Shown here one piece after another: positions 1 to 64,000 of a DNA stretch of 64,000 nt. Where the stretch lies: contig CAWAYJ010000017.1 of NCBI GenBank assembly GCA_963786235.1, positions 245,855 to 309,854 of the forward strand. Reading direction: 5' to 3'. The stretch is from an uncultured Gemmatimonadales bacterium (GTDB lineage: Bacteria; Gemmatimonadota; Gemmatimonadetes; Longimicrobiales; RSA9). How positions within the stretch are numbered: the first letter of the stretch is position 1; each line of letters opens with the position of its first letter. Under the pieces are notes generated by a model. The model was not told the origin of the DNA and did not search any database. It worked only from the letters and a program-made list of their open reading frames with translations. Both the position numbers and the translations under genes were made by a program.

Positions 1-2159
1 TGTCCGGCGCCGGCCTGGCCATGCTCGTGGTGCTGCTCTTTCTTGGCTCGCTCCGCAAAACCTTCATCGTCGGGCTGGCCATCCCGCTCGCCATCCTTGC
101 CACATTCGTGATGATGGGGATGGGCAAGCTGACGCTGAACATCATGTCGCTGGGCGGGCTCGCGCTCGGTGTCGGGCTGCTGATCGATAACTCGATCGTG
201 ATGATCGAGAACATCTTCCGACACCGTGAGGCGGGCGAGGCGGACCCGGAGAAGGCCGCGCACGTCGGTGCGGGCGAGGTGACCAGCGCCGTCGTCGCCT
301 CGACCACGACCAACCTCGCTGCCGTCGTGCCCTTCCTGCTGGTCAGCGGGCTTGCCGCCCTGATCTTCCGCGAGCTGATCCTCACGATCTCCTTCGCCAT
401 CGTGGCCTCGCTCGCCGTCGCGCTCACCGTCGTGCCCATGCTCTCGGCGCAGCTCGCCAAGATCCGCTTCAGCTCCGGCATCGGGAAACGCGGCCCGCTG
501 CGCGCGTTCGACCGGTTCATCGGCCGGATGCGCGACGGCTACCGCCGCATCGCGCGCCGCACGCTGCGCTGGCGCTGGCTCGTGCTGGGCGGCGCCGCCC
601 TGCTGCTGGTCGTCGTGTACTATTCCGCGCGAGGCCTGGGCAACCAGTTCCTGCCCGCGGTCGATGATGGCAACGTCAGCGTCAACATCTCGCTGCCGCC
701 CGGCTCGTCGGTCGAGCAGACCAACGCGGTGGTCGAGGAAGTGCAGACCATGACGCGCGCGATGCCGGACGTGCAGAACATCTTCCTGACGTCGGGCGGG
801 ATGTCGTTCGGCGGCTCGACCGCGGAATCGGGCGGGCGCGGCTCGCTCACGATCAAGCTCGCACCGGTCACGACGCGCTCGCTCTCGGCCAACGCGTGGG
901 TCGCGCAGCTGCAGCAGAAGATCAACGACCGCGGCTTCCCCGGCGCCCGCATCTACGTCTCGCCGCCCCGGCTCCGCGGCATCCGCACCTCGCGCGCCGG
1001 CACCGACATCTCGATCACGATCCTGGGCGACCAGCTGGCCGAGCTAGGCCGCATCTCGGACGAGATCATCCAGCGCATCCAGACGGTGCCCGGCCTGCAG
1101 AGCGTGCGGCCGTCCACCGAGGACGCGAGCCCGCTGATCACGATCGCACTCGATCGGGAACGCGCCGCCTACCTCGGGCTCAACGTTGCCAGCGTGGGCC
1201 AGACCCTGCGTACGGCCATGGACGGCACGATCGCGACCCGCTACACCGAGGGGAACCGCGAGTACGACGTGCGCGTGATGTTCCCGCGGAACCGGTTCCA
1301 GAGCCCGGAGGACATCGGAGGGATCGCGCTGTTCCCGGGCGGTCTGAACGGTGCGCCCATTTACGTTCGCGACGTCGCGACCGTCGAGTCGAAGCTGGGC
1401 CCGACCTCGATCAACCGGGAGAACCAGAACCGGATCCTCCGCATCTCGGGTGACGTGGTGAACGAGGAGTACTCGATCGGCGAGGTCAACGACTCGATCC
1501 GCATGCGACTCGCCGGCCTCGAGCTGCCGGAGGGCTACGGCCTGATCTACGGCGGCGAGGAGGAGGCAGTCCGGGAGAGCAACCGGCAGCTGGCCATCGT
1601 CGTCAGCCTCGCCATCTTCCTGGTCTTCGTCGTGCTCGCCGTGCAGTACGAGAGCTTCGTCAACCCGCTCGTCATCATCACGACGATCCCGCTCTCGCTG
1701 GTCGGCGTCGGGCTGGCATTGCTGATCACGAATACGCCGCTGTCCGCGCCCGTGCTGCTCGGCGTCATCCTGCTGGCGGGCATCGTCGTCAACAACGCGA
1801 TCCTGCTCGTGGATTTCGTCGAACAGCGCCGACGCGACGACAACATTCCCATGGAAGAGGCCGTGATCGAGGCCGGTGCGGTCCGCCTGCGGCCCATCCT
1901 CATGACCACGACCACTACCGCGTTCGGCATGCTGCCGCTCGCGCTCGGCATCGGCAGTGGCACCGAGCTGATGCAACCGCTGGCGATTGCGGTCGTCGGT
2001 GGGCTCACGCTCTCCACTTTCCTCACGCTCTTTGTCGTACCGAGTGCGTATGTCATCTTCAATCGTGGGGCCGATGCGGTCCTGGGATTCCTGACCGGCC
2101 CGCGTGCGGCACGCCAGGCCGCGAGCCCGCTGAAGGAGGCCGAAGCCACCAGCGACTGA
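1..2159 (+). CDS. RND-family efflux transporter permease (AcrB/CzcA-like), C-terminal part; the 5' end lies outside the window
   Basis: The frame is open to the window start. The protein has many TM segments and a large periplasmic loop, with RND-typical stretches such as GGLALGVGLLIDNSIVMIENI and LAGIVVNNAILLVDF. Confidence 0.9.
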   Translation, partial: SGAGLAMLVVLLFLGSLRKTFIVGLAIPLAILATFVMMGMGKLTLNIMSLGGLALGVGLLIDNSIVMIENIFRHREAGEADPEKAAHVGAGEVTSAVVASTTTNLAAVVPFLLVSGLAALIFRELILTISFAIVASLAVALTVVPMLSAQLAKIRFSSGIGKRGPLRAFDRFIGRMRDGYRRIARRTLRWRWLVLGGAALLLVVVYYSARGLGNQFLPAVDDGNVSVNISLPPGSSVEQTNAVVEEVQTMTRAMPDVQNIFLTSGGMSFGGSTAESGGRGSLTIKLAPVTTRSLSANAWVAQLQQKINDRGFPGARIYVSPPRLRGIRTSRAGTDISITILGDQLAELGRISDEIIQRIQTVPGLQSVRPSTEDASPLITIALDRERAAYLGLNVASVGQTLRTAMDGTIATRYTEGNREYDVRVMFPRNRFQSPEDIGGIALFPGGLNGAPIYVRDVATVESKLGPTSINRENQNRILRISGDVVNEEYSIGEVNDSIRMRLAGLELPEGYGLIYGGEEEAVRESNRQLAIVVSLAIFLVFVVLAVQYESFVNPLVIITTIPLSLVGVGLALLITNTPLSAPVLLGVILLAGIVVNNAILLVDFVEQRRRDDNIPMEEAVIEAGAVRLRPILMTTTTTAFGMLPLALGIGSGTELMQPLAIAVVGGLTLSTFLTLFVVPSAYVIFNRGADAVLGFLTGPRAARQAASPLKEAEATSD

Positions 2160-2161
2160 GG

Positions 2162-3103
2162 ATGCCAGCCAACCTGACACCCGTCTACCACGCCGCCGAG
2201 CAGCAGTACAAGTCGGCGACGACCCCGGCCGAGCGCCTCGCCGCGCTCGAGCTGATGCTGCGCACCATCCCGAAACACAAGGGCACCGAGAAGCTCCAGG
2301 CAGACATCAAGCGCCGCATCGCGCGCGAGCGGAACGAGGGGCAGAAGAAGGGCGGCGTCGCGCACGCGGCGCCGTTCTGGCTGATCCCGGCCGAGGGGGC
2401 GGGCCAGGTCGCGCTCGTGGGCGCGCCGAACGCCGGCAAGTCGCGGCTCGTCGCGTCGCTCACCAACGCGCACGTCGAGGTCGCGGAATGGCCTTTCTCG
2501 ACCCGCGTGCCCGTGCCCGGCATGATGCCGGTCGAGGATGTGCAGGTGCAGCTGCTCGACCTCCCGCCGCTATGCGCCGAGGCGACCGAGTCGTGGATGC
2601 CGGAGGTGCTCCGCATGGCCGACGCCGCGATCCTCGTGGTCGATGCCGGCGATCCCGACGTCCTCGGCCGCACCGACTTCATCCTCACCCGCCTCGCCGA
2701 GTGGGATGTCCCCGATCCCATCCTGCTGCTCGGCACCAAGCTCGACCTCGCGAGGGCGCGGCAGGACTTCGCCGACCTGCTCGAGTTCTACCCGGACCGC
2801 TTCCCGTCGCTGGCCGTGTCCGCGGAGACGGGCGAGCGGTTGGACGCGTTCGCGCACACGGTCTTCGAGCTGCTCGACGTGGTCCGCGTGTACACCAAGC
2901 GGCCCGGCCATCCGGCCGAGCTGGATTCGCCGTACATCCTGCCCCGCGGCGCGACGGTCGAAGACGCGGCCGCCAGGGTCCACCATGACTTCCTCGAGAA
3001 CCTGAAGTTCGCGAAGCGCTTCCACCGCGATGGCAGCGGCGGGCTCATGGTCGAGCGCACGCACGAAGTCGAGGATGGCGACGTCCTCGAGTTTCACGTC
3101 TGA
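2162..3103 (+). CDS. OBG/DRG-like GTP-binding protein with C-terminal TGS domain
   Basis: P-loop GAPNAGKSRLV, an N-terminal helical DRG-like segment, and a C-terminal TGS-like end (VYTKRPG...GDVLEFHV). It starts 3 nt after the RND stop. Confidence 0.8.
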   Translation: MPANLTPVYHAAEQQYKSATTPAERLAALELMLRTIPKHKGTEKLQADIKRRIARERNEGQKKGGVAHAAPFWLIPAEGAGQVALVGAPNAGKSRLVASLTNAHVEVAEWPFSTRVPVPGMMPVEDVQVQLLDLPPLCAEATESWMPEVLRMADAAILVVDAGDPDVLGRTDFILTRLAEWDVPDPILLLGTKLDLARARQDFADLLEFYPDRFPSLAVSAETGERLDAFAHTVFELLDVVRVYTKRPGHPAELDSPYILPRGATVEDAAARVHHDFLENLKFAKRFHRDGSGGLMVERTHEVEDGDVLEFHV

Positions 3104-3230
3104 GTGCGCTTGACACTCCAGCGAGGCACCGTGACAATCATGCGCCCTCGAGCGACGGGGGCGCGGCACCGGATCGTCGAGGGGCGAGTTCCGGCCGCGG
3201 GCAGGCACTCCTGAACGACGAACCCACGGC

Positions 3231-4181
3231 GTGAACACGAGCATCGATTCCGCACCCACCCGTTCGCCGGCCCGGCGCGCCATCGCCCGGGCCGGCGTTC
3301 TGCTGCTGTCGCTCACGCCGGTCATTGCGCCGGCCCACGGCTCCGCGCAGACGGCCAGCGGATGGCGCTTCGAGCTGCTGCCCGAGCGCGGCATGTTCGC
3401 CGCGCCGCTCGCCGATCCGCTCGAGCCGCGCATGGCGGCCGGCCTCATCACGACCGACCTGCTCCGGGCGCCCGGCCCCGAACGGCCCGCGTGGACGGGC
3501 GTCAGCTCGCGCGAATGGCAGGCCGCCGTGGCGATCGGCGGCAAGATCCCGCTGCTCCGCCTGCTCGACCGGCCCGAAGGCGGCATCGTGGTGAGCGCGC
3601 AGGCCGGCGTTCTCGCGCGCTTCCGCATCGAGCTGTGGAGCCGCGACGACCTCGGCCAGGACTGGATCGTCGGCATGCCGGTCGAGGCGGCGTGGAACCG
3701 CTGGTCCGCACGCTTCCGCTTCTTCCACCGGAGCGCGCACATCGGCGACGAGTTCGCGGACTCGACCGGCGCTCGACGCATCGAGTTCGGCGGCGAGACG
3801 ATCGACCTGCTGAACGCGCTGCAGCTCGGCGCCGTTCGCGTCTACGGCGGCGGCGGCTGGACCTTCCATTCGAACACGGAGGACACGCAGGCGCTGGTGC
3901 GCGAGAACCGGGCCGACCGCTTCATCGTGCAGGCGGGCTTCGATGCGAGCTGGCCGCTCTGGCCGGACCGTGGCATCGGCTTCGTGGCCGGCTTCGACTG
4001 GCAGACCGCGGAACGGACGAACTGGCGCGCCGCGACCGGCGTGGCCGCGGGCATCGAGTACCGCCGCGGCAACCGATTCGCGCGCCTCACCGCGCGCGGG
4101 TTCGAGGGGACGTCGCCCATGGGCGAGTTCTTCCTCACCAACGAGCGGTACGGCGGGCTCGAGTTCGAGCTCGGCTTCTGA
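3231..4181 (+). CDS. Hypothetical secreted or outer-membrane protein, possibly DUF1207-like
   Basis: GTG start and an N-terminal signal-like segment ending AHGSAQ. The composition is beta-rich, with an FFHRSAHIGDEF motif. The family name is from memory only. Confidence 0.5.
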   Translation: MNTSIDSAPTRSPARRAIARAGVLLLSLTPVIAPAHGSAQTASGWRFELLPERGMFAAPLADPLEPRMAAGLITTDLLRAPGPERPAWTGVSSREWQAAVAIGGKIPLLRLLDRPEGGIVVSAQAGVLARFRIELWSRDDLGQDWIVGMPVEAAWNRWSARFRFFHRSAHIGDEFADSTGARRIEFGGETIDLLNALQLGAVRVYGGGGWTFHSNTEDTQALVRENRADRFIVQAGFDASWPLWPDRGIGFVAGFDWQTAERTNWRAATGVAAGIEYRRGNRFARLTARGFEGTSPMGEFFLTNERYGGLEFELGF

Positions 4182-4291
4182 GATCGGGCAGCAGCAAGCG
4201 TGGCACGGAACTCGCCTCGCGCCTCCGGCAACCCCGCGAACCGTCCGGAGTATCGGAGAAGACGATTCGCGAATTCTCCGGAGGCCGAAGC

Positions 4292-5635
4292 ATGATGAAG
4301 CCGGGCGTGCACCCGATTCTCCTCGCGTCGCTGCTCGTCGCGAGCACCGCGATCGCGGCCGGCGCCGCGCCCGCGGCCGCGCAGCAGGACACCACGAAGC
4401 TTCCGCCCGGCGTCGAGCTGGCGTCGCGCTACACGAAGCTCGGCCGCCCGCTCATCGCCGTCCGCACGTTCGCCGGTACGGCCGGAGACGAGGCCGGCGT
4501 GGTCCGCAACGACCTGTTGCGGAGCGACCGGTTCGAGATCGCCGCCACGCCGGCCTCGCTCGATGCCGGCCCGGTGGACTACGCCGCCTGGAACAGCCTG
4601 AACATCGTGTACCTCGTCACCGGCACGATCGCGCCCGCCGGAAACGGCGCGAGCCGGCTGGACCTGACCGTGCACGACGTCGTCTACGGGAAGGTCGTTC
4701 AACAGCGCGCGTTCGACCTGCCGCCGACCACGTCGCGGGACTACCGGCTGGCGATCCACGTCGCGTCCGACCAGATCGTGCGCTGGCTGACCCAGCAGCC
4801 GGGCATGGCGGCGACCCGGATCGCGTTCGTGCGCAAGAACGGGCAGGCCGGGTACGGTCTGTTCGTCGTGGATTCGGACGGCGAGAACCTGCAGCGGCTG
4901 GACGGCTCGCCCGGGATCCTGTACTCCCCGAGCTGGTCGCCCGACGGCCGGCGACTGCTGTACATGGTCAAGGCCGATGCGGAGACGCGGCTGCTCGAGC
5001 GCGACATGGCGTCCGGCCGGACGCGCACCGTCTACAACTCGGGCACGCTGCTCTACACGCCGGCGTACGCGCCGGACGGGAACGGCATCGCGTTCGCGCT
5101 CGACATGGGCAGCGGCGGCGAGATCCATACGTTCGACCTCGCAAGGACGTGCTGCCTCGCGCGCCTGACACGGACGCAGGCCGACAACCTCTCGCCCACC
5201 TTCTCGCCCGACGGCCGCCGCATCGCGTTCCAGTCCAACCGCACCGGCGCGCCGCACATCTACGTGATGGATGCGGGTGGTGGCGGACCGGTAGTCCTCT
5301 CGCCGCTCGGCCGGGACGTGCAGTACGCGTCGCCCGACTGGTCGCCCGTCGGCGACGACGTCGTCTTCCACGGCATGTCGAAAGGCTCGTACCAGCTGAT
5401 GCTGGCCTCCGCCTCGCAACCGGCGGCGCAGCTCCAGCAGCTCACGTCGAGCGGCTGGAACGAGGACCCGAGCTGGGCGCCGGACGGCCGCCACATCGTG
5501 TTCACCGGCACGACCGACTACGGCTCGGCGCTGTACGTCATCGACACGAAGACGGGCCAGATCCGCGCGCTCGCGAACGGGTACGACCGGCTCGCGGACT
5601 GGTCGCCATCGCTGGCGCCGTCGCTCGACCGCTGA
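4292..5635 (+). CDS. tolB: TolB-like periplasmic beta-propeller protein
   Basis: Signal peptide MMKPGVHPILLASLLVASTAIAAGAAPAAAQ. A TolB N-domain is followed by repeated xSPDG propeller motifs (SWSPDGRRLLY, YAPDGNGIAF, FSPDGRRIAF, SWAPDGRHIVF). The start was chosen at the internal Met of track ORF 3362..5635. Confidence 0.8.
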   Translation: MMKPGVHPILLASLLVASTAIAAGAAPAAAQQDTTKLPPGVELASRYTKLGRPLIAVRTFAGTAGDEAGVVRNDLLRSDRFEIAATPASLDAGPVDYAAWNSLNIVYLVTGTIAPAGNGASRLDLTVHDVVYGKVVQQRAFDLPPTTSRDYRLAIHVASDQIVRWLTQQPGMAATRIAFVRKNGQAGYGLFVVDSDGENLQRLDGSPGILYSPSWSPDGRRLLYMVKADAETRLLERDMASGRTRTVYNSGTLLYTPAYAPDGNGIAFALDMGSGGEIHTFDLARTCCLARLTRTQADNLSPTFSPDGRRIAFQSNRTGAPHIYVMDAGGGGPVVLSPLGRDVQYASPDWSPVGDDVVFHGMSKGSYQLMLASASQPAAQLQQLTSSGWNEDPSWAPDGRHIVFTGTTDYGSALYVIDTKTGQIRALANGYDRLADWSPSLAPSLDR

Positions 5636-5812
5636 AGCCGGGATCGTCCCGGGACTGCGCAAGGACCCGTCACCGGATTCGATCGCCATCGGGTACGCTT
5701 CGTCCGCATTGCCGGAAAGCCGAGGGTGCAGCATTCGGCGGCTTCCAGGTATGTTGCATTCAATCCCACCAACTCGGTGAAGCACGGCGAACCTGTCCCC
5801 GGGGGCGCGCAC

Positions 5813-6892
5813 ATGTATCAGGAAGTTCCCACCACGGATGGCCTCTACCTGGTTGATTACGATCTGATCAATCGTATTCTGCACGATTCCTACTACCTGC
5901 AGGGCAAGAACAGCGGTGCTCAGCTGAAAACGGCGAAGGAAGGTTGGGGCCTTCCGGAAACGTACCACTACGAAGTCAACTATCCTGCCGCTCGTCGATA
6001 CGCGGAGGGCATGCGTATGGCGTTCAACGCGCTGGGCAGGCTGGGCGCCCTCATCGATGATCGCACGAGCTTCACGTCAACGCTCCCACGTGGCGCGGAC
6101 GTGGAGCGATTCAAGGAGGAGCTGTTCGACATAGAAAGAGCGGGACGTGACGCGGCAGAGGCGCTGAAGAAGAAGCAGAAGCAGGCCACCAGGCGTTCGA
6201 TGCGCAACATCAATGACAAGGTGGAGGCCTGGGGTGCGGCCGTGGAGGTGGCGAAATTCACGAGAGATGCTTCCGTCGACGTGATCCTCGTCACCGGCGG
6301 GGTCATGAGCGGGGGCACGGCACTGGCGCTGGGTGGGACCGGCTCGCTGCTCAAGGGCGTCTACAAGTATCAGGACACCGGAAACGTGGCTGCGAGCGTC
6401 ATGGAGTCCACGGTCAGCTTCGTCACGTTCGTCATTCCATCGCCGGATGCCGGAATGTCCAAGGGCATGGCGCGTACCCTGCTCTTCACGAAGACCACCG
6501 TGGAATTCAGCGGGAAGACGGCCGTCGGTCTCGTGGAAGGCAAGAGCCTCGGCGAAGCCACGTTGTCGGCCGGCACCGACATCGCTCTCGGCGCGCTCGT
6601 GGACAAAGTGAAAGCCCTGGAGATTCCGGAAGATGAGATGAAGAAGTTGTTGAAGAACGGAATCTTCTCCCACGTCCCGGTACCGGTCGGGATCCGCCTC
6701 GTGTCCGGAGGACTGATTGGGACGGGGCTGGGCCGGCTGGGAGAACCGGCTACCGAGAAGCTGCTGTCGATCGCGAAGACCCGCAGGACAACGGGGAAAC
6801 CCGGTCTCAGGAAGGTCGCCGTGAGCGCACCCGTGCTCATCGATCTGGCCATTGCGGGGCCCGATCGTTCTACGGCGCCGCGACGCTGGTGA
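5813..6892 (+). CDS. Hypothetical protein with Gly/Ala-rich hydrophobic segments; no family recognised
   Basis: Long ORF in a locally lower-GC stretch. The composition is not Arg/Pro-biased, unlike the shadow ORFs. The start is uncertain (GTG 5726 or ATG 5813). Confidence 0.4.
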   Translation: MYQEVPTTDGLYLVDYDLINRILHDSYYLQGKNSGAQLKTAKEGWGLPETYHYEVNYPAARRYAEGMRMAFNALGRLGALIDDRTSFTSTLPRGADVERFKEELFDIERAGRDAAEALKKKQKQATRRSMRNINDKVEAWGAAVEVAKFTRDASVDVILVTGGVMSGGTALALGGTGSLLKGVYKYQDTGNVAASVMESTVSFVTFVIPSPDAGMSKGMARTLLFTKTTVEFSGKTAVGLVEGKSLGEATLSAGTDIALGALVDKVKALEIPEDEMKKLLKNGIFSHVPVPVGIRLVSGGLIGTGLGRLGEPATEKLLSIAKTRRTTGKPGLRKVAVSAPVLIDLAIAGPDRSTAPRRW

Positions 6893-7007
6893 CGGCCGAA
6901 TCGCTGCAGGGTGTCGCCGCCGGCGTGGCCCTGGCCAACCATCGCCCGGCCCGGACGTGTCCAACCCTGTGACCGTGTACCAATGAACCCGGCACAGGCT
7001 GGACCCG

Positions 7008-9728
7008 ATGTTCGCTCCGATCGCTCGCGCGGCCCCGCTGCTCGCGCTGATGGCTCTTCCGTTCCCGGCCCGCGCCCAGCAGGCGCGCGACCTTTCGGTC
7101 TCGACGACGGTGCCGATGGCGAGCGCGGCCCCACGGACGTCCGCCATCGCCATCGATGGCCGGCTGGACGAGGCGTGCTGGCAGCAGGCCGTCCCGGCCA
7201 CGGGATTCCGGCAGTCGCAGCCGGACGAGGGTGCGCCGGCGTCGCTCCCCATCGAAGTCCGGATTCTGTTCGACGACCAGGCGCTCTACATCGGCGCGCG
7301 CATGAGCGAGCCGGGGGGCGTGGTGGCGCCGCTCGCCCGGCGCGACCAGCTGCTGGACGCGAGCGGCGACAACGGCTCGTTCAACTCGCTGACCACGGAC
7401 AAGCTGATCGTCCGGCTCGACCCGTACCACAACCACCTGGACGACGCCTGGTTCGAGGTGAATCCGGCAGGCGTCCGAGGCGATCAGTTCAACGGCGACC
7501 CGTCGTGGGACCCGATCTGGGATGCGGCCACGCACGTGGACTCGCTGGGCTGGACCGCCGAGCTGCGCATCCCGTTCAGCCAGCTCCGCTTCTCGCAGGA
7601 CCCGGAACAGAGCTGGGGTCTCCAGATCTGGCGCTACGTGGATCGGCTGAACGAGCAGGACATGTGGTCGTTCCGGCGCAGGAACGAGCCGAGCGGGCCG
7701 GCCTTCTTCGGCGATCTCGATGGTCTGGCCATTCCCGGCCGGCCTCGCCAGCTCGAGGTCCTGCCCTACGTGGTGACCGCCAGCCGGTTCGATCGCGCCG
7801 CGCCGGCCGACCCGTACAACGACAACCGCGAGATGCGCTTCAGCGCGGGCGCGGACCTCAAGGTCCTGCTCACATCGAACCTGACGCTCGATGCCACGCT
7901 CAACCCCGACTTCGGCCAGGTCGAGGTCGACCCGGCAACACTCAATCTCAGCGCGTTCGAGACGTACTATGACGAGAAGCGCCCGTTCTTCATCGCCGGC
8001 GCGAGCGCGTTCCGCTTCGGCGGCATGCGCTGCATGTTCTGCAACAACTCGTCCAGCCTGAGCGCCTTCTACTCGCGCCGCATCGGCCGGCCGCCGCAGC
8101 TGAACGGCTGGGTTTCCGACAACGCGGAGTACGTCGACGCGCCGGAGAACACGTCCATCCTCGGGGCGGCCAAGATCACCGGCCGGACCGGGAACGGCTA
8201 CACGGTCGCGCTGCTCGACGCCGTCACCGGCCGTGAGGAGGCCCGCTACCTCGGCACCGCTGGCGCGGCCGAGCGCACGCAGGTCGTGGAGCCGCTGAGC
8301 AACTACTTCGTCGGCCGGGTAAAGAAGGAGTTCCGCAACGCCAGCACGCTCGGCGGCATCCTGACCTCGACCACACGCCAGCTCGGCGATTCCGTCGTGA
8401 GCGCGCAACTCCGCAGCCACGCCGAGGCCGGCGGCATCGACTGGCGCCACACGTGGGGTGGGCGCGAGTACTCGTGGATGGGAAGTGCGCTGGTGTCCAG
8501 CGTCTCCGGTTCGCCCGCCGCGACCCTGCTCACGCAGCAATCGAGCGCGCACTACTTCCAGCGGCCGGACCGGTCCGTGCACGGGGACGGGCTGTTCGAC
8601 GCGCGCTACGATCCGACCGCCACGTCGCTCCGCGGATACGGGCTGTTCACGCGCGTGGGCAAGGACAACGGCACGCTGCTGTGGGAGGCCATGTCGAACG
8701 TCCGCAGCCCCGGCTTCGAGGTCAACGACCTCGCTTTCCTCAGCCGCGCCGACTACGCCTGGTTCAACGGCAACATCGGCGGCAACTGGACTGTGCCGAC
8801 CCGCTGGTACCGGAGCATCTTCACCAGCATCGGCGGCGCCACCGAGGTCAACTACGACGGCGACCGCACGCGGGCCGCGCTGCAGACGTTCTACGGCATG
8901 GAGCTGCCCAACTACTGGAACATCCGGCTGATGGGGATCCACGACGCGCCGGCCTTCGACGACCGACTCACGCGCGGCGGACCCGTCGTCAAGCGCACGG
9001 GTTACGACGTCGCCAGCCTGGAGGTCTCCACGGATGCGCGCGCCTCGGCGGTCTGGGACGTCATGGTGCAGGCCTCGCGCGGCGTCGGCGATGACACGCG
9101 TTCGCTCACGATCCGCCCCGGCGTCGCGCTCAAGCCGGCGGCCAACATCTTCATCCAGCTCTCGCCGAGCTACTCGCGCAATCAGTCCTCGGAGCAGTAC
9201 GTCACGACCGTTGCCGATCCCACGGCGAGCGCGTTCGACGGCAATCGCTACGTCTTCGGCTACATCACGACGAAGACGGTCTCGCTGGACACCCGCGTCA
9301 ACTGGACGTTCACGCCGGACCTCACGCTGCAGCTGTTCGCGCAGCCGTTCATCGCGAGCGGTGACTACGCCTCGTTCCGCGAGTTCGCCGCGCCGCGCAC
9401 GCTCGACAAGCTCGTCTACGGACGCGAGGCCGGCACGATCTCGTACGACGAGGCGTCGTCCACGTACCGGGTGGATCCGGACGCGAGCGGACCGGCACGA
9501 CCATTCACGTTCGACAATCCCGACTTCACAACCAGCGCGTTGCGCGGGACCGCCGTGCTGCGCTGGGAGTACCGGCCCGGCTCGACGCTGTTCTTCGTCT
9601 GGACCCAGCAACGCGCGGGTGACGATCCCGTCGGCACCTTCGACTTCGGACGGGCGCGCACGGCGATCTTCCGGCAGCGGCCGCTGAACGTGTTCCAGGT
9701 CAAGGCGACATACTGGTTCGGGCGCTGA
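7008..9728 (+). CDS. DUF5916 / CBM9-like domain protein (large secreted beta-rich protein)
   Basis: Signal peptide ...PFPARAQQ. The N-terminal segment IDGRLDEACWQQAVPATGFRQSQPDEGAP...ILFDDQALYIGARM is typical of CBM9-like/DUF5916 proteins, followed by a long beta-rich C-terminal region. Confidence 0.75.
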   Translation: MFAPIARAAPLLALMALPFPARAQQARDLSVSTTVPMASAAPRTSAIAIDGRLDEACWQQAVPATGFRQSQPDEGAPASLPIEVRILFDDQALYIGARMSEPGGVVAPLARRDQLLDASGDNGSFNSLTTDKLIVRLDPYHNHLDDAWFEVNPAGVRGDQFNGDPSWDPIWDAATHVDSLGWTAELRIPFSQLRFSQDPEQSWGLQIWRYVDRLNEQDMWSFRRRNEPSGPAFFGDLDGLAIPGRPRQLEVLPYVVTASRFDRAAPADPYNDNREMRFSAGADLKVLLTSNLTLDATLNPDFGQVEVDPATLNLSAFETYYDEKRPFFIAGASAFRFGGMRCMFCNNSSSLSAFYSRRIGRPPQLNGWVSDNAEYVDAPENTSILGAAKITGRTGNGYTVALLDAVTGREEARYLGTAGAAERTQVVEPLSNYFVGRVKKEFRNASTLGGILTSTTRQLGDSVVSAQLRSHAEAGGIDWRHTWGGREYSWMGSALVSSVSGSPAATLLTQQSSAHYFQRPDRSVHGDGLFDARYDPTATSLRGYGLFTRVGKDNGTLLWEAMSNVRSPGFEVNDLAFLSRADYAWFNGNIGGNWTVPTRWYRSIFTSIGGATEVNYDGDRTRAALQTFYGMELPNYWNIRLMGIHDAPAFDDRLTRGGPVVKRTGYDVASLEVSTDARASAVWDVMVQASRGVGDDTRSLTIRPGVALKPAANIFIQLSPSYSRNQSSEQYVTTVADPTASAFDGNRYVFGYITTKTVSLDTRVNWTFTPDLTLQLFAQPFIASGDYASFREFAAPRTLDKLVYGREAGTISYDEASSTYRVDPDASGPARPFTFDNPDFTTSALRGTAVLRWEYRPGSTLFFVWTQQRAGDDPVGTFDFGRARTAIFRQRPLNVFQVKATYWFGR

Positions 9729-9789
9729 GCGCGGCACCTCCCCGCTCCGGGACCTCGGCCATGATCATCATGGTATCATGATCTGATTA

Positions 9790-9818
9790 TTGATTTTAGA
9801 TCATAAACGGCTTATGCT
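9790..9818 (+). promoter_or_regulatory. Sigma70-like promoter TTGATT-N17-TATGCT, ending 6 nt before the ATG at 9825 (copy A)
   Basis: The hexamers and 17-nt spacer were read directly. The same element occurs at 14347..14375. Confidence 0.4.
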
Positions 9819-9824
9819 AGTTGC

Positions 9825-10088
9825 ATGAAGGACGTCAAGCGATACCTGGCGCAGATCGGCTCCCGGGGCGGCCGCAAGAGCCGGCGGACCCTGGACCCCG
9901 AGACAGCCCGGACGATGGTGCGGGTGCGAGAGGCGCGACGGGCGTTTCGTCGCTTTCGGACGATGTGCTTCTGGTCGTGCCGGCCGGATCTGGAGATCGG
10001 CGTCGATGACGTTGCCTGGGTTGCGGAGCAGCTGATGAAGCATGGCAACCGGGACGCCTGGAACGCGGGGGTCCGGCTGTGCCGTTGA
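9825..10088 (+). CDS. Small putative antitoxin-like protein upstream of the degraded AbiEii copy
   Basis: The 87-aa ORF is identical in sequence to 14382..14645. It has a basic N-terminus, IGSRGGRKSRRTLDPETARTMVRVREARR. Confidence 0.5.
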   Translation: MKDVKRYLAQIGSRGGRKSRRTLDPETARTMVRVREARRAFRRFRTMCFWSCRPDLEIGVDDVAWVAEQLMKHGNRDAWNAGVRLCR

Positions 10089-10659
10089 CGGATTTCCAGC
10101 GGGCGTTGCTCGCGGACCTCGCCGCGAGCGCGACGGGCGACCGTTATCTCGCGGGCGGCGCCGCACTGCACTTTGCGCCGAACACGACGCGCTACAGCGA
10201 CGACCTCGACTTCTTCCACGACTCCGAAGCCCGCGTGGCCTCGGCCTTCGCGGCCGACCGCGAGCAGCTCGGGCGGGCCGGCTACGCCGTGGACGTCGAG
10301 CTGAGCCTGCCCGGGCTCATTCGAGCGACCCGGGGTTGACGCCGCTTTCGCTGCTCGAGCTGCTCGAGCGGAGGGGCCGGTATCGGCCCGAGGACTTCGC
10401 CCGGCTGAATCTCGTCGAGCCGTTCGACCTGAAGCGGAGCCGGGAGACGTGGCTCGCGGCGCTGACGGAGGCGGAGGCGTTCGTACGCGAGCGGCCGCAG
10501 GAAGAGTACGGCTGTCTGTACTATTCCATGCGCATGCGCCGGTTCGTCGTGCCACGCGCCAATGCGAGCCTTGCGGCACAGGAGATCGTGCCCCATTTCG
10601 GTGCCCCCGGCGGGGTGGTGCCTCGCATGGCGGACGCCCGCGTCGAGGGCGTTGGCTGA
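10079..10659 (+). pseudogene. AbiEii/AbiGii-family nucleotidyltransferase toxin, with internal deletion and frameshift
   Basis: The N-terminal 86 aa match 14636..15454 and then hit a stop (..LIRATRG*). The C-terminal part (DPGLTPLSLLELLERRGRY...) continues in another frame (track ORF 10042..10659). About 80 codons present in copy B are missing. Confidence 0.75.
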
Positions 10660-10671
10660 AGTCAGCTGCAA

Positions 10672-11180
10672 TCTGAGAAGGACGGCTGGTACTGGCTGTT
10701 CTTCGGCGCCAACGACATCCAGAACGACGAGCAGGTCGGCGGGATCGGAGTGGCGCGCGCGCGTTCATCGGCGGGTCCGTTCGAGGACTGGCTGGAGAAG
10801 CCGCTCATCGACAGGTTCCACAACGGCGCGCAGCCGATCGACCAGATAGTGTTCCGTGACGCGGACGGCGCCTGGTGGATCGTCTACGGTGGCTGGCGGC
10901 ATTGCAACATCGCGCGGCTGAACGACGACTTCACCGGCTTCGTCCCGTTCCCGATGGCAGCACGTTCAGGGAGATCACGACCGAGGGCTACGTCGAGGGC
11001 GCGTTCATGCTGCTGAAGGACGGCAGGTACCATTTCATGTGGTCCGAAGGCGGCTGGACCGGCCCGGACTACGCGGTCGCGTACGAGATCGGCGGCTCGC
11101 GGTTCGGACCCTTCGAGCGGATCGCCAGGATCCTGCAGCAGGATCCCACGGTGGCGACGGGCGCCGGTCACCACTTCGTG
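10672..11180 (+). pseudogene. GH43 glycoside hydrolase fragment, 5'-deleted and frameshifted
   Basis: Track ORFs 10750..11016 and 10875..11249 together reproduce the middle of the GH43 gene at 15502..16983 (GPFEDWLEKPLI..., YVEGAFMLLKDGRYHFMWSEGGWTGPDYAVAY) in two frames. The N-terminal catalytic part is absent. Confidence 0.75.
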
Positions 11181-11206
11181 GCATCCTGTGCGCCATCCGC
11201 CCGGCG

Positions 11207-12316
11207 TCAGCGAATGAGCCGCAGAGTCAGGATCTGGACGGACATGTAGCCATCAGCGTCTTCATGGATTGCCGTGAGTCGACCGTCGTCCAGGAATGCC
11301 TGAGCAACCGAGTTGGGCAGGGACAGGCGCTGGTGGACAATCACTTCCCCTGTTGATGGATCCAGCACACTAATGATCGCGTCAAAGCTGGCGGCGAGCC
11401 GCGCCGGACTGAAGTAGTCCCGAGGCAGGGGGGATCCGGGTTCGACGGGGCGGAATGGATCCGGTTTGGAAGGATCCTGCAGTACCGTCGCCACCCATAG
11501 CAGCCCGGTAGCGGAATCCTGCCAGAGTGATCGCGCCCGTGTCAGAGGCTCAGCCGACTCCGATTTGGCAAACACGCCTCCCAGATGGCGGGCCCAGCCC
11601 GGATCCCATTTCAACGTGCTTTGGTGGCGACCATCCAGACTCCACAGCGAGAACTCCATCGGTGAATCAACCAACCAGACCTCCGACAGACTCCTGGCAG
11701 TGGCCACGTCCGTAATGCCCGGCGAAGTCGTGATGCCGTCACCGAGGGCCACGACAAAACGCCCGGAATGAAGCTCATAGACGCGAATTTCGTGACGGTA
11801 ACTTCCCTCCGCTTGCCGCAGCACTTCCGGTACCGCCACCAAGCTGTCGCCGACGGCCGTGATATCAGCGGGTGATGAAGGAATACCGCGGACCACCCGT
11901 TGAAAGTGCCCAGCCGGATCGAAAACATGGATCGCGCCACGGAGATCCTGGATCAGGATGTCACCGGATCGTGTCGTCGCGACCTTCATCGCCTGAGAAA
12001 GCTCCCCGGGGCCATTGCCCGACCGACCCAAGGTTCCCAACAGGACGCCGGCGGAGTCATAGGTGAGCGCGCCCGCCGTCGGCATGAACGGAGATACGAC
12101 GTAGAATTCCCCGCTACCTCCAGCCGCAACATTGCTCAACCCCGCTATGCCGACGCTGTCCGAGCGCGAACCGAGAATCACGCGGCTACGGACCCTGACT
12201 TCGCACGTTCCACACGATGGCACTCCCGACACGCGTATGGCCACGGGCAACTGAGCGGCAAGGCTTCCAGCCGATAGAACTAGCAGGCCGACAGCCTTGA
12301 AGGCTGCATCCATCAT
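11207..12316 (-). CDS. NHL-like 6-bladed beta-propeller protein, secreted (paralog 1 of 9)
   Basis: Signal MMDAAFKAVGLLVLSAGSLAAQ and the GRSGNGPGEL motif. The C-terminal strand ..SVQILTLRLIR is shared with the paralogs. Its start overlaps the stop of 12313..12837 as ATGA. Confidence 0.75.
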   Translation of the reverse strand: MMDAAFKAVGLLVLSAGSLAAQLPVAIRVSGVPSCGTCEVRVRSRVILGSRSDSVGIAGLSNVAAGGSGEFYVVSPFMPTAGALTYDSAGVLLGTLGRSGNGPGELSQAMKVATTRSGDILIQDLRGAIHVFDPAGHFQRVVRGIPSSPADITAVGDSLVAVPEVLRQAEGSYRHEIRVYELHSGRFVVALGDGITTSPGITDVATARSLSEVWLVDSPMEFSLWSLDGRHQSTLKWDPGWARHLGGVFAKSESAEPLTRARSLWQDSATGLLWVATVLQDPSKPDPFRPVEPGSPLPRDYFSPARLAASFDAIISVLDPSTGEVIVHQRLSLPNSVAQAFLDDGRLTAIHEDADGYMSVQILTLRLIR

Positions 12317-12837
12317 TCGCGAATCCACTCGGCCGCTGCCCGTTGTGCCAATGTCTGTCCCAACCACCTGGATACATGCCGATCAAGGTCGATCTGGACG
12401 GTGGCACCTCCGCAGGTACGTAGGTCCAGCAGTGCGCGCGCCTCATCGAAATCCGCTCGACCATCCTCGACATACGTGGCAAGAGCAACGATATCGCCAC
12501 CCTTGACGGCGGACGACACTTCCGCCAGCGTTTGCCCGCAGTTCGCGGCCGGACAGTTTCCTTCGTGCGGCACCAGAGGATCATAGCAGTAATTCTCGCT
12601 GGCGTCGCACACTCGGCAGCCGGGACTCCGGGATGGCTCGTCGCAACCGTCCTCGCCGTGCCACCAGTGCGCCGGTCTGCCGAAGTAGTAGCCCTCAGAA
12701 CAATTCGCACAGACCGAGTAGCCTGGCTCGCGCCCCAGCACCTGCTGGGCATGAACTCTGTTGGCGCCGCAGACCAGGACTGGGACCAGCGGCGCGAGGG
12801 AGACGAGTGTACGCTTGACTGGGTGCATCATTCTCAC
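12313..12837 (-). CDS. Secreted Cys/His-rich protein, family member A
   Basis: Signal ...VCGANRVHAQQ. Motifs: CANC, HWWHGEDGC, CRVC. The C-terminal domain has a single Cys (LDLRTCGGATVQIDLD). The architecture matches 30007, 53784 and 54514. Confidence 0.65.
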   Translation of the reverse strand: MRMMHPVKRTLVSLAPLVPVLVCGANRVHAQQVLGREPGYSVCANCSEGYYFGRPAHWWHGEDGCDEPSRSPGCRVCDASENYCYDPLVPHEGNCPAANCGQTLAEVSSAVKGGDIVALATYVEDGRADFDEARALLDLRTCGGATVQIDLDRHVSRWLGQTLAQRAAAEWIRE

Positions 12838-13042
12838 CTCCTGTGAAGGCCGTCTGGCGGAAGCCGAACGCGAAGCGCAGCCAGGTGTCCCGGTACTCCT
12901 TGACGCGCTCAGACCCGATGCGACGGATCCAATTTACGCCCCGGTGCGGCCATCTCCAAAGGCGAATGCGACAGATGCTCCGGCAAACGCGACATCCTCT
13001 GGCTCGCTGAACGAGCTGGGGCGACGCCGGGAAAGGCTGTCG

Positions 13043-13834
13043 TCACCAACGTGGCCGCATCAGCGCAGCGAGCCCCTCGGCAAGGCTGGTGCGGCCAACC
13101 AGCGCGGGAGACAACTGCCGCCTCCCGTGACTGGATTGTCGGAGGAGGCGCGCCGAGTCGGCGCCCGGACATGCGCCGATCAGCCGGAGCGCGGTACCCT
13201 TTAGCATCTGCGGGTCCGCGTCCGCATGGTTGCCCAGTGCGGCCCAGGACGATGCGTCGGGGAACGCGTCCAGAGCCCACAGCAGTACCATGGCATCCAG
13301 GAAGAACCTGGGTGTTATCCCGGACGCGAAATCTCGTGCGAACCACCGCTCGAGCGTCCGGACGGTCGTGGCTACGGCTCGAGCCCACGCCGCAACCGTG
13401 CGTATCGGTGGATCTGTGCCGGCCGCCCCGAGCAGAGCCGCCGTCGTTCGTTTCGAACAGACCACACTACGTCGGATGAAGCGGGCCATGCGGCTCCGGA
13501 GGCTGTCCCACGGTGCTTGCACGGCCTTCGTCAATTCGGCACGCGCGTGGCGAAACCACACGATCGCGTCGGCGAGGTTGGGTGCCACGATCGCGTTCTC
13601 GCCCTCCAACCTCGTGACCAGCACGAAACGCGTCCATGGATGGGCGCTCCGCAAGGCGCGCAGCTCGGGAGCGCCCGGCGCCTCGGCCAGCCATTCCTGC
13701 ACGGCCACGGCGGTATCAGCCCGGCGAACGCTCTTCGCGAACGCCGGCCACTTCTCGTGAAACTCCGCCGCAACTCCGATTGCCGGCTCGACCAGGTCTC
13801 TGAACCTCGGCGGACAGTACACTGCGACTCGCAT
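13043..13834 (-). CDS. Putative transcriptional regulator: receiver-like N-domain plus AraC-like HTH
   Basis: MRVAVYCPPRF... is a paralog of 28862, 61864 and (C-terminal half only) 51864. The C-terminal segment IRTVAAWARAVATTVRTLERWFARDFASGITPRFFLDAMVLLWAL resembles the AraC HTH_18 domain. Confidence 0.6.
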   Translation of the reverse strand: MRVAVYCPPRFRDLVEPAIGVAAEFHEKWPAFAKSVRRADTAVAVQEWLAEAPGAPELRALRSAHPWTRFVLVTRLEGENAIVAPNLADAIVWFRHARAELTKAVQAPWDSLRSRMARFIRRSVVCSKRTTAALLGAAGTDPPIRTVAAWARAVATTVRTLERWFARDFASGITPRFFLDAMVLLWALDAFPDASSWAALGNHADADPQMLKGTALRLIGACPGADSARLLRQSSHGRRQLSPALVGRTSLAEGLAALMRPRW

Positions 13835-13901
13835 GATGGCCTCCGTGAGCGCAGTTCACTCGATTCACAACCACCTCCCCGAGAAATGTGGAGCCTCCGC
13901 T

Positions 13902-14285
13902 CCCACGGCGAGCGCGTTCGACGGCAATCGCTACGTCTTCGGCTACATCACGACGAAGACGGTCTCGCTGGACACCCGCGTCAACTGGACGTTCACGCCG
14001 GACCTCACGCTGCAGCTGTTCGCGCTGCCGTTCATCGCCAGCGGCGACTACTCCTCCTTCCGCGAATTCGCAGCGCCGCGCACGCTCGACAAACTCGTGT
14101 ACGGACGCGACGCCGGCATGATCTCGTACGACGACGCGGCGTCCACGTACCGGGTGGATCCGGACGCGAGCGGACCGGCACAACCATTGGGCGACTTCGA
14201 CTTCGGCCGGGCGCGCACGGCCATCTTCCGGCAGCGGCCGCTGAACGTGTTCCAGGTCAAGGCGACGTACTGGTTCGGGCGCTGA
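13902..14285 (+). pseudogene. 3' remnant of a DUF5916 gene (duplicate of the 9220..9728 region, with an internal deletion)
   Basis: It encodes PTASAFDGNRYVFGYITTKTVSLDTRVNWTFTPDLTLQLFA...NVFQVKATYWFGR, matching the C-terminus of 7008..9728. It lacks the segment RPFTFDNPDF...QQRAGDDPV and the whole N-terminus. Confidence 0.8.
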
Positions 14286-14324
14286 GCGCGGCACCTCCCC
14301 GATCCGGGACCTCGACCAGAAGAG

Positions 14325-14375
14325 TCATGATATCATGATCTCATTATTGATTTTAGATCATAAACGGCTTATGCT
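14325..14375 (+). promoter_or_regulatory. Perfect 14-bp palindrome TCATGATATCATGA plus promoter TTGATT-N17-TATGCT, immediately upstream of the ATG at 14382
   Basis: Palindrome at 14325..14338, -35-like hexamer at 14347..14352, -10-like hexamer at 14370..14375. Only 6 nt separate the -10 from the ATG and no SD is present, which suggests a leaderless transcript. Confidence 0.45.
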
Positions 14376-14381
14376 AGTGCC

Positions 14382-14645
14382 ATGAAGGACGTCAAGCGGT
14401 ACCTGGCGCAGATCGGCTCACGGGGCGGCCGCAAGAGCCGGCGGACCCTGGACCCCGAGACGGCCCGGACGATGGTGCGGGTGCGTGAGGCGCGACGGGC
14501 GTTTCGTCGCTTTCGGACGATGTGCTTCTGGTCGTGCCGGCCGGATCTGGAGATCGGCGTCGATGACGTTGCCTGGGTTGCGGAGCAACTGATGAAGCAT
14601 GGCAACCGGGACGCCTGGAACGCGGGGGTCCGGCTGTGCCGTTGA
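14382..14645 (+). CDS. Small putative antitoxin-like protein of the AbiEii module
   Basis: 87 aa with a basic N-terminal segment. It overlaps the downstream AbiEii start by 10 nt. Confidence 0.55.
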   Translation: MKDVKRYLAQIGSRGGRKSRRTLDPETARTMVRVREARRAFRRFRTMCFWSCRPDLEIGVDDVAWVAEQLMKHGNRDAWNAGVRLCR

Positions 14646-15454
14646 CGGGTTTCCAGCGGGCGTTGCTCGCGGACCTCGCCGCGAGCGCGACGGGCGACCG
14701 TTATCTCGCGGGCGGCGCCGCACTGCACTTTGCGCCGAACACGACGCGCTACAGCGACGACCTCGATTTCTTCCACGACTCCGAAGCCCGCGTGGCCTCG
14801 GCCTTCGCGGCCGACCGCGAGCAGCTCGGGCGGGCCGGCTACGCCGTGGACGTCGAGCTGAGCATGCCCGGGTTCATTCGAGCGGTCGTCCGGCGAGAAG
14901 AGCAGGCTACACGGGTGGATTGGGCGCACGACTCGGCGTGGCGGTTCATGCCGCTCGTTCGAGACCCCCTGGGCGGGTTGCTCCTCCATTCGGTTGATCT
15001 GGCGGTCAACAAGACGCTTGCGCTGGGCGGACGGGATGAGCCTCGCGATTTCGTGGACATCCTCTTCGTGCACGATCGCATACTGCGCATTTCGGCGCTC
15101 TGCTGGGCCGCTGCGGGAAAGGACCCGGGACTCACCCCGCTCTCGCTGCTCGAGCTGCTCGAGCGGAGGGGCCGGTATCGGCCCGAGGACTTCGCCCGGC
15201 TGAATCTCGTCGAGCCGTTCGACCTGAAGCGGAGCCGGGAGACGTGGCTCGCGGCGCTGACGGAGGCGGAGGCGTTCGTGCGCGAGCGGCCGCAGGAGGA
15301 GTACGGCTGCCTGTACTACTCCACGCGCTTGCGCCGGTTCGTCGTGCCACGCGCCGATCCGAGCCTTGCGGCACAGGAGATCGTGCCCCATTTCGGCGCC
15401 CCCGGCGGCGTGGTGCCTCGCATGGCGGACGCCCGCGTCGAAGGCATGGGCTGA
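14636..15454 (+). CDS. AbiEii/AbiGii-family nucleotidyltransferase toxin
   Basis: FQRALLADLAASATGDRYLAGGAALHFAPNTTRYSDDLDFFHD matches the family signature (GGTAL..R.S.DLDFF). Full length, 272 aa. Confidence 0.8.
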   Translation: MPLTGFQRALLADLAASATGDRYLAGGAALHFAPNTTRYSDDLDFFHDSEARVASAFAADREQLGRAGYAVDVELSMPGFIRAVVRREEQATRVDWAHDSAWRFMPLVRDPLGGLLLHSVDLAVNKTLALGGRDEPRDFVDILFVHDRILRISALCWAAAGKDPGLTPLSLLELLERRGRYRPEDFARLNLVEPFDLKRSRETWLAALTEAEAFVRERPQEEYGCLYYSTRLRRFVVPRADPSLAAQEIVPHFGAPGGVVPRMADARVEGMG

Positions 15455-15501
15455 AGCTGCAATCGTTCGACTCACATTGGTTCCTTTCCCGGAGATGTGT
15501 G

Positions 15502-16983
15502 ATGGGCCAACCACCGAGGATCCGCCGTGCGCTCGTCGTCTGCGTCCTCGCGCTGGTGCCGGGCGCGACCGTGCTCGCGCAGCAGAGCCGGTCCGGCAAC
15601 CCGATCCTGCCCGGCTGGTACGCGGACCCCGAGGCGCACGTCTTCGACGGCCGGTACTGGATCTTCCCGACGTACTCGGCGCGCTACGACGAGCAGACGT
15701 TCCTGGACGCGTTCTCGTCGCACGACCTGATCACGTGGACGAAGCACGAGCACGTGCTCGATGCCGCCAACGTGAAGTGGGCGCGCCGCGCGATGTGGGC
15801 GCCCTCGATCATCGAGAAGGACGGCTGGTACTACCTGTTCTTCGGCGCCAACGACATCCAGAACGACGAGCAGACCGGCGGCATCGGCGTCGCCCGCGCG
15901 CGCACGCCGGCGGGTCCATTCGAGGACTGGCTGGGCAAGCCGCTGATCGGCCAGTTCCACAACGGCGCGCAGCCGATCGACCAGATGGTGTTCCGCGACG
16001 CGGACGGCGCGTACTGGATCGTCTACGGCGGCTGGCGGCACTGCAACATTGCGCGGCTGAACGACGACTTCACGGGCCTCGTCCCGTTCCCCGACGGCAC
16101 CACGTTCAAGGAGATCACGCCCGACGGGTACGTCGAGGGCGCGTTCATGCTGATCCGGGATGGGAAGTACTACTTCATGTGGTCCGAGGGCGGCTGGACG
16201 GGACCCGACTACGCGGTGGCGTACGCGATCGGCGACTCGCCGTTCGGCCCGTTTCAGCGGATCGGCAAGATCCTGCAGCAGGATCCCGCGGTGGCGACGG
16301 GCGCCGGTCACCACTCCGTGCTGCATTCGCCGGCGTCGGATCGCTGGTACATCGTCTACCACCGGCGGCCGCTCGGCGAGACCGACCGGAACCACCGCGC
16401 CGTGAGCATCGACCGGCTCGAGTTCGACGAGAACGGCCGGATCCGGCCGGTGAAGATCACGTTCGATGGCGTCGCCGCGGACCCGCTTCCCGGCGTGCGC
16501 CAGGACACCCGACAGGAGGCACGCATGGGCGCGATCGGTCTGGAAGACCTCGCCGGTGAATGGACGGGCACCAACAAGCTGTGGGTCATGCCCGGCGAGC
16601 CCGTCCGCGAATCCGATGCCTCCGCATCGGCGAGCCTGGTCGGACAGGGCCAGTTCCTCATGGTGCGCTACACTTGGGCCGAGGGCGGCAAGCCGCAGGA
16701 CGGCACGCTGCTGATCGGGACGGCGTCCGGCGAGAAGCCGGTGGACATCGTGTGGCTCGACTCCTGGCACATGCGCAACGACGTGATGCGGCTCCGCGTG
16801 GAACCGGCCGGCGACGCGCTGCTGAACGTGCTCGGCAGCTACCCGGCGCCGACCGGACCCGATTGGGGCTGGCGGATCGTGCTCCGGCCCGAGTCCCGTG
16901 ACGCGTTCCGCATGCTGATGTACAACATCAAGCCGGGTGGGCCGGACGTGCTGGCGGTGGAAGCGGCGTACACGCGGCGCTGA
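15502..16983 (+). CDS. Glycoside hydrolase family 43 with a fused C-terminal domain of about 150 aa (possibly DUF1579-like)
   Basis: Signal ...ATVLAQQ. GH43 motifs: NPILPGWYADPE, WAPSIIEKDGWYYLFF, YVEGAFM..DGKYYFMWSEGGW. The C-terminal domain begins at the in-frame ATG 16525, which is preceded by AGGAGG. Confidence 0.85.
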   Translation: MGQPPRIRRALVVCVLALVPGATVLAQQSRSGNPILPGWYADPEAHVFDGRYWIFPTYSARYDEQTFLDAFSSHDLITWTKHEHVLDAANVKWARRAMWAPSIIEKDGWYYLFFGANDIQNDEQTGGIGVARARTPAGPFEDWLGKPLIGQFHNGAQPIDQMVFRDADGAYWIVYGGWRHCNIARLNDDFTGLVPFPDGTTFKEITPDGYVEGAFMLIRDGKYYFMWSEGGWTGPDYAVAYAIGDSPFGPFQRIGKILQQDPAVATGAGHHSVLHSPASDRWYIVYHRRPLGETDRNHRAVSIDRLEFDENGRIRPVKITFDGVAADPLPGVRQDTRQEARMGAIGLEDLAGEWTGTNKLWVMPGEPVRESDASASASLVGQGQFLMVRYTWAEGGKPQDGTLLIGTASGEKPVDIVWLDSWHMRNDVMRLRVEPAGDALLNVLGSYPAPTGPDWGWRIVLRPESRDAFRMLMYNIKPGGPDVLAVEAAYTRR

Positions 16984-17115
16984 CGATCGCCGCTCGAGAG
17001 CCGCGCGGACCGGTACGGACTCGCCACGCCGTCCCGCCATGAGAGCGGCCGGTCCCCGTCGACTGGACCGGCCCACGGCCCCGACCTATGATCCAGCCGG
17101 GCTCACCATTCCCGG

Positions 17116-20100
17116 ATGATCGATAGAGGTCGAACCATGATTGGCTTGCCGCGCATTTCCCGTACCCCGTCTTCCCGATTCCTCGTCGTCTTCGCACTGC
17201 TCGCGCTGCCGGCCGGCTCCGCGCCGCTCGTCGCGCAGCAGATGGCGCCCGACACGCTGAAATCGTCCGACGTGTCCGCCCTGAAATTCCGCAACCTGGG
17301 CGGCGCGTTCATGAGCGGCCGCATCGTCGAGGTCGCCGTCGATCCGACGGACAGGGCGACGTGGTACGTCGCATCCGCGTCGGGCGGCGTGTGGAAGACG
17401 ACGAACGCGGGCAACACGTTCGATCCGATCTTCGACCATTACGGCTCCTACTCGATCGGCACAGTGGCCATCGATCCGAACAATCCGGCCACCATCTGGG
17501 TCGGCACGGGCGAGAACAACTCGCAGCGCTCCGTCGCGTACGGCGACGGTATCTACAAGTCGCTCGACGGCGGCCGCTCGTTCGAGAACATGGGCCTGAA
17601 GACGTCGGAGCACATCGCACGTATCCTCGTCGATCCGCGGAGCTCCGACCGCGTGTTCGTCGCGGCGCAGGGCCCGCTCTGGAGCGCGGGCGGCGAGCGC
17701 GGCGTGTACCGCACGGAGGACGGCGGGCAGACGTGGGAGCAGGTGCTCGCGGTCGATGAGAATACCGGTGCCACGGACCTGCTCATGGACCCGCGCAACC
17801 CGGACGTGCTCTACGCCGCGACGTACCAGCGGCGCCGGCACGTGTGGACGCTGATCGACGGCGGTCCCGGCTCCGGCATCTGGAAGAGCACGGACGGCGG
17901 CGACACGTGGCGCAAGATCGAGTCCGGCATCCCGGGCGGCGACAAGGGCCGGATCGGTCTCGCGCTCGCGCCCTCGGACCCGGACATCCTGTACGCCATC
18001 ATCGAGCTGCCCGAGTACTCCGGCGGGTTCTACCGTTCGATGAACGGCGGCGAGAGCTGGGAGCGGCGGAGCGACCACGTGTCCGGCAGCCCGCAGTACT
18101 ACAACGAGATTTACGTGGACCTGAAGAATCCGGACGTGGTCTACTCGCTCGACACCTACACGATGATCACGGAGGACGGCGGGCGCACGTTCTCGCCGCT
18201 GGGCGAGACCGACAAGCACGTGGACAACCACGCGCTCTGGATCGATCCCGACGACGGCAACCACCTCCTCGAGGGCTGCGACGGCGGCCTCTACGAGACG
18301 TGGGACCGCGGCGCGACCTGGCGCTTCTTCACCAACCTGCCGCTCGCCCAGTACTACAAGACGGCGGTCAGCTACGGCGAGCCGTTCTTCTACGTGTACG
18401 GCGGCACGCAGGACAACGCGACGCACGGCGTGCCGAGCGGCACCATGAACACGCACGGGATCCGGAACTCCGACTGGTTCACCACCGTGTTCGGCGACGG
18501 CTTCGGCCCCGCGGTCGACCCGAGCAATCCCGACATCGTGTACTCGGAGTGGCAGTACGGCGGCCTGGTCCGCTACGACCGGAAGTCGGGCGAGGCGGTG
18601 GACATCAAGCCGCAGGAGAGCGCGGACGGCCCGCCGCTCGTCTGGAACTGGGACTCGCCCATCCTGATCTCGCCGCACAACCCGTCGCGGCTCTACTTCG
18701 GCGCGCAGATCCTCTTCCGGAGCGACGACCGCGGCGACTCGTGGACCGCGATCTCGCCCGACCTCACGCGTGGCCTCGATCGCAACAAGCTGGAGATCAT
18801 GGGCCGGGTCTGGAGCGTGGACGCCGTCGCCAAGAACGCGTCCACCTCGATCTACGGCAACCTCACGACGGTGAGCGAATCGCCCGTCGTCGCGAACCTG
18901 CTCTACGCCGGCACCGACGACGGCCTCATCCAGGTGAGCGAGGACGGCGGCGCGAACTGGCGGAAGATCGAGCAGTTCCCCGGCATCCCGGACCGCACCT
19001 ACGTCAACGACATCGAGGCGTCGCAGACCAATGCCAACACCGTGTACGCCGCGTTCAACAACCACAAGATGGGCGACTTCAAGCCCTATCTGCTGGTGAG
19101 CCGGGACCGCGGCCGGACCTGGCGCTCGATCGCCGGCAACCTGCCGGAGCGCGGCTCCGTCTACACGGTCGTGCAGGACGACGAGGTGCCGAGTCTCATG
19201 TTCGCCGGCACCGAGTTCGGCGTGTTCGTCACTCGCGATGAAGGCAACAGCTGGACGAAGATGGGCGGTGGCCTGCCCACCATCGCGATTCGCGACCTCG
19301 TGATCCAGCGCGACCAGGACGCGCTCGTCGCCGCATCGTTCGGCCGCGGCTTCTGGATCCTCGACGACTACGCGCCGCTTCGCACCGTCGGCAAGACCGC
19401 ACAGGACGCCGAAGCGCATTTCTTCCCGATCAAGCCGGCGAAGCTCTACGTCCGCGTCACGCCGCTCGGCGTGACCGGCAAGGCGTTCCAGGGCTCCGAT
19501 TTCCACACGGACCCGAACCCCACGTTCGGCGCCGTATTCACGTACAACCTGAAGACAGCGCTGCAGACGAAGAAGGCGGAGCGGCAGGCGGAGGAGAAGA
19601 AGCTCGAGAAGGACGGCAAGGACACGCCCTACCCGTCGTGGGACGAGCTCAAGGCCGAGGACCGCGAGGAGGAGCCGGCCATCGTGCTCACGGTGCGGGA
19701 TCAGGATGGCGACGTGGTGCGACGCATCACCGGTCCGGTTTCCGCCGGCGTGCACACCGTCTCGTGGGACCTCACGTATCCGGGCTTCACGCCGGTCAAC
19801 GCAAACACCGGCTCCGACGGCAACGGCCCCAGCGTCGTGCCCGGCCGCTTCACGGTCGAGCTTGCGCGCCGCGTCGACGGCGAGTTCGAGACGCTGACCG
19901 ACCGTGTGCCCTTCCAGGTCGAGGCCATCGGCGTGCACACGCTGCCGGTGCCGGACCGTGCGCAAACGCTCGCGTTCTACCAGCGAGCGGGCGACCTGCA
20001 GCGTCGCGTGATGGGCATGAACGCCGCCCTCGGCGAGGCGATGCAGAGCATCCAGGCGATGAAGAACGCCGCCATGCGCGATCCCGCGGGTACGCCCGAG

Positions 20101-20424
20101 CTCCGCCAGCAGGCGCGCACGCTCGAGCTGCGCATGATGGACCTGCAGCAGATCCTGACCGGCGATCCCACGAAGGCGAGGCGCCAGGAAGCGTCGATGC
20201 CCGGCGTGATCGGCCGCATCCAGACCGCGATGGGCGACATGGGCGCGACGCACGGGCCGAGCGCCACGCAGCGCCAGCAGCTCGACATCGCGGAGCAGGC
20301 GTTCAGCGCCGCGTTGCCCGGATTCCGGCAGATGATCGACCAGGACGTGCCCGCGCTCGAGCGGCAGTTCGACGCGGCCGGCATCCGCTGGACAACCGGG
20401 AGGGGTGTGCCGGGCGGGGACTGA
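17116..20424 (+). CDS. BNR/Asp-box repeat, sortilin/VPS10-like beta-propeller protein
   Basis: Signal ...PLVAQQ. At least nine SxDxGxTW-type Asp-boxes ([66 protein letters not shown], and others). 1102 aa. Confidence 0.8.
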
Positions 20425-20495
20425 CCGCGCCCGAAGCGCTGGCACCGGGGCGCCGTGTCTGATACCATTCTCAATGGATATATGATACTAGTCCG

Positions 20496-21065
20496 ATGGA
20501 GAATGATATCATGGCGACGAAGGCGTCAGGACGGTTCGTGCTGCGGCTGGAGCCGGGGTTGCATGCGGCGTTGCGGCGGGCGGCGGCGGCGGCGGGCGTG
20601 TCGCTCAACGAGTACTGCGCGCGGAAGCTGTCGGCGCCGGGTTCGGATGCGACGGGCGCGGCGGGTGCGATCGTGGCACGTGCGGCGGAAACGGTCGGGG
20701 ACGGCCTTGTCGGGGTTGTGGCGTTCGGCTCGTGGGCGCGCGGCGAGGAGCGGTCGGACTCGGACCTGGACATCCTGATCGTGGTGGATCGGCGCGTGAA
20801 GTTGAATCGTTCGGTCTACCGCGGCTGGGATTCCGGGGACCTGGAGGTGGGCGGGCTGCGGGTGGAGCCGCACATCGTGCATCTGCCGGAGCCATCGGAT
20901 CGGCCGTCGTCGTTGTGGCTGGAGGTGGCGGTGGACGGTGTGGTGCTGTTCGAGCGAGGGCTGGAGGTTTCGCGGCATCTGGCGCGGGTCCGGTCGTTCA
21001 TCGCGGAGGGTGGGGCGCGGCGGAAGTGGTCGCACGGTCAGCCGTACTGGGTCGAGGCGGCGTGA
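20496..21065 (+). CDS. RHH/HicB-like domain fused to a minimal nucleotidyltransferase (MNT) domain
   Basis: The N-terminus GRFVLRLEPGLHAALRRAAAAAGVSLNEYC resembles HicB/Arc-like antitoxins. It is followed by the MNT motif GSWARGEERSDSDLDILIVVD. The start may instead be ATG 20511. Confidence 0.7.
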   Translation: MENDIMATKASGRFVLRLEPGLHAALRRAAAAAGVSLNEYCARKLSAPGSDATGAAGAIVARAAETVGDGLVGVVAFGSWARGEERSDSDLDILIVVDRRVKLNRSVYRGWDSGDLEVGGLRVEPHIVHLPEPSDRPSSLWLEVAVDGVVLFERGLEVSRHLARVRSFIAEGGARRKWSHGQPYWVEAA

Positions 21066-21484
21066 TGCGGAACCCGGCGCTGGCGCGCGACCACATGCGG
21101 CGGGCATCGGCGCGGCTTCGCGCGCTGGACGTTCTGTACGAGGCGGAGAGCTGGGCCGACGTAGTCCGCGAATCGCAGGAAGTCGTGGAGCTTACGCTCA
21201 AGGCGTTGCTGCGTGTCGCGGGCGTTGAACCGCCGCGCAGCCACGACGTATCGGACGTTCTGCTCACGGAACGCGAGCGGCTGCCGGACCCGGTGCGGAC
21301 CCACGTCGAGAAACTGGCGGAAGCGTCGCGGCAGCTCCGCCGGGACCGCGAGCTGGCGTTCTACGGCGCGGAGGATCTGACGCCGTCGGGCTTCTACGCG
21401 AAGGCGGATGCCGATCGTGCGCGATCGAGCGCGAGGATGGCGGTGGAGCTGGTCGCGCCGCACGTGGCTTCGCCGGACTCATGA
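21065..21484 (+). CDS. HEPN domain protein, partner of the MNT
   Basis: The start overlaps the MNT stop by 1 nt (TGATG). The protein is helical, with ...LRRDRELAFYG... typical of PF05168-type HEPN domains. Confidence 0.7.
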   Translation: MRNPALARDHMRRASARLRALDVLYEAESWADVVRESQEVVELTLKALLRVAGVEPPRSHDVSDVLLTERERLPDPVRTHVEKLAEASRQLRRDRELAFYGAEDLTPSGFYAKADADRARSSARMAVELVAPHVASPDS

Positions 21485-21534
21485 GGCCCGGCAGCCGGCG
21501 ATCTCGCATCAGCCGACCCGTGATCCGGGCTGTT

Positions 21535-21712
21535 GTCGGCGATAAACGCGTTGAGGTCAGGTCTGGTGCCTCAAACAGGTAGGTGATTCAAACCGTTGCT
21601 GCTTCTGGCCTTCCACGAGCGTGGTGCGGACCTCGACCCCCTCCAGGAGGGCCCCGACGATCTCCAGACGCGTTTCGTCGTCTAGGTCGAGGTCCCGGTA
21701 GCGGCCCAGCGC
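21535..21712 (-). pseudogene. 3'-terminal remnant of a large serine recombinase gene (homologous to 49140..49315)
   Basis: Nucleotide similarity, read by eye, to the 3' end of 49147..49830. It encodes ..DLDLDDETRLEIVGALLEGVEVRTTLVEGQKQQRF.. on the minus strand. No upstream part of the gene is present. Confidence 0.6.
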
Positions 21713-22052
21713 CGGCCGCTGCCCACTCGCAGGTAGTTACAGGTCGACTACCGCCCGGCTCGTGAAGGTCATCGGTGGAGTGGATGGTTGGGTGGCGAAG
21801 ATCGTCAAGACGCGTACAGGCGACCAGTAGGATGGAGCAAACGGCCAGCTCGGATCAGTACCTCGATACATTGTCGCCTGAGGCATAGATCGTCGGGCGT
21901 CCCTGGCAACCATGATAAGGTCGTCGTGCGGACGACGAGCACAAGCTGCCCGATCCGCTCGCGGTACGGCGCCGTGGGCTTGTTGAGCTTTACCGGTTGC
22001 GGCCAAGCCATGCGGCCGCAGCCGACGTCGTTGTTCTGTCCCGATCGGACGA

Positions 22053-22229
22053 TCAGTCACAACAGGGGATTGGCGGATCGCCCATTCCACAGCCGGGCGA
22101 GACGCAGGCGATTTCGCCGTTGTCGAATCCAAACTTCTTCGTGCCCGACTCACCCGCCATCACTGTTGCTGCCGTGATGGCAACCGCGACTACAGCGGCC
22201 ACGATTGATCCTGCGATCCCTCTCCTCAT
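22053..22229 (-). CDS. Small secreted Cys-rich peptide, 58 aa; not in the ORF track
   Basis: My own translation: MRRGIAGSIVAAVVAVAITAATVMAGESGTKKFGFDNGEIACVSPGCGMGDPPIPCCD. A GAGGAGGG SD lies just upstream. It sits 35 nt downstream of the thioredoxin-like gene and shares the C-x-PGC...CCD pattern with 34793..34993. Confidence 0.55.
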   Translation of the reverse strand: MRRGIAGSIVAAVVAVAITAATVMAGESGTKKFGFDNGEIACVSPGCGMGDPPIPCCD

Positions 22230-22264
22230 CCAGCCCTCCTCTCAGGTGATTGTTGCCCGCACGG

Positions 22265-22780
22265 TCAGCGCCCGGTTCTGGCCATCGGGTCCAAGCTCAC
22301 GTCCAGAAGCTGCACCACAGAGTCACGCACTAGAGCAAGCCTCGCTGCATTTCCATCGAGCTGCGTGATCAGGATGGCCTTATCTGCGAGATTTCGACGC
22401 AGCCGCTCCACGCCCGGATCCGATGCAAGCGGCAACTGTACCTTCTCCCGACGAAGGAACAAGCAAACGGCCTGTGTGTCCTCCACGGCTGTAAGCACAA
22501 CGGCGATCTGCCCACCCCGTCGTTTCTCCAGCTCGATCTCTCTCAAGAGACGACCCACGTTCCAGCATTGGTAGCACGTTTCAGCCGTCACAACGATGAT
22601 TTTCCGAGGAAAGTTGGCATTCCCCGCATGGCCGCAACCGTTTCCGGCGAGATCCGCTCGGAGCACGGACCCCAAGGATTCTGCCACAGCACTTGGAAGA
22701 TCATCTTTCGGCTCGGAGTTAGCCACCAGGGCCAGCGCACCGGCCCCGAGGATTGCGGGAACGAAATGCCACCTACTCAC
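22265..22780 (-). CDS. Thioredoxin-fold CxxC protein, exported (paralog of 34215..34709)
   Basis: N-terminal hydrophobic segment WHFVPAILGAGALALVANS. The motif IIVVTAETCYQCWNVG aligns with ILVVTKEQCLGCANVG. The GTG start at 22780 overlaps the propeller stop by 8 nt. Confidence 0.6.
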   Translation of the reverse strand: MSRWHFVPAILGAGALALVANSEPKDDLPSAVAESLGSVLRADLAGNGCGHAGNANFPRKIIVVTAETCYQCWNVGRLLREIELEKRRGGQIAVVLTAVEDTQAVCLFLRREKVQLPLASDPGVERLRRNLADKAILITQLDGNAARLALVRDSVVQLLDVSLDPMARTGR

Positions 22781-23855
22781 GATCCACTGAGCGAAGGCTA
22801 TAGAGCACGAACTGCAGGGTGTTTCCCGTGGGATCCGCGATCGCCACCAGCGTATCGGCAAAAGCACCGATCACCGCTGGCGCGTTCGTCAGGGTATGCC
22901 ACTCTCCCGCGGGGCTTCGTATGGCAAGACTGATTCGATCTCCGTCGTTTCTGCTGCCGCGGACAAACGGCACGGCTACGTGGGATCCCACCTGCAACGG
23001 TGCCAGCGGTCCGTCGAACGCGCGCCGCCACTCCAGAAAGTCCAGAGCGTTCGCGAGGTTGTCGGGTTGGTCTTGGGGAGGTGCGTAGTTCACCAGCGGA
23101 ATCCCAATGCGGGAAGTACTTCCTGTGCCTGGATCGAAGGTCCACGCGGTGTCGCTGACTTCGGGTAGGATCCAGATCGTATCGTTGATGACTCCAATCG
23201 ATTGGCCGACGAAGATGTTCCAGGCCGCTCGTGCAGCTGCGGATTTCACTTCAATCGGCACGAGGCGGTCGAGGATGTTGCCATGACCGTCGAGGTGAGC
23301 GAGAGCGTTTCCACCATCGGTGAAGGACCGGACCGATGCAAACACGCTACCATTCTCGCTTGCAACCAGGCCGAACACACCGCTCAGACCGTCGAGGAGA
23401 ATCGTCTCCTCAACGGTTCCGTCCGTGAGATTCAGCAAGCTCAGTCGGTTCGTCGCGGAACCGCCGACGTACGCGTGCGCCTGGCCCACGAGTACGAGGT
23501 ATTGAGCCGATGGGAACTCGGAGGGGCCATGGCCTCTCCGGCCAATTACGTGCTGCAGTGTCCCGTCTGCCGCGTAAACCTTGACGTTCGACTCTGAGTA
23601 GTCGGCGACAATGAAACGGCCCGAAGGATCCACTTTCAGGTCGGTGATGCGCACAAGCAGGGCCGAGTCCGGTTGTTCGGGCGTTACGGTCCGTGCCAGC
23701 TCGAACATGTCGGCGAATGGCTGAATGAGACCTGTTCTCTGTTGAGGCGGTGCCGGGATCCCTTGGTCGGTGGATTCGGAGCATGCTAAACCGATGGAGA
23801 GCGGCGTCAGAAGCAGGAGGGCACATAGGGCATGGTTGCTCCACTGATTCCTCAT
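22773..23855 (-). CDS. NHL-like 6-bladed beta-propeller lipoprotein (paralog 2)
   Basis: Lipobox LSIGLAC, the motif GRRGHGPSEF, and the C-terminal strand ..LQFVLYSLRS. The start was chosen at internal Met 23855. Confidence 0.75.
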   Translation of the reverse strand: MRNQWSNHALCALLLLTPLSIGLACSESTDQGIPAPPQQRTGLIQPFADMFELARTVTPEQPDSALLVRITDLKVDPSGRFIVADYSESNVKVYAADGTLQHVIGRRGHGPSEFPSAQYLVLVGQAHAYVGGSATNRLSLLNLTDGTVEETILLDGLSGVFGLVASENGSVFASVRSFTDGGNALAHLDGHGNILDRLVPIEVKSAAARAAWNIFVGQSIGVINDTIWILPEVSDTAWTFDPGTGSTSRIGIPLVNYAPPQDQPDNLANALDFLEWRRAFDGPLAPLQVGSHVAVPFVRGSRNDGDRISLAIRSPAGEWHTLTNAPAVIGAFADTLVAIADPTGNTLQFVLYSLRSVDRE

Positions 23856-24173
23856 CTGGCGGAACACCGGTGTGTGGGCAGACGAATCACGTAGTCCGCC
23901 TTCAGGGATAGTATAAGGCACGTTGTCCAACTGGACATTATCTTGAGCCGACTCGAACGTCAAGCACTGCATTTCCGCACATTGTCTGCGGGACTGTGCG
24001 TATTCTTCTGTAGTATTTTGTCGATTCTGCGCATACAGGTTCGCAGGGTCGGTCTATGCCTCAACCGACGCCGGGTCGCGCAGCCTCTGGGCGAAATCGG
24101 TGATCGTGCTGCCATGATGGCCTTTCGGATGTGGTAGCCGTCAAACGACGTCGTTGGATCGGCATCGGCGCTC

Positions 24174-24953
24174 TCACTCAAGTGAGTTCGACCAGACGCG
24201 GAAGTGGTCTGGCGGATGCCGGCGGTCGCAGCAGGGGCACTGAACTGCCAGGAGTGGCGTAGGGGATTCCCCCACGCAGGCTCGCTCCCTTCCCGCTGGC
24301 GCGCTCGAGCGGTTGTCGCAGATTGGCACACTGGAGTTGGCCGCTGACGTGTCGTGGCTGTTTCTGGCACCATCGATCTGTAGATTGGATCGGGTGGCGC
24401 CGTTCACGGGGTCCTGCCTGATGGCTCGGAGAATGCCCGGAACCTCCCGGCGGCTCCTTGCATCGAGTTTGTCCCGGACGATCTTGACGTGATTGCTGGC
24501 GGTATTCAGGGCGATTCCGAGAGCTTGGGCGATCTCGCGGTCGGACCGCCGTTCGTTCAGTAGAAGTGCTACCTGCGCCTGCTGGCGTGTAAGTTGGAAA
24601 CGGCGGCGAAGGTCGCGTTGGTCGGGCACGGAACGGGCCGGCTGGATGACAACGACGTACCTTGCACCGGTGCACGGAGTGATCTCGTGAACCTCCACGT
24701 CGCACACATCACCCCGAACGGTTCGCTGATCCCTGAAGACCCGACGGGCGCCACCCGCTCCTTCGAGGTGATCCAGGAATCCGGCGGGCAGAATCGCCTC
24801 AAGACCCTCATCCACAAGGTCGTCCAGAACATCGGAGGGCGACTCCAAGCGCATCAGCAGCGGTCCCGAGGTTATGGCCCGGACGAATAGATCGCAGTAC
24901 CGGCTGACAATTTGCTCGAGGACGGTTACCTGGAGTTTCGCCACATAACCCAT
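24174..24953 (-). CDS. LuxR/GerE-family HTH transcriptional regulator
   Basis: LTRQQAQVALLLNERRSDREIAQALGIALNTASNHVKIVRDKL is a canonical GerE HTH. The ORF then runs on for a long Cys-containing tail that may be read-through. It is divergent from the SARP gene, with a 22-nt gap between the two starts. Confidence 0.75.
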   Translation of the reverse strand: MGYVAKLQVTVLEQIVSRYCDLFVRAITSGPLLMRLESPSDVLDDLVDEGLEAILPAGFLDHLEGAGGARRVFRDQRTVRGDVCDVEVHEITPCTGARYVVVIQPARSVPDQRDLRRRFQLTRQQAQVALLLNERRSDREIAQALGIALNTASNHVKIVRDKLDARSRREVPGILRAIRQDPVNGATRSNLQIDGARNSHDTSAANSSVPICDNRSSAPAGRERACVGESPTPLLAVQCPCCDRRHPPDHFRVWSNSLE

Positions 24954-24975
24954 TGCTACGAGGCGACATGGAGAG

Positions 24976-27402
24976 ATGGATAACAGCCGGGTAATCCGCC
25001 TCGAGCTCCTCGGCCCGGTCCGCCTGCTTGCCGCTGACGGACGAAGCCTTGATGCCGTCGTGCGGCAGCCGAAGCGCTTGGCGATTCTGACGTATCTGGT
25101 GGTTCACGACGGCTTCGTACGCAGGGACACTCTGCTTGCGCTCGGCTGGCCTGAATCCTCGGATCGGGCGGCGCGCCGTGCTCTGAATCAGACCGTCCAT
25201 TTCCTGCGATCGATGCTGGGACCCGATGCCATCGAACGCCGAGGCTCTGGGGAGGTGGCGGTCTCGCGGCAGTGGGTATCGAGCGACATCGGGGATCTCC
25301 ACCGGTCCGCCCAGGAAGGACGTCTCGGCGACGCGATCGCTCTCTATCGCGGGGACCTCCTGCAGGGTGTGCACGTCACGGATTCCGTCGAGCTCTCGCA
25401 ATGGCTCGATACGGCCCGCGACCGGTTCCGGCGGGAAGCTGTCGAGGCGGCCTGCAGGCACGCGGAGGATCTGACCGGCTCGGGCCGGTTCAAGGCCGCC
25501 GAACAGGCAGCAAGGAAAGCGCTGGACATCGAGCCCACCAGTGAGTTGGCCGTCCAGGTCTTGGTGCGGGCACTCCTGCAAACGGGGGCACGAGCGGACG
25601 CGCTCAAGGCCCTGAGGGAATTCCGCGACCGCCTGGAATCGGAGTACGGGATCGAGCCATCGGCTGAGACCGTGCGCATGGTGGAAGCGGCCAGCGAGAC
25701 AGGACCGCCAGGTGAGGCGATTCCAGAGCCGGAGTCGAATCCGATCGAGAACACCGCAGAGGACGCGCCGAACCCACCCGCGGAGCCGCTGGCGGGTCCA
25801 CCGAAGCAGCGCCCAAGTCGACTGCTCCGGAGGCTGGCAGGTTTCGCGATTCTTCTGATTTCGGCTCTGCTCCTTGGCCGCGCCGCGATCCGGCACGGGA
25901 CCGAGGCTACACCGAGTGCGCGAGCCCACCCCGCGAATCGCGTCGCCGTCTTGTACCTCCAACCTCGCGGTGATCTCGGGGATCTGAACTACCTGCCTGA
26001 TGCACTCACCGAAGCGGTTATCGACCAACTCAGCACGACCGATGGGCTCGAGGTCATTGGCCAGTCTGATGTCCGGTGGTTTCAGAGAGACCCGCAACCA
26101 GCCGCCGCCATCGCGGAGGCTTTGAACGTCGGCACCGTCGTGGTCGGCACGCTGTCGCGGCAGGGCGATGACGTACGAACGAGAGTACAGATCGTAGGAG
26201 CCGACGACGGTGCTGTCCAGAGCGTGATGGATATCACCCGTTCGGCTGTGGCCCCGATGGACCTGGTCGCGTTTTGTGTCGACTCGATCACCGCTGGAAT
26301 CCGAGGAGCGCTCGGGCGTTCGGTCAATATGACACAGTGGCATGCCGGCACGAATGACGAGCGAGTCTGGGAACTCGTGCAACGTGCGGGCGCTTTGCGC
26401 CGCACTGCGGTCTCTCTCGCTACGCATGGGGAGCTTGGCAACGTGCCACGCGTTTATGCGGCCGCGGACTCGCTGCTTTCCGTGGCGTCGTCGGCAGACC
26501 GTCGCTGGAGTGTTCCCGATCTGCTTCGAGCGCAACTCGCAGAGGAATCGGCGATCTACTGCATGGCCGTCCCGGAATGCGGCCCACAAACGAGCCTGGA
26601 ATCGGTCGAGCGAGGCATGAGCTTCGCACGCGAGGCTATCGCCCGGCAGCCGGACCATTCCGAGAGTCATACAGAGCTTGGCACACTCTTCTTTCTGGCG
26701 TCGCAGTTGGTTGATTCCACCGCCGCGACCGTGTATCTCGACTCCGCGAAGGAGGCGTTCCTTGCGGCCATCGCTCAAGCCCCGGGGAATGCGATGGCGT
26801 GGAGCCGGTTGTCGGCTGTTCAGTATTCCCGGGGTGAATTCGCGACTGCATACGCTTCGGCGCGGGAGGCCTATCGAGCCGACGCCTACCTATCGAACCG
26901 CGCGGAGGTCTTGGGACGTTTGTTTCTGACGAGTCTGCACCTCGGAGCGGACGACGATGCACGGTACTGGTGCCGGGAGATCGAAGCGACGTCCGGAGGT
27001 ACTTGGCCGGTGGCCTTCTGCCAACTTTGCCTGCTTGCATTTGTGGACTCGGTGATGCCGGATCCCGACTCGGCTTGGAGTCTCGTGCGTGCGCACGCGC
27101 GCGTAGATCTTTCGGCCAAGGTCATGATGCCGAGGTTGGAGATGCTGGTGGCGGCCGTTCTGGGACGGGTCGGAATGACCGATAGCGCGCGGGTCCTGAT
27201 CCGGAGCGGCCTCCGGGATGCCCGGGGCGATCCGGATTTCGATCTTTTCCGTGCCGGCGCCCTGGTTGCCATCGGTGCCCGGGACTCCGCCGTTACTCTG
27301 CTCGAGCAGTATGTCCATGCAAACCCCGCCCAGCGGTCGGCCGTTCTCCATTGGCGCTGGTTTGAGGCGCTCGGGCGCAGCCCCCTCGAAGATTCCCGCT
27401 AG
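24976..27402 (+). CDS. Membrane-anchored SARP/BTAD-family regulator with periplasmic and TPR regions
   Basis: N-terminal wHTH plus BTAD (IRLELLGPVRLLAADGRSL...ALYRGDLLQG...LESEYGIEPSAET), one TM segment (FAILLISALLLG), then a TolB_N-like segment and a TPR-like C-terminus. 808 aa. Confidence 0.8.
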   Translation: MDNSRVIRLELLGPVRLLAADGRSLDAVVRQPKRLAILTYLVVHDGFVRRDTLLALGWPESSDRAARRALNQTVHFLRSMLGPDAIERRGSGEVAVSRQWVSSDIGDLHRSAQEGRLGDAIALYRGDLLQGVHVTDSVELSQWLDTARDRFRREAVEAACRHAEDLTGSGRFKAAEQAARKALDIEPTSELAVQVLVRALLQTGARADALKALREFRDRLESEYGIEPSAETVRMVEAASETGPPGEAIPEPESNPIENTAEDAPNPPAEPLAGPPKQRPSRLLRRLAGFAILLISALLLGRAAIRHGTEATPSARAHPANRVAVLYLQPRGDLGDLNYLPDALTEAVIDQLSTTDGLEVIGQSDVRWFQRDPQPAAAIAEALNVGTVVVGTLSRQGDDVRTRVQIVGADDGAVQSVMDITRSAVAPMDLVAFCVDSITAGIRGALGRSVNMTQWHAGTNDERVWELVQRAGALRRTAVSLATHGELGNVPRVYAAADSLLSVASSADRRWSVPDLLRAQLAEESAIYCMAVPECGPQTSLESVERGMSFAREAIARQPDHSESHTELGTLFFLASQLVDSTAATVYLDSAKEAFLAAIAQAPGNAMAWSRLSAVQYSRGEFATAYASAREAYRADAYLSNRAEVLGRLFLTSLHLGADDDARYWCREIEATSGGTWPVAFCQLCLLAFVDSVMPDPDSAWSLVRAHARVDLSAKVMMPRLEMLVAAVLGRVGMTDSARVLIRSGLRDARGDPDFDLFRAGALVAIGARDSAVTLLEQYVHANPAQRSAVLHWRWFEALGRSPLEDSR

Positions 27403-27559
27403 AGAGCCCTGCAGAACCGGAGCGCGCGCTTCTCCGGCAGTAAAGCCAAAAAGATAGCCAATTCTTGGTCATGCGCGGTGTCCTGCCCGAGTGCATGGTA
27501 GGAGCGACCGTCTGGAATGAGCCGGGCGGGCTTCACCCGATTCCAACCCGGAGCGGACC

Positions 27560-27715
27560 ATGCGAACTCGTCGTGCGCAGGTGCTCGCGCTGTTTGCCGT
27601 CCTAGCCATCGGCCTCCTTTCGGGCTGCAGGAAGGATATCCTGGAGCCACCGCCGTCGCCCGAGTCGGGTCCGTGCTACTGGATCGGCACTCAGTACATC
27701 TGTATTCCCGGCTGA
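27560..27715 (+). CDS. Small lipoprotein-like ORF, 51 aa; not in the ORF track
   Basis: My own translation: MRTRRAQVLALFAVLAIGLLSGCRKDILEPPPSPESGPCYWIGTQYICIPG. Lipobox LLSGC, GGAG 6 nt upstream, and the stop lies 4 nt before the C1-like gene. A conserved paralog is at 60571..60723. Confidence 0.6.
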   Translation: MRTRRAQVLALFAVLAIGLLSGCRKDILEPPPSPESGPCYWIGTQYICIPG

Positions 27716-27719
27716 AGCA

Positions 27720-28751
27720 ATGATCCGGTTTCAATCGGGCGAATCAAGCCGGCCCATGGACCAGGGTCTTTCTGGGCGGCCGGCCGAGTCTCGGCGCATT
27801 CGCGACTCGTCCCCCAGGGATCCAGCGAAGGCGATACCAGTACGGCGTCTGGCGGCGCGCGGGATGGGCTGGGTACGGGACATTCCGAGCATCCGGGATT
27901 ACGGGCCGTTCCATGAGTACGTGTCCGTCAAGAAGGCGCAGCTGGGACAGAGCGACTCCATTCTCGACATGCTCGCGGAAACCGATGCTCTGGACTCCGA
28001 GCTGGATCTCCCAACTTCCGTTGACCTCCGTCAGTGGTTTCCGCCGGCAGACGACCAAGGCCCTCTGGGATCGAGCGCGGTGCACGCCGCGATCGGGCTC
28101 CTCGCGTATTTCGAGTACCGGGCGTGGGGCCGGCATGTGGATCTATCAAGCCGCTTCCTGTACAAGACCGCGCGGAAGCTCATGCAGGTTCACGGAGATG
28201 CCGGAGCGAGTCCCCGGAGCGTGCTGGACGCTCTCGTTCGGTTTGGGGCGCCACCGGAGCGACATTGGCCTCCCAATGTTGCGGCCTTCGACGAGGAACC
28301 ACCGGCGTTCTGCTACGGATACGCGCAGGACTACCAGGCGCTTTCCTACTACAGACTCGACTCCGGCAGGACGAACGGCGAGGAGCTGCTCGAGCGGATC
28401 AAGCGTCACCTGAACTCAGGCGTCCCGCTTCTTTTCGGCTTCACGGTGTTCCGGTCGATCCAGCAGGACGGCAATGTCCCGTTTCCCAACTCGGACGAGC
28501 AAGTGCTCGGAGGGCAGGTCGTTGTCGCGCTCGGCTATGACGACCGGAAGCTCATACGGAATCCGGCGCCCGTCGGACCAGAGACCCGCGGAGCCATTCT
28601 GATCCGGAGTTCCTGGGGGGAGGAGTGGGGGGAGCACGGCTACGGGTGGCTGCCATATCAATATGTACTTGGCGGGCTTGCCGCTGATTGGTGGTCGCTG
28701 ATTAGGTACGAGTGGATGGAGACGGGGGAGTTCCAGCGGCAAGACCAATGA
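27720..28751 (+). CDS. Papain-like (peptidase C1) homolog with substituted catalytic residues; likely a non-peptidase homolog
   Basis: Family motifs are present: GWVRDIPSIRDY, DLRQWFPPADDQGPLGSS, GYDD, SSWGEEWGEHGYGWLPY. The canonical GSC is GSS (S119) and the canonical GGH is GGQ (Q266). No signal peptide. Confidence 0.8.
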   Translation: MIRFQSGESSRPMDQGLSGRPAESRRIRDSSPRDPAKAIPVRRLAARGMGWVRDIPSIRDYGPFHEYVSVKKAQLGQSDSILDMLAETDALDSELDLPTSVDLRQWFPPADDQGPLGSSAVHAAIGLLAYFEYRAWGRHVDLSSRFLYKTARKLMQVHGDAGASPRSVLDALVRFGAPPERHWPPNVAAFDEEPPAFCYGYAQDYQALSYYRLDSGRTNGEELLERIKRHLNSGVPLLFGFTVFRSIQQDGNVPFPNSDEQVLGGQVVVALGYDDRKLIRNPAPVGPETRGAILIRSSWGEEWGEHGYGWLPYQYVLGGLAADWWSLIRYEWMETGEFQRQDQ

Positions 28752-28861
28752 GAGGACTCAAGACGTACGCCAGTCCGCCGAAAGGACGGCAGGCCATTGG
28801 AGCACGCCCGATCGAGGGGCCCAGGCCGGTATGTTGTTCAACTGCATCGAGGTGGTGCATC

Positions 28862-29695
28862 ATGCGAGTTGCAGTCTATTGTCCACGGGGACTCAGCGAG
28901 TCGATCAAGCCAGCACTCGGATTCCCTGCAGAGTTCCACGATTCGTGGTCAGCGTTTGAGGAAGCGGTTCGCAGCGCAGATTGTGGCGTGTCCGTCATCG
29001 AGTGGTTGAGGGAATCGCCCGGAGCACCGGAATTGAAGGGGCTTCGCAACTCCCACCCGCAGACCGGCTTGGTCTTGGTGACAAGATTCGACCGTGAGAA
29101 CGGAGGCCTTCTCCCAGACACGGCCGATAGGTTCGTGTGGCTCGCAGAGGTCGAAGAGCACTTGAATCCTGCGGTAACGGAAGCGGGGCGCGGGCTGTGT
29201 GCGCGCTTGGAACGATACATCCGGATCCAGCTACCTCGTTCTGGAGCCGGGCGCCTCGGCAACATCCGCGACGCACTGCTGGTGCTTATCGATGTCGACC
29301 CGCCGGCAAGGACCGTGAAGGAGTGGTGCGCTCTCCGAGCCGTGTCATGTTCTGTTTCGACGCTACAAAAGGGGTTCGGAAACACATTCCAGTCCGGTAT
29401 CACACCCTTGTTCATCCTGGAAGTCGTGCGCTTGTACAAAGCGCTCGACGAATTCCCGAATGCCAGCTCGTGGAGGAAGCTTGCTTTGGAGGCAGGACCG
29501 AAGTGGTATGAAGACGGAAAACTCAGTCCCAAAACGCTGTCCAACACGGCTGCCCGGCTACTTGGGCAGGTCCGCGTACCCGCAGGGACCGGGAGACACA
29601 ATGGCGTATCGATGTGGGGCCCGCCGTTGGCCGAGAGACCCAGCTCCATAGACAGGCGCTCGTTGTTACACGCGCTCGTGGGGTTGCTTTGCTAG
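28862..29695 (+). CDS. Receiver-like plus AraC-like HTH regulator (paralog of 13043 and 61864)
   Basis: MRVAVYCPRGLSESIKP...VSVIEWL...LVLVTR... followed by ARTVKEWCALRAVSCSVSTLQKGFGNTFQSGITPLFILEVVRLYKAL. Confidence 0.6.
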   Translation: MRVAVYCPRGLSESIKPALGFPAEFHDSWSAFEEAVRSADCGVSVIEWLRESPGAPELKGLRNSHPQTGLVLVTRFDRENGGLLPDTADRFVWLAEVEEHLNPAVTEAGRGLCARLERYIRIQLPRSGAGRLGNIRDALLVLIDVDPPARTVKEWCALRAVSCSVSTLQKGFGNTFQSGITPLFILEVVRLYKALDEFPNASSWRKLALEAGPKWYEDGKLSPKTLSNTAARLLGQVRVPAGTGRHNGVSMWGPPLAERPSSIDRRSLLHALVGLLC

Positions 29696-30006
29696 CCGGT
29701 GCCGCGCGTATACTCGGGAACTGGTGTTCGCACATCCGCTTCGCGATACCGCCGAGTCGGCATTTGGTCCCGATTCATCCGCTTTTGGGCATAGTGCCAT
29801 GGTTCAGGTGAAGGTAATTTGGGAATGCACCTTTGGGGCCCCCGAGGAAAGAGGAAAGATCGAACTGGAGTGGCATGGATCGGGCTGAGCGACTGCCGAA
29901 GTCGTGTGTTGTAGAATACACTCCAGATCTTCCTCGGAAGTTGAGCATAGACTTGGCCACACGAGGTGCGGCCGAAGATGATCCCCTGACCAATGGAGGA
30001 TACGCC

Positions 30007-30513
30007 GTGTCTACCCGAACCGTCATCCGGTTTTCGCGCTCGCCATGGCATGTTGGTGTGGCGGTGTTGCTTGGACTGTTCGCCGGTGCTCAGGGGCTCC
30101 AAGCGCAGTCCCACCCGCAGAGCGTGACGGAGTGTTGGGACTGCCGAGTAGAGTACTACCAGCCGCTCGACTGTTGGATTGACTCTTGCTACTGGACGTC
30201 GGGCGCCGGATGGAGTAACTGTAGCCAGTTCGGAGATTGCCAGTCTGAAGAAACCTGCCAAGGCAATGGACACGGTTGCGAAGGCGGTTTGGCGATCCTG
30301 TTGGATGGCCGTTCTGCAGTCGGGCTCTCAGCCACCCAATTGCATGCGATTCTGGCGGAGGCCGGTCCCGACGAGATGGCGAGGATGGCATGGTCCACCG
30401 AGGGCGACACCGAGTATCTGAAACTATCGTGCAACGGCACGGTGATCCACGCCGAATATTCACGCGCAGAGACCGCGCGCCTTCGGCTTCGCACGCATCG
30501 GCTAGACATCTAA
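30007..30513 (+). CDS. Secreted Cys/His-rich protein, family member B
   Basis: GTG start with GGAGGA 6 nt upstream. Signal ...FAGAQGLQAQ. Twelve Cys, including CWDC. The C-terminal domain has YLKLSCNGTVIHAEYS. The stop overlaps the next start (TAATG). Confidence 0.6.
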   Translation: MSTRTVIRFSRSPWHVGVAVLLGLFAGAQGLQAQSHPQSVTECWDCRVEYYQPLDCWIDSCYWTSGAGWSNCSQFGDCQSEETCQGNGHGCEGGLAILLDGRSAVGLSATQLHAILAEAGPDEMARMAWSTEGDTEYLKLSCNGTVIHAEYSRAETARLRLRTHRLDI

Positions 30514-31745
30514 TGCCGGCGCTAGCTGTGTTCCGGGCCGCCGGGGCGGTGGCGGACCGAGCTGCGGCCGCGGCCGGAATCCTCGGCTTCGTCCTTGCGC
30601 CGGTGGGAGCCGCGGCGCAGTCGTTCCTGAGGGCTCTGCCGGCCCGAACGGCTCACTTGGAGATATCGCTGGGTGCCTTCGACGACCCGGTGCTCGCGTT
30701 TTCGAGGGTCTCCGGTGTCACAATGGACCGGGACGGGCGGATTTACGTGCTTCAGTCCACCGAACGCGAGGTTACGGTCCTGAATCCCAATGGAACCCTA
30801 TACCAGCGCATTGGCCGCAGGGGCCAGGGGCCCGGTGAATTCGAGGGACCGAATGCACTCGGCTGGCGGGGCGACACCTTGTGGGTAACGGACATCGCGC
30901 AGCAGCGGGTGTCCTGGTTCTACCAGGGACAACACTTGCGCACGAACCGGTTTGTGCCGGTTCGTCTGGAGCGGAGTGCAATGCCCGGCGCCCAAATCGC
31001 TACGCAATTGCCGATGGCGGACGGCTCCTACTTCACAATTATGTCGTGGAGGTTCGAGCGGCCGGCCGGCTCACCAGAGAATTACTTGCCAATCATTCGT
31101 ACCACGGCTGATGCAAGAACGGAAACGGTCGTAGCCCGGTTGCAGGAGTCCTTCCCGTTCCGGCTCATCATTGAAATACCGAACGGAAGATCCTACGGGT
31201 CACCTCTGTTCTCCGATTTTCCTCTACAAACCACGAGCACCTCCGGCGAGCGCTATGCGATCGTAGATCGGCCATTCGCCAAAGGGCCGCAGGTTCGCAT
31301 CCGTTTGACAGTACTCGAGGCATCAGGTGACACGGCGTACTCGCGCGTCTACATGGTCGACACTGAACCGCTTACCGACCAGCAGTGGAATGCGAGGCTC
31401 CAAGAAGCGATCGCGCGTGTGAACCGGCCCGATCGGCCCGCTCCGGGCTGGGGACTCCGCGAACTGGAAAAGGCCTCACGTAGACCAAGCCACTGGCCGG
31501 CGGCCACCGGGGTGATTCTGGGGTCGGATTTGTCGGTGTGGATCGGACTGGCCGACCTGCCGTGGCGGGCGGACCGGGACTGGGCAGTTCTCGACAGTCA
31601 AGGCACCCCGCTCTTCAAGGTTAGTCTTCCTCGCGGCTTTTACCCCTCCACGGCGTCGTCGGCCAACATGGTCTGCGGAGTGTGGAACGACGAGCTAAAT
31701 GTACCCCACGTACAACTGTACCGGTTGGGCGAGGTCGGGGGCTGA
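30513..31745 (+). CDS. NHL-like 6-bladed beta-propeller protein (paralog 3)
   Basis: Signal ...APVGAAAQ, the motif GRRGQGPGEFEGP, and the C-terminal ..PHVQLYRLGE. It is translationally coupled on both sides. Confidence 0.75.
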   Translation: MPALAVFRAAGAVADRAAAAAGILGFVLAPVGAAAQSFLRALPARTAHLEISLGAFDDPVLAFSRVSGVTMDRDGRIYVLQSTEREVTVLNPNGTLYQRIGRRGQGPGEFEGPNALGWRGDTLWVTDIAQQRVSWFYQGQHLRTNRFVPVRLERSAMPGAQIATQLPMADGSYFTIMSWRFERPAGSPENYLPIIRTTADARTETVVARLQESFPFRLIIEIPNGRSYGSPLFSDFPLQTTSTSGERYAIVDRPFAKGPQVRIRLTVLEASGDTAYSRVYMVDTEPLTDQQWNARLQEAIARVNRPDRPAPGWGLRELEKASRRPSHWPAATGVILGSDLSVWIGLADLPWRADRDWAVLDSQGTPLFKVSLPRGFYPSTASSANMVCGVWNDELNVPHVQLYRLGEVGG

Positions 31746-32638
31746 TGAGCGGCGCAGCCCGACGAGAACTATGCCGGTCGGTCACGTGGCTTATGCTGTT
31801 TCCGGGTCCGGCCATGGCACAAGCGAAGCCAGCATTGACGCTGACAGAGGCTTGGTCCGTCCGCTGGCCCGAAAGGAGCAGGATATCGAGAGTCGTTCCA
31901 GGCGTGCAGATGAGAATCGCTATCCAGAGTGGCTCTTGGATCTACATGCTGAAGGACGCGCTTCCTCCCGTCCCGATCGGAAATTTCGAGATACTAGATG
32001 TCGTCGGATTGGCCGCCAGCGAGGCCGGCCTGGAACTCGTGGACCGCCGTACCCACCGCATCGTGCGAACGGACACGGCGGGGCGGGTCACATCCTGGAC
32101 GCCGGTCCCCACCGCCAGCGACGATGAGATCGCGTCGGGCGCATCGACTCCATGTGGTTGGGCGATCGGGTTGAGAGCGAACGGTGGCACCGGCAACCGT
32201 CTCCTGTTCCTGGACTGGGCGGAGCCAAAGAACCACCCGCTCGAACTTCCCTTTGCTCCGCGCCGACTAACTGCGACGGGAAAGTTGTTGGCGATAAGCG
32301 AGGACACGGCCCCCTATCGCGTGGCGCTCGTGAACTGCGACTCAACCCAGGTGATTACAATCGATACTTCCGAGGTCCAGGCGGATCTGGACATGCAGAC
32401 ATGGCGCCCGCTCCCGGCGTTCGTCGTCAACACGCAAGTTCTGCAGACATGGGTGGACGCGGGAAGCGACCGCCGGCGATTCGCATCCTACGGGCTGGAC
32501 GGGACGGTGCTCAGGTGGGTCGATCTCAGCGCACCCCTGACGCTAGTCGCCGCTTTCCCCTCGGGTTTCGTGATCGGTCTCCGCGGCATCGGAGATCTCG
32601 AGGTCGTAGGGTTCACGTTGAGTGCACAGGGGCGATAA
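31745..32638 (+). CDS. Secreted hypothetical protein, probably a divergent or degenerate member of the propeller family (paralog 4)
   Basis: The start overlaps the previous stop (TGATG). Signal ...GPAMAQA. It lacks the GPGEF motif but ends with the family-like strand DLEVVGFTLSAQGR. Confidence 0.5.
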   Translation: MSGAARRELCRSVTWLMLFPGPAMAQAKPALTLTEAWSVRWPERSRISRVVPGVQMRIAIQSGSWIYMLKDALPPVPIGNFEILDVVGLAASEAGLELVDRRTHRIVRTDTAGRVTSWTPVPTASDDEIASGASTPCGWAIGLRANGGTGNRLLFLDWAEPKNHPLELPFAPRRLTATGKLLAISEDTAPYRVALVNCDSTQVITIDTSEVQADLDMQTWRPLPAFVVNTQVLQTWVDAGSDRRRFASYGLDGTVLRWVDLSAPLTLVAAFPSGFVIGLRGIGDLEVVGFTLSAQGR

Positions 32639-33043
32639 TAGCGAGAGGGGCCAAACTAACAGGTGTGGTTGCCGGGTTTGGATCAGTTGGCGGTTGCATA
32701 CTCAAACGCACCGCAAAGGCCTCTGAAGATTATCAGATGTACCGCGTGAGCAATCGACGAATGGCTGGGAACAGCGGAAGAGTCTTGGCGTCGACGATTC
32801 AGTCGGCTTTGTCGGGCAGGGTAGCCGTAAGTACTCTTCTCGCGATAGCCGGCGGCCAGCCGGCGCGGCGAAAGTCGGAACGCGTGCCATGTTGGCTTAT
32901 GGCCGTGCTATCATCCCAGCCGAAGACCCTGCGAAGCAACTTGACGCTGAACAGACAGGCCGTTGAACGTTCATTCATTCTTGAACTGGCTATTTCTGCC
33001 CTGTGCAATGCGCAAAGTGATCGCGCGATGAAAGGGACTGCCA

Positions 33044-34192
33044 ATGCAAGCCGCTACGCACCAGCGCCGGTCAAAGTGCCGAGGCGTTCTCACCTTCCGG
33101 TTCGGTCCGATCACTTGCGCTTTGCTGGTTGTCGGAGCGATTGGCTGTGCAGAACCACCGGCGGCGTCGCAGGTCGCATCGCGGACAGCAGACGTGCAAT
33201 CCGCGTCCGAGGACTCGCTTCCGGCCGTCGAAATCGAAGCGCTTATTGCATTTGACTCAGCATACATGGCAATCGACTCGTTCACGCTCAAGCAAGACGA
33301 CGAGAACGTGGTTGCAAGAGTTGCCAATGTGGTTATCGATGAACACCGACATGTCGTCTTCGTAGTTGACGCCTCCGAGCGAAACGTGAAGGAATTCGAC
33401 TTCGGCGGCAGGTTGATTAAGGTGTACGGAAGAGCCGGTGCGGGCCCTGGCGAATTCCGGACCCCAGAGGACGGAGCCATCGACCCGCTTGGGCGGCTTG
33501 TGGTGTTCGACGGACTAGCGAATCGTGTAACGGTGTTCCTGCCAGACAGCGCGCCGCGAGTTGTGCAGGTACATGGCATGACAAAGGTACGCGACTTCAC
33601 GATCAGTGCGTCAGGGACATATCTCTTTGTGGCGGCACTGGCGAGCAATGAAGACGTCCTCTTTGAGACGAGTGAGGATGGCACGATCCTTCAGGAAGCC
33701 CTGCCGTTGGCGCACGTCGTCCCGGAAGGTGAAACCGACGGCCCACTGTGGACCTTTCCGCGTACGTTCTTTCTCAGTGCGCGCCAGGACACGGCATTAG
33801 TAATCTGCAGTCTATTGCCTCGCATTTGGAGAGTATCCCTCGCCGATCATTCAGTTGTCCATCAGGATGTCGTGTTTCCGGGGTATTTACCCCCACGGAG
33901 CCCTCCGCGAGATAAGAGCACCAGCACAGCGGATGTCGTACAGTGGTTCTATTCCCGACACCTGACCGCATTCCTAACAACGACGAGGAAAGAGGTCTTT
34001 TGGCCATTCATGCATGGAGAAGTCATGCAGAACAATCCGATGGTTGTTGTGCATCAAGGACCCGACGGGAAATGGGAAGCCCTCGACGGGGCACCAATCA
34101 TATTGAAGCCATTTGCTGACGGGCGTCTGCTCGTCTACAGGGACCCGACGGCGGATGCGCCGCGCTTTGTCATTTATCGGAGGCGACCATGA
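33044..34192 (+). CDS. NHL-like 6-bladed beta-propeller lipoprotein (paralog 5)
   Basis: Lipobox VVGAIGC, the motif GRAGAGPGEFRTP, and the C-terminal ..PRFVIYRRRP. Confidence 0.75.
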   Translation: MQAATHQRRSKCRGVLTFRFGPITCALLVVGAIGCAEPPAASQVASRTADVQSASEDSLPAVEIEALIAFDSAYMAIDSFTLKQDDENVVARVANVVIDEHRHVVFVVDASERNVKEFDFGGRLIKVYGRAGAGPGEFRTPEDGAIDPLGRLVVFDGLANRVTVFLPDSAPRVVQVHGMTKVRDFTISASGTYLFVAALASNEDVLFETSEDGTILQEALPLAHVVPEGETDGPLWTFPRTFFLSARQDTALVICSLLPRIWRVSLADHSVVHQDVVFPGYLPPRSPPRDKSTSTADVVQWFYSRHLTAFLTTTRKEVFWPFMHGEVMQNNPMVVVHQGPDGKWEALDGAPIILKPFADGRLLVYRDPTADAPRFVIYRRRP

Positions 34193-34214
34193 GGGGGCCG
34201 TTGTCTTGGTTGTG

Positions 34215-34709
34215 GTGAAACAGGTGACGGTTGTTGGAGTGCTTGTCGGGCAAATTGCAGGTGCGGCTTGTGCTCGCGAGCCGGAGGGATCCGGGACCCT
34301 CGTTGCGAGTGCGCTTGCGGCTGTCGGCCGCCATGGCGCACATCCAGTTTGTGGTGGACGGGCTCGCTTGGATGTGCATGGACGGCCGATCCTAGTCGTG
34401 ACAAAGGAGCAGTGCCTAGGGTGTGCGAACGTCGGCTTCGAAGCGCGGAAATGGCTCCGAACGGACGACGGCAAAGTCCTTGGACTTACACTTGCGACGC
34501 CGGCTGGCGACACGGCTATGGTATGCCGGTACGCCGCCATGGAACGTCTAGGCGTTCCAGTTGTTGCGCTAAGCGGAATGCCGGAGGCTGCGGTGCATTT
34601 TGCTGAGCGACATCTTGTGCTTATATCGGGGACTGATGGCGGCGTTCGGTGGGATACTGCCCAAACGGCGGATTCGATATTTGAACGGCTTGGAAGGATT
34701 GCTCACTGA
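34215..34709 (+). CDS. Thioredoxin-fold CxxC protein, exported (paralog of 22265..22780)
   Basis: GTG start; alternatives are 34206 and 34212. Signal/lipobox-like VVGVLVGQIAGAAC, then ILVVTKEQCLGCANVG. It lies directly downstream of propeller 33044..34192. Confidence 0.6.
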   Translation: MKQVTVVGVLVGQIAGAACAREPEGSGTLVASALAAVGRHGAHPVCGGRARLDVHGRPILVVTKEQCLGCANVGFEARKWLRTDDGKVLGLTLATPAGDTAMVCRYAAMERLGVPVVALSGMPEAAVHFAERHLVLISGTDGGVRWDTAQTADSIFERLGRIAH

Positions 34710-34792
34710 GAGTTGTAGGCGTGGGGAAGAGGTTGCCAGCTAAGCCAACGCGGGTGGCATCCGGCATTGAGACGAACGAAGGGAGGCTGACG

Positions 34793-34993
34793 ATGAAGAA
34801 GATTGTTCTCTCTGTTGTGTTTGCCGGGCTTGCTGCGCTCGGAGCAATGAGCTATTCGGCAGGCAGAGTGGCTGCGGCTGACGAGTGGCCTTTGGATCAC
34901 CCATTCGGCCGCGATTGTGAGCCGGGTTGTTACACGGTTTGTGGACCGCTCTGCTTTTGCTGCGATCAGAATATCTGTGGGCAGGGCTGTTAG
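34793..34993 (+). CDS. Small secreted Cys-rich peptide, 66 aa
   Basis: MKKIVLSVVFAGLAALGAMSYSAGRVAAADEWPLDHPFGRDCEPGCYTVCGPLCFCCDQNICGQGC. GGGAGG lies 6 nt upstream. There are eight Cys in the last 25 residues. The start is the internal Met of track ORF 34721..34993. Confidence 0.65.
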   Translation: MKKIVLSVVFAGLAALGAMSYSAGRVAAADEWPLDHPFGRDCEPGCYTVCGPLCFCCDQNICGQGC

Positions 34994-35029
34994 CAAGTCT
35001 ATGAGCCATGTAGTACGCGTCGTGCGAAA

Positions 35030-35341
35030 ATAGGATGCACCGAATGCTCCCCGCGTTGGCTGGTATGACGTTCGACCGCCCGCACGTAGTCACGGTTGCG
35101 AATAGCCGCCGGTGTAGCCGGCGGCCTGAATCTCCTCGAGGAGTCGGACCGAGGACAGCTCCGGGTACGCCTCGAGTCGGTGGCCGATGATCGCCTTGTA
35201 GGGATCCAGCTTCGTCGGCCGCGGCGGCCAGGACCGGTAGCGCGGCGCCTCGTCCAGATCCCGGTCGAGTTCGCCGGCCGCGATCCAGCGGGTGATCGTC
35301 CGCCGGTCGATGCCCAGTTGCCGGGCGATCGCTCGCTTCTG
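35030..35341 (-). mobile_element. istA: IS21-family istA 5' remnant (HTH region); truncated and frameshifted
   Basis: The minus strand encodes ..KRAIARQLGIDRRTITRWIAAGELDRD...LDPYKAIIGHRLEAYPELSSVRLLEEIQAAGYTGGYS, then a stop. RDYVRAVER continues in another frame. An in-frame stop directly precedes QKRAIA. Confidence 0.7.
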
Positions 35342-35371
35342 TCATCCATCATCTGAAATTCCCCACCCCGG

Positions 35372-35680
35372 TCACGTTGTAGGGACGGGTTCATGGGCCT
35401 GGGCGGACCGCAGGAGCCCGGCCCGGCGTTTCTCTTTCAGGCGGTAGCTCTCTCCTTTGATGTTGACGGTGGTGGCGTGGTGGAGCAGCCGGTCGAGGAT
35501 GGCGCTGGCGATGATGGTGTCGCCGAAGACGTCGCCCCAGGCGCCGAGGCTCTGGTTGCTGGTGAGCGGGATGGAGCCCCGTTCGTAGCGGCGGGAGACG
35601 AGCTGGAAGAAGAGGTTTGCGCCCTGGCGGTCGATGGGGATGTAGCCGATCTCGTCGATGATCAGGAGCTCAGTGGTGGG
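35372..35680 (-). mobile_element. istB: IS21-family istB 3' remnant (from Walker B to the C-terminus)
   Basis: The minus strand encodes ELLIIDEIGYIPIDRQGANLFFQLVSRRYERGSIPLTSNQSLGAWGDVFGDTIIASAILDRLLHHATTVNIKGESYRLKEKRRAG. The N-terminal half, including Walker A, is absent. Confidence 0.75.
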
Positions 35681-35817
35681 GTGGCTAGGTTTCCGCGGCC
35701 CATTGCCCGCCGCCGGGATCGCGGAAGCTCCGGCGGATTTGTGCCAATATTTGTGCAGAAAAAGGCCGTATCTGGCCGTAGGTGGTCAGGGCACTTCAGA
35801 GCGAACATTCAGCATTT

Positions 35818-35897
35818 CAACGAATTACGCTCCGACCCGCAGCTCCTGAAGCGGCCTCCGGAGCCGAAGATTACAGGTTCGAATCCTGCCCTGCGAC
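35818..35897 (+). other. tRNA-Arg(CCG)-like 3' fragment within a repeated intergenic element; not an intact tRNA
   Basis: Anticodon-arm-like cggc-CTCCGGA-gccg at 35852..35866 and T-arm-like caGGTTCGAATCCtg at 35874..35888. There is no matching 5' acceptor or D arm. The left ~50 nt resemble 48375..48427. Confidence 0.35.
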
Positions 35898-35949
35898 CGA
35901 GAATTGCTTTCGCTCGTGGCGTCGGCAGGTAGCGAGAGTCGCCGCGCTC

Positions 35950-38671
35950 TCAGGAGTCGTGCACGGCGACGGCGGGATCGACCCGGGCGGCGCGGAGCGC
36001 GGGTACGAGGCAGGCGGCGAGCGCGACTGTGGCGAGAAGGAGCGCGGACGCGGCGTAGGTGATCGGGTCGGAAGCGCGGACGCCGAAGATCTGGCTGGCG
36101 ATGGCGCGGGTGAGGGCGAGGCTGGCGAGGGCGCCGAAGCTGAGGCCGAGCAGCACGCGAGTCAGGCCCTGACGTACGACGTGGCGAACGACGGTGTCGC
36201 GCTGGGCGCCGAGGGCCATGCGGATGCCGATCTCGCGGGTGCGCAGGCTGACGGAGAAGCTGATGACGCCGTAGAGGCCGACGGCGGCGAGAAGCAGCGC
36301 GGTCGAGGCGAAGATGCCGAGCAGCAACAGCCGGAACCGACGCGAGTCGAGCGAGTGAGCGAGAACGTCGTTCATGCTCATGAGCCCGTACAGCGGCAGC
36401 GTCGGGTCCGCATCCTGGATCGCGCGGCGCACGGCGGGAGCCAGCGCGTACGGGTCGCCGGGGGTGCGCACGACGAAGCTCGAGCGGGACATGGGGGCCT
36501 GCGTGACGGGCATGTACGCCTCGGGCTCGGGCGTCTGATCGAGACCTTCCTTCACGGTGTTGCCGACCACGCCGACAATGGTGGACCACTCGGTGTCGGG
36601 GTCGTCGGGGTCGCCCCAGAAGGTGACGCGTTGTCCGAGTGGATCGCTTCCGGGCCAGTAGCGGCGCGCCATCGCCTCGTTGATCACGACGACACCGGGT
36701 CCGTCCTCGCGATCCGTTTCCTCGATGGCGCGGCCCCGCAACAGGGGAATGCGAAGCGTGCGGAAGTAGTCCGGACTGGCCGACTGGTATCCGGCCAGCA
36801 GGTCGCGCTGCGCTTCGGCCGCGCGTCCGAAGATGCTGAAGTGGAAGGTCCCCCGGATGGCCCAGTGCATGGGCAGCGTCAGGATGGTCGATGCGCTCTC
36901 GACGCCGGGAAGCGCCCGGATCCTCGCCAGCGCGTCGTCGTAGAACGCCGCCTGCGCGGTGGGGTCCGGGTAGTTCGACGCGGGAAGCGAGACGTGAGCG
37001 ACGAGCACGTGGGACGGGTCGAAGCCCGGGTCCGTCCTGTCCAGCACACGCAGCGTGCGCAGCATCAGACCGGCGCCGATGACCAGCAGCAGGGAGAGCG
37101 CGATCTCCGTGATCACCACGAAGTCGCGCAGCCGTTCGGTGCGCGCCTGCGTACGGGCGTCGCGCAGCGTGAGGTTCGCGCCCTTCCCCGAGAGTCCGAC
37201 CATCGGGGCGAGGCCGAAGGCGAACCCGGTCACGAGCGTGATCGCGACGCTGAAACCGAGGATCCGGGGATCGACCGCGACCTCGGACAGCCGCGGGATT
37301 CCCGCGGGTGCGATCGCGACGAGCGCGCGCGTTCCCCAGAGCGCGAGGAGGAAGCCCGGCACACCGCCGAGCACGGCCAGCGCGACGGCTTCCGTCAGGA
37401 GCTGCCTCCGGATGCGCGCCAGGCCCGCACCCAGCGAGATGCGGACGGCGATCTCGCGCCGGCGGCGCGTGGCCCGGATCGTCAGCAGGTTCGCGACGTT
37501 GGCGCACGCGATCAGCAGAACGAGTCCGACGGCGCCGAGGAGCACGAAGAACGTCGGCCGGACATCGCCGACCAGATCCTCCTGCAGGGACACCACCAGC
37601 GGTTCGATGGCATCCGTGGTATCCCGCGCCTCCTCGCCCATGCGGGCGGTGAGCGCGCGCATCTCGGCCTGCGCAGAACCGATGCTCGCGCCGTCCCGCA
37701 GTCGACCGACCACGCGCAGGTACCCCGAGGTCCGGTCGTCGCTCATGTCCTGGTCGTCCAGGGGCGTGAGCGGCACCCGGTACGGAGAGGGGACGTACAG
37801 GCCGGTGCCTTCCGGGAACTCGAGTCCCGGCGGCAGCACGGCGACGATCGTGTGCGGCTTGCCGTTCAGAATCAGAGGCGTGCCGAGGATCCGGCGGTCG
37901 GCGCCATACCTCGCCTTCCACAGCGCATCGGAGAGCGCCACCGTGCCGGCCGCCGTCGCGGGATCGTCGTCCGGAGCGGGGAGTCGTCCGAGCGCCGCGG
38001 TGATGCCCAGAACGCGGAAGAACTCCGGCGTGATGGATACGCCGGAGATCCGCTCGGGAAAGTCGTCGTCACCCGTGACGTTGATGTCCATCGGACGGAA
38101 CGCCGCGATGCCGGCGAACGACCGCGCTTCCCGCGTCCAGTCGAGGTACGTCGCGCCGGCAACGACGTTACGATACTCGCCCGTCGCCGGCCGGGTCATC
38201 CGAGATGTCCACGAGACGGCGCGAATCCGCGTACGGCAACGGCCGCAGGAGAACCGTGTCCACGACGCTGAAGACCGACGTCGCGGCCGCGATGCCGACC
38301 GTCAGCGTGGCCACCGCCAGGAGCGTGAAGCCCGGACTCCGCGCGAAGCTCCGGACCGCGAAGCGGAGATCCCGGAGGAGACCGCCACCCACGCGCTCCG
38401 CGACCGGCAACGACGCCCGCCGGGTCGCGTGCGCGCCCGGATCGGCCACGTCGTTGCCGGGACCCGCGTCGCGCCGTCGGACCCGCTCCCATGCGTAGGC
38501 CGCCGACACCTGAGCCGCCGCACGCCAGTACCAGAGTCGCGTGCGCACCCGCCCGCGAACGAGCCGCTCGCGGTATTCGTCGTCCAGATCCGCCAGCACG
38601 GACTCTCCGCGCCACCCGCGCGGCACCGACAGCTTCAACAGGCGCCTGGCCAGCCGGGGAGGACCGCCCAT
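35950..38671 (-). pseudogene. MacB/FtsX-type (ADOP-family) ABC transporter permease, interrupted by one frameshift near 38210-38220
   Basis: The N-terminal part is in track ORF 38168..38905 (MGGPPRLARRLLKL...LRDLRFAVRSFARSPGFTLLAVATLTVGIAA...). The rest is in 35950..38199. The join aligns with its paralog 42598..45006 (RLVQVWETN...). It could also be a sequencing error. Confidence 0.8.
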
Positions 38672-38673
38672 CG

Positions 38674-39000
38674 TCACGCCTCGTCGCCGAGGATCGACTC
38701 GATGCCGTTCCACGACGCGAGCAGGGACTCGCGGGCTTCCCGCAACGCCGTCAACCCCGCTTCCGTTACCGCGAGGTACCGGCGTGGACGGCCGGCCGCG
38801 CCCGCTTCCGGACGCGACCGCAGGAGCCCCTTCCGCTCCAGCCGGTCCAGCGACACGTACAGCGAGCCCCGGTTCACCGACCGTCCCGTGCTCTCTTCCA
38901 CCCATGCCAGCACGAGCGGCGGATACGCCGCCTCGCCCACCTGCAGAATGGCGGCCAGGACGAGCTGTTCGAAGGTACCGAGGAGTGGCTGAGGCGTCAT
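38674..39000 (-). CDS. PadR-family transcriptional regulator
   Basis: FEQLVLAAILQVGEAAYPPLVLAWVEESTGRSVNRGSLYVSLDRLERKGLL is a canonical PadR wHTH. The stop lies 2 nt before the permease start. Confidence 0.85.
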   Translation of the reverse strand: MTPQPLLGTFEQLVLAAILQVGEAAYPPLVLAWVEESTGRSVNRGSLYVSLDRLERKGLLRSRPEAGAAGRPRRYLAVTEAGLTALREARESLLASWNGIESILGDEA

Positions 39001-39124
39001 GCTTTCATGGTAAGCATGGCCACGGTATGGCGCAAGAGCCGACTCCAGCAATCGTTGAGTAGGCACATTCGTGTCTGGCCGACCGTGCGAATACCGACGG
39101 AATCGACCTACGTCTATCTTCTTC

Positions 39125-39985
39125 GGTTGATGCGGTAAACCCAACGCATTGGGGTTAAGCACCAGCAACCCCGGTGGTCGAGTTCCTCGAGCGGGTCCCG
39201 AATATGGCCACCGTGCCGCAGGGCGCTCTCGCGGTGGCGCGGAACGCAGTACGGCATTCTCTCGACAAATGCTTACCCCCTAAGTAATTTGCAGCATGGA
39301 CCTTCCTGACGACGTGCGCGAGCAGTTCCGACGGCACGGCCGCGTGGGTGGCCTCCGTCGCGCCGAAGGCATGGAGCCTGCGGCTCGGCGAAGCGTGGCC
39401 CGCCGTGCCGCGGTTGCGCGCTGGATCCGGCGACGCTTCGGTGCGGCGAGCTTCGAGGAACTGGGCCTGCCGGGCGGCGAGTCGGTGGACGCCGGTCTCG
39501 CCGACCTCGCTGCCGGACGCGTGAGCGCGGAGAGTCTGGCGGTGTCGATTGCCGCGCCCCGGCTCCGGCGCGAAGGAGTTCCGATCGGTCCGGTTCTGGG
39601 GGATCCGGAGCGCCGACTCTTCGCGCTCCTGCAGGACACCGAGGGAGATCTGGCGCACGCGCGCTACAACGCCTGGCTGCGCCAACTGGTCTCCTTCGCC
39701 GATGCCTGTCACCACATTCGCGTGGGCCGGCGCGCTTGCTGAGACGCGAGCTTACGGGCGAGGCGCTGCGGGAGCTGATGGGCGAGCTGGCGCGCACGGC
39801 ACCGCGCGGGGCGATGTTCCGGGTTTACCTGGTTGGAGGCGGCACGGCTGTTCTGGCCGGCTGGCGCTCTGCCACGATCGACGCCGATCTGTGCGCCGAC
39901 CGCGACGAGGTCTTCCGGGACATCCAGGGAATCAAGGAGCGGCTCCAGCTGAACATCGAATTCGTCCGGCCGGAAGACTTCGTCC
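39125..39985 (+). repeat. Duplicated segment, copy 1 (partner 56522..57373)
   Basis: Similarity runs from ttgatgcggtaaaccca through the 148-aa ORF into the first ~80 codons of the nucleotidyltransferase-like gene. Confidence 0.8.
39296..39742 (+). CDS. Hypothetical protein, putative antitoxin-like partner of 39736..40281
   Basis: 148 aa with an N-terminal RHGRVGGLRRAEGMEPAARRSVARRAAVARW basic motif. It overlaps the downstream gene by 7 nt. Confidence 0.45.
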   Translation: MDLPDDVREQFRRHGRVGGLRRAEGMEPAARRSVARRAAVARWIRRRFGAASFEELGLPGGESVDAGLADLAAGRVSAESLAVSIAAPRLRREGVPIGPVLGDPERRLFALLQDTEGDLAHARYNAWLRQLVSFADACHHIRVGRRAC

Positions 39986-40281
39986 CGGCGCTGGCGGGCA
40001 CCGCGGAGAGGCACCGATTCATCGAACGCGTGGGAAGCGTCGACTTCTATCACTACGATCCGTACGCGCAGGTTCTGTCGAAGGTGGTGCGGGGGTTTCG
40101 CAAGGACCTGGTGGACGCGGAGCGGTTCGTGCGCAGCGGGTGGGTGGATCGACGACGATTCCGGGATCTGGTGGAGGCTGTTCCCGACTCGGCGTACAGT
40201 CGCTACCCGAATCTGAGTCGGGAGTCCGTGCTCGGGGCGGTGGACGCATTCCTCGCCGGCCTGGTCACCGACACGCCCTGA
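39736..40281 (+). CDS. Putative nucleotidyltransferase-fold protein (DUF6036-like)
   Basis: FRVYLVGGGTAVLAGWRSATIDADLCAD resembles the G-x-x-A...R.T.D.D NTase motif. The family name is from memory and uncertain. Confidence 0.5.
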   Translation: MLRRELTGEALRELMGELARTAPRGAMFRVYLVGGGTAVLAGWRSATIDADLCADRDEVFRDIQGIKERLQLNIEFVRPEDFVPALAGTAERHRFIERVGSVDFYHYDPYAQVLSKVVRGFRKDLVDAERFVRSGWVDRRRFRDLVEAVPDSAYSRYPNLSRESVLGAVDAFLAGLVTDTP

Positions 40282-40447
40282 AGGTGTACGGTCGATCATC
40301 ACCGCGACATTGTCCCAGCCGCGGCCGAACACGCGGACGTTCGACGCCGGTATCGCCGGGAACTGCGCGCACCACGAACTCCGCGGCCATCCCGGCCGTG
40401 ACTTCGACTTCCGCGTCCAGGGTCGGCTCACCGGCGTCCGTTCGCCT

Positions 40448-40930
40448 TCATTTTCTCTGCGACAGACTCACGATGCCCTGGCTGTGCGTGAGGTAGCGCA
40501 TCGTGCCGCTCTTCTCGTACACGCGTTGGGTGACGGACGCGTCCGGTGGCGACGGGTCCTGCCGCAGGCTCCAGCCTGCGGCGACACACTGCCGCTCGAT
40601 CGCTTCGAACAGCGCGGCCGGATCGCGCGCGGACCACCAGAGCGCCATGGTGGGCACCTCCGCCGTCCCCAGCATGACCACCTCGTCCGGCACGTACGGG
40701 AAGTCCGCGGGATAGCCGTCCGGCCTGACTTCGGAGCCGAGCATGACGCGAGTCGCGACCGGCCTGTCCGCCTGCTGCACCAGGAACTCCGCCTCGGACA
40801 CCCGCTTCAACCGCATCGGCTCCCCGACCCACTCGACCACGATGTCGTCTTCACCGGAATCGAAGGCCTCTCTCAACCGCCGGGCCAGCGCCTCGGCATC
40901 CTCTCGCAGGATCGGTCTCTCCTGACGCAT
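40448..40930 (-). CDS. Hypothetical cytoplasmic protein
   Basis: 160-aa ORF with ordinary amino-acid composition. No motif recognised. Confidence 0.35.
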   Translation of the reverse strand: MRQERPILREDAEALARRLREAFDSGEDDIVVEWVGEPMRLKRVSEAEFLVQQADRPVATRVMLGSEVRPDGYPADFPYVPDEVVMLGTAEVPTMALWWSARDPAALFEAIERQCVAAGWSLRQDPSPPDASVTQRVYEKSGTMRYLTHSQGIVSLSQRK

Positions 40931-42000
40931 CGCGGACTCCTGGACGGGAGATCGAGGATCGGTGGGCCGTTGAACGATGGGTCGCGGTCAGGGCCGGCTC
41001 CGACCACGTGTGCCGTCCGCGGGCCCGGCAGACGGAGGAACCGCGCGGCGTTGTTGTAGAGGATGTCGCGCTTCTGCGCAGTCGTCAGGAACGGCGCCTC
41101 CTCGATCGTCCGAATGGCGCGCTCGATCGTCTCCGGCCAGACCATCTGATCGGAGCCGAACATCACGCGGCTGCCGAATCCGGCTTCCACCATCGTGCGC
41201 AGGTAGCGGTAGAACTCCTCCCGCGGAAGCGCGTAGACGATCACGCCGACGTCCACGTACACCTGCGGGTAGGTCCACATCATGGCGAGCAGGTCGTCGA
41301 GCATGGGCCAGCCCGCGTGCATGATCCAGACGCGCAGCTTCGGGTGCCGCACCAGCGCCTCCTCCAGCCCGAGCGGGCTGTGGAGCCGCGCCCGGTATGC
41401 CGGAAAGCCGAGGTACGGCGCGCCGGGAGGCCCCGTTCCGATGTGGATCCCGACCGGTATATCCAGCTCTTCGGCGACCGCGAGATACGGGTCGAACGCG
41501 GGATCGTCGGGCGCGATCCCCGCGTACTGGTTCGTCACCTCGGCCAGCGCCACGAAGCGGCCGCTCGCGAGCGCGCGGCGCAGCGAATCCGGCGAGACCG
41601 TGTCCCTCGCGAGATTCAACGCGTACGCGGACAGGATCCGGTCCGGAGCGGCGTCCTTCCACTGCCGAAGAATCCGGAGCGGGCCGCTCGCGACGCCGGT
41701 GACGTTCCTGCGCTCGAAGATCTCGAGCGTCCGCCGCATCAGCTGTTCGTCGGTTTCCGGGGACCAGATCGGGTCCGTGCAGGGCGGCTGCTTGAACGCC
41801 CGCATGATGCGCTCGGGCCACGGCTCCGACGGGTCGCCGCCCACCACGACGGGCGTGCACATTGCGAGCGGCGGCGGCCCCTGGTCGTCCGCCGGGAAGG
41901 CGTGGACATGCACATCGATGATCGGCTGCGGGCGTTCCTGCGCGGACGCGGCGGAGGTCTCGACGGCGAGAAGGAGCAGACCCGGCGAGGCGAGCTTCAT
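40873..42000 (-). CDS. Amidohydrolase-family (TIM-barrel metal-dependent hydrolase) protein, secreted
   Basis: Signal MKLASPGLLLLAVETSAASAQ, the metal-binding motif IIDVHVHAF, and ...MFGSDQMVWP...ILYNNAARFLRL, typical of amidohydrolase_2. A long C-terminal tail overlaps 40448..40930. Confidence 0.75.
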   Translation of the reverse strand: MKLASPGLLLLAVETSAASAQERPQPIIDVHVHAFPADDQGPPPLAMCTPVVVGGDPSEPWPERIMRAFKQPPCTDPIWSPETDEQLMRRTLEIFERRNVTGVASGPLRILRQWKDAAPDRILSAYALNLARDTVSPDSLRRALASGRFVALAEVTNQYAGIAPDDPAFDPYLAVAEELDIPVGIHIGTGPPGAPYLGFPAYRARLHSPLGLEEALVRHPKLRVWIMHAGWPMLDDLLAMMWTYPQVYVDVGVIVYALPREEFYRYLRTMVEAGFGSRVMFGSDQMVWPETIERAIRTIEEAPFLTTAQKRDILYNNAARFLRLPGPRTAHVVGAGPDRDPSFNGPPILDLPSRSPRCVRRDRSCERMPRRWPGG

Positions 42001-42208
42001 GACCCGTTCAATGTGCGGTGCTGCCGCCGCTCGCGCCACGTTCTTCGGGATCGCCGGCATGGGTCAGCAGCTCGTGCAGCCGTTGGATGAAGCGGCCGAC
42101 GGGCGCTCCATGGGTGACCGCGTCCGCCTGCAGTCGGGCAGCGGCCGTGCGCTCGAGGCCGACGAGGTGGAAGTAGAAATGGGGGTTCAGGGCGCGCCGG
42201 CGGGGGGA

Positions 42209-42290
42209 GCGACTTCTGTCACTCCGACCCGTACGCGCAGGTCCTGTCGAAGGTGGTGTGGGGCTTTCGCAAGGACCTGCTGGACGCCAA
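42209..42290 (+). pseudogene. ~80-bp fragment of a third copy of the DUF6036-like nucleotidyltransferase gene
   Basis: gcgacttctgtcactccgacccgtacgcgcaggtcctgtcgaaggtggtgtggggctttcgcaaggacctgctggacgcc matches 40039..40119 with few mismatches. Confidence 0.55.
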
Positions 42291-42597
42291 GTGGTTGGGG
42301 CTGGCCCAATTGGCCCATCACCCTGAGGACGCAGGCCGGGCTCGGCTCACAAGGGGATAGGCTGCCGGGTGCTCGATGCTATCCAACGTGAGATCGACTC
42401 AAGGAGAACTCCGCTCGGCGCAGCGACCCTGTCCTCGAGTGTACGCTCAGGGGATGCCCCGTCCCGGAAGCGGTCGGAGGGTTCCGGCTGCCTGCCCGCC
42501 GGTCCGCGCGTTCCTCCCTCGCAGCGCCTCCGTCCCGCCGCGGCACGCCGGTACGGCACGGTCCTTGTCTGATGGGCGGTACCATCGACTCGCGGAA

Positions 42598-45006
42598 ATG
42601 TACCGGAGGACCGACGTGGAAGGCATGTGGCACGATTTCCGATTCGCGGCCCGGGCGCTGGCCCGGAACCGCGGGATCACGATCATCGCGATCCTGACGC
42701 TGGCGCTGGGCGTCGGCGCGAACACCTCGATCTTCAGCGTGGTGAACGCGGTGCTGCTCCGGCCGTTGCCGTATCCGGACGCGGACCGGCTGGTGCAGGT
42801 CTGGGAAACGAACCGCGAGCAGGGCGGCACCAGCACGATCGCGCCGGCCAACTACCTCGACCTGCGCGCGGACAATCGCACGCTCGCCGAGATCGCCGTC
42901 TTCGGCTACGAGAGCTTCATCCTCGTCGGCGACGGCGAGCCGCAGCGGATCGTGGGCGCCGAAGTCACGCCGGGCTTCTTCCGCGTGATGCGCGAGGACG
43001 CCGCGGTGGGACGGCACTTCGGTTCGGACGACGACGGCGGCCCCGCCTCCCTCGTGCTGTCCGACGGCTTCTGGCACAGCCGGTTCGCCGCGGATCCCGG
43101 CGTGGTCGGCCGCACGCTCGTGCTCTCGGGCCGGCCCTACACCGTGACCGGCGTGATGCCGCCCGGCTTCGCGTTCCCGCGTGTGGACGTGTGGGCGACG
43201 ATGGTCGAAGACCTCGCATCCGTCCACCGCGGCCGCCACTACCTCTACGGCGTCGCACGCCTGGCGGACGGCGCCTCGCTCGCGCAGGCCAACGCGGATG
43301 TCGACGCGATCGCCGAGCGCCTCGAAGCCGACTACCCCGACACGAATCGCGACGTCCGCGTGAAGCTCGTGCCGCTCCGCGACCAGGTCACCGGCGACGC
43401 GCGCACTCCCCTCATCGCACTGCTCGTCGCCGTCGGGTTCGTCCTGCTCATCGCGTGCGTGAACGTGGTCAACCTGCTGCTCACGCGCGCATCCGGCCGG
43501 AAGCGCGAAGTGGCCGTGCGCCGCGCGCTGGGCGCGAGCACCGGCCGGCTCGCACGCCAGTTCCTGACCGAGGGGCTGCTGCTCGCCGCGTGCGGCGGCG
43601 GCGGCGGCCTGCTGCTCGGCGTCTGGGGCGTCGACCTGCTGATGCTGGTCACGGGCTCCCGGCTTCCGCGCGCAGCGGAAGTCCGGATGGACGGCGCGGT
43701 GTTCCTGTTCGCGTTCGCCATTCTCGCGGTGGTCGCGCTCGGCATCGGCGGCGCGCAGGCGTTCGCGCTGGCGCGCTCCGGCGAGGCCGGCGAGCTGCGC
43801 GAGCGCGGCACGACCGGCAGCGCGCGTCGCGCCCGCGTCCGCGCCGGGCTGGCCGTCACGCAGCTCGCCCTCGCGCTGCCGCTCCTCGCGGGCGTGGCGC
43901 TGCTGCTGCGGACGCTGGTCGCGCTCGAGCGCGTGCCGACCGGGTTCAGCCCCGACGACGTGCTGACGATGAACGTGTCACTGCCCGCATCGAAGTATCC
44001 GGATGCCGAGCGGCAGCGCCTGTTCGTGTCGGGCGCGCTCGAAGGCGTGAGCGCGATCCCGGGCGTCGTCGCCGCCGGCATGACGAGCGACCTGCCGTTC
44101 GCCGGCTCGCGCTCGACCAGCACGTTCACGATCGCGGGCCGTCCGGACCCGGAAGGAGCGGGGCCGTCCGCGGATTCGCGGCAGGTGAGCCCCGGCTACT
44201 TCGAGGCGATGGGCATCCCGATCGTCCGCGGGCGCGGAGTCGAGACGCGCGACGATGATCGCGCCGCCCGCGTCGTCGTCATCAACCAGGCCCTCGCCGA
44301 CCGCTGGTTCCCCGGCGAAGAGCCGATCGGCCAGCGGTTGCGGATCGGCGGGCGCGAGGGCACCGCCGAGCACGAGATCGTCGGCATCGTCGAGAACGTC
44401 CACCACGACGACCTGCGCGCCGCGCCCGAGCCGGAGTACTACACGTCCATGCTGCAGCACCCGCTCACGCGCCTGTTTCTCGCCGTCCGCGCGCGGGCCG
44501 ACGCGCCGGCCCTGACCGACGCCGTCCGCCGCGCGATCCGGAACGTCGATCCCGACCAGCCCGCATGGTCCGTCGAGACGATGCAGGCCCGACTCTCTGA
44601 TGCGATCGCGCCCGAGCGCTCGACGCTGCTGCTGCTCGCCATCTTCGCGGCCGTCGCCGTCACGCTGGCGATCGTCGGACTCTACGGCGTGATCGCTTTC
44701 GGCGTCGCCCAGCGCGTCCGCGAGATGGGGATCCGCATGGCGCTCGGCGCCGTCGCCGGCGACATCGCGCGCCTCGTGCTGCGGCAGGCGGCGATCATCG
44801 TGGGTATCGGCGTGGCAGCCGGCCTCGCCGCCACCCTGGCGCTGGGCCGGCTGATGCGCAGCATGCTGTTCGAGGTGGCGCCCACCGACCCGGCCACGCT
44901 GGTCGCGGTCACGAGCGTGATCGCGGTCGTCGCCGTCGCGGCCTGCCTCAGGCCGGCGTGGCGCGCGACGCGCGTGGATCCGGCGAGCACGATGCGCGTC
45001 GAGTAG
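42598..45006 (+). CDS. MacB/FtsX-type (ADOP-family) ABC transporter permease
   Basis: FRFAARALARNRGITIIAILTLALGVGANTSIFSVVNAVLLRPLPYPDADRLV, followed by two FtsX-like 4-TM halves. An alternative start is at 42625. Confidence 0.85.
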   Translation: MYRRTDVEGMWHDFRFAARALARNRGITIIAILTLALGVGANTSIFSVVNAVLLRPLPYPDADRLVQVWETNREQGGTSTIAPANYLDLRADNRTLAEIAVFGYESFILVGDGEPQRIVGAEVTPGFFRVMREDAAVGRHFGSDDDGGPASLVLSDGFWHSRFAADPGVVGRTLVLSGRPYTVTGVMPPGFAFPRVDVWATMVEDLASVHRGRHYLYGVARLADGASLAQANADVDAIAERLEADYPDTNRDVRVKLVPLRDQVTGDARTPLIALLVAVGFVLLIACVNVVNLLLTRASGRKREVAVRRALGASTGRLARQFLTEGLLLAACGGGGGLLLGVWGVDLLMLVTGSRLPRAAEVRMDGAVFLFAFAILAVVALGIGGAQAFALARSGEAGELRERGTTGSARRARVRAGLAVTQLALALPLLAGVALLLRTLVALERVPTGFSPDDVLTMNVSLPASKYPDAERQRLFVSGALEGVSAIPGVVAAGMTSDLPFAGSRSTSTFTIAGRPDPEGAGPSADSRQVSPGYFEAMGIPIVRGRGVETRDDDRAARVVVINQALADRWFPGEEPIGQRLRIGGREGTAEHEIVGIVENVHHDDLRAAPEPEYYTSMLQHPLTRLFLAVRARADAPALTDAVRRAIRNVDPDQPAWSVETMQARLSDAIAPERSTLLLLAIFAAVAVTLAIVGLYGVIAFGVAQRVREMGIRMALGAVAGDIARLVLRQAAIIVGIGVAAGLAATLALGRLMRSMLFEVAPTDPATLVAVTSVIAVVAVAACLRPAWRATRVDPASTMRVE

Positions 45007-45212
45007 GCCGGCCCAGCGCCAGCCGGCGCGACTCCCCGACGTCGTCGGTCAACGCCTTCGCGGCCGCTGCCGCGGGTGGCCGCACGTCGACAGCGCGGTT
45101 CCAGCTGCACGTGTCCGAGCGTTCGTGACCGGCTCGTGACGTCTTCGTTGCATTGCCTTGCGAAGATGATACTGAATCGGCGCGAGACCACACACGAACG
45201 GGAAACGGAACC

Positions 45213-46325
45213 ATGATGCTCGACGCGCGGAAATGGGGCGGCCTGGTGGCCGCAGTGCTGCTGGCGGCATGCGGCGGATCGGGCGATGGTGGCGCGACGC
45301 CGGCGCAGATGAGCTCCGGCGGCGGCGGTTCGGCCACGACGCTCACGGGTGCAGGCTCGAGCTTCGACTTCCCGATCTTCTCCCGCTGGTTCGCGGCCTA
45401 CGGCAACGATCACGCGCTCCAGGTGAACTACCAGCCCATCGGATCGGGCGGCGGGATCCGCCAGTTCACGGAGGGGACGGTGGACTTCGGCGCCACGGAC
45501 GCCCCGCTCAACGACGAGGAGCAGGCGAAGATCCCCGATGCGGCAAACCTCCCGGTGATCCTGGGCGCGGTGGCGGTGACGTACAACCTGCCGTCGGTCC
45601 AGCAGCCCCTGAAGCTGAGCGGTCCCGTGCTGGCCGACATGTTCCTGGGGAACATCACGCGCTGGAACGCGCCGGCGATCCAGAAGCTCAACCCGGGCGT
45701 GGACCTCCCCGGCTCCGATGTCCTCGTCGTCCACCGTTCGGATGGCAGCGGCACGACCTACATCTTCAGCGACTACCTCGCCACCGTCGGGCCGGCCTGG
45801 AAGAACGGCCCGGGGGTGGGCAAGTCCCTCTCCTGGCCGACGGGGCTCGGCGCGAAGGGGAACGAGGGCGTGTCCGGGCAGGTCAAGCAGACGGAGGGCG
45901 CGATCGGCTACGTCGAGCTGGCGTACGCGATGCAGAACGATCTCGCGGTCGCGCAGCTGCAGAACAGCGCCGGGACGTTCGTGGCGCCGTCGGTCGAGAG
46001 CACGGCGGCCGCCGCGGCGTCGATCGGCTCGCGGCTCGACGAGCACCCGGACTTCAAGCTGTCGATCGTGGATGCGCCCGGCGCCGACGCGTACCCGATC
46101 GCGGCGTGGTCGTACGTCCTCGTGCACCAGCATCTCGATGACTGCCAGAAGGCGAGAGCGCTGGTGGACGTGTTCACGTGGTCGCTCCAGAACGGGGACG
46201 CGGCCGCGCGCGAGCTCCACTACGCGCCGCTCCCGGACAACGTCAAGAGCCGCGTGCTCGACAAGCTCCGCGCCGTGACCTGCGGCGCGGACAACCAGCT
46301 CGCGAGCACCGCGGCCAGCGGCTGA
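45213..46325 (+). CDS. pstS: Phosphate ABC transporter substrate-binding lipoprotein PstS
   Basis: Lipobox LLAAC, then TLTGAGSSFDFPIFSRWFAAY...YQPIGSGGGIRQF..GTVDFGATDAP. Confidence 0.9.
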   Translation: MMLDARKWGGLVAAVLLAACGGSGDGGATPAQMSSGGGGSATTLTGAGSSFDFPIFSRWFAAYGNDHALQVNYQPIGSGGGIRQFTEGTVDFGATDAPLNDEEQAKIPDAANLPVILGAVAVTYNLPSVQQPLKLSGPVLADMFLGNITRWNAPAIQKLNPGVDLPGSDVLVVHRSDGSGTTYIFSDYLATVGPAWKNGPGVGKSLSWPTGLGAKGNEGVSGQVKQTEGAIGYVELAYAMQNDLAVAQLQNSAGTFVAPSVESTAAAAASIGSRLDEHPDFKLSIVDAPGADAYPIAAWSYVLVHQHLDDCQKARALVDVFTWSLQNGDAAARELHYAPLPDNVKSRVLDKLRAVTCGADNQLASTAASG

Positions 46326-46348
46326 TCTTCCGGACCGGGAGCGGGGCA

Positions 46349-47344
46349 GTGAGAGGGTCGAGCGCACCGGTGCACGCGCGGCCCCCCGCGCGAGGCCTCC
46401 GTGCGCGTCTGGCGCGCGGAGGCCGGCGCGATCACGGACACACGGCGGATCGCGTCTACGATTCCATCCTCCTCGTTCTCGGCCTCGCCCTGCCCGTCCT
46501 GTTCGCGTTCATCCTCTACCGGGTGGGTGTGTCGGCGTGGCCGGCGATGCGGGCGTTCGGCGCGGCGTTCCTCACCCGCTCCGACTGGGACCCGGTGGCG
46601 GGCAAGTTCGGTGCGCTGCCGTTCATCTTCGGCACCGTCGTGTCCTCGATCATCGCCGTGGCCGTGGCGTTCCCGTTCGCGCTCGGGCTCGCCCTTTTCC
46701 TCACCGAGCTCGCCCCGCGCTGGCTGGCGCGGCCGGTGGCGTTCGCCACCGACCTGCTCGCGGCGATCCCAAGCGTGGTCTACGGGCTCTGGGGCATCTT
46801 CGTGCTCGTGCCGTGGCTGCGGAACCGTATCGAGCAGCCTCTCGCCAGCGCGTTCGGCGACTCGATCCCTTTCCTGGCGGGGCCCGTGTATGGCGTCAGC
46901 ATCTTCGCCGCGGGGGTCATTCTCGCGATCATGATCGTGCCCTTCATCTCCGCGGTCTCGCGCGAGGTGATCGCCGCGGTGCCCCGCGACCAGCGGGAGG
47001 CGGCATTGGCACTCGGGGCCACGCGCTGGGAGACGGTGCGCGGCGCCGTGGTGCCGGCCGCGCTGCCCGGGATCTTCGGCGCCGTGATGCTCGGACTCGG
47101 CCGGGCGCTGGGCGAGACCATGGCCGTGACCATGGTGATCGGGAACCGGCCGGAGGTGCCGTCGTCGATCTTCCACCCGGGCTATACCATGGCGAGCGTG
47201 CTCGCCAACGAGTTCACCGAAGCCTCGAGCGATCTCTACCTGTCCGCGCTCATGGAGATCGGCCTCGTGCTGCTCGGCGTCACCATCGTCGTGAACGCCA
47301 TCGCCCGGTTCATGATCTGGCGCATCGCGCGGAGGCGCGCATGA
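46349..47344 (+). CDS. pstC: Phosphate ABC transporter permease PstC
   Basis: FGALPFIFGTVVSSIIAVAVAFPFALGLALFLTEL and EAALALGATRWETV (EAA loop). The GTG start was chosen after the pstS stop. Confidence 0.85.
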   Translation: MRGSSAPVHARPPARGLRARLARGGRRDHGHTADRVYDSILLVLGLALPVLFAFILYRVGVSAWPAMRAFGAAFLTRSDWDPVAGKFGALPFIFGTVVSSIIAVAVAFPFALGLALFLTELAPRWLARPVAFATDLLAAIPSVVYGLWGIFVLVPWLRNRIEQPLASAFGDSIPFLAGPVYGVSIFAAGVILAIMIVPFISAVSREVIAAVPRDQREAALALGATRWETVRGAVVPAALPGIFGAVMLGLGRALGETMAVTMVIGNRPEVPSSIFHPGYTMASVLANEFTEASSDLYLSALMEIGLVLLGVTIVVNAIARFMIWRIARRRA

Positions 47345-48240
47345 GCCCCCGGCCCGAAACGCCGGCTGCCCGGCCGCCTGCGCCCGACTCGGCGTGGAAG
47401 AACGCCGCGTCGTGGCGCGCCCGGCGTCGCCGCGCGGTGAACGTCGTCATGCTCACGCTGACCGGCGTGGCGGCCGCGGCCACCATCGTCCCTCTCGTGC
47501 TGATCCTCTGGCACCTGTTGTCCGCCGGCATCAGCTCGCTCGGCATCAACTTCTTCACCCGCATGCCCGCGCCTCCCGGCCAGGAGGGCGGCGGCATGGC
47601 CAACGGGCTGGTCGGCACGGTGCTCATCGTCACCATGGCCGCCGTCATCGGCATCCCGATCGCCATCGGCGCCGGCGTCTACCTGTCCGAGAACGACGAG
47701 AGCCGCCTGGCCACGATCGTCCGCTTCGTCGCCGACGTGATGAACGGGATCCCGTCCATCGTGGTGGGGATCTTCGTGTGGGCGTGGATCGTCGTCGCGA
47801 TCGGGCACTTCTCGGCGTTCGCCGGAAGCGTCGCGCTCGCCATCATGCTGATCCCGATGGTCACGCGCACCACCGAGGAGATGGTGCGCCTCGTGCCCCG
47901 CGAGCTCCGCGAGGGGAGCGTCGCGCTGGGCGCCAGCCGGTGGCGCACGACCCTGAGCGTGGTCATCCCCGCCGCCCGCAGCGGCATCGTCACCGGAATC
48001 CTGGTCGCGCTCGCGCGCATCGCCGGTGAGACCGCGCCCCTTCTCTTCACCACCCTCGGCAACAACTTCTGGACGTTGAACCCCGGCCATCCGATGGCCG
48101 CGCTCCCGCTCCAGATCTTCAGCTACGCGATTTCCCCGTACGACGACTGGCACCGCCAGGCCTGGGCCGCGGCCCTGGTCCTCATCGCCGTCGTCCTGCT
48201 CACCAGCATCGCCGCCCGGATCGCGGTGCGCGAGCGGTAG
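47341..48240 (+). CDS. pstA: Phosphate ABC transporter permease PstA
   Basis: The start overlaps the pstC stop (ATGA). GGMANGLVGTVLIV and EGSVALGASRWRTTLSVVIPAA (EAA loop). Confidence 0.9.
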   Translation: MSPRPETPAARPPAPDSAWKNAASWRARRRRAVNVVMLTLTGVAAAATIVPLVLILWHLLSAGISSLGINFFTRMPAPPGQEGGGMANGLVGTVLIVTMAAVIGIPIAIGAGVYLSENDESRLATIVRFVADVMNGIPSIVVGIFVWAWIVVAIGHFSAFAGSVALAIMLIPMVTRTTEEMVRLVPRELREGSVALGASRWRTTLSVVIPAARSGIVTGILVALARIAGETAPLLFTTLGNNFWTLNPGHPMAALPLQIFSYAISPYDDWHRQAWAAALVLIAVVLLTSIAARIAVRER

Positions 48241-48374
48241 CGCAAACCACACGGGGTGCGGGCGCCTCCGGCCGGGCCGTGCCATACGGTTCGCGGGCAC
48301 GTTCCCCCGCGGGCGAGTTGTTGAGCGCGATCATCGCGTCAGGGATGCGTCCGGCGCCTGAGAATTGTTTCAAG

Positions 48375-48427
48375 ACAACGATTTCCGCTCCGGCCAGTAA
48401 CTCCGGAAACGGCCTCCGGAGCCGCAG
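48375..48427 (+). repeat. Intergenic repeat related to 35818..35870, containing the hairpin cggc-CTCCGGA-gccg
   Basis: caacgatttccgctccggccagtaactccggaaacggcctccggagccgcag versus caacgaattacgctccgacccgcagctcctgaagcggcctccggagccgaag. It lies between convergent gene ends. Confidence 0.4.
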
Positions 48428-48449
48428 GTCACACATCGCCCGGCCGGGG

Positions 48450-49004
48450 TCAGGCGGCCATCTGCGCGAGACGGTCGTTCACGATGCGGAACCGTTGCCG
48501 CATGTCCTCGCCGACGCCGTCGAGGCGTCCACTGAGCGCGAGCGTGCCGGCCTCCAGAGCCTCGATGCGCGTGTTCATCTCTTCGACCTGGCCCGCGACC
48601 GCACCCACGCGCGCCTCGAGGACGTCGATCCGCTCCGCGAGTATCGCCACCTGATCGCGCACATCGCGGACGGCGGCCATTACCCGGTTCTCGAAGTGCT
48701 CGACCCGCAACGCAAGCGTCGAGAAGCGCTCGTCCATCGTGGCGATCCGATCCTCGATGGCTTCGAGTCGGGCCTCGATGGCATCAAACCGGGCCTCGAT
48801 GGCATCAAACCGGGCCTCAACCCCGGCCTCGAACCGATCCAGCCGAGACTCGAGCACCGCCAGTTGCTGATGGGTTCGCATTCCCGTGGCCTCGATGTGC
48901 CCGACGATCCTCTCGAGCATGCGGTCGAGGTCCGCCCTGGTCGCGAATTCCATGCTGGAACCATACCGGCGCATCCGGGGCCTCGCCATGGCGGTCTGGG
49001 TCAC
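48450..49004 (-). CDS. Coiled-coil hypothetical protein with heptad repeats
   Basis: 184 aa, highly helical, with repeats such as RFDAIEARFDAIEARLEAIEDRI. It contains an exact 21-bp tandem duplication at 48770..48811. Confidence 0.5.
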   Translation of the reverse strand: MTQTAMARPRMRRYGSSMEFATRADLDRMLERIVGHIEATGMRTHQQLAVLESRLDRFEAGVEARFDAIEARFDAIEARLEAIEDRIATMDERFSTLALRVEHFENRVMAAVRDVRDQVAILAERIDVLEARVGAVAGQVEEMNTRIEALEAGTLALSGRLDGVGEDMRQRFRIVNDRLAQMAA

Positions 49005-49146
49005 CGAAGGGCGGGTCGACCGCGCCCCCGCTGCCGGATCCGCGAGGGATCACGCGCGGGAAGCGGGTAACCATGGACAACGTGGCGCCACCGGCCCATC
49101 CCGGAGGGGACAGGAGAAAACGGTCGCCGGCGGTCGTTGGTGGCGA

Positions 49147-49830
49147 CTATCGCGTTGGGGATAGGGATGGCGCCTCAAATAGATACGTGATCTCAAATCG
49201 TTGCTGTTTCTGCCCTTCCACGAGCGTGGTGTGGACCTCGATGCCCTCCAGTAGGGCCCCTACGATCTCCATGCGCGTCTCATCGTCCAGGTCGAGGTCC
49301 CGGTAGCCTGCGAGCAGCCCCGCGACCGTAGCGCCACGGGAGGCGGCTTCCTGGGCATTCACGAGTCGAGTGTCCAGTTCCTCGAGCTGGTCTTGGATCG
49401 CGGTGGTCTCCTTGGCGACCTCGGCGAGCTCCCGATCGGCCTCTTCCTCGCTCAGCACGCCGCGGCGGAGGCCGGCGACCACGCGGGCCCGTTCGGCTTT
49501 CTTCGCCTCCAGCGCGCCGTCGAGTTTCTTCCTCTCGTCCGCGAGTTGCTCGGCCGTGTCATCGGTCTCCGTGAAGTAGGCCTCGACCTCTTCGGCTAGC
49601 GCCCCGGGGTTCTGGAGCATGGCGTCGATGTCGGCCCAGACCAATTCCTCGAGCCACTCGGCGCGGATAGCTTTGTGCACGCACTCGCCCGTATGGCCGC
49701 GACGCCAACGGTCACGACTGATGTTGTAATACTGACGGCGGATACCTCCGGTGTCGTCAAATGCCTGCCCCACGTACACCGTAGCACAAGCGGCGCAGCG
49801 CACCTTGCCGCGGAGGAGGTTGAGCCGCTT
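49147..49830 (-). pseudogene. Large serine recombinase, C-terminal fragment (zinc-ribbon and coiled-coil region); the resolvase catalytic domain is absent
   Basis: The last 227 aa of track ORF 49147..50661: LLRGKVRCAACATVYVGQ...GECVHKAIRAEWLEELVW... followed by a long coiled coil. The upstream part of the ORF is Arg-rich, not recombinase-like, and overlaps 50391..51554. Confidence 0.7.
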
Positions 49831-50390
49831 GGCGGCCGCAGCGCGAGGACTGGACGCGCGGCTTTCAGGACGGCCTCGAAGGCAACGACTTCGATCCCTG
49901 ATCGCTTGGACCCATAATGCCCGTGCTGGCCCGACGTTCCTATTGACACTTCGGATTGTGCGGGCACATCTTGCTGTCGCTGCTGGTGTTGTCTCCCCAG
50001 GACCCCAGTCTCCAGAGTGTCTGCCCACTGCAAGCAGACGCACGCCAAGTTCCCTGCAACGGGCTTCTGCATAGAGCAGGAGCCAGCAAACCGGTAGCTG
50101 AGTCATGGAGGCATTCTCACAACCGACCCTGCCTGACCACACTGCCCGGGATGCGCCCTGGCAGAGCGCTGTCCACGTGCGCGAGCGTCCGGCGGTGTGC
50201 GCACGTCGTTGTGTGGCGCGAATATTCCCCAACACGACCAAGCCCCGGCGACAACGCCTGAACCCGGCCCGGCCAAAGCACCTTCGGAGGTGCGCGGCAC
50301 GCGCCCGGCAACCGACCGATGGGGGGACCGATGTCCAGCGGAACGATGAGACCAATGAGCGCCGCCTGCGTGGCAGGACGCTACAACTTG

Positions 50391-51554
50391 ATGAGGCCGC
50401 GTGGATCACTTGAATCAGCGCGTCTGCTCGCCAGGATCCTCTTCTTGATACCTGTCGCGGCAGTTGCTGCGTGCATAGGACGCGAAGGCGACGCAGCTCC
50501 CGGCGAGATCCGAGAGGACCTATGTGCCACGTGCAAGATCGTACTCGACGACGCGGTCCACATCGGGTCGTCAAACGGTTGGGCGGTGCTCTCACAATTC
50601 GCGTACTTCGGGATCGATGAACGCGGGTGGGTGGTTGTAGCGGACCCAATGTCCTATCCAAACCAAGTACTTTTCCTGAGTTCCGCTTCTGATACGATCC
50701 CTACGCCTATCGGTCGGGAAGGGGCTGGCCCTGGCAAACTGCTGCGCATCACGGGGTTATGGACAAGCGATCAGGGTGTCCACGTGTTCGACGGCGGCAC
50801 TGGTCGAGAGACGGTGTTTGACACAGCGGGTCAGTTTCTGAGTACCTATGTGTACAGGTTCGGGCCGATCGGCCGTCTCGGTTCGCGGATTCCCCTGGAC
50901 GGGAACCGTTTGCTGATCAACGCTACTATACGAACACCCGACAACGCGGGCTATCCTCTTCATATTCTCGACTCCGAAAGAAGAATAGAACGTTCCTTCG
51001 GAGCGGACACCGCACTCCTCCTACCCGGGTTCGTGGATTTCAATGCGCGTGCCTTGGCATGGTCCAGCGACAGTGTGCTCTGGGTTGCGAGATTCAACGA
51101 ATATCGTATCGAGAAGTGGACGTTGAGGGGGGAACACGTCCTCACTCTCATCAGACATCCAGACTGGTTCGAGCCTTGGTGGACAGTAGAAACAACGGAC
51201 TACATGGTTGCGGCGCCTCCACCGTCATTGGCATGGATTCATGAAGACAAGGAACGTCACCTACTGTGGTTGATGTTCTGGCTCGCGGATTCGGACTACC
51301 ATCCGGTGAAGAAAGCGACCGATCCGCAATCACGGATCAACAAAGTGGAGATGAACCGTTTCTTCGATACGATGGTCGAGGTGGTCGACTTGGTGACCCG
51401 CACGGTAGTTGCGCAACGACGCTTCGGTCCGCTCTTCGGGGTCGCCGGGGATGCGTTGATCTACGAGCAGTCTGAGGCCAATGATGGGTCAGCTCGCTTC
51501 GTTGGCTACACATTTCGACTTGCTGGTTATGAGGAGGGGCAACGGCAGGAATGA
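50391..51554 (+). CDS. NHL-like 6-bladed beta-propeller lipoprotein (paralog 6)
   Basis: Lipobox AAVAAC, the motif GREGAGPGKL, and the C-terminal ..ARFVGYTFRLAGY. Confidence 0.75.
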   Translation: MRPRGSLESARLLARILFLIPVAAVAACIGREGDAAPGEIREDLCATCKIVLDDAVHIGSSNGWAVLSQFAYFGIDERGWVVVADPMSYPNQVLFLSSASDTIPTPIGREGAGPGKLLRITGLWTSDQGVHVFDGGTGRETVFDTAGQFLSTYVYRFGPIGRLGSRIPLDGNRLLINATIRTPDNAGYPLHILDSERRIERSFGADTALLLPGFVDFNARALAWSSDSVLWVARFNEYRIEKWTLRGEHVLTLIRHPDWFEPWWTVETTDYMVAAPPPSLAWIHEDKERHLLWLMFWLADSDYHPVKKATDPQSRINKVEMNRFFDTMVEVVDLVTRTVVAQRRFGPLFGVAGDALIYEQSEANDGSARFVGYTFRLAGYEEGQRQE

Positions 51555-51605
51555 GAGCGCATTGTGGTGGCGACGTTCATTAGACCGCATCAAAGGAGGC
51601 CAAAA

Positions 51606-51770
51606 ATGAAAGGCGTTTGGGCCGTTACCGCGATCGGTGCATTGGCGATTCTGGGTGTCGGTGCACTGGTCGTGTCGCCCAAGGAGGCGGATGCAAGCGT
51701 TTTGACGTGGACTCTGGAGCAAAGTTCGTGCCATTCTCAGTTGCGAATCGTGCGTGTTCCATTGCAGTAG
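51606..51770 (+). CDS. Small signal-peptide ORF, 54 aa
   Basis: MKGVWAVTAIGALAILGVGALVVSPKEADASVLTWTLEQSSCHSQLRIVRVPLQ. An AAAGGAGG SD lies upstream. The position (just after a propeller gene) and N-terminus resemble 22053 and 34793, but the tail has only one Cys. Confidence 0.4.
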   Translation: MKGVWAVTAIGALAILGVGALVVSPKEADASVLTWTLEQSSCHSQLRIVRVPLQ

Positions 51771-51863
51771 GCTTCATCAACCTACCCATCAGCCCAGCGG
51801 AGCGCCATCCTCAATCACGGGGACTTATGCAGAGCTTCCTTAGCGGGCTCCGGCAACGGCCGC

Positions 51864-52307
51864 ATGGCCAGGATTCGCGATTCTCTGCTGGTGCTTCTTC
51901 GGGCCGACCCGCCGTTTCGGACCGTGAAAGAGTGGTGCAGGGCCGTGTCGTGCTCGGTATCGACGATGGAGAAGTGGTTCTCAAGCGCGTTCGCTTCAGG
52001 GATTACGCCGCAGTTCGTCCAGGAAGCCGTGCGCTTGTACAGGGCCCTCGACGCGTTTCCGCAAGCCCGCTCGTGGACGAAGCTCGGGTGGCATGCATCG
52101 ACATGGTACGAGAACGGGCAACTCAGCCCGGAGACACTATCCGACATGGCGGCCCGGCTGCTCGGGAGGATCCGGGTACCCGATGAGATCCGGAGAAGCC
52201 GTGGCTCATCCGATCGCTGCGGCAGGTGGGACCCTCCACTCGTCGAGAAACCCGCGGACATCGATCGACGCGTGTTGTTCGACGGGCTCGTGCTGCTGCT
52301 CCGGTGA
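51864..52307 (+). CDS. AraC-like HTH half of the receiver-like regulator family; N-terminally truncated paralog, possibly a pseudogene
   Basis: FRTVKEWCRAVSCSVSTMEKWFSSAFASGITPQFVQEAVRLYRAL aligns with the C-terminal half of 28862..29695. No receiver-like part precedes it. Confidence 0.5.
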   Translation: MARIRDSLLVLLRADPPFRTVKEWCRAVSCSVSTMEKWFSSAFASGITPQFVQEAVRLYRALDAFPQARSWTKLGWHASTWYENGQLSPETLSDMAARLLGRIRVPDEIRRSRGSSDRCGRWDPPLVEKPADIDRRVLFDGLVLLLR

Positions 52308-52666
52308 GATGACACCGAGCCACGTCGGAGCCGATCGAATGGGAGTGGATTTGATTTCGGCGTTTGCCGGCGATTCTTCCGCGTTTCCCGGTTGGAGCCG
52401 GGGCGCGACCGGGCGTATCTTTGAATCAGTCGGCGGATCGGGACGACATCGATTGATCCGTCGCAGCTGCCGTCGAACCGCATGTTGTGGCGAGAGTTCG
52501 GGAGTTGCCTGACGGTGGCGAGAAGGCGGAGGAGCCCCAAGAATGCACAGGGGGGTAGGTGCCAGTAGGGGGACGTTCCTTTCCGAGGAGTCCGCTGCCA
52601 GCATCGTGTTGGAACCACAACCGGGAACGCAGACGTTCATTGGCGCAACTCAACCTAGAGGCGTGC

Positions 52667-53761
52667 ATGGCAAAATGTGCGGTCGGGGTGGGACGACACA
52701 GAAGCCCGCCAGGGCAATGGCGTGTATTCGCCGTGCTCACAGTGTTTGCTTCCGCGTGCGGTACCGACACTGGCGGAGTCCGAACGACGCGACTCGCATT
52801 CCAATCCGAGGCCCGAGGTGACACAACGGACATGCAGATGCCGTTCAAGGCGGAATCGGGCGCCGATGGCCAAGCGTACGTGAGTACGGGGACGCTGTCG
52901 GGGTTGGTGATGGTCTTCGACTCTCTTGGCCACCTCGTGGGGACGGTCGGTGGCCGGGGTCCTGGCCCCGGCGAGTTCAGGCAGCCTACGTTCGTTGTCA
53001 GCAAGGCTGATTCGGTGATGGTCGGAGATCTCGACGGAGACATATCGTTGTTCGATTCCACTGGTCGATTCATTCGAATGCTACAATGCAAAGTGGTCGG
53101 CAACCCTGATGTCTTGCTACTGCGAGGAGACACAATGGTGGTGGCAACGCATATTCCAACGCCGCAGCGCTTTGGTCTGCCGCTGCATGTTGTGGCGCCT
53201 GACTGCACTATTGTGCGCTCGTTCGGCAGTGAGGATCGCACGGTGGATCCGAAGTTCAGCAAGGCGTTGCTAAGGCCGCTTGCGCAAGAGAACGACACGT
53301 CGTTCTGGGTTGCCAGACCCGATCGATATGTTCTGGAGCTATGGTCTATCACGGGCAGGAAGTTGAAGGAACTCGCCATCGAGCGAGAGTGGTACGAGCC
53401 GATGACGATGGATGGCAGAGGCTATGGTGTGGATCGTCCTGGCAGCATCGTGATGAGCTTGCACAGGACAAGGGCCGGGTACCTGACAGTTCTTCTACAA
53501 CGGGCACGTTCCGATTGGAAACAACGAGACATGCACAATGCAAGTGCGGAGAAACGCTATTTCGCCCTTGCGGACTGGCTGGAATACGTAGAGCAGATTG
53601 TAGAGGTGGTCGATACGGCGTCTGGGAAGCTGGTCGGGAGCACGAGCAACACTACTGGGGACTACCTGCTGCGCTTCCTAAGCGACGGACGGCTCTTTGG
53701 AACTCGCGCGAAGGAAGATGGGTTGCAGGTTCCGGTGTTTTGGCGCGTTGCGGTTAACTGA
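52667..53761 (+). CDS. NHL-like 6-bladed beta-propeller lipoprotein (paralog 7)
   Basis: Lipobox VFASAC, the motif GGRGPGPGEFRQP, and the C-terminal ..LQVPVFWRVAVN. Confidence 0.75.
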   Translation: MAKCAVGVGRHRSPPGQWRVFAVLTVFASACGTDTGGVRTTRLAFQSEARGDTTDMQMPFKAESGADGQAYVSTGTLSGLVMVFDSLGHLVGTVGGRGPGPGEFRQPTFVVSKADSVMVGDLDGDISLFDSTGRFIRMLQCKVVGNPDVLLLRGDTMVVATHIPTPQRFGLPLHVVAPDCTIVRSFGSEDRTVDPKFSKALLRPLAQENDTSFWVARPDRYVLELWSITGRKLKELAIEREWYEPMTMDGRGYGVDRPGSIVMSLHRTRAGYLTVLLQRARSDWKQRDMHNASAEKRYFALADWLEYVEQIVEVVDTASGKLVGSTSNTTGDYLLRFLSDGRLFGTRAKEDGLQVPVFWRVAVN

Positions 53762-53783
53762 CAATCAAACGGGTGAGGTTGTG

Positions 53784-54320
53784 ATGCGTACTGGAATGTA
53801 TCTCTGTGGAGTGACGGCGATGCTTATATGCTGTCTGCCGGTCGACGCAGCCGCACAGGAGCGCGGTAAGGTGAAGCCGGACGCTGTTGCAGTGTGTGAG
53901 TACGGTACGCAGGAGGGCGCCTGTTGCGCTTGCATTAACGGTGGCATGGTTGACCTGCACAACTTCCATGGTACCGAGCAATGCACATATGGATCGAGCT
54001 GTGCCTCGTGCGAAGGCAGTTCATGCCCTAAGGGTGATTGTCACTACGCAAGTGATGCGGAGGGGTCGTGCGAGACGTGGCACGACGCATGTGCGTCCGG
54101 ATTCGCATCGGCCGTTGGGGCGGCTGTCCGTGCTGGTTCAGCCGCGGTGTACGCGGTTGCGCGTGAGCACCCGGAGTTCGTACGAGTGGTAGATTCCGCG
54201 TACGTGATCCTGATGGACTGTACGGGACGCTACGTTGTGGAAGCGAGGCGCCTGCCGAAAGTGGACGTTGCACAGACCGTTGAGGATAACAAGGTTACCG
54301 TGGTTGCTGCCAAGTACTGA
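53784..54320 (+). CDS. Secreted Cys/His-rich protein, family member C
   Basis: Signal ...CCLPVDAAAQ. Motifs: CCAC, HNFHGTEQC, CASC. The C-terminal domain has VILMDCTGRYVVEARRL. Confidence 0.6.
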   Translation: MRTGMYLCGVTAMLICCLPVDAAAQERGKVKPDAVAVCEYGTQEGACCACINGGMVDLHNFHGTEQCTYGSSCASCEGSSCPKGDCHYASDAEGSCETWHDACASGFASAVGAAVRAGSAAVYAVAREHPEFVRVVDSAYVILMDCTGRYVVEARRLPKVDVAQTVEDNKVTVVAAKY

Positions 54321-54513
54321 ACATTCGCGCTTACGTTAGCAGCACTGACGCTTGCGATATTCTCATGGATCGGAACGGCCGGCAGGTTGCGCGAAGGAAC
54401 GTGGCTTGGAGGCTCGCGAATGTGTTGGCGGGTTGCGGTTAAGCTAAGCGCCGTCGCCGGCCGGTTTCGCCCCGTGTGGCACACTCCAACTACCCAGATG
54501 AGGAGGCGAACGA

Positions 54514-54996
54514 ATGAAAGCCCTGCAACGCAGTATCGCCACCATGCTCGTCATCGGAGCGTTCATTCCACTGGAAGGGTCTACTCGCAAAGCCGGGAGC
54601 GGGAATGATTATCTCTCCCTCCCAATTACTGACGGCGATTGTGAACTGCTCTGCATGGAATGCTCCGTGGGTCACAGCATGGACACACAAGTCGACCCGG
54701 ACCACGCGAACCACGGCGGCGCGCACGGGTGTTTGGGACCTTACCCTTGCAGGATCGTGGATCATCCCCCGTGTTCCCAGTCTTTCGCATCGTTGGACCT
54801 CCACACTAGGAATGAGCTTTGGAGCGTCCTCATTGGCTCGGACGCAATGGCTATCCGTAGCACGTTGGCGGCGCACCCTGATTACATGTGGCTAAATGTC
54901 AAACGCCAAAGCATCCAAATCGCCGGCTGTGCGCCCGGTACCGTTGCCTACAACATTCCGGTAGATTCATACTTGCTCGGCATGATCGCGGAGTGA
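54514..54996 (+). CDS. Secreted Cys/His-rich protein, family member D
   Basis: A GAGGAGG SD lies upstream and the N-terminus is signal-like. Motifs: CMEC, HANHGGAHGC. The C-terminal domain has IQIAGCAPGTVAYNIPVD. Confidence 0.6.
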   Translation: MKALQRSIATMLVIGAFIPLEGSTRKAGSGNDYLSLPITDGDCELLCMECSVGHSMDTQVDPDHANHGGAHGCLGPYPCRIVDHPPCSQSFASLDLHTRNELWSVLIGSDAMAIRSTLAAHPDYMWLNVKRQSIQIAGCAPGTVAYNIPVDSYLLGMIAE

Positions 54997-55112
54997 CTTG
55001 CCCGGAGCCATTCTGAATCCTGGATCAATCGGGACGACCTCGTCGGTTGCCGTCGTGGAGGCGGTGAGGTGCCACAGTGACATAGACGTTGAACTACGGA
55101 AGGGAGTTTACG

Positions 55113-56234
55113 ATGTCTCCGCGTGGCCATGTGCGTTTGCGAGCCGCGACGACCCTATGCTGCGTCTGGCTCAGCACAGTTGGTGTGGCCGGTCAGACAG
55201 TCAGCTTGCAGGAGGATCCGGATTGCGCTGGCTGCGTGATCAGGGCTGAGCTGAAGGCAGTACTTGGCGGGTCGGGAACAGATTATGTCGGTCCGTCAAT
55301 GATGATTGATAGCAATTCGAAAGGCCAATTCATCCTTGCACATGATCAGGCTGCCGATGAGATCCGCGTATTCGATTCGCGGGGAAGGTTCGTCAGGATA
55401 GTTGGACGGGAGGGACACGGGCCAGGGGAATACGAAGGTATCCGGGCAATATGCGTACTTCCCGGCGACACTGTGCTGGTTTTTGACGGGAAGAACGCTG
55501 CAGAAACAACGCTCGGACCTGGCTTTGATCTTATCGAGTCGAGGAGGTTTCCGTTGCCTGCGATCAGCCCGGGCGGCGTGGTCGCCTTCTCGAGCAATGA
55601 GATCGTTGCGAACGCGTCCGTCAGTACACCGGAGCGAGTTGGCTTGCCGTTGCATCTAGTGGAAGCGGGAAAGGGCATCGTGCGGTCGTTCGGCTCCGAC
55701 GACGGTGCCTACCGGGCGGATGTCGATGGGTCGGGCACTAGACGGATTAGTCGCGGGTCGAATGGTACTGTGTGGTCAATGCGCATCAATGAGTATGTTC
55801 TCGAGCAGTGGTCAACGGATGGAAGAAAGGTGCGGGCGTTGCGGCGCGAGGTTGACTGGTTCCGGACGTGGTACAGATACCCGAGTGTGGTCGATGGACA
55901 ACACCCAATGCCTCCGATGACGCGCGCCGTCCATGAGGACTCAGCTGGTTTGGTATGGGTGGCGGTGGAGCTGCCCGGCGGAAATTGGGCGAAACAAGGC
56001 TTGGACGCTGAGACAGCTGACGGCCGCCGCTTTATTCCAGACCCAGTGAAGGCATGGGATACGATGGTGGAAGTCATCGATCCCATCCGAGGATTTGTTC
56101 TCGGGTCGGTCCGCCATCCGGGGCGCGTATTGTTCATTACTTCGCACGGCGACATGGTCATCAACGCTGAGAGAGATGACGGCACACCGACGTTGGAGAT
56201 TTGGAGCTTCTCGCTTGCAAGAAACATGCGATGA
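55113..56234 (+). CDS. NHL-like 6-bladed beta-propeller protein, secreted (paralog 8)
   Basis: An AAGGGAG SD lies upstream. Signal ...STVGVAGQ, the motif GREGHGPGEYEGI, and the C-terminal ..PTLEIWSFSLAR. Confidence 0.75.
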   Translation: MSPRGHVRLRAATTLCCVWLSTVGVAGQTVSLQEDPDCAGCVIRAELKAVLGGSGTDYVGPSMMIDSNSKGQFILAHDQAADEIRVFDSRGRFVRIVGREGHGPGEYEGIRAICVLPGDTVLVFDGKNAAETTLGPGFDLIESRRFPLPAISPGGVVAFSSNEIVANASVSTPERVGLPLHLVEAGKGIVRSFGSDDGAYRADVDGSGTRRISRGSNGTVWSMRINEYVLEQWSTDGRKVRALRREVDWFRTWYRYPSVVDGQHPMPPMTRAVHEDSAGLVWVAVELPGGNWAKQGLDAETADGRRFIPDPVKAWDTMVEVIDPIRGFVLGSVRHPGRVLFITSHGDMVINAERDDGTPTLEIWSFSLARNMR

Positions 56235-56684
56235 TGTGAATTGTGGCGACAAGAACCCCCGGCCGTGTTGAGCCGAGATTGATGGCCGAGCGGAGACTTG
56301 ACGGACGCCGGTGAAATTCTTGGCCCGGCCGCAAGGGTTGCAGCCATCGCGGCAAACTGGACCACGGATGCGCCTCTCCGCCAAGTAGTGCAACGACAGC
56401 AACTTCCGGGGACCTACAGTACCGCCCGGAGGTTTGGACCTAGGCGCTCGCCCACATGTCCAATGCTGACCGGGTTAAGACACTTGGATTCCGGTCCGAT
56501 CACGCACGAGCCTTCTCAACCTTGATGCGGTAAACCCATCGCGTTGGGGTTGGGGATCGGCATGGCCCGAGGATTCGACGGAAAGTCGTCGCCTCGGGTT
56601 GATGCCGCCCGGAGCGGCCGGTGGGCACATTGCCGGGGAACCGCCGCACCTCGACAAATGCTTACCCCCTAAGTAGATTCAAAC

Positions 56685-57131
56685 ATGGACCTTCCTGACG
56701 ACGTGCGCGAGCAGTTCCGACGGCACGGCCGCATGGGTGGCCTCCGGCGCGCCGAAGGCATGGAGCCTGCGGCTCGGCGAAGCGTGGCCCGCCGTGCCGC
56801 CGCGGCACGCTGGATCCGGCGACGCTTCGGTGCGCCGAGCTTCGAGGAACTGGGCCTGCCGGGCGGCGAGTCGGTGGACGCCGGTCTGGCCGACCTCGCG
56901 GCCGGACGCGTGAGCGCGGCGAGTCTGGCAGTGTCGATTGCCGCGCCCCGGCTCCGGCGCGAAGGAGTGCCGATCGGTCCGGTTCTGGACGATCCGGAAC
57001 GCCGCCTTTTCGCGCTGCTGCAGAACACCGAGGGAGATCTGGCGCACGCGCGCTACAACGCCTGGCTGCGCCAACTGGTCTCCTTCGCCGATGCCTGCCA
57101 CCAGATTCGCGCGGGCCGGCGCGCTTGCTGA
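56685..57131 (+). CDS. Hypothetical protein, duplicate of 39296..39742
   Basis: 148 aa, nearly identical to 39296..39742 by eye. Confidence 0.45.
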   Translation: MDLPDDVREQFRRHGRMGGLRRAEGMEPAARRSVARRAAAARWIRRRFGAPSFEELGLPGGESVDAGLADLAAGRVSAASLAVSIAAPRLRREGVPIGPVLDDPERRLFALLQNTEGDLAHARYNAWLRQLVSFADACHQIRAGRRAC

Positions 57132-57373
57132 GACGCGAGCTTACGGGCGAGGCGCTGCGGGAGCTGATGGGCGAGCTGGCGCGCACGGCGCCGCGCGGGG
57201 GGATGTTCCGGGTTTACCTGGTCGGAGGCGGCACGGCAGTTCTGGCCGGCTGGCGCTCTGCCACGATCGACGCCGATCTGTGCGCCGACCGCGATGAGGT
57301 TTTCCGGGACATCCAGGGAATCAAGGAGCGGCTCCAGCTGAACATCGAATTCGTCCGGCCGGAGGACTTCGTC
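57125..57373 (+). pseudogene. DUF6036-like nucleotidyltransferase gene, truncated after ~80 codons
   Basis: It matches 39736..39985. The track ORF then runs into unrelated sequence (..VRPSAFMISGISRRL..). Confidence 0.65.
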
Positions 57374-57391
57374 CGGCCGAGCGCTTTTATG

Positions 57392-57925
57392 ATCTCCGGA
57401 ATATCCCGGCGGCTCCGTGCATTGAGCTTGTCCCGGACGATCTTGACGTGATTGCTGGCCGTGTTCAGGGCGATGCAGAGGGCCTGGGCAATCTCGCGGT
57501 CGGACCGCCGTTCGTTCAGTAGAAGTGCTACCTGCGCCTGCTGGCGTGTAAGCTGGAAACGGCGGCGAAGGTCGCGTTGGTCGGGCGCGGAACGAGCCGG
57601 TTGGACGACGACGACGTACTTGGCACCGGTGCATGGGGAGACCTCATGAACTTCCACGTCGCACAGTTCTCCCCGGACAGTTTTCTGACCCGCGAAAACC
57701 CGTCGGAGCCCTTCTGCTTCATCGGGGGACGGTTGACCATCCGGGAATCCATCGGACAGAATCGCCTCAAGACCCTCATCGAAAAGGGCCTCCAGTACAC
57801 TGGGGGGCGACTCCAGAAGCATTGGCAGCACTCGCGGGGCATCAGTCTACGGGATGATCGCACCACCGGCTGACAATGTCGTGAAACGCGGTCACACGGA
57901 GTTTCGCCACATAACCTGTTGTCAT
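57392..57925 (-). pseudogene. LuxR-family regulator, copy 2; disrupted near the N-terminus and truncated at the 3' junction
   Basis: The N-terminal MTTGYVAKLRVTAFHDIVSRWCDHPVD runs into a stop (track ORF 57842..58069). The rest, including the GerE HTH, lies in another frame (57214..57831), whose end reads through the junction. Confidence 0.65.
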
Positions 57926-57941
57926 GGGGCCACATGGAGAG

Positions 57942-60380
57942 ATGGATAACGGCTGGGTGATCCGCCTCGAACTGCTTGGGCCGGTCCGCCTGCTTGCCGC
58001 CGACGGACGCAGCCTTGATGCCGTCGTGCGCCAGTCGAAGCGTCTGGCGATTCTGACGTACCTGGTCATCCATGACGGGTTCGTGCGCCGGGACCCTCTA
58101 CTGGCTCTCGGTTGGCCGGAGTCTTCAGACCGGTCGGCGCGGCGTGCGCTGAATCAGACGATCCACTTCCTCCGGTCGGAACTTGGGCAGCACATCATCT
58201 CACGGCGGGGTGCGGGCGAAGTGCGCGTGTCTCCTGACCATGTGTCGAGCGACGTGGTCGACTTCCGGCGGGCCATTCAGGAGGGACGATTCGGCGACGC
58301 GATCGATCTCTATCGAGGCGAACTGCTGAGTGGGGTGCATGTGGCCGATTCCGTCGAGCTATCCCAATGGCTTGACGGCGCACGTGACGAGTTTCGGCGT
58401 GAATCTGTCGAGGCGGCCTGCAGGCATGCGGAGAGATTGGCGGCTTCGGGCAGATTCCAGGCAGCAGAACAGACAGCGAGAAAAGCCCTCAAGATCGAAC
58501 CGACCAGCGAGGTGGCCGTCCAGGTCTTGGCACGGACGCTCCTGCAAGCAGGGGCGCGACCCGCAACTCTCAAGGTTCTGAACGAATTCCGGGCTCGCCT
58601 GGAATCCGAGTACGGGATCGAGCCATCCGCTGAGACCTTGCGTTTGGCGGAAGCGGCGGCCAGCGAGACAGGATCGCCGATCGAGGCGATCCCAGAGCCG
58701 GTCTCGGATCCGATCGAGAACACTACTAAGGACGCGCCGAACCCAGCTGCGGAGCCGTCGCCACCGGCGCGGCCAAGTCGGCCACTGTGGGGGCTGGCAG
58801 GTCTCGCGATCCTGTTGGCTGCGGTTCTGCTGCTTGGCCGTGTCGCAATCCGGCACGGGACCGAGGCTACCCCGAGTGCCGCAGCCTACCCCGCGAACCG
58901 GGTGGCCGTGATGTATCTCCAACCTCGCGGTGATCTCGGGGACCTGGACTACCTGCCTGATGCGCTCACCGAAGCGGTTATCGACCAACTCAGCATGACA
59001 GATGGGCTCGAGGTCATTGGCCAGTCAGATGTCCGGTGGCTACAGAGCGACCCGCAACCGGCCGCCGCCATTGCGGAGGCTTTGAACGTCGGCACCGTCG
59101 TGGTCGGCACGGTGTCGCGGCAGGGCGATAACGTACGAACGAGAGTCCAGGTCGTAGAAGCCGACGACGGTGCTGTCCGAAGTGTGATGGACATTGCCCG
59201 TTCCGCCGTTCCGCCGATGGACCTGGTCGCGTTCTGCGTCGACTCTATCACCGCTGGTATCCGAGAGGCACTCGGGCGTTCGGTCGAACTGACACACTGG
59301 CATGCCGGCACGAATGACGAGCGGGTCTGGGAACTCGTGCAACGTGCAAGCGCGTTGCGTCGCTCTGCGGTCTCTCTCGCTACGCGTGGGGAGCTCGGCA
59401 ACGTGCCACGCGTTTACGCGGCTGCGGACTCACTTCTTTCCGTGGCGTCGTCGACAGACCGTCGCTGGAGCGTTCCCGATCTGTTTCGAGCTCAACTCGC
59501 AGGGGAATCGGCGGTCTACTGCATGGCCCTCCCGCGAATGCAGGCTCACAAACGGGCTTGAAGTCGGTCGAGCGAGGTATCGGTTTCGCACGCGAGGCCA
59601 TTGCCCGAGCAGCCGGACCATTCCGAGAGTCATACAGAACTTGGCACGCTCTACTTCCTGGGGTCGCAGTTGGTTGATTCCACCCGCACGACGGTGTATC
59701 GCGACTCCGCCAAGGAAGCCTTCCATGCAGCAATCGCCCAAGTCCCCGCGGGAATGCCATGGCCTGGAGCCGTTTGTCCGCGGTTCAGTACTCCAAGGGT
59801 GAATTCGCCGAGAGCAAACGCATTCGGCGCGGGAGGCCTATCGAGCCGACTCCTACCTTTCGAACCGCGCAGAGGTTCTGGGACGCCTGTTCCTGACGAG
59901 TCTGCACTTGGGGGCGGACGACGATGCACGGTACTGGTGCCGGGAGATCGAAGCGACGTCAGCCGGCACTTGGCCAGTGGCTTTCTGCGACCTTTGCCTG
60001 ATTGCATTCGTGGACTCGGTGATGCCGGATCCGGACTCGGCCAGGAATCTCGTACGCGTGCACGCGCGTGCGGATCCTACCCCAAGGCGATGATGCCGAG
60101 GCTGGAGATGCTGGTGGCGGCCGCTCTGGGCCGTGCAGGCATGGTGGACAGTGCCCAAGCCTTGATTCGAACCACGCTCCAAGAAGGCCGCGGCGATCCA
60201 CAAATGGCCCTTTTCCATGCGGGAGCCTTGCTGGCCATCGGTTCCCGGGATTCGGCCAGAGCTGTGCTCGAACGGTATGTTCACGAGAATCCTGCGGAAC
60301 GGTCTGCCGTGACTCGCTGGCGTTGGTTTCAACCGCTCGGGTTAATCCAAGCACTCCCGGAGGACAGCTACAGCAAGTAG
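57942..60380 (+). pseudogene. SARP/BTAD-TPR regulator, copy 2, with several frameshifts in the C-terminal third
   Basis: Colinear with 24976..27402 up to ..AVYCMALP, where it hits a stop at 59561. Homologous segments continue in 59601..60380 and 59908..60093 in different frames. Confidence 0.75.
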
Positions 60381-60570
60381 AACTTAGCGGCGAACCCACG
60401 CCGGTGGCAGACGGGGCTTTGAACGCCAACGTGGATCTCTCCGGTTTCCTGAGTCTCCCAAGAAATATAGCCAATTATTGGTCATGCGCCATCGCAGCCC
60501 GGATTACATGGTGGAGAGACCGGTCTGAATAGCCGGATCGTGGTTTCTCAACTCGGACGCGGAGTCAACC

Positions 60571-60723
60571 ATGCGGGTTCGGCGTGGGCATGTGCTAGTG
60601 GTGATCGTGATTGCGGCATTGGGTCTCGTTGCTGGGTGCCGGGATGGCATCACGGAGCCGCCCCCATCTGCGGGCGAGGTCTGCTTCTGGATCGAAGGCC
60701 AGTACATCTGTATCCCGGGCTGA
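60571..60723 (+). CDS. Small lipoprotein-like ORF, 50 aa; not in the ORF track
   Basis: My own translation: MRVRRGHVLVVIVIAALGLVAGCRDGITEPPPSAGEVCFWIEGQYICIPG. Lipobox LVAGC and GGAG 6 nt upstream. It is a paralog of 27560..27715. Confidence 0.6.
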   Translation: MRVRRGHVLVVIVIAALGLVAGCRDGITEPPPSAGEVCFWIEGQYICIPG

Positions 60724-60744
60724 GGTCCGGGGGGGTGATGAGGT

Positions 60745-61767
60745 ATGATTCACTTCCAGGGAGATTCTGACCGGCTCGCGGCCCCCGTGCAGCTGCCGGC
60801 TCATCGGGCCGAGCAACGTGATTCCACGGAGGTTTCCGGCAGACCGGGCGCGCAGCTAACTCGCGTGAACCCGAGAGGCATGGGCTGGATTCGTGACATT
60901 CCGAGCATCCGGGACCACGGTCCGTTCCACGAGCACGTGTCCATGAAGAAGATGCAATTGGGGCAGAATGAGTCAATTCGCGAGATGCTCGAGGAGACGG
61001 ATGCCCTGGATTCCGGGGTCGACCTCCCATCATCAGTCGACCTGCGCGAATGGTTCCCGCCCGTCGATGACCAGGGGTCGCTGGGATCGAGCGCCGTGCA
61101 CGCGGTGATCGGGCTCCTGGCGTACTTCGAGTACCGGGCGTGGGGCCGGCACGTGGATCTATCGAGCCGGTTCTTGTACAAGACGGCGCGCAAGCTCATG
61201 CAGCTCGAGGGAGACACCGGAGCGAATCCGCGGAGCGTTTTCGATGCCCTGGTGCGGTTTGGGGCACCACTGGAGCGATACTGGCCGCACGACGTGCAGG
61301 GTTTCGATGAGGAACCACCCCCGTTCTGCTACGGGTACGCGCAGGACTACCAGGCGCTTTCCTACTACAGACTCGACTCCGGTGGGATACACGGCGAGGA
61401 GTTGCTCGGTCGGATCAAGCGGCACCTCAACTCAGGCCTGCCCTCAATGTGCGGGTTCACCGTGTTTCGATCGATCCAGCAGAACGGCGATATTCCGTTC
61501 CCGACCGCTGACGAAACCGTCTTGGGTGGGCAGGCGGTCGTGGTCGTCGGGTTTGACGATCGTAGGGTGATCGCGAATCCTGACCCTGTCGGGCCGAAGA
61601 CCCGCGGAGCATTGCTGGTACGGAATTCCTGGGGCGAGGAATGGGGCAAAGCTGGGTACGGGTGGCTCCCCTATCGATATGTCGTGGATGGACTAACCGC
61701 CGACTGGTGGTCGCTGATCCGGTACGAGTGGATCGAGACCGGGGAGTTCCAGCGCCCTGAACGATAG
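60745..61767 (+). CDS. Papain-like (peptidase C1) homolog with substituted catalytic Cys and His, copy 2
   Basis: DDQGSLGSSAVHA (Ser in place of the catalytic Cys), LGGQAVVVVGFDD (Gln in place of His), and VRNSWGEEWGKAGYGWLPY (Asn retained). Confidence 0.8.
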   Translation: MIHFQGDSDRLAAPVQLPAHRAEQRDSTEVSGRPGAQLTRVNPRGMGWIRDIPSIRDHGPFHEHVSMKKMQLGQNESIREMLEETDALDSGVDLPSSVDLREWFPPVDDQGSLGSSAVHAVIGLLAYFEYRAWGRHVDLSSRFLYKTARKLMQLEGDTGANPRSVFDALVRFGAPLERYWPHDVQGFDEEPPPFCYGYAQDYQALSYYRLDSGGIHGEELLGRIKRHLNSGLPSMCGFTVFRSIQQNGDIPFPTADETVLGGQAVVVVGFDDRRVIANPDPVGPKTRGALLVRNSWGEEWGKAGYGWLPYRYVVDGLTADWWSLIRYEWIETGEFQRPER

Positions 61768-61863
61768 GCACCTTGCGGTACGGCTGGTTGGCTGTGGCCG
61801 CGTGCTGATCGGTGCTGATTGCCGCAGCCATGTGGTCACGTGGTTCGACGTCTGGAGGGTATC

Positions 61864-62652
61864 ATGCGAGTCGCAGCGTATTGCCCGCCGAGATTCAGGA
61901 GCCTCGTTGAGCCAGCCATCGGAACTCCGGCTGCGTTTCACGAACGGTGGCCGGATTTCGAGAGGGCGGTCGGCGGCGCGGACTGCGGCGTGGCCGTGAT
62001 CGAATGGCTGGATGAATCGCCGGGCGCCGTCGACCTGAATGCCTTGCGCGCCGACCAGCCGTGGACGCGGGTTGTCGTGGTCACGCGAATGGACGGCGAA
62101 AACGCGCTCGTGGCACCGAACGTGGCCGACTCAATCGTATGGATTCGCCACGCCCGGGCCCTATTGAGGAAGGCAGTAGAGACGCCACAAGGCGGCCTTC
62201 GAAGCCGCATGGCCAGCTTCATCAGAGACAGTCTGGTTTGCTCGATGCAAACGAAGGTGGCTCTGCTCGAGGCGACCAACGCGGATCCACCAATCCGCAC
62301 CGTTGCGGAGTGGGCAGACCGTCTCGCAACAACTGTCCGGACGCTCGAGAGGTGGTTCGCAAGAGACTTCGCGTCTGGGATCACCCCCAAGCTCCTCCTG
62401 GATGCCACAGTAATCGTGTGGGCACGGGACCGATTCCCGGCTGCGTCGTCCTGGACCGGACTCGGCAACCATGCCGAGGCGGACCCGCAGATGCTCAGAG
62501 AAACCGCCGTCAGGCTGATCGGCGCATCGCCAAGCGCCGACGCGACATGGCTCCTCCGAGAGTTCAGGCGCGGGACCCGAGTGTCTCCCGAGATGGTTGG
62601 CCCCACTTCCCTTGCAGAGGGGCTAGCCGCCCTGCTGCGGTCGCGATGGTAA
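61864..62652 (+). CDS. Receiver-like plus AraC-like HTH regulator (paralog of 13043 and 28862)
   Basis: MRVAAYCPPRFRSLVEPAIG...VAVIEWL...VVVVTR...IRTVAEWADRLATTVRTLERWFARDFASGITPKLLLDATVIVWA. Confidence 0.6.
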   Translation: MRVAAYCPPRFRSLVEPAIGTPAAFHERWPDFERAVGGADCGVAVIEWLDESPGAVDLNALRADQPWTRVVVVTRMDGENALVAPNVADSIVWIRHARALLRKAVETPQGGLRSRMASFIRDSLVCSMQTKVALLEATNADPPIRTVAEWADRLATTVRTLERWFARDFASGITPKLLLDATVIVWARDRFPAASSWTGLGNHAEADPQMLRETAVRLIGASPSADATWLLREFRRGTRVSPEMVGPTSLAEGLAALLRSRW

Positions 62653-63336
62653 GGCTGCCCATTCGACGCCAAAGCCCCGGTCCTTTCAGCGAGCCACGGA
62701 TTGTCGCATTCGCCGGCGATTCTGTCGGATTCTCCTTTGGAGTTGGCCGGACTGCCCTGTAAATTGAACCTGTCCGGATGACAGTGTTGTTCGGCTCTCT
62801 CGGAGCCGGCGATGTGAAACGACAAGCGGACCCGGGAAGCAAGCTCGACCGGAGATTGGAAGCCTCGTGGTAAAGAAACGCGCCAGTTTCGCGGTCCGGC
62901 CGGTTCAGCGTGGATATAGAATCCGGACGTGGGTGCAAGGGCCTAACCATCGAGGAAGACGTCCTGATGAACCGCCAGGAACGACCGGGCTGACGATGGT
63001 GCGACTTGCGGCGCAATTGTTGGGGGTGACCGTTCGTGCCAGCGGGCTGTAGAGTGCGAGAAAACGACAAGGCATGTGCTCAGGACTGTAGCGCCCTCGA
63101 GGCCGTCACTAGGCCGATACATGTTACAAAACGTGACAAGAGCAGTGTTTTCCGGCCGGAGTACGCGAGCTCGGTGCCGAAACCCGCGAAAGTACCTGTG
63201 CCAAGGGTAATGTGAGTTTCCCTGGCGTAAAGATGTACAACGCCGCATTGTAATCGCATGAACGACTAGCAATCGGGATTGCGGCTCTGGCCGGAATGAC
63301 GCGACAAAGTGGAAACACGAATAGGAGGGCGATTAC

Positions 63337-64000
63337 GTGTCGACGCGCGCTGTAGTGCTCATCGGGCTAGTGATGGCGTTTGGGTGCGAGGAAGCCGATT
63401 CGGCTTATGTGGCCACGCTTGTACCCCGGGACTCGGCACGAGTTGCTGTACTCGACGCGCGCAATCCGGAACGCACACGGGGAAGCGCATATCGTATCGA
63501 ACGCACAATCGGCGGCCAGGATGACAACGAGACCGGAGCGTTTAGCTATGTGACAGGCCTAGCTGTGCTAACGGATGCGTACATTGTCGCCGACAAAGAC
63601 TTAGGTCTACGATTGTACGGGGTCGGAGGGGATTACACTCGTACCCTCGGCGGCCCTGGTTCTGGGCCTGGAGAGTTCAAGTTGCTGTCCTGGCTCGGCA
63701 CATTGGCGGGCGATAGCATCGTGGCGTTTGCCGTCGGTCTGGGGCGGGGTTCGGTGTTTGATAAACGCGGGAACCTCGCACGTATTGTATCAATGGCGGC
63801 ACCCGGGCTGGTATTTGACGTCACGAAGACCGGTCGATTTGTTGCTGTGACAATGGCGACTGCCGAGGGCGAGCAAGCACAAGGTCATAAGGTGTGGGGC
63901 GTCGCATCGGTAGTGGTGTCAGATCCGAGTGGTGTGTTTCAGGACTCCATCGCCACCTTCAGGCCCTTCTTATGCATGAAAGTTGTCAATGGGATATGCG
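63337..64000 (+). CDS. NHL-like 6-bladed beta-propeller lipoprotein (paralog 9); the 3' end lies outside the window
   Basis: Not in the ORF track because there is no stop within the window. GTG start with AGGAGGG 7 nt upstream. My translation, VSTRAVVLIGLVMAFGCEE...LGGPGSGPGEFKLL..., is open to position 64000. Confidence 0.65.
   Translation, partial: MSTRAVVLIGLVMAFGCEEADSAYVATLVPRDSARVAVLDARNPERTRGSAYRIERTIGGQDDNETGAFSYVTGLAVLTDAYIVADKDLGLRLYGVGGDYTRTLGGPGSGPGEFKLLSWLGTLAGDSIVAFAVGLGRGSVFDKRGNLARIVSMAAPGLVFDVTKTGRFVAVTMATAEGEQAQGHKVWGVASVVVSDPSGVFQDSIATFRPFLCMKVVNGIC

Follow-up and report, generated by a model that had tools for sequence, protein, structure and literature searches.

Each of two genes related to C1-family peptidases in an uncultured Gemmatimonadales bacterium is preceded by a short open reading frame (ORF) of about 50 codons. 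This arrangement raises the question of whether these ORFs are genuine genes and, if so, what their products do beside a peptidase homolog. The stretch of DNA analyzed, hereafter the window, comprises 64,000 nucleotides (contig CAWAYJ010000017.1), and all features listed below lie on its forward (+) strand.

Two Predicted Mini-Lipoprotein Genes

27454..27502, +: conserved upstream element ATAGCCAATTcTTGGTCATGCGC-N16-GCATGGTAGG, a putative promoter/operator (six-locus alignment)
27550..27553, +: Shine-Dalgarno GGAG, 6 nt ahead of the copy 1 ATG (read from sequence)
27560..27715, +: predicted mini-lipoprotein gene copy 1, 51 aa (sequence and translation; the exact protein is P0001 in public assemblies), with predicted signal peptide 1-22, lipobox L-S-G-C23, Pro-rich linker, Cys39-x8-Cys48 hairpin and I-P-G end
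60467..60514, +: conserved upstream element, copy 2
60561-60564, +: Shine-Dalgarno GGAG, 6 nt ahead of the copy 2 ATG (read from sequence)
60571..60723, +: predicted mini-lipoprotein gene copy 2, 50 aa, with lipobox V-A-G-C23, EPPPS linker and C-F-W-I-E-G-Q-Y-I-C-I-P-G

Both ORFs had been proposed in a sequence-only reading of the window, together with a GGAG 6 nt before each ATG, a lipobox, an EPPPS linker and a C-(Y/F)-W-I-x-x-Q-Y-I-C-I-P-G tail, and every one of these elements was found in both copies, with matching coordinates and translations (stops ending at 27715 and 60723). The description of the ORFs as unlisted needs correction, as NCBI/ENA assemblies already include an identical, unnamed protein call for each. 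A peptide identical to that of copy 2 occurs at a second locus (L013), where the left flank is different.

Evidence for a Coding Gene

The dN/dS ratio among WI-type members of the family is 0.24-0.48, and 0.28-0.44 for copy 1 against its WI-type relatives, which indicates purifying selection. Between the two window copies, synonymous divergence is almost saturated (pS 0.60) and the third codon position is the one most often changed (27 of 55 changes). Over the final QYICIPG, seven codons, the only differences among copy 1, copy 2 and the peptide of locus L001 are synonymous. Five diverged sequences, drawn from no fewer than four sample accessions (ENA, JGI and Logan), preserve the frame and start codon, the Shine-Dalgarno site, the lipobox and the spacing of the Cys. 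The ribosome site (GGAG, GGGGA or GGGAGG, at 5-6 nt) is retained across all six aligned loci, and a scan of the window and 17 loci for a lipobox followed by C-x8-C near the stop hit the expected position only, besides one junk match. Each ORF is very probably a real mini-lipoprotein gene, and the coding pre-lipoprotein of ~50 aa with a mature part of ~28 aa that had been proposed is supported by the family alignment, dN/dS and the lipoprotein rule described below.

DNA of 62-70% GC is rich in short ORFs, so that a chance ORF, or a conserved regulatory DNA or RNA region, could be invoked to explain the similarity; such an explanation is scarcely credible given that substitutions in the peptide ORF are codon-aware, unlike those of the adjoining unconstrained stretch, that its features are held across the five diverged sequences, and that it has neither an Rfam family match nor a conserved RNA fold. 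Rfam and tRNA scans of the window gave no match, and around the stop/start junction no conserved RNA structure was detected (consensus -8.9 kcal/mol; single-sequence z -1.6).

Within the upstream element, GGTCATGCGC is invariant across the six aligned loci, and a small palindrome, CCAAnnnTTGG, has arms that co-vary (CCAA/TTGG, CCAG/CTGG, CCCA/TGGG). An exact 10-mer of the element occurs in the window only at 27467 and 60480, the two peptide sites, and no regulon is indicated there. Neither a sigma-70 promoter consensus nor a terminator consensus was found near the ORF.

A Very Rare Peptide Family

Only five distinct relatives were found among ~15 billion public proteins, and none in 185,579 species-representative genomes. 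A HMMER scan with copy 2 against 1.84 billion representative proteins returned the copy-1-like P0002 (E 2.6e-8) and a third member, P0124 (E 5.3e-7); P0125 and P0126, also matched in this representative set, are unrelated proteins of repetitive, low-complexity sequence. For P0007 no contig location was found. A back-translated C-x-W-I-x-x-Q-x-I-C-x-x-G-stop pattern gave 12 matches in genome contigs, all attributable to chance, as they are devoid of a signal peptide and some contain in-frame stops. In a plasmid collection the peptide is absent and only peptidases at ~40% identity occur.

The precursors of the five members measure 47-51 aa and their mature parts 25-29 aa. Nothing is invariant across the family apart from G-C-R in the lipobox, a single Pro and the C-x8-C unit, in which loop position 3 is always Ile. 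The C-terminal Gly and W-I-x-x-Q-Y, initially put forward as shared features, turned out not to be family-wide: one subtype, ending ...C-T-M-I-N-G-V-L-V-C-A-P before the stop, has other residues in place of W, Q and Y. Neither window peptide has a Pfam family at E 0.01 or better, and the peptides match no family of Pfam (Lysis_col included), NCBIfam, PHROG or PADLOC; the sole NCBIfam match is TrbK (E 0.099), over the signal-peptide region and far under the family cutoff. The pair formed by the peptide gene and the dead-peptidase gene described below is very rare, not previously described, and represents a new family.

Lipoprotein Signal and C-Terminal Hairpin

Export signals were assessed with a lipoprotein rule of the PROSITE PS51257 type, which asks for a K or R among the first 7 residues, an h-region free of charges, a Cys at 15-35 and the lipobox [LIVMFWSTAG](2)-[LIVMFYSTAGCQ]-[AGS]-C. 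All five family members pass it, and so do only 5 of the 528 ATG-ORFs of 30-100 aa in the window, two of which are the peptide ORFs. Among the five members G-C-R is invariant whereas the h-region varies freely. The product is a predicted pre-lipoprotein, with a Sec-type signal peptide, an invariant lipobox Cys, a short Pro-containing tether and a C-x8-C unit.

The AF2 model of copy 1 contains a helix at residues 2-23 and hairpin strands at 39-42 and 45-48, with a pLDDT of ~74 over residues 41-50; the turn residues across the family are GT, EG, GD, GG and NG. The 10-residue C-x8-C unit is predicted from this model to be a beta-hairpin with its two Cys facing each other. At a net charge of -1 to -3, the mature part is acidic.

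Two ideas on the fate of the peptide were discarded. Tat "hitch-hiker" export of the neighboring peptidase homolog is disfavored by an RR pair in only three of five peptides, a full Tat motif in none, and h-regions that are Sec-like in hydrophobicity. Amidation in which the C-terminal Gly is the donor and a PAL-like propeller takes part would call for a copper monooxygenase domain, which is lacking, and one subtype has no terminal Gly.

The Downstream Gene Encodes a Dead C1A Pseudo-Peptidase

27720..28751, +: pseudo-peptidase copy 1 (longest ORF), xylellain-type C1A, Cys->Ser, His->Gln, Asn->Ser
from ATG 27864, +: conserved core of pseudo-peptidase copy 1
60745..61767, +: pseudo-peptidase copy 2 (longest ORF), Cys->Ser, His->Gln; core from ATG 60880

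The neighbor had been described as C1-like. Its membership of the C1 family is confirmed by PF00112 (26 and 32.4 bits for the two copies, cutoff 20.7) and, for copy 1, by a top PDB match to xylellain (3ois, E 3.6e-20); its catalytically dead state, seen in that alignment as GSC->GSS and GGH->GGQ, had gone unrecognized. Active-site columns were compared over 123 homologs: Ser or Asn takes the place of the catalytic Cys, and Gln that of the His, in all eight public sequences of the clade, plus both window copies, and Cys, His and Asn are kept in 113 of the 115 other homologs. The oxyanion-hole Gln (DQG) and the SWG Trp are still present in the dead clade, and omega over the core is 0.10-0.16. 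On alignment and substitution patterns, the neighbor is a xylellain-type short C1A homolog that has lost its catalytic dyad and is still under strong purifying selection.

The gaps of 4 and 21 nt that had been given between the peptide stop and the downstream start are exact for the longest downstream ORFs (starts at 27720 and 60745), the true downstream start being uncertain. The stretch ahead of the conserved GMGW motif (44-65 codons from the longest-ORF ATG) has an omega of 0.8-2.1 and no codon-position bias, and because the codons between that ATG and GMGW show no amino-acid constraint the real start may be at 27864 and 60880. The public gene caller also places the start of copy 1 at 27864. 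No signal peptide or transmembrane (TM) segment was detected by hydropathy in the pseudo-peptidase or in the product of the next gene, X.

The claim that the peptide lies immediately upstream of the C1-like gene holds for all eight peptide loci having that gene (the two window copies, L001, L003, L004, L005, L013 and L014). Conservation of the motif ahead of orthologs had been named as the decisive check, and the peptide is indeed conserved upstream of orthologous C1-family genes (>70% identical), with no refutation. Those dyad-retaining homologs that were examined (~45-54% identity) have no such peptide upstream, so the link is to the dead clade and not to C1 peptidases generally; the peptide occurs solely with dead pseudo-peptidases. 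With the pseudo-peptidase as query, genome contigs gave no match and metagenome contigs only three homologs, all dyad-retaining.

Gene X, a BTAD Regulator and Mobile Islands

24976..27402, +: BTAD regulator, 808 aa, directly upstream of copy 1 (Pfam BTAD and TPR)
28862..29695, +: gene X copy 1 (277 aa), the module's third gene
57924..60380, +: BTAD regulator copy 2, interrupted and split between ORFs 57924..59561 and 59601..60380
61864..62652, +: gene X copy 2, homolog of copy 1

The module has the order peptide, dead C1A pseudo-peptidase, X, the peptide being the first gene. X follows the dead peptidase in seven of the eight loci having the peptidase, including both window copies, L003, L004, L005 and L013, and genes for NHL-propeller lipoproteins consistently come after X. 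The X protein has no Pfam match even at E 5 and none among PDB sequences; its AF2 model, built from four sequences, has a pLDDT of 56.6, and Foldseek returned nothing at E below 0.28, the weak response-regulator matches not being significant. By eye, X resembles a receiver-like N-terminal half joined to a helical, AraC-HTH-like C-terminal half.

The BTAD regulator is laid out as a cytoplasmic wHTH and BTAD part, one TM helix at ~282-306, and a FlgO/TolB_N-like plus TPR domain predicted to be periplasmic, the periplasmic part covering residues ~310-808; an equivalent arrangement is found in L003 and L011. The module sits, with this membrane-spanning regulator, NHL-propeller lipoproteins and DsbA, in low-GC mobile islands that carry an integrase and IS elements, with several diverging paralogs per metagenome. 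None of the proteins compared with PADLOC-DB (peptide, pseudo-peptidase, X, Cys-rich protein, propellers) matched a defense-system model, and PHROGs gave no lysis family in the module.

The core of the copy 2 pseudo-peptidase is 87-89% identical to those of L003 and L004, and its peptide only 43% identical to theirs. A cassette of promoter plus peptide thus recombines separately from the gene downstream. A pherotype-like co-evolution of peptide and pseudo-peptidase was considered and is contradicted by the mosaic recombination.

Possible Roles of the Mini-Lipoprotein

The precursor would be exported post-translationally, because 51 aa are too short to emerge from the ribosome before release. 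Lgt and Lsp would lipidate it and cleave it at Cys23, and oxidation would form a Cys39-Cys48 disulfide, DsbA genes being located nearby. Tentatively favored here is a reading in which the dead peptidase now serves as a binding protein, and the substrate groove that it has kept takes up the peptide as its cognate ligand. In one version the pseudo-peptidase would act in the cytoplasm, as escort or gatekeeper of a precursor that shares its mRNA and tends to aggregate; in another it would be the receptor of the peptide, passing the signal on to X. The strict adjacency of the two genes (8/8 peptide loci having the peptidase) and the low core omega (0.10-0.16) despite loss of the dyad speak for this ligand role. 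Speaking against it are a mismatch of compartments, with pseudo-peptidase and X devoid of signal peptide or TM segment and the mature peptide predicted to be extracytoplasmic, and the lack of co-evolution between peptide and pseudo-peptidase (87-89% in the core vs 43% in the peptide). Translational coupling, too, is uncertain because the stretch past the peptide stop is free of protein-level constraint. The C39-like domain of HlyB is a precedent for a dead peptidase acting as a binder. The Csp pseudoproteases of Clostridioides difficile are a precedent for dead peptidases as binders or receptors (PMC7200643).

That the hairpin acts in the envelope instead, independently of the cytoplasmic pseudo-peptidase, binding the TPR domain of the BTAD regulator as a small partner of the ToxR/ToxS type, or else an NHL-propeller lipoprotein, seems somewhat unlikely. 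TPR domains and beta-propellers commonly bind short peptides. The regulator would offer a periplasmic TPR domain beyond its single TM helix and lies directly upstream of the peptide at both window copies, L003 and L011, and propeller lipoproteins and DsbA recur in the loci; no regulator stands beside the peptide in L001, L004, L005 and L013, however, and the second window copy is broken. Domain-wise identities of the regulator show no pattern that tracks peptide type, and a purely envelope role leaves the strict link to the dead peptidase unexplained.

It is quite improbable that the ORF acts in cis as a leader peptide whose C-terminus stalls the ribosome at or near the stop, in the manner of SecM, VemP and MifM or of TnaC and NAP-stop, controlling translation of the pseudo-peptidase. 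As in SecM, VemP, MifM, ApdA/ApdP and NAP-stop peptides (PMC7897499, PMC10987492), a small upstream ORF with an N-terminal export or localization signal has a conserved C-terminus, ending in Pro-Gly or Pro, right before the next gene. The C-A-P-stop end of one subtype resembles the NSP-stop and NAP-stop arrest peptides of Bacteroidota, and the EPPPS run with the W-I...P pattern recalls FxxxxWIxxxxGIRAGP of SecM (PMC10987492); past the stop, too, an open frame persists, its codons free of amino-acid constraint. Nevertheless, of the four criteria used in the published screen the ORF fails two, a downstream sec or yidC gene and spacer length, only 24-28 residues lying past the lipobox Cys (PMC10987492). 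The downstream gene, a C1A pseudo-peptidase and not sec or yidC, is outside the localization machinery; no RAPP-like motif is present, and no conserved RNA hairpin masks the downstream start or its Shine-Dalgarno site. The invariants are the lipobox Cys and two loop Cys and not a tunnel-interacting motif, W, Q and Y giving way to other residues in one subtype.

A bioactive lipopeptide is likewise highly doubtful, whether it were a lytic, release or antimicrobial lipoprotein akin to colicin lysis proteins, entericidins or the Rz1 o-spanin, or a bacteriocin, pheromone or RiPP precursor, with the neighbors providing immunity, release or regulation. Colicin lysis proteins, entericidins A/B, lambda Rz1 and the TrbK entry-exclusion protein are made as precursors of 40-60 aa with a lipobox, yield mature lipopeptides of ~20-40 aa, and are often encoded on mobile elements; Rz1 is Pro-rich, as is the tether here, and uses a Cys. 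The precursor (47-51 aa) and mature part (25-29 aa) are of this size, as in entericidins and colicin lysis proteins, the hydrophobic hairpin is predicted by AF2 to be disulfide-stapled, and the islands with their integrase, IS elements and diverging paralogs are mobile. There is, however, no sequence homology to these proteins, no match to Lysis_col or to another Pfam, NCBIfam, PHROG or PADLOC family, and no colicin, lysis cassette or T4SS at the locus. A C-x8-C hairpin is not a known feature of the colicin lysis, entericidin, Rz1 or TrbK families. The modules encode no holin, endolysin, i-spanin, colicin-like cargo, RiPP-modifying enzyme or transporter, and the neighbors are a pseudo-peptidase and X, unlike those of Rz1-like o-spanins in a lysis cassette. 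The mature peptide is acidic, unlike membrane-active cationic hairpins, and C-terminal amidation is unlikely because the terminal Gly is not universal and the copper monooxygenase is absent.

Comparison With Known Peptidase-Linked Systems

The organization recalls the potempin/KLIKK-peptidase system of Tannerella forsythia, where several paralogous genes of peptidase families each have a lipoprotein ORF directly ahead of them and the expected physical partner is the product of the downstream gene (PMC9890683). Potempins, which inhibit peptidases that are active and secreted, fold as beta-barrels of 98-132 residues (PMC9890683), whereas the mature product here has 25-29 residues, modeled as a tether plus one hairpin, and its C1A neighbor is without catalytic Cys and His and without signal peptide. 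Potempins and the mini-lipoprotein share no sequence similarity.

The pseudo-peptidase is related to xylellain-type short C1A peptidases (3ois; PMC10380794), being 45-54% identical to many "C1A family cysteine protease" entries and having in common with them an N-terminal G-x-G-W-x-x-D-x-P-x-x-R-D segment. It differs from them in its dyad, which in every peptide-linked member has Ser or Asn for Cys and Gln for His, and the active homologs examined have no upstream mini-lipoprotein. CspA and CspC of C. difficile (PMC7200643) likewise combine a peptidase fold devoid of catalytic residues with selection and, presumably, ligand binding. The C39-like domain of HlyB does so as well. CspA/CspC (subtilisin) and HlyB (C39) belong to other peptidase clans, and neither is known to be paired with a dedicated mini-lipoprotein gene.

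Significance

The importance of the family is limited by its extreme rarity, with five distinct sequences in ~15 billion proteins. It is a family of micro-genes of 47-51 codons, a size that often escapes annotation pipelines and family databases, and its coding evidence is unusually clean. It also provides a clear bacterial case of a C1A pseudo-peptidase under strong selection and paired with a peptide family. The broadest proposal, that the dyad-less papain fold would be the dedicated receptor or escort of a linked, lipid-anchored and disulfide-cyclized hairpin, and would form with X a new peptide-signaling or export module that is carried on mobile islands and diversifies by cassette swap, is unlikely. 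If the peptide is indeed the ligand of the dead groove, the pair would be a compact and tractable example of an enzyme turned peptide-binding protein, and it might represent a new route for peptide signaling or small-lipoprotein export in a poorly studied high-GC lineage.

Evidence that the two short ORFs are genes

Both peptide ORFs proposed from the sequence alone were confirmed in position and translation, and each is followed by a C1-like gene, the dead peptidase (pseudo-peptidase).

27560..27715, peptide ORF copy 1, 51 aa
60571..60723, peptide ORF copy 2, 50 aa
27720..28751, longest ORF of the dead peptidase, copy 1
60745..61767, longest ORF of the dead peptidase, copy 2

The GGAG described 6 nt before each ATG was found at 27550-27553 and 60561-60564, and all six aligned loci have a purine-rich Shine-Dalgarno sequence 5-6 nt 5' of the ATG. 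Relatives of the peptides were sought among 5.8 billion proteins with a word-indexed search and among 1.84 billion cluster representatives with a full HMMER scan; the two together yielded only five distinct sequences including the two of the window (P0001 and P0123); the others are P0002, 82% identical to copy 1, P0124 (MRSRWARVTITIALTAAACLAGCRNSPLEPPPPAPGEVCVWIGGQLICYQG) and P0127 (MLAKRLAMFAALLTIVLSVATGCRKDLVAPGDDPVCTMINGVLVCAP). The earlier claim that the ORFs are coding agrees with the conserved Shine-Dalgarno sequence and with a codon-level comparison, in which dN/dS was 0.24-0.48 across the W-I-type subfamily and 0.13-0.47 for its mature part alone; comparisons with P0127, which diverges most, give values close to 1, since all changes in them are saturated. 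The two copies are almost saturated at synonymous sites (pS 0.60), and third-position changes dominate both between them (27/55) and between copy 1 and L001, a locus outside the window (13/21). A PROSITE-type lipoprotein rule is matched by all five peptides, against 5 of the 528 short ATG-ORFs of the window, and a scan of the window and 17 loci for a "lipobox plus C-x8-C near the stop" returned the expected sites and one junk match. Taken together, the substitution pattern, the Shine-Dalgarno sequence, the lipoprotein rule and the motif scan lead to the conclusion that both ORFs are real genes, and the alternative that they are not is very improbable.

Predicted anatomy of the peptide

Invariant in the family are Met1, the Gly-Cys of the lipobox with the Arg after it, one linker Pro, C-x8-C and one loop Ile. 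Residues 1-22 form a Sec-type signal with two or three basic residues and a variable hydrophobic core of ~12 residues, and Cys23, with Arg next to it, is the predicted lipidation site. A tether with many Pro and acidic residues, whose length is 15 in copy 1, 14 in copy 2 and 11 in the shortest subtype, leads to C-[YFVT]-[WM]-I-x-x-[QV]-[YL]-[IV]-C, where the two central positions of the hairpin unit are GT, EG, GD, GG or NG, and then to a C-terminal tail of 2-3 residues (IPG, YQG or AP). Counted from the predicted lipidated Cys, the mature part has 25-29 residues and a net charge of -1 to -3. The AlphaFold2 model, built from a four-sequence alignment, shows residues 2-23 as a helix, followed by a coil and by a beta-hairpin whose strands are 39-42 and 45-48 (mean pLDDT ~74 for residues 41-50). 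A Cys39-Cys48 disulfide is plausible because the modelled hairpin sets these residues opposite each other. The precursor would be exported post-translationally by Sec and lipidated at Cys23, and the disulfide would be formed in the peptide.

The neighbouring dead peptidase

Both longest downstream ORFs exceed the gathering score of Pfam Peptidase_C1. Among solved structures xylellain (3ois, E 3.6e-20) is the closest, and in its alignment the catalytic GSC corresponds to GSS and the catalytic GGH to GGQ. Among 123 aligned sequences (121 homologues from databases plus the window pair), the catalytic Cys is replaced by Ser or Asn and the catalytic His by Gln in both window copies and in all eight public sequences of the clade, with the supporting Asn also changed to Ser in copy 1; Cys/His/Asn are retained in 113 of 115 other homologues. 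The dead clade retains the oxyanion-hole Gln and the SWG Trp, and its core, from the GMGW motif onwards, has an omega of 0.10-0.16 and a strong third-position bias; the clade is far from decaying. No signal peptide or transmembrane segment was found in the dead peptidase.

The spacing of 4 nt and 21 nt from peptide stop to downstream gene applies to the longest ORFs (27720 and 60745), but the true start is uncertain, so that neither this spacing nor translational coupling is established. From the peptide stop to GMGW the reading frame stays open (27716-27863, 60724-60879 and the equivalents in L001, L003 and L004). This stretch falls into three length classes (44, 47 and 65 codons), has an omega of 0.8-2.1 and no codon-position bias, and shows no detectable DNA similarity between copies 1 and 2. 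Either the protein has here an unconstrained N-terminal tail, probably disordered, or the stretch is an untranslated spacer staying open by chance, the true start in the latter case being 27864 and 60880; 27864 is also the start given by the public gene caller for copy 1.

Linkage and rarity

The peptide lies directly 5' of the dead peptidase in all eight peptide loci that contain this gene (both window copies, L001, L003, L004, L005, L013 and L014). At a further locus, L011, the peptide is followed by an IS256-type transposase, with no peptidase remnant left. No peptide-type ORF was found 5' of the homologues that retain the catalytic dyad (45-54% identity), examined in Methanospirillum and several metagenomes among other sources. 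Neither the peptidase query nor the peptide DNA pattern found a relative in 185,579 GTDB species representatives, no relative of the dead type was found in the JGI metagenome collection, and plasmids contained none; the family is very rare. These results show a mini-lipoprotein-type gene obligately linked to a selected yet catalytically dead C1A protein.

Other genes of the module

A third gene, X (~245-280 aa), follows the dead peptidase in both window modules and in L003, L004, L005 and L013, and secreted six-bladed propeller genes of the NHL/DUF5128 type follow X at every occurrence.

28862..29695, X copy 1, 3' of the dead peptidase
61864..62652, X copy 2, 3' of the dead peptidase
13043..13834 (-), solo X without peptide, 68% identical to X copy 2
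51864..52307, partial X without peptide
22773..23972(-), 30513..31745, 33044..34192, 50319..51554, 52559..53761 and 55089..56234, six-bladed NHL/DUF5128-like propellers

X has no match in Pfam or the PDB, its AF2 model is of low confidence and Foldseek gave no significant match; by eye only, it resembles a receiver-like domain with an AraC-like HTH. The solo X is followed by a secreted NHL-type propeller gene, 11207..12367(-), with the motif GRSGNGPGEL, and this unit lies between direct repeats of ~2 kb (9214-11180 and 13897-16320, 88-97% identical) in which an AbiEii-like toxin ORF (14636..15454) is encoded. The six-bladed propellers are expanded in the window; several appear by sequence to have lipobox-type signals, most have the motif G-R-x-G-x-G-P-G-E-F/Y/L in common, and they match ScyF/ScyE family models weakly. 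Two Cys-rich proteins with apparent N-terminal signals and no family match (29875..30513 and 53697..54320) are each encoded among propeller genes, and DsbA-like genes recur 3' in L001, L003, L005 and L013. The Cys-rich proteins and the DsbA genes of related loci suggest that the islands encode a disulfide-rich secreted protein set.

A BTAD regulator of 806-826 aa lies 5' of the peptide in both window modules, L003 and L011. It has a single TM helix (~282-306) and a C-terminal FlgO/TolB_N-like and TPR part, a topology like that of ToxR/CadC. In copy 2 it is split (57924..59561 and 59601..60380), the conserved parts being separated by scrambled sequence; this copy is probably a pseudogene with a frameshift, or else a product of misassembly.

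Probable mobile islands and the peptide cassette

The window contains two related islands, 21500-36000 and 49100-64000, of ~60% GC, against ~69% GC for the remainder and for the genome. The two modules form a duplicated block, one copy at 24437-29025 and the other at 57396-62027 (75-82% identical).

49147..50661 (-), serine-recombinase integrase, edge of the second island

Given the integrase at this edge, the islands probably represent integrated mobile elements; the other loci have IS elements or primase-type genes. The left edges of the islands have a 172-nt repeat in common (21532-21702 and 49136-49307, 84% identical). A 725-nt repeat (39261-39985 and 56650-57374, 95% identical) connects the high-GC region with the left of the second LuxR-type regulator gene, and directly to the left of the boundary of the first island is a nucleotidyltransferase/HEPN pair (20511..21484) that probably forms a toxin-antitoxin-like module.

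The peptide cassette moves INDEPENDENTLY. The promoter and peptide of L003 and L004 (7820-8000 in each) are 100% identical over ~200 nt, with 58-93% identity downstream; L001 (9922-11265, compared with the window copies) joins a copy-1-like peptide to a copy-2-like spacer; and copy 2 is 87-89% identical to L003/L004 in the peptidase core, with peptides only 43% identical. The loci are products of mosaic recombination. A conserved element upstream of the peptide, ATAGCCAATTnTTGGTCATGCGC ... GCATGGTRG (27454-27502 and 60467-60514), moves along with it and has equivalents in L001, L003, L004 and L011, with GGTCATGCGC invariant. The arms of its small palindrome co-vary (CCAA/TTGG, CCAG/CTGG, CCCA/TGGG), and GCATGGTRG follows ~16-18 nt later. 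Its exact core was found nowhere else in the window and it does not match the sigma-70 consensus; possible readings are an operator, a promoter of unusual type and a 5' RNA hairpin.

Possible functions and known systems

The observation made in the sequence-only reading was confirmed, and its interpretation was partly supported and then extended. The best guess, a tentative one, is that the peptide is a ligand for the groove which the dead peptidase has retained. On one view the dead peptidase would act in the cytoplasm as escort or gatekeeper of the hydrophobic precursor; on the other it would be a receptor coupled to X, and the C. difficile proteins CspA/CspC are described as a precedent for pseudoproteases as receptors (PMC7200643). 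The groove-ligand reading is weakened by a compartment mismatch and by the lack of co-variation between peptide and peptidase. Somewhat less probable is a periplasmic role, in which the peptide would be a ligand of the propellers or of the BTAD regulator's TPR domain. A leader acting in cis by arrest or termination stalling is improbable: it fails two of four published criteria (PMC10987492), in that the downstream gene is not sec/yidC and the spacer has 24-28 residues instead of the >30 required, and a search for an RNA switch found none. A lytic, antimicrobial, pheromone or RiPP-type lipopeptide is considered equally improbable; neither a family match nor modifying or lysis genes were found.

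Colicin lysis proteins, entericidins and Rz1 belong to a size class resembling that of the peptide, but they have no homology to it and their gene context is unlike. Of the arrangements described, the potempin/KLIKK-peptidase system comes nearest: its lipoprotein ORFs are placed immediately 5' of their peptidases (PMC9890683). The features that define that system, a 98-132-residue barrel and an active secreted peptidase, are absent from the peptide module. By homology the dead peptidase belongs with the short C1A proteins of the xylellain type (PMC10380794), though not as an active member. The peptide module is new and very rare within a broad class in which small lipoproteins are paired genetically with proteins of peptidase families.

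Follow-up and report, generated by a model that had tools for sequence, protein, structure and literature searches.

A xylellain-type papain homologue with Ser and Gln at the catalytic dyad positions, maintained in two copies in a Gemmatimonadales bacterium

Papain-family pseudo-proteases are known from eukaryotes, where the pseudo-proteases and Ser variants include Plasmodium SERA5, the inactive cysteine protease paralogues of the scabies mite, and silicatein. In these proteins the nucleophile Cys is gone, in many cases replaced by Ser, and the proteins are retained and serve functions other than normal proteolysis. The His is still present in SERA5 and silicatein, all of these variants are eukaryotic, secreted, and from other C1A lineages, and to our knowledge none of them is paired with a small lipoprotein. 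In bacteria, "non-peptidase homologues" have been flagged by databases only automatically, and literature searches returned no paper describing or studying a bacterial papain-family pseudo-protease or the clade presented here. The dead LytM (M23) factors EnvC and NlpD have lost catalysis and act as binding or regulatory proteins in envelope processes. They belong to an unrelated fold and family, and their likeness to the present proteins lies only in a possible mode of action; no evidence was seen here for an enzyme activated by the C1 homologue as with the LytM factors.

The closest solved structure is that of xylellain from Xylella fastidiosa (PDB 3OIS), and the xylellain type has previously been named and its wide horizontal spread noted (PMC10380794). 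Two genes in the window, the whole 64,000-nucleotide stretch of DNA analysed, are xylellain-type (short bacterial C1A) papain homologues:

27720..28751, forward strand: C1 homologue copy 1, a 343-aa ORF with the domain starting at the Met of MGW (27864)
60745..61767, forward strand: C1 homologue copy 2, a 340-aa ORF with the core from 60880, carrying Ser116, Gln263 and Asn294

The copies are 71% identical over their full length and 78% identical over the core. The full-length ORFs, papain-family membership, intact fold motifs and lack of a signal peptide proposed in the initial annotation are all borne out. Copy 1 scores 26 bits against Peptidase_C1 (PF00112; gathering score 20.7), the matches lie at 26-26.7 bits, 6/6 clade members exceed the gathering score, and the sequence match to 3OIS has an E-value of 3.6e-20. 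AF2 predicts a papain fold for copy 1 with high confidence (pLDDT 91.3 overall and more than 93 from residue 50 onwards), and a Foldseek search with the model returned 3OIS (E 5e-21, TM 0.76 on the target), Lpg2622 and pro-cathepsins at E-values of 5e-21 to 1e-10, in agreement with a two-lobed papain architecture. Like xylellain, the window proteins comprise about 290 aa, carry the N-terminal GxGW..D.P..RD segment and the C-terminal GYGWLPY..W..W..GEF tail, and have no signal peptide, the maximal 15-residue Kyte-Doolittle mean over the first 105 aa of copy 1 being 0.48. Residues 77-92 and 281-288 form inserts peculiar to the window clade and distinguish it from xylellain. At the catalytic sites, xylellain and the 81 xylellain-type loci found in species-representative genomes have Cys/His/Asn, whereas the window clade has Ser/Gln/(Ser or Asn), with the following codons:

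28074..28076, forward strand: copy 1 Ser119 (AGC), nucleophile Cys site (papain Cys25)
28515..28517, forward strand: copy 1 Gln266 (CAG), catalytic His site (papain His159)
28608..28610, forward strand: copy 1 Ser297 (AGT), Asn175 site
61090-61092, forward strand: copy 2 Ser116 (AGC), nucleophile Cys site
61531-61533, forward strand: copy 2 Gln263 (CAG), catalytic His site
61624-61626, forward strand: copy 2 Asn294 (AAT), Asn175 site

Residue equivalence was established by a residue-by-residue alignment to 3OIS and then with 120, later 270, homologues, which gave identical columns. On 3OIS, GS-S119 of copy 1 falls on GS-Cys, GG-Q266 on GG-His, and R-S297-SWG on R-Asn-SWG, and Cys and His occupy the dyad columns in 114 of the 120 homologues. 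The replacement of Cys by Ser and of His by Gln, read earlier from the motifs, is thus upheld for both copies, as is the exchange of the NSWG Asn for Ser in copy 1 and its retention in copy 2. A displaced dyad, which a profile alignment might have revealed, is not seen: the alignments hold no alternative Cys/His pair, and the long ORF of copy 1 has a single Cys, C198. Across the seven clade sequences (the two window copies and five relatives), the nucleophile site is Ser (AGC) in six and Asn (AAC) in one, P0002, the catalytic His site is Gln (CAG) in all seven, and at the Asn175 site copy 2 and P0002-P0005 retain Asn where copy 1 and P0001 have Ser. The nucleophile and general base of an active peptidase are therefore missing, while the oxyanion Gln (Q113; papain Gln19) and the Trp (W299; papain Trp177) are kept and are invariant in 122/122 aligned sequences. 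From these residues alone we infer that peptide cleavage has been lost in the window C1 homologues, and the Asn in P0002 argues against a catalytic role for the residue at the nucleophile site. All listed catalytic-site codons of both copies lie one nucleotide from a Cys, His or Asn codon, and Ser and Gln are each the most conservative replacement in shape, reached in a single nucleotide step.

The window C1 genes are under strong purifying selection and are not decaying. Core dN/dS is 0.10-0.16 in 10/10 pairwise comparisons, at dS values of 0.6-1.07, and the dyad substitutions (Ser or Asn plus Gln) are present in 7/7 clade sequences, contrary to a strain-specific decay. Among 73 columns conserved to at least 95% in active relatives, 62 are kept in the window clade; the 11 changed columns include the dyad, its neighbours 120, 121 and 267, and E129 and M169, the last two being likewise lost in a separate large Ser/Gln clade. 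Together with the confident fold, these data sustain the earlier description of a maintained pseudo-enzyme. That the genes are decaying pseudogenes, or products of sequencing or assembly error, is exceedingly improbable and already contradicted: although the neighbouring copy-2 regulator has a stop and frame shifts that indicate some damage in the assembly or the island, and every relative stems from a single family of metagenome assemblies, seven sequences from independent contigs have intact ORFs, the same codons occur in five loci, the fold prediction is confident, and dN/dS stays at 0.10-0.16 with dS up to 1.07. The two window copies are old paralogous cassettes and not the result of a recent duplication; for each of them, a copy from another contig is a nearer relative than its window partner.

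The large Ser/Gln clade of xylellain-type homologues comprises at least 108 protein clusters, assigned to Planctomycetota where named and annotated only as "C1 family peptidase". Its dead state consists of Ser and Gln, the third position being Asn or Ser, and the clade shares with the window clade the loss of E129, the change of M169 to Leu, and the retention of Gln19 and the Trp. A minority of its clusters have Ala, Gly or Thr at the nucleophile site and a few have Cys, and base-position variants have Met, Leu, His, Tyr, Ala, Thr or Lys. In contrast to the window clade, no small lipoprotein gene was found upstream of the large-clade genes, which usually have polysaccharide neighbours: five of the seven looked up lie directly upstream of Wzz/GNVR, ParA-like tyrosine kinase and Bac_transf genes, one lies among glycosyltransferase genes, and P0299 (Cys/Gln) lies elsewhere. 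Wzz/GNVR, tyrosine kinase and Bac_transf genes are absent around either window copy and in related loci L002-L005.

An early neighbour-joining tree (BLOSUM62, 270 sequences, catalytic columns included) had placed the dead proteins in a single Ser/Gln clade of 16, a grouping that was dropped after 109 further clade members were added, the catalytic columns removed and bootstraps run. All trees are neighbour-joining trees on profile alignments, as opposed to maximum likelihood. In the final tree, the window clade and the large clade are monophyletic in 2/200 bootstraps, and the window clade groups with at least ten active sequences, to the exclusion of the large clade, in 199/200. The window clade is 44-54% identical to active relatives versus 35-46% to the large clade, and every match at least 50% identical to it is an active relative. 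On these trees and identities, the dead state of the window clade arose independently of that of the large clade. As the window clade lies among active enzymes and apart from the large clade, the dead state arose at least three times. A search of species-representative genomes with the clade's own motifs gave no match, and a wider profile found active relatives only (81 loci). The xylellain-type family as a whole amounts to about 9,000 hits.

Over the pooled dyad-less sequences, which are mostly from the large clade, Ser and Gln are conserved at 84% and 87%, so that a binding role or some other chemistry is possible for these residues. In the latter case, the Ser/Gln site would work with the oxyanion Gln and the Trp to catalyse a different reaction, such as weak Ser-dependent hydrolysis or transfer, as in silicatein or Ser-type SERA, or would act on a non-peptide substrate. 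The entropy of the two positions in dyad-less sequences (0.96 and 0.83 bits for Ser and Gln versus 1.7-3.0 at 117, 118 and 120), the recurrence of the identical pair at least three times, and the invariance of Gln113 and Trp299 are in keeping with such a new enzyme. We nevertheless regard it as improbable, since the nucleophile site tolerates Asn in P0002 and the residues listed above in the large clade, where the base position is also variable, the His has no replacement general base, and neighbours invariant in active enzymes (GSCTA, E129, M169) are altered. Recurrence itself is explained without new chemistry by the shape-preserving, single-nucleotide nature of the Ser and Gln exchanges.

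Directly upstream of each C1 gene is a small ORF, preceded in turn by a conserved element:

27454..27476, forward strand: conserved element of 23 nt (ATAGCCAATTCTTGGTCATGCGC), an invariant block in four lineages that lies about 84 nt before the small ORF
60467..60489, forward strand: second copy of the 23-nt element, found as a match in the window
27560..27715, forward strand: small lipoprotein gene copy 1, 51 aa, with MRTRR, an h-region ending in LLSG/C, a Pro-rich linker and a C-x8-C-x-P-G loop (CYWIGTQYICIPG)
60571..60723, forward strand: small lipoprotein gene copy 2, 50 aa, with LVAG/C and CFWIEGQYICIPG

The 23-nt element has only these two matches in the window, where none is expected by chance, and it is likely a promoter or operator of the pair formed by the small ORF and the C1 gene. 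A conserved lipoprotein ORF of about 50 aa before each copy had been proposed from the window sequence, and the pairing extends to the relatives, with a gene for a 47-51 aa lipoprotein with a C-x8-C loop of disulfide type directly upstream of the C1 ORF in 5/5 related loci. Four distinct sequences occur over the five loci, in which G22, C23, C39, C48 and P50 are invariant. The positively charged n-region, the h-region (Kyte-Doolittle mean 2.57) and the lipobox (LLSGC, LVAGC, LLAGC or VATGC, with invariant Gly and Cys), read directly from the sequences, identify the product as a predicted lipoprotein. In three of four lineages the ATG follows a GGAG-like motif at a distance of about 6 nt, L003 having GGGGAA, and dN/dS is 0.28-0.31 for the closer pairs. 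A profile search of 5.8 billion proteins with the small lipoprotein returned nothing beyond its own four clusters. The loop differs strongly between lineages (CFWIEGQYIC versus CTMINGVLVC) whereas the C1 proteins encoded beside them differ little (dN 0.063), a pattern that does not look like tight co-evolution.

The geometry of this gene pair matches that of I42 inhibitor and C1 protease pairs among active relatives. An I42 chagasin gene lies directly upstream on the same strand in 11 of the 81 active xylellain-type loci, and several of these I42 inhibitors have a signal peptide or lipobox that is lacking in the neighbouring protease. The I42 inhibitors are about 110-165 aa long as opposed to 47-51 aa for the small ORF, and the window C1 homologue, unlike the proteases paired with I42, would have nothing left to inhibit. 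A derivation of the small ORF or the spacer as an I42 remnant was considered and rejected: Pfam gave no match of any kind for the small ORF, and a profile made from 11 of the I42 neighbours had no match in the forward frames of the five loci or in a six-frame scan of the window. As no I42 trace is present in the small ORF or spacer, the inhibitor analogy is one of position only.

The start codon of the long C1 ORF abuts or overlaps the stop codon of the small ORF. The first 48 codons of the copy 1 ORF are not conserved, with dN/dS of 0.6-2.1 and AF2 pLDDT of 51-67, and gene callers place the starts of P0001 and P0005 at the MGW Met that corresponds to 27864 or a few codons upstream of it. A non-coding nature of these codons, suggested by dN/dS near 1, low pLDDT and the called starts, was softened by the abutting start and stop and by the reading frame itself, which is stop-free between the long-ORF start and MGW in 5/5 loci and is the sole open frame, the other two averaging 1.7 stops over the spacer. 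Codons 1-48, on which the choice between starts at 27720 and 27864 turns, probably encode a translated disordered tail. A frameshift or read-through that would join the small ORF to the C1 ORF is unlikely, given three in-frame stops in copy 2 and a frame relation that varies from lineage to lineage.

Taken together, both genes probably encode catalytically inert xylellain-type C1A proteins that act as non-catalytic binding proteins, possibly paired with the small lipoprotein. With the thiolate-imidazolium dyad replaced by Ser and Gln and the fold, oxyanion Gln and Trp177 equivalent kept, the C1 homologue would serve as a module for binding: a protein with a substrate cleft, locked in a zymogen-like state and left uncleaved. 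The likeliest partner would be the co-encoded small lipoprotein, which occupies the position of the chagasin-type inhibitor gene of some active relatives. The C1 homologue may bind the lipoprotein, by positional analogy with those gene pairs only. The predicted compartments are mismatched, the lipoprotein being predicted to be exported and the C1 homologue having no signal peptide. The pair appears to sit in a regulator-rich cassette on a putative genomic island, a cassette that would also encode exported Cys-rich and beta-propeller proteins. The neighbouring genes are:

24174..24953, reverse strand: LuxR/GerE-type HTH regulator of cassette 1, divergent, with NCBIfam NarL-like HTH matches
24976..27402, forward strand: BTAD/SARP-type regulator copy 1, 808 aa, with TPR repeats and a mid-protein hydrophobic segment (Pfam BTAD, 65.6 bits)
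57214-57831, reverse strand: LuxR/GerE-type regulator of cassette 2 (Pfam GerE)
57924..60380, forward strand: BTAD regulator copy 2, interrupted by an in-frame stop (59559-59561) and out of frame over about 59.75-60.1 kb
28862..29695, forward strand: conserved downstream gene copy 1, 277 aa, no family match
61864-62652: counterpart of the conserved downstream gene in copy 2

The BTAD regulator lies directly upstream in the cassette, in the same order in L001 and L003, and a GerE gene is also present in L003. A more specific proposal, which we consider unlikely, is that the C1 homologue and the small lipoprotein with its disulfide loop form a receptor-ligand pair that arose from a protease-inhibitor module, co-translated by start/stop coupling and signalling to the neighbouring BTAD, LuxR and HTH regulators of the exported Cys-rich and beta-propeller proteins. 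If so, a protease-inhibitor pair would have been turned into a signalling or recognition module, and the recurrent and independent fixation of Ser and Gln would be the sign of a cleft adapted to retain a peptide uncut. Alternatively, the C1 homologue could regulate or act as a decoy for an active paralogue elsewhere in the genome by binding its substrate, its inhibitor or the enzyme itself, modelled on cFLIP for caspase-8 and the dead LytM factors for amidases. Such action is a general pattern for pseudo-proteases, and the nesting of the clade among active xylellain-type enzymes and the abundance of regulator genes in the cassette fit it. There is, however, no active C1 gene within the 64-kb window or the related loci, and the extra C1 fragment in L003 likewise belongs to the Gln type, leaving this option with little likelihood.

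Under the preferred reading, an inert binding protein, the current labels "C1 family peptidase" and "cysteine protease" for dead xylellain-type proteins are probably wrong as statements of function. A bacterial lineage keeps a dead papain-type protease under strong selection, and one subfamily has arrived at the identical Ser/Gln state on several occasions; one of the lineages concerned is very large and heads polysaccharide export operons. The recurrent Ser/Gln pair thereby offers a natural experiment on the role of the papain cleft once catalysis is gone, and the pairing with a 50-aa lipoprotein provides a concrete, testable binding hypothesis.

Among the remaining cassette features, none of eight proteins tested matches PADLOC anti-phage defence models, an Rfam scan gave no match, and a tRNA scan found none. 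The C1 homologue, the small ORF and the 277-aa protein are all without a match in an NCBIfam scan. The 277-aa protein shows no homology to the protein that is conserved upstream in the Planctomycete loci, both being without a Pfam match. Its AF2 model, made from two sequences only, is poor (pLDDT 46), and its secondary-structure pattern comprises an N-terminal beta-alpha-beta unit followed by a helical part.

The two window ORFs that the initial annotation had described as diverged papain-family homologues were found as described, and their products are 71% identical over the full length and 78% identical counted from the conserved Met that opens the core domain.

27720..28751, forward strand: copy 1 C1 homologue, ORF of 343 aa
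28074-28076, forward strand: copy 1 codon at the nucleophile position, AGC
28515-28517, forward strand: copy 1 codon at the His position, CAG
28608-28610, forward strand: copy 1 codon at the Asn position, AGT
60745..61767, forward strand: copy 2 C1 homologue, ORF of 340 aa

The alignment to Pfam Peptidase_C1 proposed in that annotation places both copies, together with four relatives, above the gathering score, and the nearest solved structure is xylellain from Xylella fastidiosa (PDB 3OIS, E 3.6e-20); by profile and fold, the C1 homologue is a member of the C1 homologous family, of the xylellain type. The claimed replacements of Cys by Ser and of His by Gln are confirmed by the 3OIS alignment, where DDQGPLGS-S stands opposite YDQGRIGS-C, LGG-Q-VVVALGYDD opposite LEGG-H-AVLCVGYDD and IR-S-SWG opposite IR-N-SWG, and by alignments of 120 and later 270 homologues, which identify the same catalytic columns. 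In the first of these, Cys and His are present in 114 of the 120 homologues and the oxyanion Gln and Trp in all 120. Copy 2 reads AGC, CAG and AAT at the three positions, so that the Asn of NSWG is Ser (AGT) in copy 1 and kept (AAT) in copy 2, as had been claimed, and every catalytic-position codon lies a single step away from TGC, CAC/CAT or AAT. The AlphaFold2 model, built from an input alignment of 117 sequences, has a mean pLDDT of 91.3 (above 93 for residues 50 to 340), and by structure it is most similar to xylellain, Lpg2622 and pro-cathepsins. The C1 homologue has a papain fold without the catalytic dyad, and two features that define an active C1 peptidase are missing.

The view that these genes are maintained rather than decaying holds, as the dyad loss is common to five close relatives (P0001-P0005) and dN/dS over the core stays within 0.10-0.16 for every one of the ten pairs compared, including the pair of copies for which the calculation had been proposed (Nei-Gojobori, dS 0.60-1.07), demonstrating purifying selection. 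The relatives, all drawn from a single group of metagenome assemblies, are 71-100% identical to the window proteins and lie on other contigs of the same metagenome-assembly family; the His position is Gln in all five, and the Cys position is Ser except in P0002, which has Asn (AAC). Because each copy is closest to a gene on another contig (copy 1 to that of locus L002, copy 2 to those of L003 and L004), the two represent old paralogous cassettes rather than a recent duplication. The window clade, comprising both copies and these relatives, retains 62 of the 73 columns that are at least 95% conserved among 48 active relatives; the dyad and the residues right beside it are among the 11 altered columns (C119, T120, A121, E129, R144, L145, M169, Y185, F239, H266 and A267).

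A profile built from dyad-less sequences brought in over 100 additional protein clusters, assigned to Planctomycetota (Gemmataceae, Pirellulales) where source names are given, with an annotation that goes no further than "C1 family peptidase" or "C1A family cysteine protease". Of the 109 new clusters, 70 combine Ser and Gln with a third position that is Asn or Ser, 11 are canonical, and the others show different pairs (Ser/Met, Cys/Gln, Ser/His, Ala/His, Gly/Gln, Thr/Met and similar). All trees are neighbour-joining, and an early one uniting the window clade with sequences of the separate large Ser/Gln clade (at least 108 protein clusters) was rejected, as it was not upheld by a bootstrapped tree of 165 sequences (three catalytic columns removed, Kimura distances, 200 bootstraps). 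There, the window clade is recovered in 200/200 bootstraps and the large clade, with 108 leaves and two nested canonical sequences, in 184/200; the two form one group in only 2/200, whereas the window clade joins at least ten active sequences to the exclusion of the entire large clade in 199/200. Pairwise identities agree with this placement, at 44-54% to active relatives versus 35-46% to the large clade, and every match of at least 50% falls among active relatives. With P0168 as a third Ser/Gln case, the tree and identities indicate at the sequence level that the Ser/Gln dead state has at least three origins. Single-step intermediates are dispersed among active sequences (Ser/His three times, Cys/Gln, Cys/Leu, Gly/His), and in both large-scale losses E129 is altered and M169 is Leu. 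The recurrence can be explained since Ser and Gln are single-nucleotide, shape-preserving replacements. All large-clade proteins are annotated as cysteine proteases. P0168 (498 aa) has a weak, sub-threshold nSTAND1 NTPase match N-terminal to its C1 domain, and in the Cys/His proteins P0136/P0147 and P0123/P0125 the C1 domain is fused to a phage lysozyme or peptidoglycan-binding domain.

In the pooled dyad-less sequences, mostly of the large clade, Ser is kept in 84% and Gln in 87%, with positions 117, 118 and 120 near-free to vary; because they are still conserved, the two positions still matter, for structure or binding. A new catalytic role for the Ser/Gln site is unlikely, as residues other than Ser are tolerated at the nucleophile position: Asn within the window clade, and Ala, Gly or Thr within the large one. 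Judging from these residues, the C1 homologue would bind rather than cleave.

The C1 homologue is always co-encoded with a small lipoprotein of 47-51 aa, and the conserved ORF reported before each copy recurs with one layout in five loci, as four distinct sequences: CYWIGTQYICIPG, CFWIEGQYICIPG, CYWIGDQYICIPG and CTMINGVLVCAP. A charged n-region and hydrophobic core lead into a lipobox in which Gly-Cys is invariant, and a short Pro-rich linker then connects this to a C-terminal C-x8-C-x-P; dN/dS is 0.28-0.31 in the closer pairs. A profile searched against 5.8 billion proteins finds its own four clusters only. The small-ORF ATG is preceded by a GGAG-like motif in three of four lineages (GGGGAA in L003), and further upstream lies a 23-nt element, ATAGCCAATT(C/A)TTGGTCATGCGC, conserved in four lineages.

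27454-27476: 23-nt element before the cassette 1 small ORF, at ~84 nt
60467-60489: 23-nt element before the cassette 2 small ORF, at ~82 nt

These are its only two occurrences in the window (0 expected by chance), CATGGT follows ~18 nt further on, and the element is a candidate operator or promoter. The small-ORF stop lies 4 nt (copy 1) or 21 nt (copy 2) before the start of the long C1 ORF and is overlapped by it in L002 (GTGA) and in L003 and L004 (ATGA). Between this start and the core Met of the MGW motif (27864 in copy 1) the C1 frame is stop-free in all five loci, and in the other two frames the spacer contains 1.7 stops on average; the chance of such an open frame is ~0.006 (Poisson estimate from stop counts, three independent lineages). 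Given this low chance, the N-terminal extension, predicted to be disordered, is likely to be translated in coupling with the small ORF, though its sequence is free to evolve (dN/dS 0.6-2.1).

The small lipoprotein would be the most likely ligand of the C1 homologue, in view of strict co-occurrence, the tight gene junction, the shared upstream element and a positional parallel to inhibitor-protease pairs. Among 81 species-representative loci of active relatives, all Cys/His/Asn, no credible small lipoprotein ORF precedes the C1 gene; in 11, a chagasin-family (I42) inhibitor (77.8 bits in one example) is encoded immediately before the C1 gene, in the same orientation.

L060, 4473-4919: I42 gene before an active C1 gene
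L046, 4325-4822: I42 gene before an active C1 gene
L058, 779-1282: I42 gene before an active C1 gene (eight other loci likewise)

The small lipoprotein region has no I42 signal in any frame. Against a partnership, the predicted compartments of the small lipoprotein and C1 homologue differ, and the lipoprotein loop is sharply different between lineages with near-identical C1 proteins (dN 0.063). The compartment mismatch is not decisive because the I42 pairs show the same: several of the inhibitors carry a signal peptide or lipobox (LLASGC, LSLGSC, FSQGC) and the adjacent proteases are without signal peptide.

For the large clade, gene context was looked up for seven proteins, and five of the genes immediately precede, in the same orientation, those for a Wzz/GNVR chain-length protein and a Bac_transf priming transferase (L006, L008/L009, L090/L091, L092 and L093).

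L006, L008, L009, L090, L092 and L093, 6001-~6880: large-clade C1 gene
L091, 1098-1979: large-clade C1 gene

In four of these five a ParA-like tyrosine kinase gene stands between the Wzz/GNVR and Bac_transf genes; a polysaccharide deacetylase lies downstream in four, and the fifth has Wzy. The L007 gene lies among glycosyltransferase and epimerase genes, and the seventh protein, P0299 (Cys/Gln), has a different context. Because the origins are separate, this polysaccharide context is not carried over to the window genes. In L006, L007, L008 and L090 a gene for a ~220-290-aa protein without Pfam match precedes C1, and those of L006, L007 and L008 share the motif ...VKEFK.PA.NQET.L.AFEEEGW....

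Among eukaryotes, papain-family pseudo-proteases are well known (SERA5, inactive paralogues of the scabies mite, silicatein). Literature searches turned up no account of a papain pseudo-protease in bacteria, nor of C1 homologues in polysaccharide loci of Planctomycetes. The retrieved passages of a 2023 survey of the family (PMC10380794) name the xylellain type and count "loss of active site" among evolutionary forces, and do not describe the window clade. What looks new is that the Ser/Gln state recurs, that a large clade is mis-annotated and that the C1 homologue is paired with a lipoprotein.

Both dead C1 copies lie inside duplicated cassettes of 80-82% DNA identity, with the order divergent LuxR/GerE regulator, 808-aa BTAD/TPR regulator, small lipoprotein, dead C1 and 277-aa gene, which is the same in L003.

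24437-28738: cassette 1
57396-61754: cassette 2
57924-60380: copy-2 BTAD/TPR regulator, in-frame stop at 59559-59561 and an internal stretch out of frame relative to copy 1
28862-29692: 277-aa gene
13094-13834, reverse strand: 277-aa family copy or fragment
51831-52301: 277-aa family copy or fragment
61864-62523: 277-aa family copy or fragment
29875-30513: 212-aa protein, signal-peptide-like segment and Cys-rich stretch ECWDCRVEYYQPLDCWIDSCYWTSGAGWSNCSQFGDCQSEETCQGNGHGC
49147-50661, reverse strand: large serine recombinase zinc-ribbon domain match

GC is 0.59-0.64 at both cassettes versus 0.65-0.72 in the flanks (low-GC regions 22000-36000 and 50000-64000), and the recombinase match adjoins the start of the second region; low GC and a recombinase-type gene suggest integrated mobile islands. 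Near the C1 gene in L002-L005 are DsbA-family genes, IS elements and a Prim-Pol/AAA_25 pair, and PADLOC gave no match to the 8 cassette proteins scanned. The copy-2 regulator is either a pseudogene or an assembly indel error, and the small ORF and C1 gene beside it are both intact. Members of the 277-aa family are 42-59% identical, without Pfam or NCBIfam match for the 277-aa gene, whose product has a predicted N-terminal beta-alpha-beta followed by a helical part. In cassette 1 this gene is followed by that of the putatively secreted Cys-rich 212-aa protein and then by DUF5128/NHL-type beta-propeller proteins. The CYW motif in the Cys-rich stretch resembles that of the small lipoprotein, and L003 has a 169-aa gene in this place, matched by position only. 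A third dead C1 copy (GGQ type) is represented in L003 by a C-terminal piece of 144 aa at 13046-13480, 4 kb downstream of the full gene. Internal repeats of 88-97% identity pair 9214-11180 with 13897-16320 and 39261-39989 with 56650-57377, the latter overlapping small ORFs upstream of cassette 2 (56685-57131, 57125-57451). Adjoining cassette 1, at 20511-21484 (converted from the L001 gene calls), lies a HicB/nucleotidyltransferase and HEPN pair of toxin-antitoxin type.

What the first reader, a model, noticed from the sequence alone, without database searches (positions are those of the whole stretch)
49140..49830. Both accessory islands start with homologous 3' remnants of a large serine recombinase gene
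49147..49830(-) encodes only the zinc-ribbon and coiled-coil C-terminal part of a large serine recombinase; no resolvase domain is present.

21535..21712(-) is a ~180-bp homolog of its extreme 3' end plus about 25 bp of downstream flank (compare ggcgataaacgcgttgaggtcagg with ggcgactatcgcgttggggataggg).

In both cases the propeller-rich, lower-GC region begins immediately to the right. This suggests two related integrative elements, or one duplicated element, that have since been immobilised.
Basis: partly seen in the sequence, partly recalled or inferred. Interest (0 to 1): 0.6.

Follow-up and report, generated by a model that had tools for sequence, protein, structure and literature searches.

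The report
Two dead serine-integrase gene stumps
Two lower-GC accessory gene islands in this Gemmatimonadales genome each begin with the leftover tail end of a phage-type integrase gene, which marks where two related mobile elements once inserted and then lost the ability to move; this is an ordinary kind of genomic fossil.

Summary
49147..49830(-) encodes only the zinc-ribbon, coiled-coil and C-terminal tail of a large serine recombinase (LSR). It matches residues 287-511 of full-length relatives, and no resolvase or recombinase domain survives in any frame. 21532..21709(-) is a homolog of its last 55 codons (83.7% identity over 172 nt, E 9e-46), with a 1-bp deletion and a lost stop codon. 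The shared downstream flank is about 11 bp, not 25.

The two copies differ mostly at synonymous sites (16 synonymous, 7 non-synonymous; omega about 0.11). They therefore diverged as working genes, not as copies of a dead fragment. Their dS (0.58) and GC3 match the neighbouring LuxR and BTAD-TPR genes that both islands share in the same order.

The closest full-length relatives (about 40% identity) are prophage integrases at the extreme prophage edge, with the gene's 3' end running straight into a split host recQ-like gene.

Best reading: these are relics of two related LSR-borne integrative elements, immobilised by different 5' deletions.

Not shown: att repeats, empty sites (relatives share no synteny), or that the whole islands were cargo. 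The islands are mosaic, with an IS21 relic, pseudogenes and recent duplications. A known phenomenon; low interest.

The parts
49147..49830 (-). LSR relic B. It has 227 codons plus the stop (TAG, 49147-49149) and covers the zinc-ribbon domain, the embedded coiled-coil and the C-terminal tail. The reading frame is intact. The N-terminal ~287 residues (resolvase catalytic domain and recombinase domain) are missing. Public databases annotate it as a 210-aa hypothetical protein (P0001).
21546..21709 (-). LSR relic A. It holds the last 55 codons only. It has a 1-bp deletion at about 21587/21588, and the stop codon has changed to TTA.
49136..49146 (-). Short stretch just past relic B's stop codon that is still alignable with locus A (21532-21545). 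All A/B similarity ends here. This is where an element/host junction would be expected by analogy with the relatives.
21710..35700 (.). Island A (GC 0.57-0.65). Gene order: Cys-rich peptide, CxxC protein, DUF5128 propeller, LuxR/GerE (24174-24953 -), BTAD-TPR (24976-27402 +), Peptidase_C1 (27720-28751 +), unknown 327 aa, two more propellers, CxxC protein, Cys-rich peptide.
35375..35671 (-). C-terminal relic of an IS21 IstB ATPase (profile positions 154-238 of 238). It forms the right end of island A.
49831..64000 (.). Island B (GC 0.55-0.64), which runs off the window. Gene order: three propeller paralogs, Cys-rich secreted ORFs, a truncated DUF6036 TA-like module copy (56522-57374), LuxR (57214-57831 -), BTAD-TPR pseudogene (57942-60380 +), Peptidase_C1 (60745-61767 +), unknown 277 aa.
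57396..62027 (+). Block shared with island A (24437-29025), in the same order and orientation relative to the LSR relic. Identity is 81.8% over 2961 nt and 74.6% over 1171 nt.
20496..21484 (+). Outer (left) flank of locus A: a HicB/nucleotidyltransferase (MNT) plus HEPN toxin-antitoxin pair, GC3 0.84-0.86. It is unrelated to the outer flank of locus B.
48450..49004 (-). Outer (left) flank of locus B: a 184-aa coiled-coil protein gene, GC3 0.84, lying between pstA and the LSR relic.

Best explanation
The two sequences are fossil 3' ends of two related LSR (serine integrase) genes.

Inferred history:
1. Each integrase sat at the outer edge of an integrative element, transcribed outward, with its 3' end lying on or next to the element/host junction.
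2. The two integrases diverged from each other while both were still functional.
3. Later, independent deletions or replacements from inside the element removed the catalytic resolvase domain and the recombinase domain. In B everything upstream of the zinc ribbon went. In A everything but the last 55 codons went.
4. Excision is now impossible, so the neighbouring DNA is fixed in place.

The adjacent LuxR and BTAD-TPR genes probably shared this history, because they have the same synonymous divergence, similar GC3 and the same order and orientation. The rest of each island (propeller, CxxC and Cys-rich-peptide cassettes, TA modules, the IS21 relic) is a mosaic assembled by later rearrangement.

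Shown: identity of the fragments, loss of the domains, the homology, the purifying-selection signature, the compositional shift, and the architecture of the relatives.

Inferred: that the end of homology is a former att junction, and that LuxR-BTAD was cargo.
For: - Domain content and exact truncation point.
- A/B homology with E 9e-46.
- Codon analysis over 51 codons: 16 synonymous vs 7 non-synonymous changes, dS 0.58 (SE about 0.17 by my estimate), dN 0.064, omega 0.11, and 16 of 23 differences at third positions (p=4e-4).
- dS of neighbouring genes: LuxR 0.54, BTAD 0.51.
- GC3: LSR relics 0.76-0.78 and LuxR/BTAD/PepC1 0.70-0.76, against core genes at 0.89-0.96.
- Colinear shared block in the same orientation.
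- The outer flanks are unrelated and homology stops 11 bp after the stop codon.
- The closest full-length relative, P0002 (41% identity), is the terminal gene of an HK97-type prophage, which is also an IMG/VR viral contig. In P0002 and in P0003 (only 42% identical to each other) the int 3' end runs directly into a host recQ-like gene at the FGMGIDKP-coding site.
- No close full-length copy exists anywhere in 5.8 billion proteins, including this assembly.
Against: - No att-type direct or inverted repeat links the left junction with the right end of island A.
- The right end of island A is an IS21 relic.
- No empty site could be found.
- The selection and dS estimates rest on only 51 codons.
- Peptidase_C1 (dS 1.06) and the next gene (dS 1.64) do not share the LSR's divergence.
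- Homologous LuxR-BTAD-PepC1 modules in relatives have no LSR within 10 kb.
- The genes just outside the relics (TA pair, coiled-coil gene) have intermediate GC3 and may themselves be accessory. If so, the true old element boundary could lie further left.
Confidence: 0.7

Rival explanations
1. An intragenomic segmental duplication copied a block that already contained a dead LSR stump plus LuxR-BTAD-PepC1. The two stumps are then paralogous junk and say nothing about two integration events.
For: - The stump and the LuxR-BTAD block have similar nucleotide identity (83.7% vs 81.8%) and the same order and orientation.
- The window is full of other segmental duplications (9214-11180 ~ 13897-16320; 39127-39985 ~ 56522-57374).
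- A 99.4% identical copy of 60301-64000 sits on another contig.
Against: - Differences between the stumps are concentrated at synonymous third positions (omega 0.11, p=4e-4). That is not expected for neutral decay of a dead fragment.
- The similarity ends within about 11 bp of the gene's end, just where an element junction is expected. A random duplication breakpoint would not be expected to fall there.
Confidence: 0.1
2. One active element carrying an intact LSR copied itself, or re-integrated, into a second site of the same genome. Both copies stayed functional for a long time and then decayed in place.
For: The purifying-selection signature and co-divergence with LuxR-BTAD fit this as well.
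Against: - dS of about 0.5-0.6 is a large divergence to build up inside one genome while both integrases stayed functional.
- LSR elements move by excision and integration, not by replicative transposition (established knowledge; PMC3783163 for the reaction).
- The evidence here cannot separate this from independent acquisition.
Confidence: 0.13
3. Fragment B is not a mere relic. It is a retained, expressed stand-alone zinc-ribbon/coiled-coil protein, for example one that binds att-like DNA or the coiled-coils of incoming related integrases.
For: - The 681-nt reading frame is intact and aligns almost gaplessly to P0002 (225 aligned positions for 225 residues).
- Codon-position GC periodicity is preserved at 0.73/0.43/0.78.
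- Gene callers predict a 210-aa product.
Against: - In this high-GC DNA long open frames arise by chance; the same frame stays open for 277 further codons of non-homologous sequence.
- No homologs of this truncated architecture form a conserved family.
- Copy A is plainly decayed.
- There is no expression data.
Confidence: 0.05

Closest known systems
P0002-type prophage serine integrase (609-aa product on marine/other metagenome contigs, L002/L003/L093; IMG/VR UViG_3300000888_000018, L091), and P0003 (L004)
   Same: - These are the best full-length matches: 41% and 37% identity over the whole fragment.
- They share the unusual Cys-x2-Cys...Cys-x-His pattern in the zinc ribbon.
- The gene is the outermost gene of the element, with its 3' end facing host DNA.
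   Different: - The relatives are intact (Resolvase + Recombinase + Zn ribbon).
- They sit next to HK97-type phage genes and interrupt a recQ-like gene.
- The window copies lack the first ~287 residues (B) or ~460 residues (A). They have no phage genes nearby and no recQ fragment.
Characterised phage serine integrases (Listeria A118/LI integrase, phiC31, Bxb1)
   Same: Same C-terminal architecture: a zinc-ribbon domain with an embedded coiled-coil that binds the outer part of att half-sites and controls directionality (PMC3783163; Pfam hit).
   Different: - Sequence relatedness is at family level only.
- The catalytic NTD, helix alphaE and the recombinase domain, which are needed for dimerisation, DNA cleavage and half-site binding, are absent here. 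No recombination activity is possible.
Cryptic or defective prophages and decayed genomic islands with integrase pseudogenes
   Same: A truncated integrase gene sits at the boundary of a compositionally atypical region, with IS relics, TA modules and pseudogenes around it.
   Different: Most textbook cases involve tyrosine integrases next to tRNA genes. Here it is a serine integrase, there is no intact tRNA, and two related relics lie 27.6 kb apart.

Membership tests
Large serine recombinase (serine integrase) | N-terminal resolvase-type catalytic domain with the serine nucleophile (PF00239) | tested here: not met
   Pfam at E<=10 on all three frames upstream of both relics gives nothing. tblastn with four full-length LSRs finds nothing upstream of 49830 or elsewhere in the window.
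Large serine recombinase (serine integrase) | Recombinase domain (PF07508) following helix alphaE | tested here: not met
   Homology starts at P0002 residue 287, just after its PF07508 match (residues 176-278).
Large serine recombinase (serine integrase) | Zinc-ribbon domain (PF13408) with embedded coiled-coil and C-terminal tail | tested here: met
   Relic B scores 37.5 bits against a cutoff of 25.3, matches phrog_95 integrase and aligns to residues 287-511 of P0002. Relic A keeps only the last 55 residues of the tail.
Integrative element / genomic island delimited by site-specific recombination | Flanking att sites (short shared core, or pseudo-palindromic half-sites) at both ends | tested here: not met
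   Only chance-level 7-13-nt matches link the left junctions and the island interiors or right end. The right end of island B lies outside the window.
Integrative element / genomic island delimited by site-specific recombination | Empty target site in related genomes | tested here: inconclusive
   The closest relatives share only pstSCA (83% PstA identity, L008) or only the sortilin-like gene (85% in L088; 75% in L090). There is no synteny on either side.
Integrative element / genomic island delimited by site-specific recombination | Atypical composition relative to the host core | tested here: met
   GC is 0.55-0.65 against 0.67-0.74 for the core. GC3 is 0.62-0.78 against 0.89-0.96.
Prophage | Phage structural or replication genes | tested here: not met
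   Apart from the LSR fragment and the coiled-coil flank gene, the eight ORFs scanned against PHROGs (seven in the islands, one at 39158-39751) gave no hit. Pfam shows regulators, a peptidase and propellers. Not every small ORF was scanned.

The most novel reading that the evidence does not exclude
The LSR once mobilised a non-phage cassette typical of Gemmatimonadota accessory regions: a LuxR regulator, a membrane BTAD-TPR regulator and a papain-like peptidase, perhaps together with the propeller, DsbA-like and Cys-rich secreted-peptide triads. That would be a previously undescribed serine-integrase-borne island family. Alternatively, the intact ZD-CC fragment B could be retained as a decoy against related integrases.
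Probability: 0.15. Interest if true: 0.45.

Novelty: new member of a known kind. Interest (0 to 1): 0.2.

Why it matters
These relics are useful mainly as annotation.
- They flag two old insertion points in a very plastic 64-kb stretch of an uncultured Gemmatimonadales genome.
- They show that P0001 is a truncated integrase rather than a 'hypothetical protein'.
- They suggest that the LuxR-BTAD regulatory pair, which is widespread in this phylum, can travel with serine-integrase elements.

As a by-product, the nearest intact relatives define a small LSR clade whose members insert at the FGMGIDKP-coding site of recQ-like genes. None of this changes how such elements are understood.

Tried and rejected
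1. Residual resolvase or recombinase domain upstream of either relic: none in any frame.
2. tRNA or Rfam features at the junctions: none at gathering thresholds.
   - A degenerate tRNA-like sequence at 35775-35897 scores only 17 bits (E 0.9) against the tRNA-Sec model.
   - ARAGORN finds it only at relaxed settings that also produce obvious noise.
3. att-like repeats between the junctions and the island ends: chance-level only.
4. A possible third mini-copy of the LSR end at 56538-56566 (12/12 plus 16/18 matches with a 6-nt gap): E about 0.07-1, so not significant.
5. The idea that the flanks are decayed recQ fragments, because the flank of B reads 'IVATN...GMG' in one frame, like the relatives' target: local alignments score no better than dinucleotide shuffles, and tblastn finds no recQ piece in the window.
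6. Missing pstB as evidence that island B split the pst operon: rejected, because the closest relative also lacks pstB after pstA.
7. Empty-site search with BTAD (nothing found), PstA and orthologs of the sortilin-like protein: no usable synteny.
8. Closer LSR relatives in IMG/VR and JGI metagenomes: only the P0002 element and two distant hits.

Full report
**Source and setting**

The window is the reverse complement of roughly positions 2.9-66.9 kb of a 657-kb contig, ENA ERZ25039500 contig_11097. The organism is an uncultured Gemmatimonadales bacterium. The best PstA match (83%) is a Gemmatimonadales MAG, and the BTAD and sortilin homologs are overwhelmingly from Gemmatimonadota.

Core genes have GC3 of 0.89-0.96. 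These include AcrB, a TolB-like protein, DUF5916, GH43, a sortilin-like protein, two PadR/MacB-type permease units and pstSCA. They alternate with lower-GC accessory stretches.

**Checking the observation**

Remnant B, 49147..49830(-):
- It hits Pfam Zn_ribbon_recom above the curated cutoff and PHROG phrog_95 'integrase'.
- A word-indexed search of 5.8 billion proteins returns only the fragment itself, annotated as a 210-aa product.
- An exhaustive HMMER search finds 1218 relatives. The fragment aligns end to end with residues ~288-512 of ~540-aa proteins.
- Those proteins have the full Resolvase + Recombinase + Zn_ribbon_recom architecture.
- tblastn with four full-length LSRs starts exactly at 49830 (residue 287 of P0002) and finds nothing else in the window.
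- Pfam at E<=10 on all three upstream frames of both loci is empty.

Remnant A:
- Self-blastn aligns 49136-49307 with 21532-21702 at 83.7% over 172 nt, E 9e-46.
- At protein level relic A covers the last 55 residues. They are split by a 1-bp deletion, and the stop codon is lost.
- No further upstream similarity exists. The local alignment scores no better than shuffles.

The GC shift and the propeller genes to the right of both relics are real.

**What the relics were**

LSRs need an N-terminal catalytic domain, helix alphaE and a recombinase domain. The zinc-ribbon domain with its coiled-coil binds the outer half-site and sets directionality (PMC3783163, read). Both relics lack everything needed for catalysis.

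The nearest intact relative, P0002 (41% identity), is the last gene of an HK97-type prophage with capsid, portal, terminase and Prim-Pol genes. The same element is in IMG/VR.

Immediately after the conserved C-terminus of P0002, the DNA continues as the 3' part of a recQ-like helicase gene (FGMGIDKPDVR...YYQEAGRAGRDG) in another frame. P0003 is only 42% identical to P0002, yet it abuts the same recQ position.

In this clade, therefore, the 3' end of the integrase gene lies on the attachment junction and faces the host. The window relics have the same geometry. The 3' end points out of the island, and A/B similarity stops about 11 bp after the stop codon. Beyond that point the flanks are unrelated: an MNT/HEPN pair in A and a coiled-coil gene in B.

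**Two elements or one duplicated stump?**

Over the 51 comparable codons there are 16 synonymous and 7 non-synonymous differences:
- dS is 0.58 (SE about 0.17, my estimate from pS and S), dN is 0.064 and omega is 0.11.
- 16 of 23 differences fall at third positions (binomial p=4e-4 against one third).

A dead fragment duplicated in place would accumulate changes evenly over codon positions. This pattern means the two genes diverged while encoding a working protein. Their 5' truncations then occurred at different points.

The neighbouring LuxR (dS 0.54) and BTAD-TPR (dS 0.51) genes are as diverged as the LSR. They have similar GC3 (0.70-0.72 against 0.76-0.78 for the LSR) and lie in the same order and orientation in both islands. 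This suggests they have been linked to the integrase since the split.

Peptidase_C1 (dS 1.06) and the next gene (dS 1.64) are more diverged. The latter is closer to a third paralog at 13043-13834 than to its positional counterpart. So the modules have been reshuffled.

**Limits of the island-equals-element reading**

- The islands are mosaics. Island A ends in a C-terminal relic of an IS21 IstB gene.
- Island B contains a truncated 95%-identical copy of a DUF6036 TA-like module whose full copy is at 39.1-40.3 kb.
- Island B's BTAD gene is a pseudogene.
- Island B's last 3.7 kb in the window is 99.4% identical to the end of another contig with different neighbours.
- Homologous LuxR-BTAD-PepC1 modules in other Gemmatimonadota sit among defence genes and an IS1595 transposase, or among core genes. 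None has an LSR within 10 kb.
- A third low-GC patch with propeller paralogs has no LSR relic.
- No phage genes were detected in the islands.
- No att-like repeats were found.
- Empty sites could not be recovered, because even relatives with 75-85% identical flanking proteins share no neighbouring genes.

**Verdict**

These are fossils of two related serine-integrase elements that can no longer move. They are probably accompanied by part of their old cargo (LuxR-BTAD) and are embedded in later mosaic accretion.

This is a familiar kind of genomic archaeology. The LSR lineage is rare and distant from anything characterised, but nothing suggests a new mechanism. Interest is low, at about 0.2.

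The most novel reading still open is a non-phage, LSR-borne island family carrying the LuxR/BTAD/peptidase cassette, or a retained stand-alone ZD-CC protein. I put that at roughly 15%.

Noticed in passing
window 57942-60380 (+): The BTAD-TPR gene of island B is a pseudogene. It has an in-frame stop at 59559-59561 and an out-of-frame stretch compared with the intact 808-aa paralog at 24976-27402. One public annotation calls only the 539-aa N-terminal part.
   Followed up: partly
window 35375-35671 (-): C-terminal relic of an IS21 IstB ATPase (Pfam E 1e-34, profile positions 154-238 of 238), with no istA. It forms the right edge of island A.
   Followed up: partly
window 35775-35897 (+) and 48376-48433 (+): A degenerate tRNA-like sequence with an Arg-CCG-like anticodon arm, a GGTTCGAATCC T-loop and a ~50-nt insertion in the D region. 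It scores only 17 bits (E 0.9) against the tRNA-Sec model. It lies just right of island A. A 58-nt partial copy (81% identical) that lacks the T-arm lies between pstA and the coiled-coil gene left of locus B. Its meaning is unclear; it could be an old tRNA-type target or an unrelated repeat.
   Followed up: partly
window 39127-39985 vs 56522-57374: A 93-95% identical repeat that carries a 148-aa ORF and the start of a DUF6036 nucleotidyltransferase gene (a TA-like pair). The island-B copy is cut off where the LuxR gene begins.
   Followed up: partly
window 9214-11180 vs 13897-16320: An 88-97% identical duplication of about 2 kb that includes an AbiEii-type toxin gene (14567-15451). It brackets a third low-GC patch with a propeller paralog (11207-12367 -) and a paralog of the gene that follows Peptidase_C1 (13043-13834 -; 68% aa identity to 61819-62652).
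   Followed up: partly
window 22053-23972 (-) and 33044-34993 (+); also 53697-54996 (+): Mirror-image triads at the two ends of island A. Each triad is a DUF5128 propeller, a ~200-aa CxxC protein and a small signal-peptide-bearing Cys-rich peptide (58 and 90 aa). Cys-rich secreted ORFs also follow a propeller in island B. DsbA-like genes followed by small ORFs occur in the related loci L005 and L092. This may be a secreted disulfide-rich peptide system.
   Followed up: no
window 60301-64000; L092 9557-13254: This stretch (Peptidase_C1, the unknown 277-aa gene and beyond) is 99.4% identical to the end of a different contig of the same assembly (contig_7267). The sequence to its left is different there, and the match begins 80 bp before the BTAD stop codon. 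Both contigs end within a few kb of it, so it is either a recent duplication or a strain-level assembly branch.
   Followed up: partly
L002 11520-12265; L004 960-1077; L091 6660-6969: Two prophage serine integrases only 42% identical to each other (P0002, P0003) both abut the same position of a host recQ-like helicase gene, at the codons for FGMGIDKP. The integrase reading frame runs on into host DNA. This points to a small LSR clade with a conserved recQ target.
   Followed up: partly
window 45153-48240: pstS-pstC-pstA is not followed by pstB or phoU. The closest relative (L008) also lacks pstB after pstA, so this looks like a lineage trait and not damage caused by the island.
   Followed up: partly
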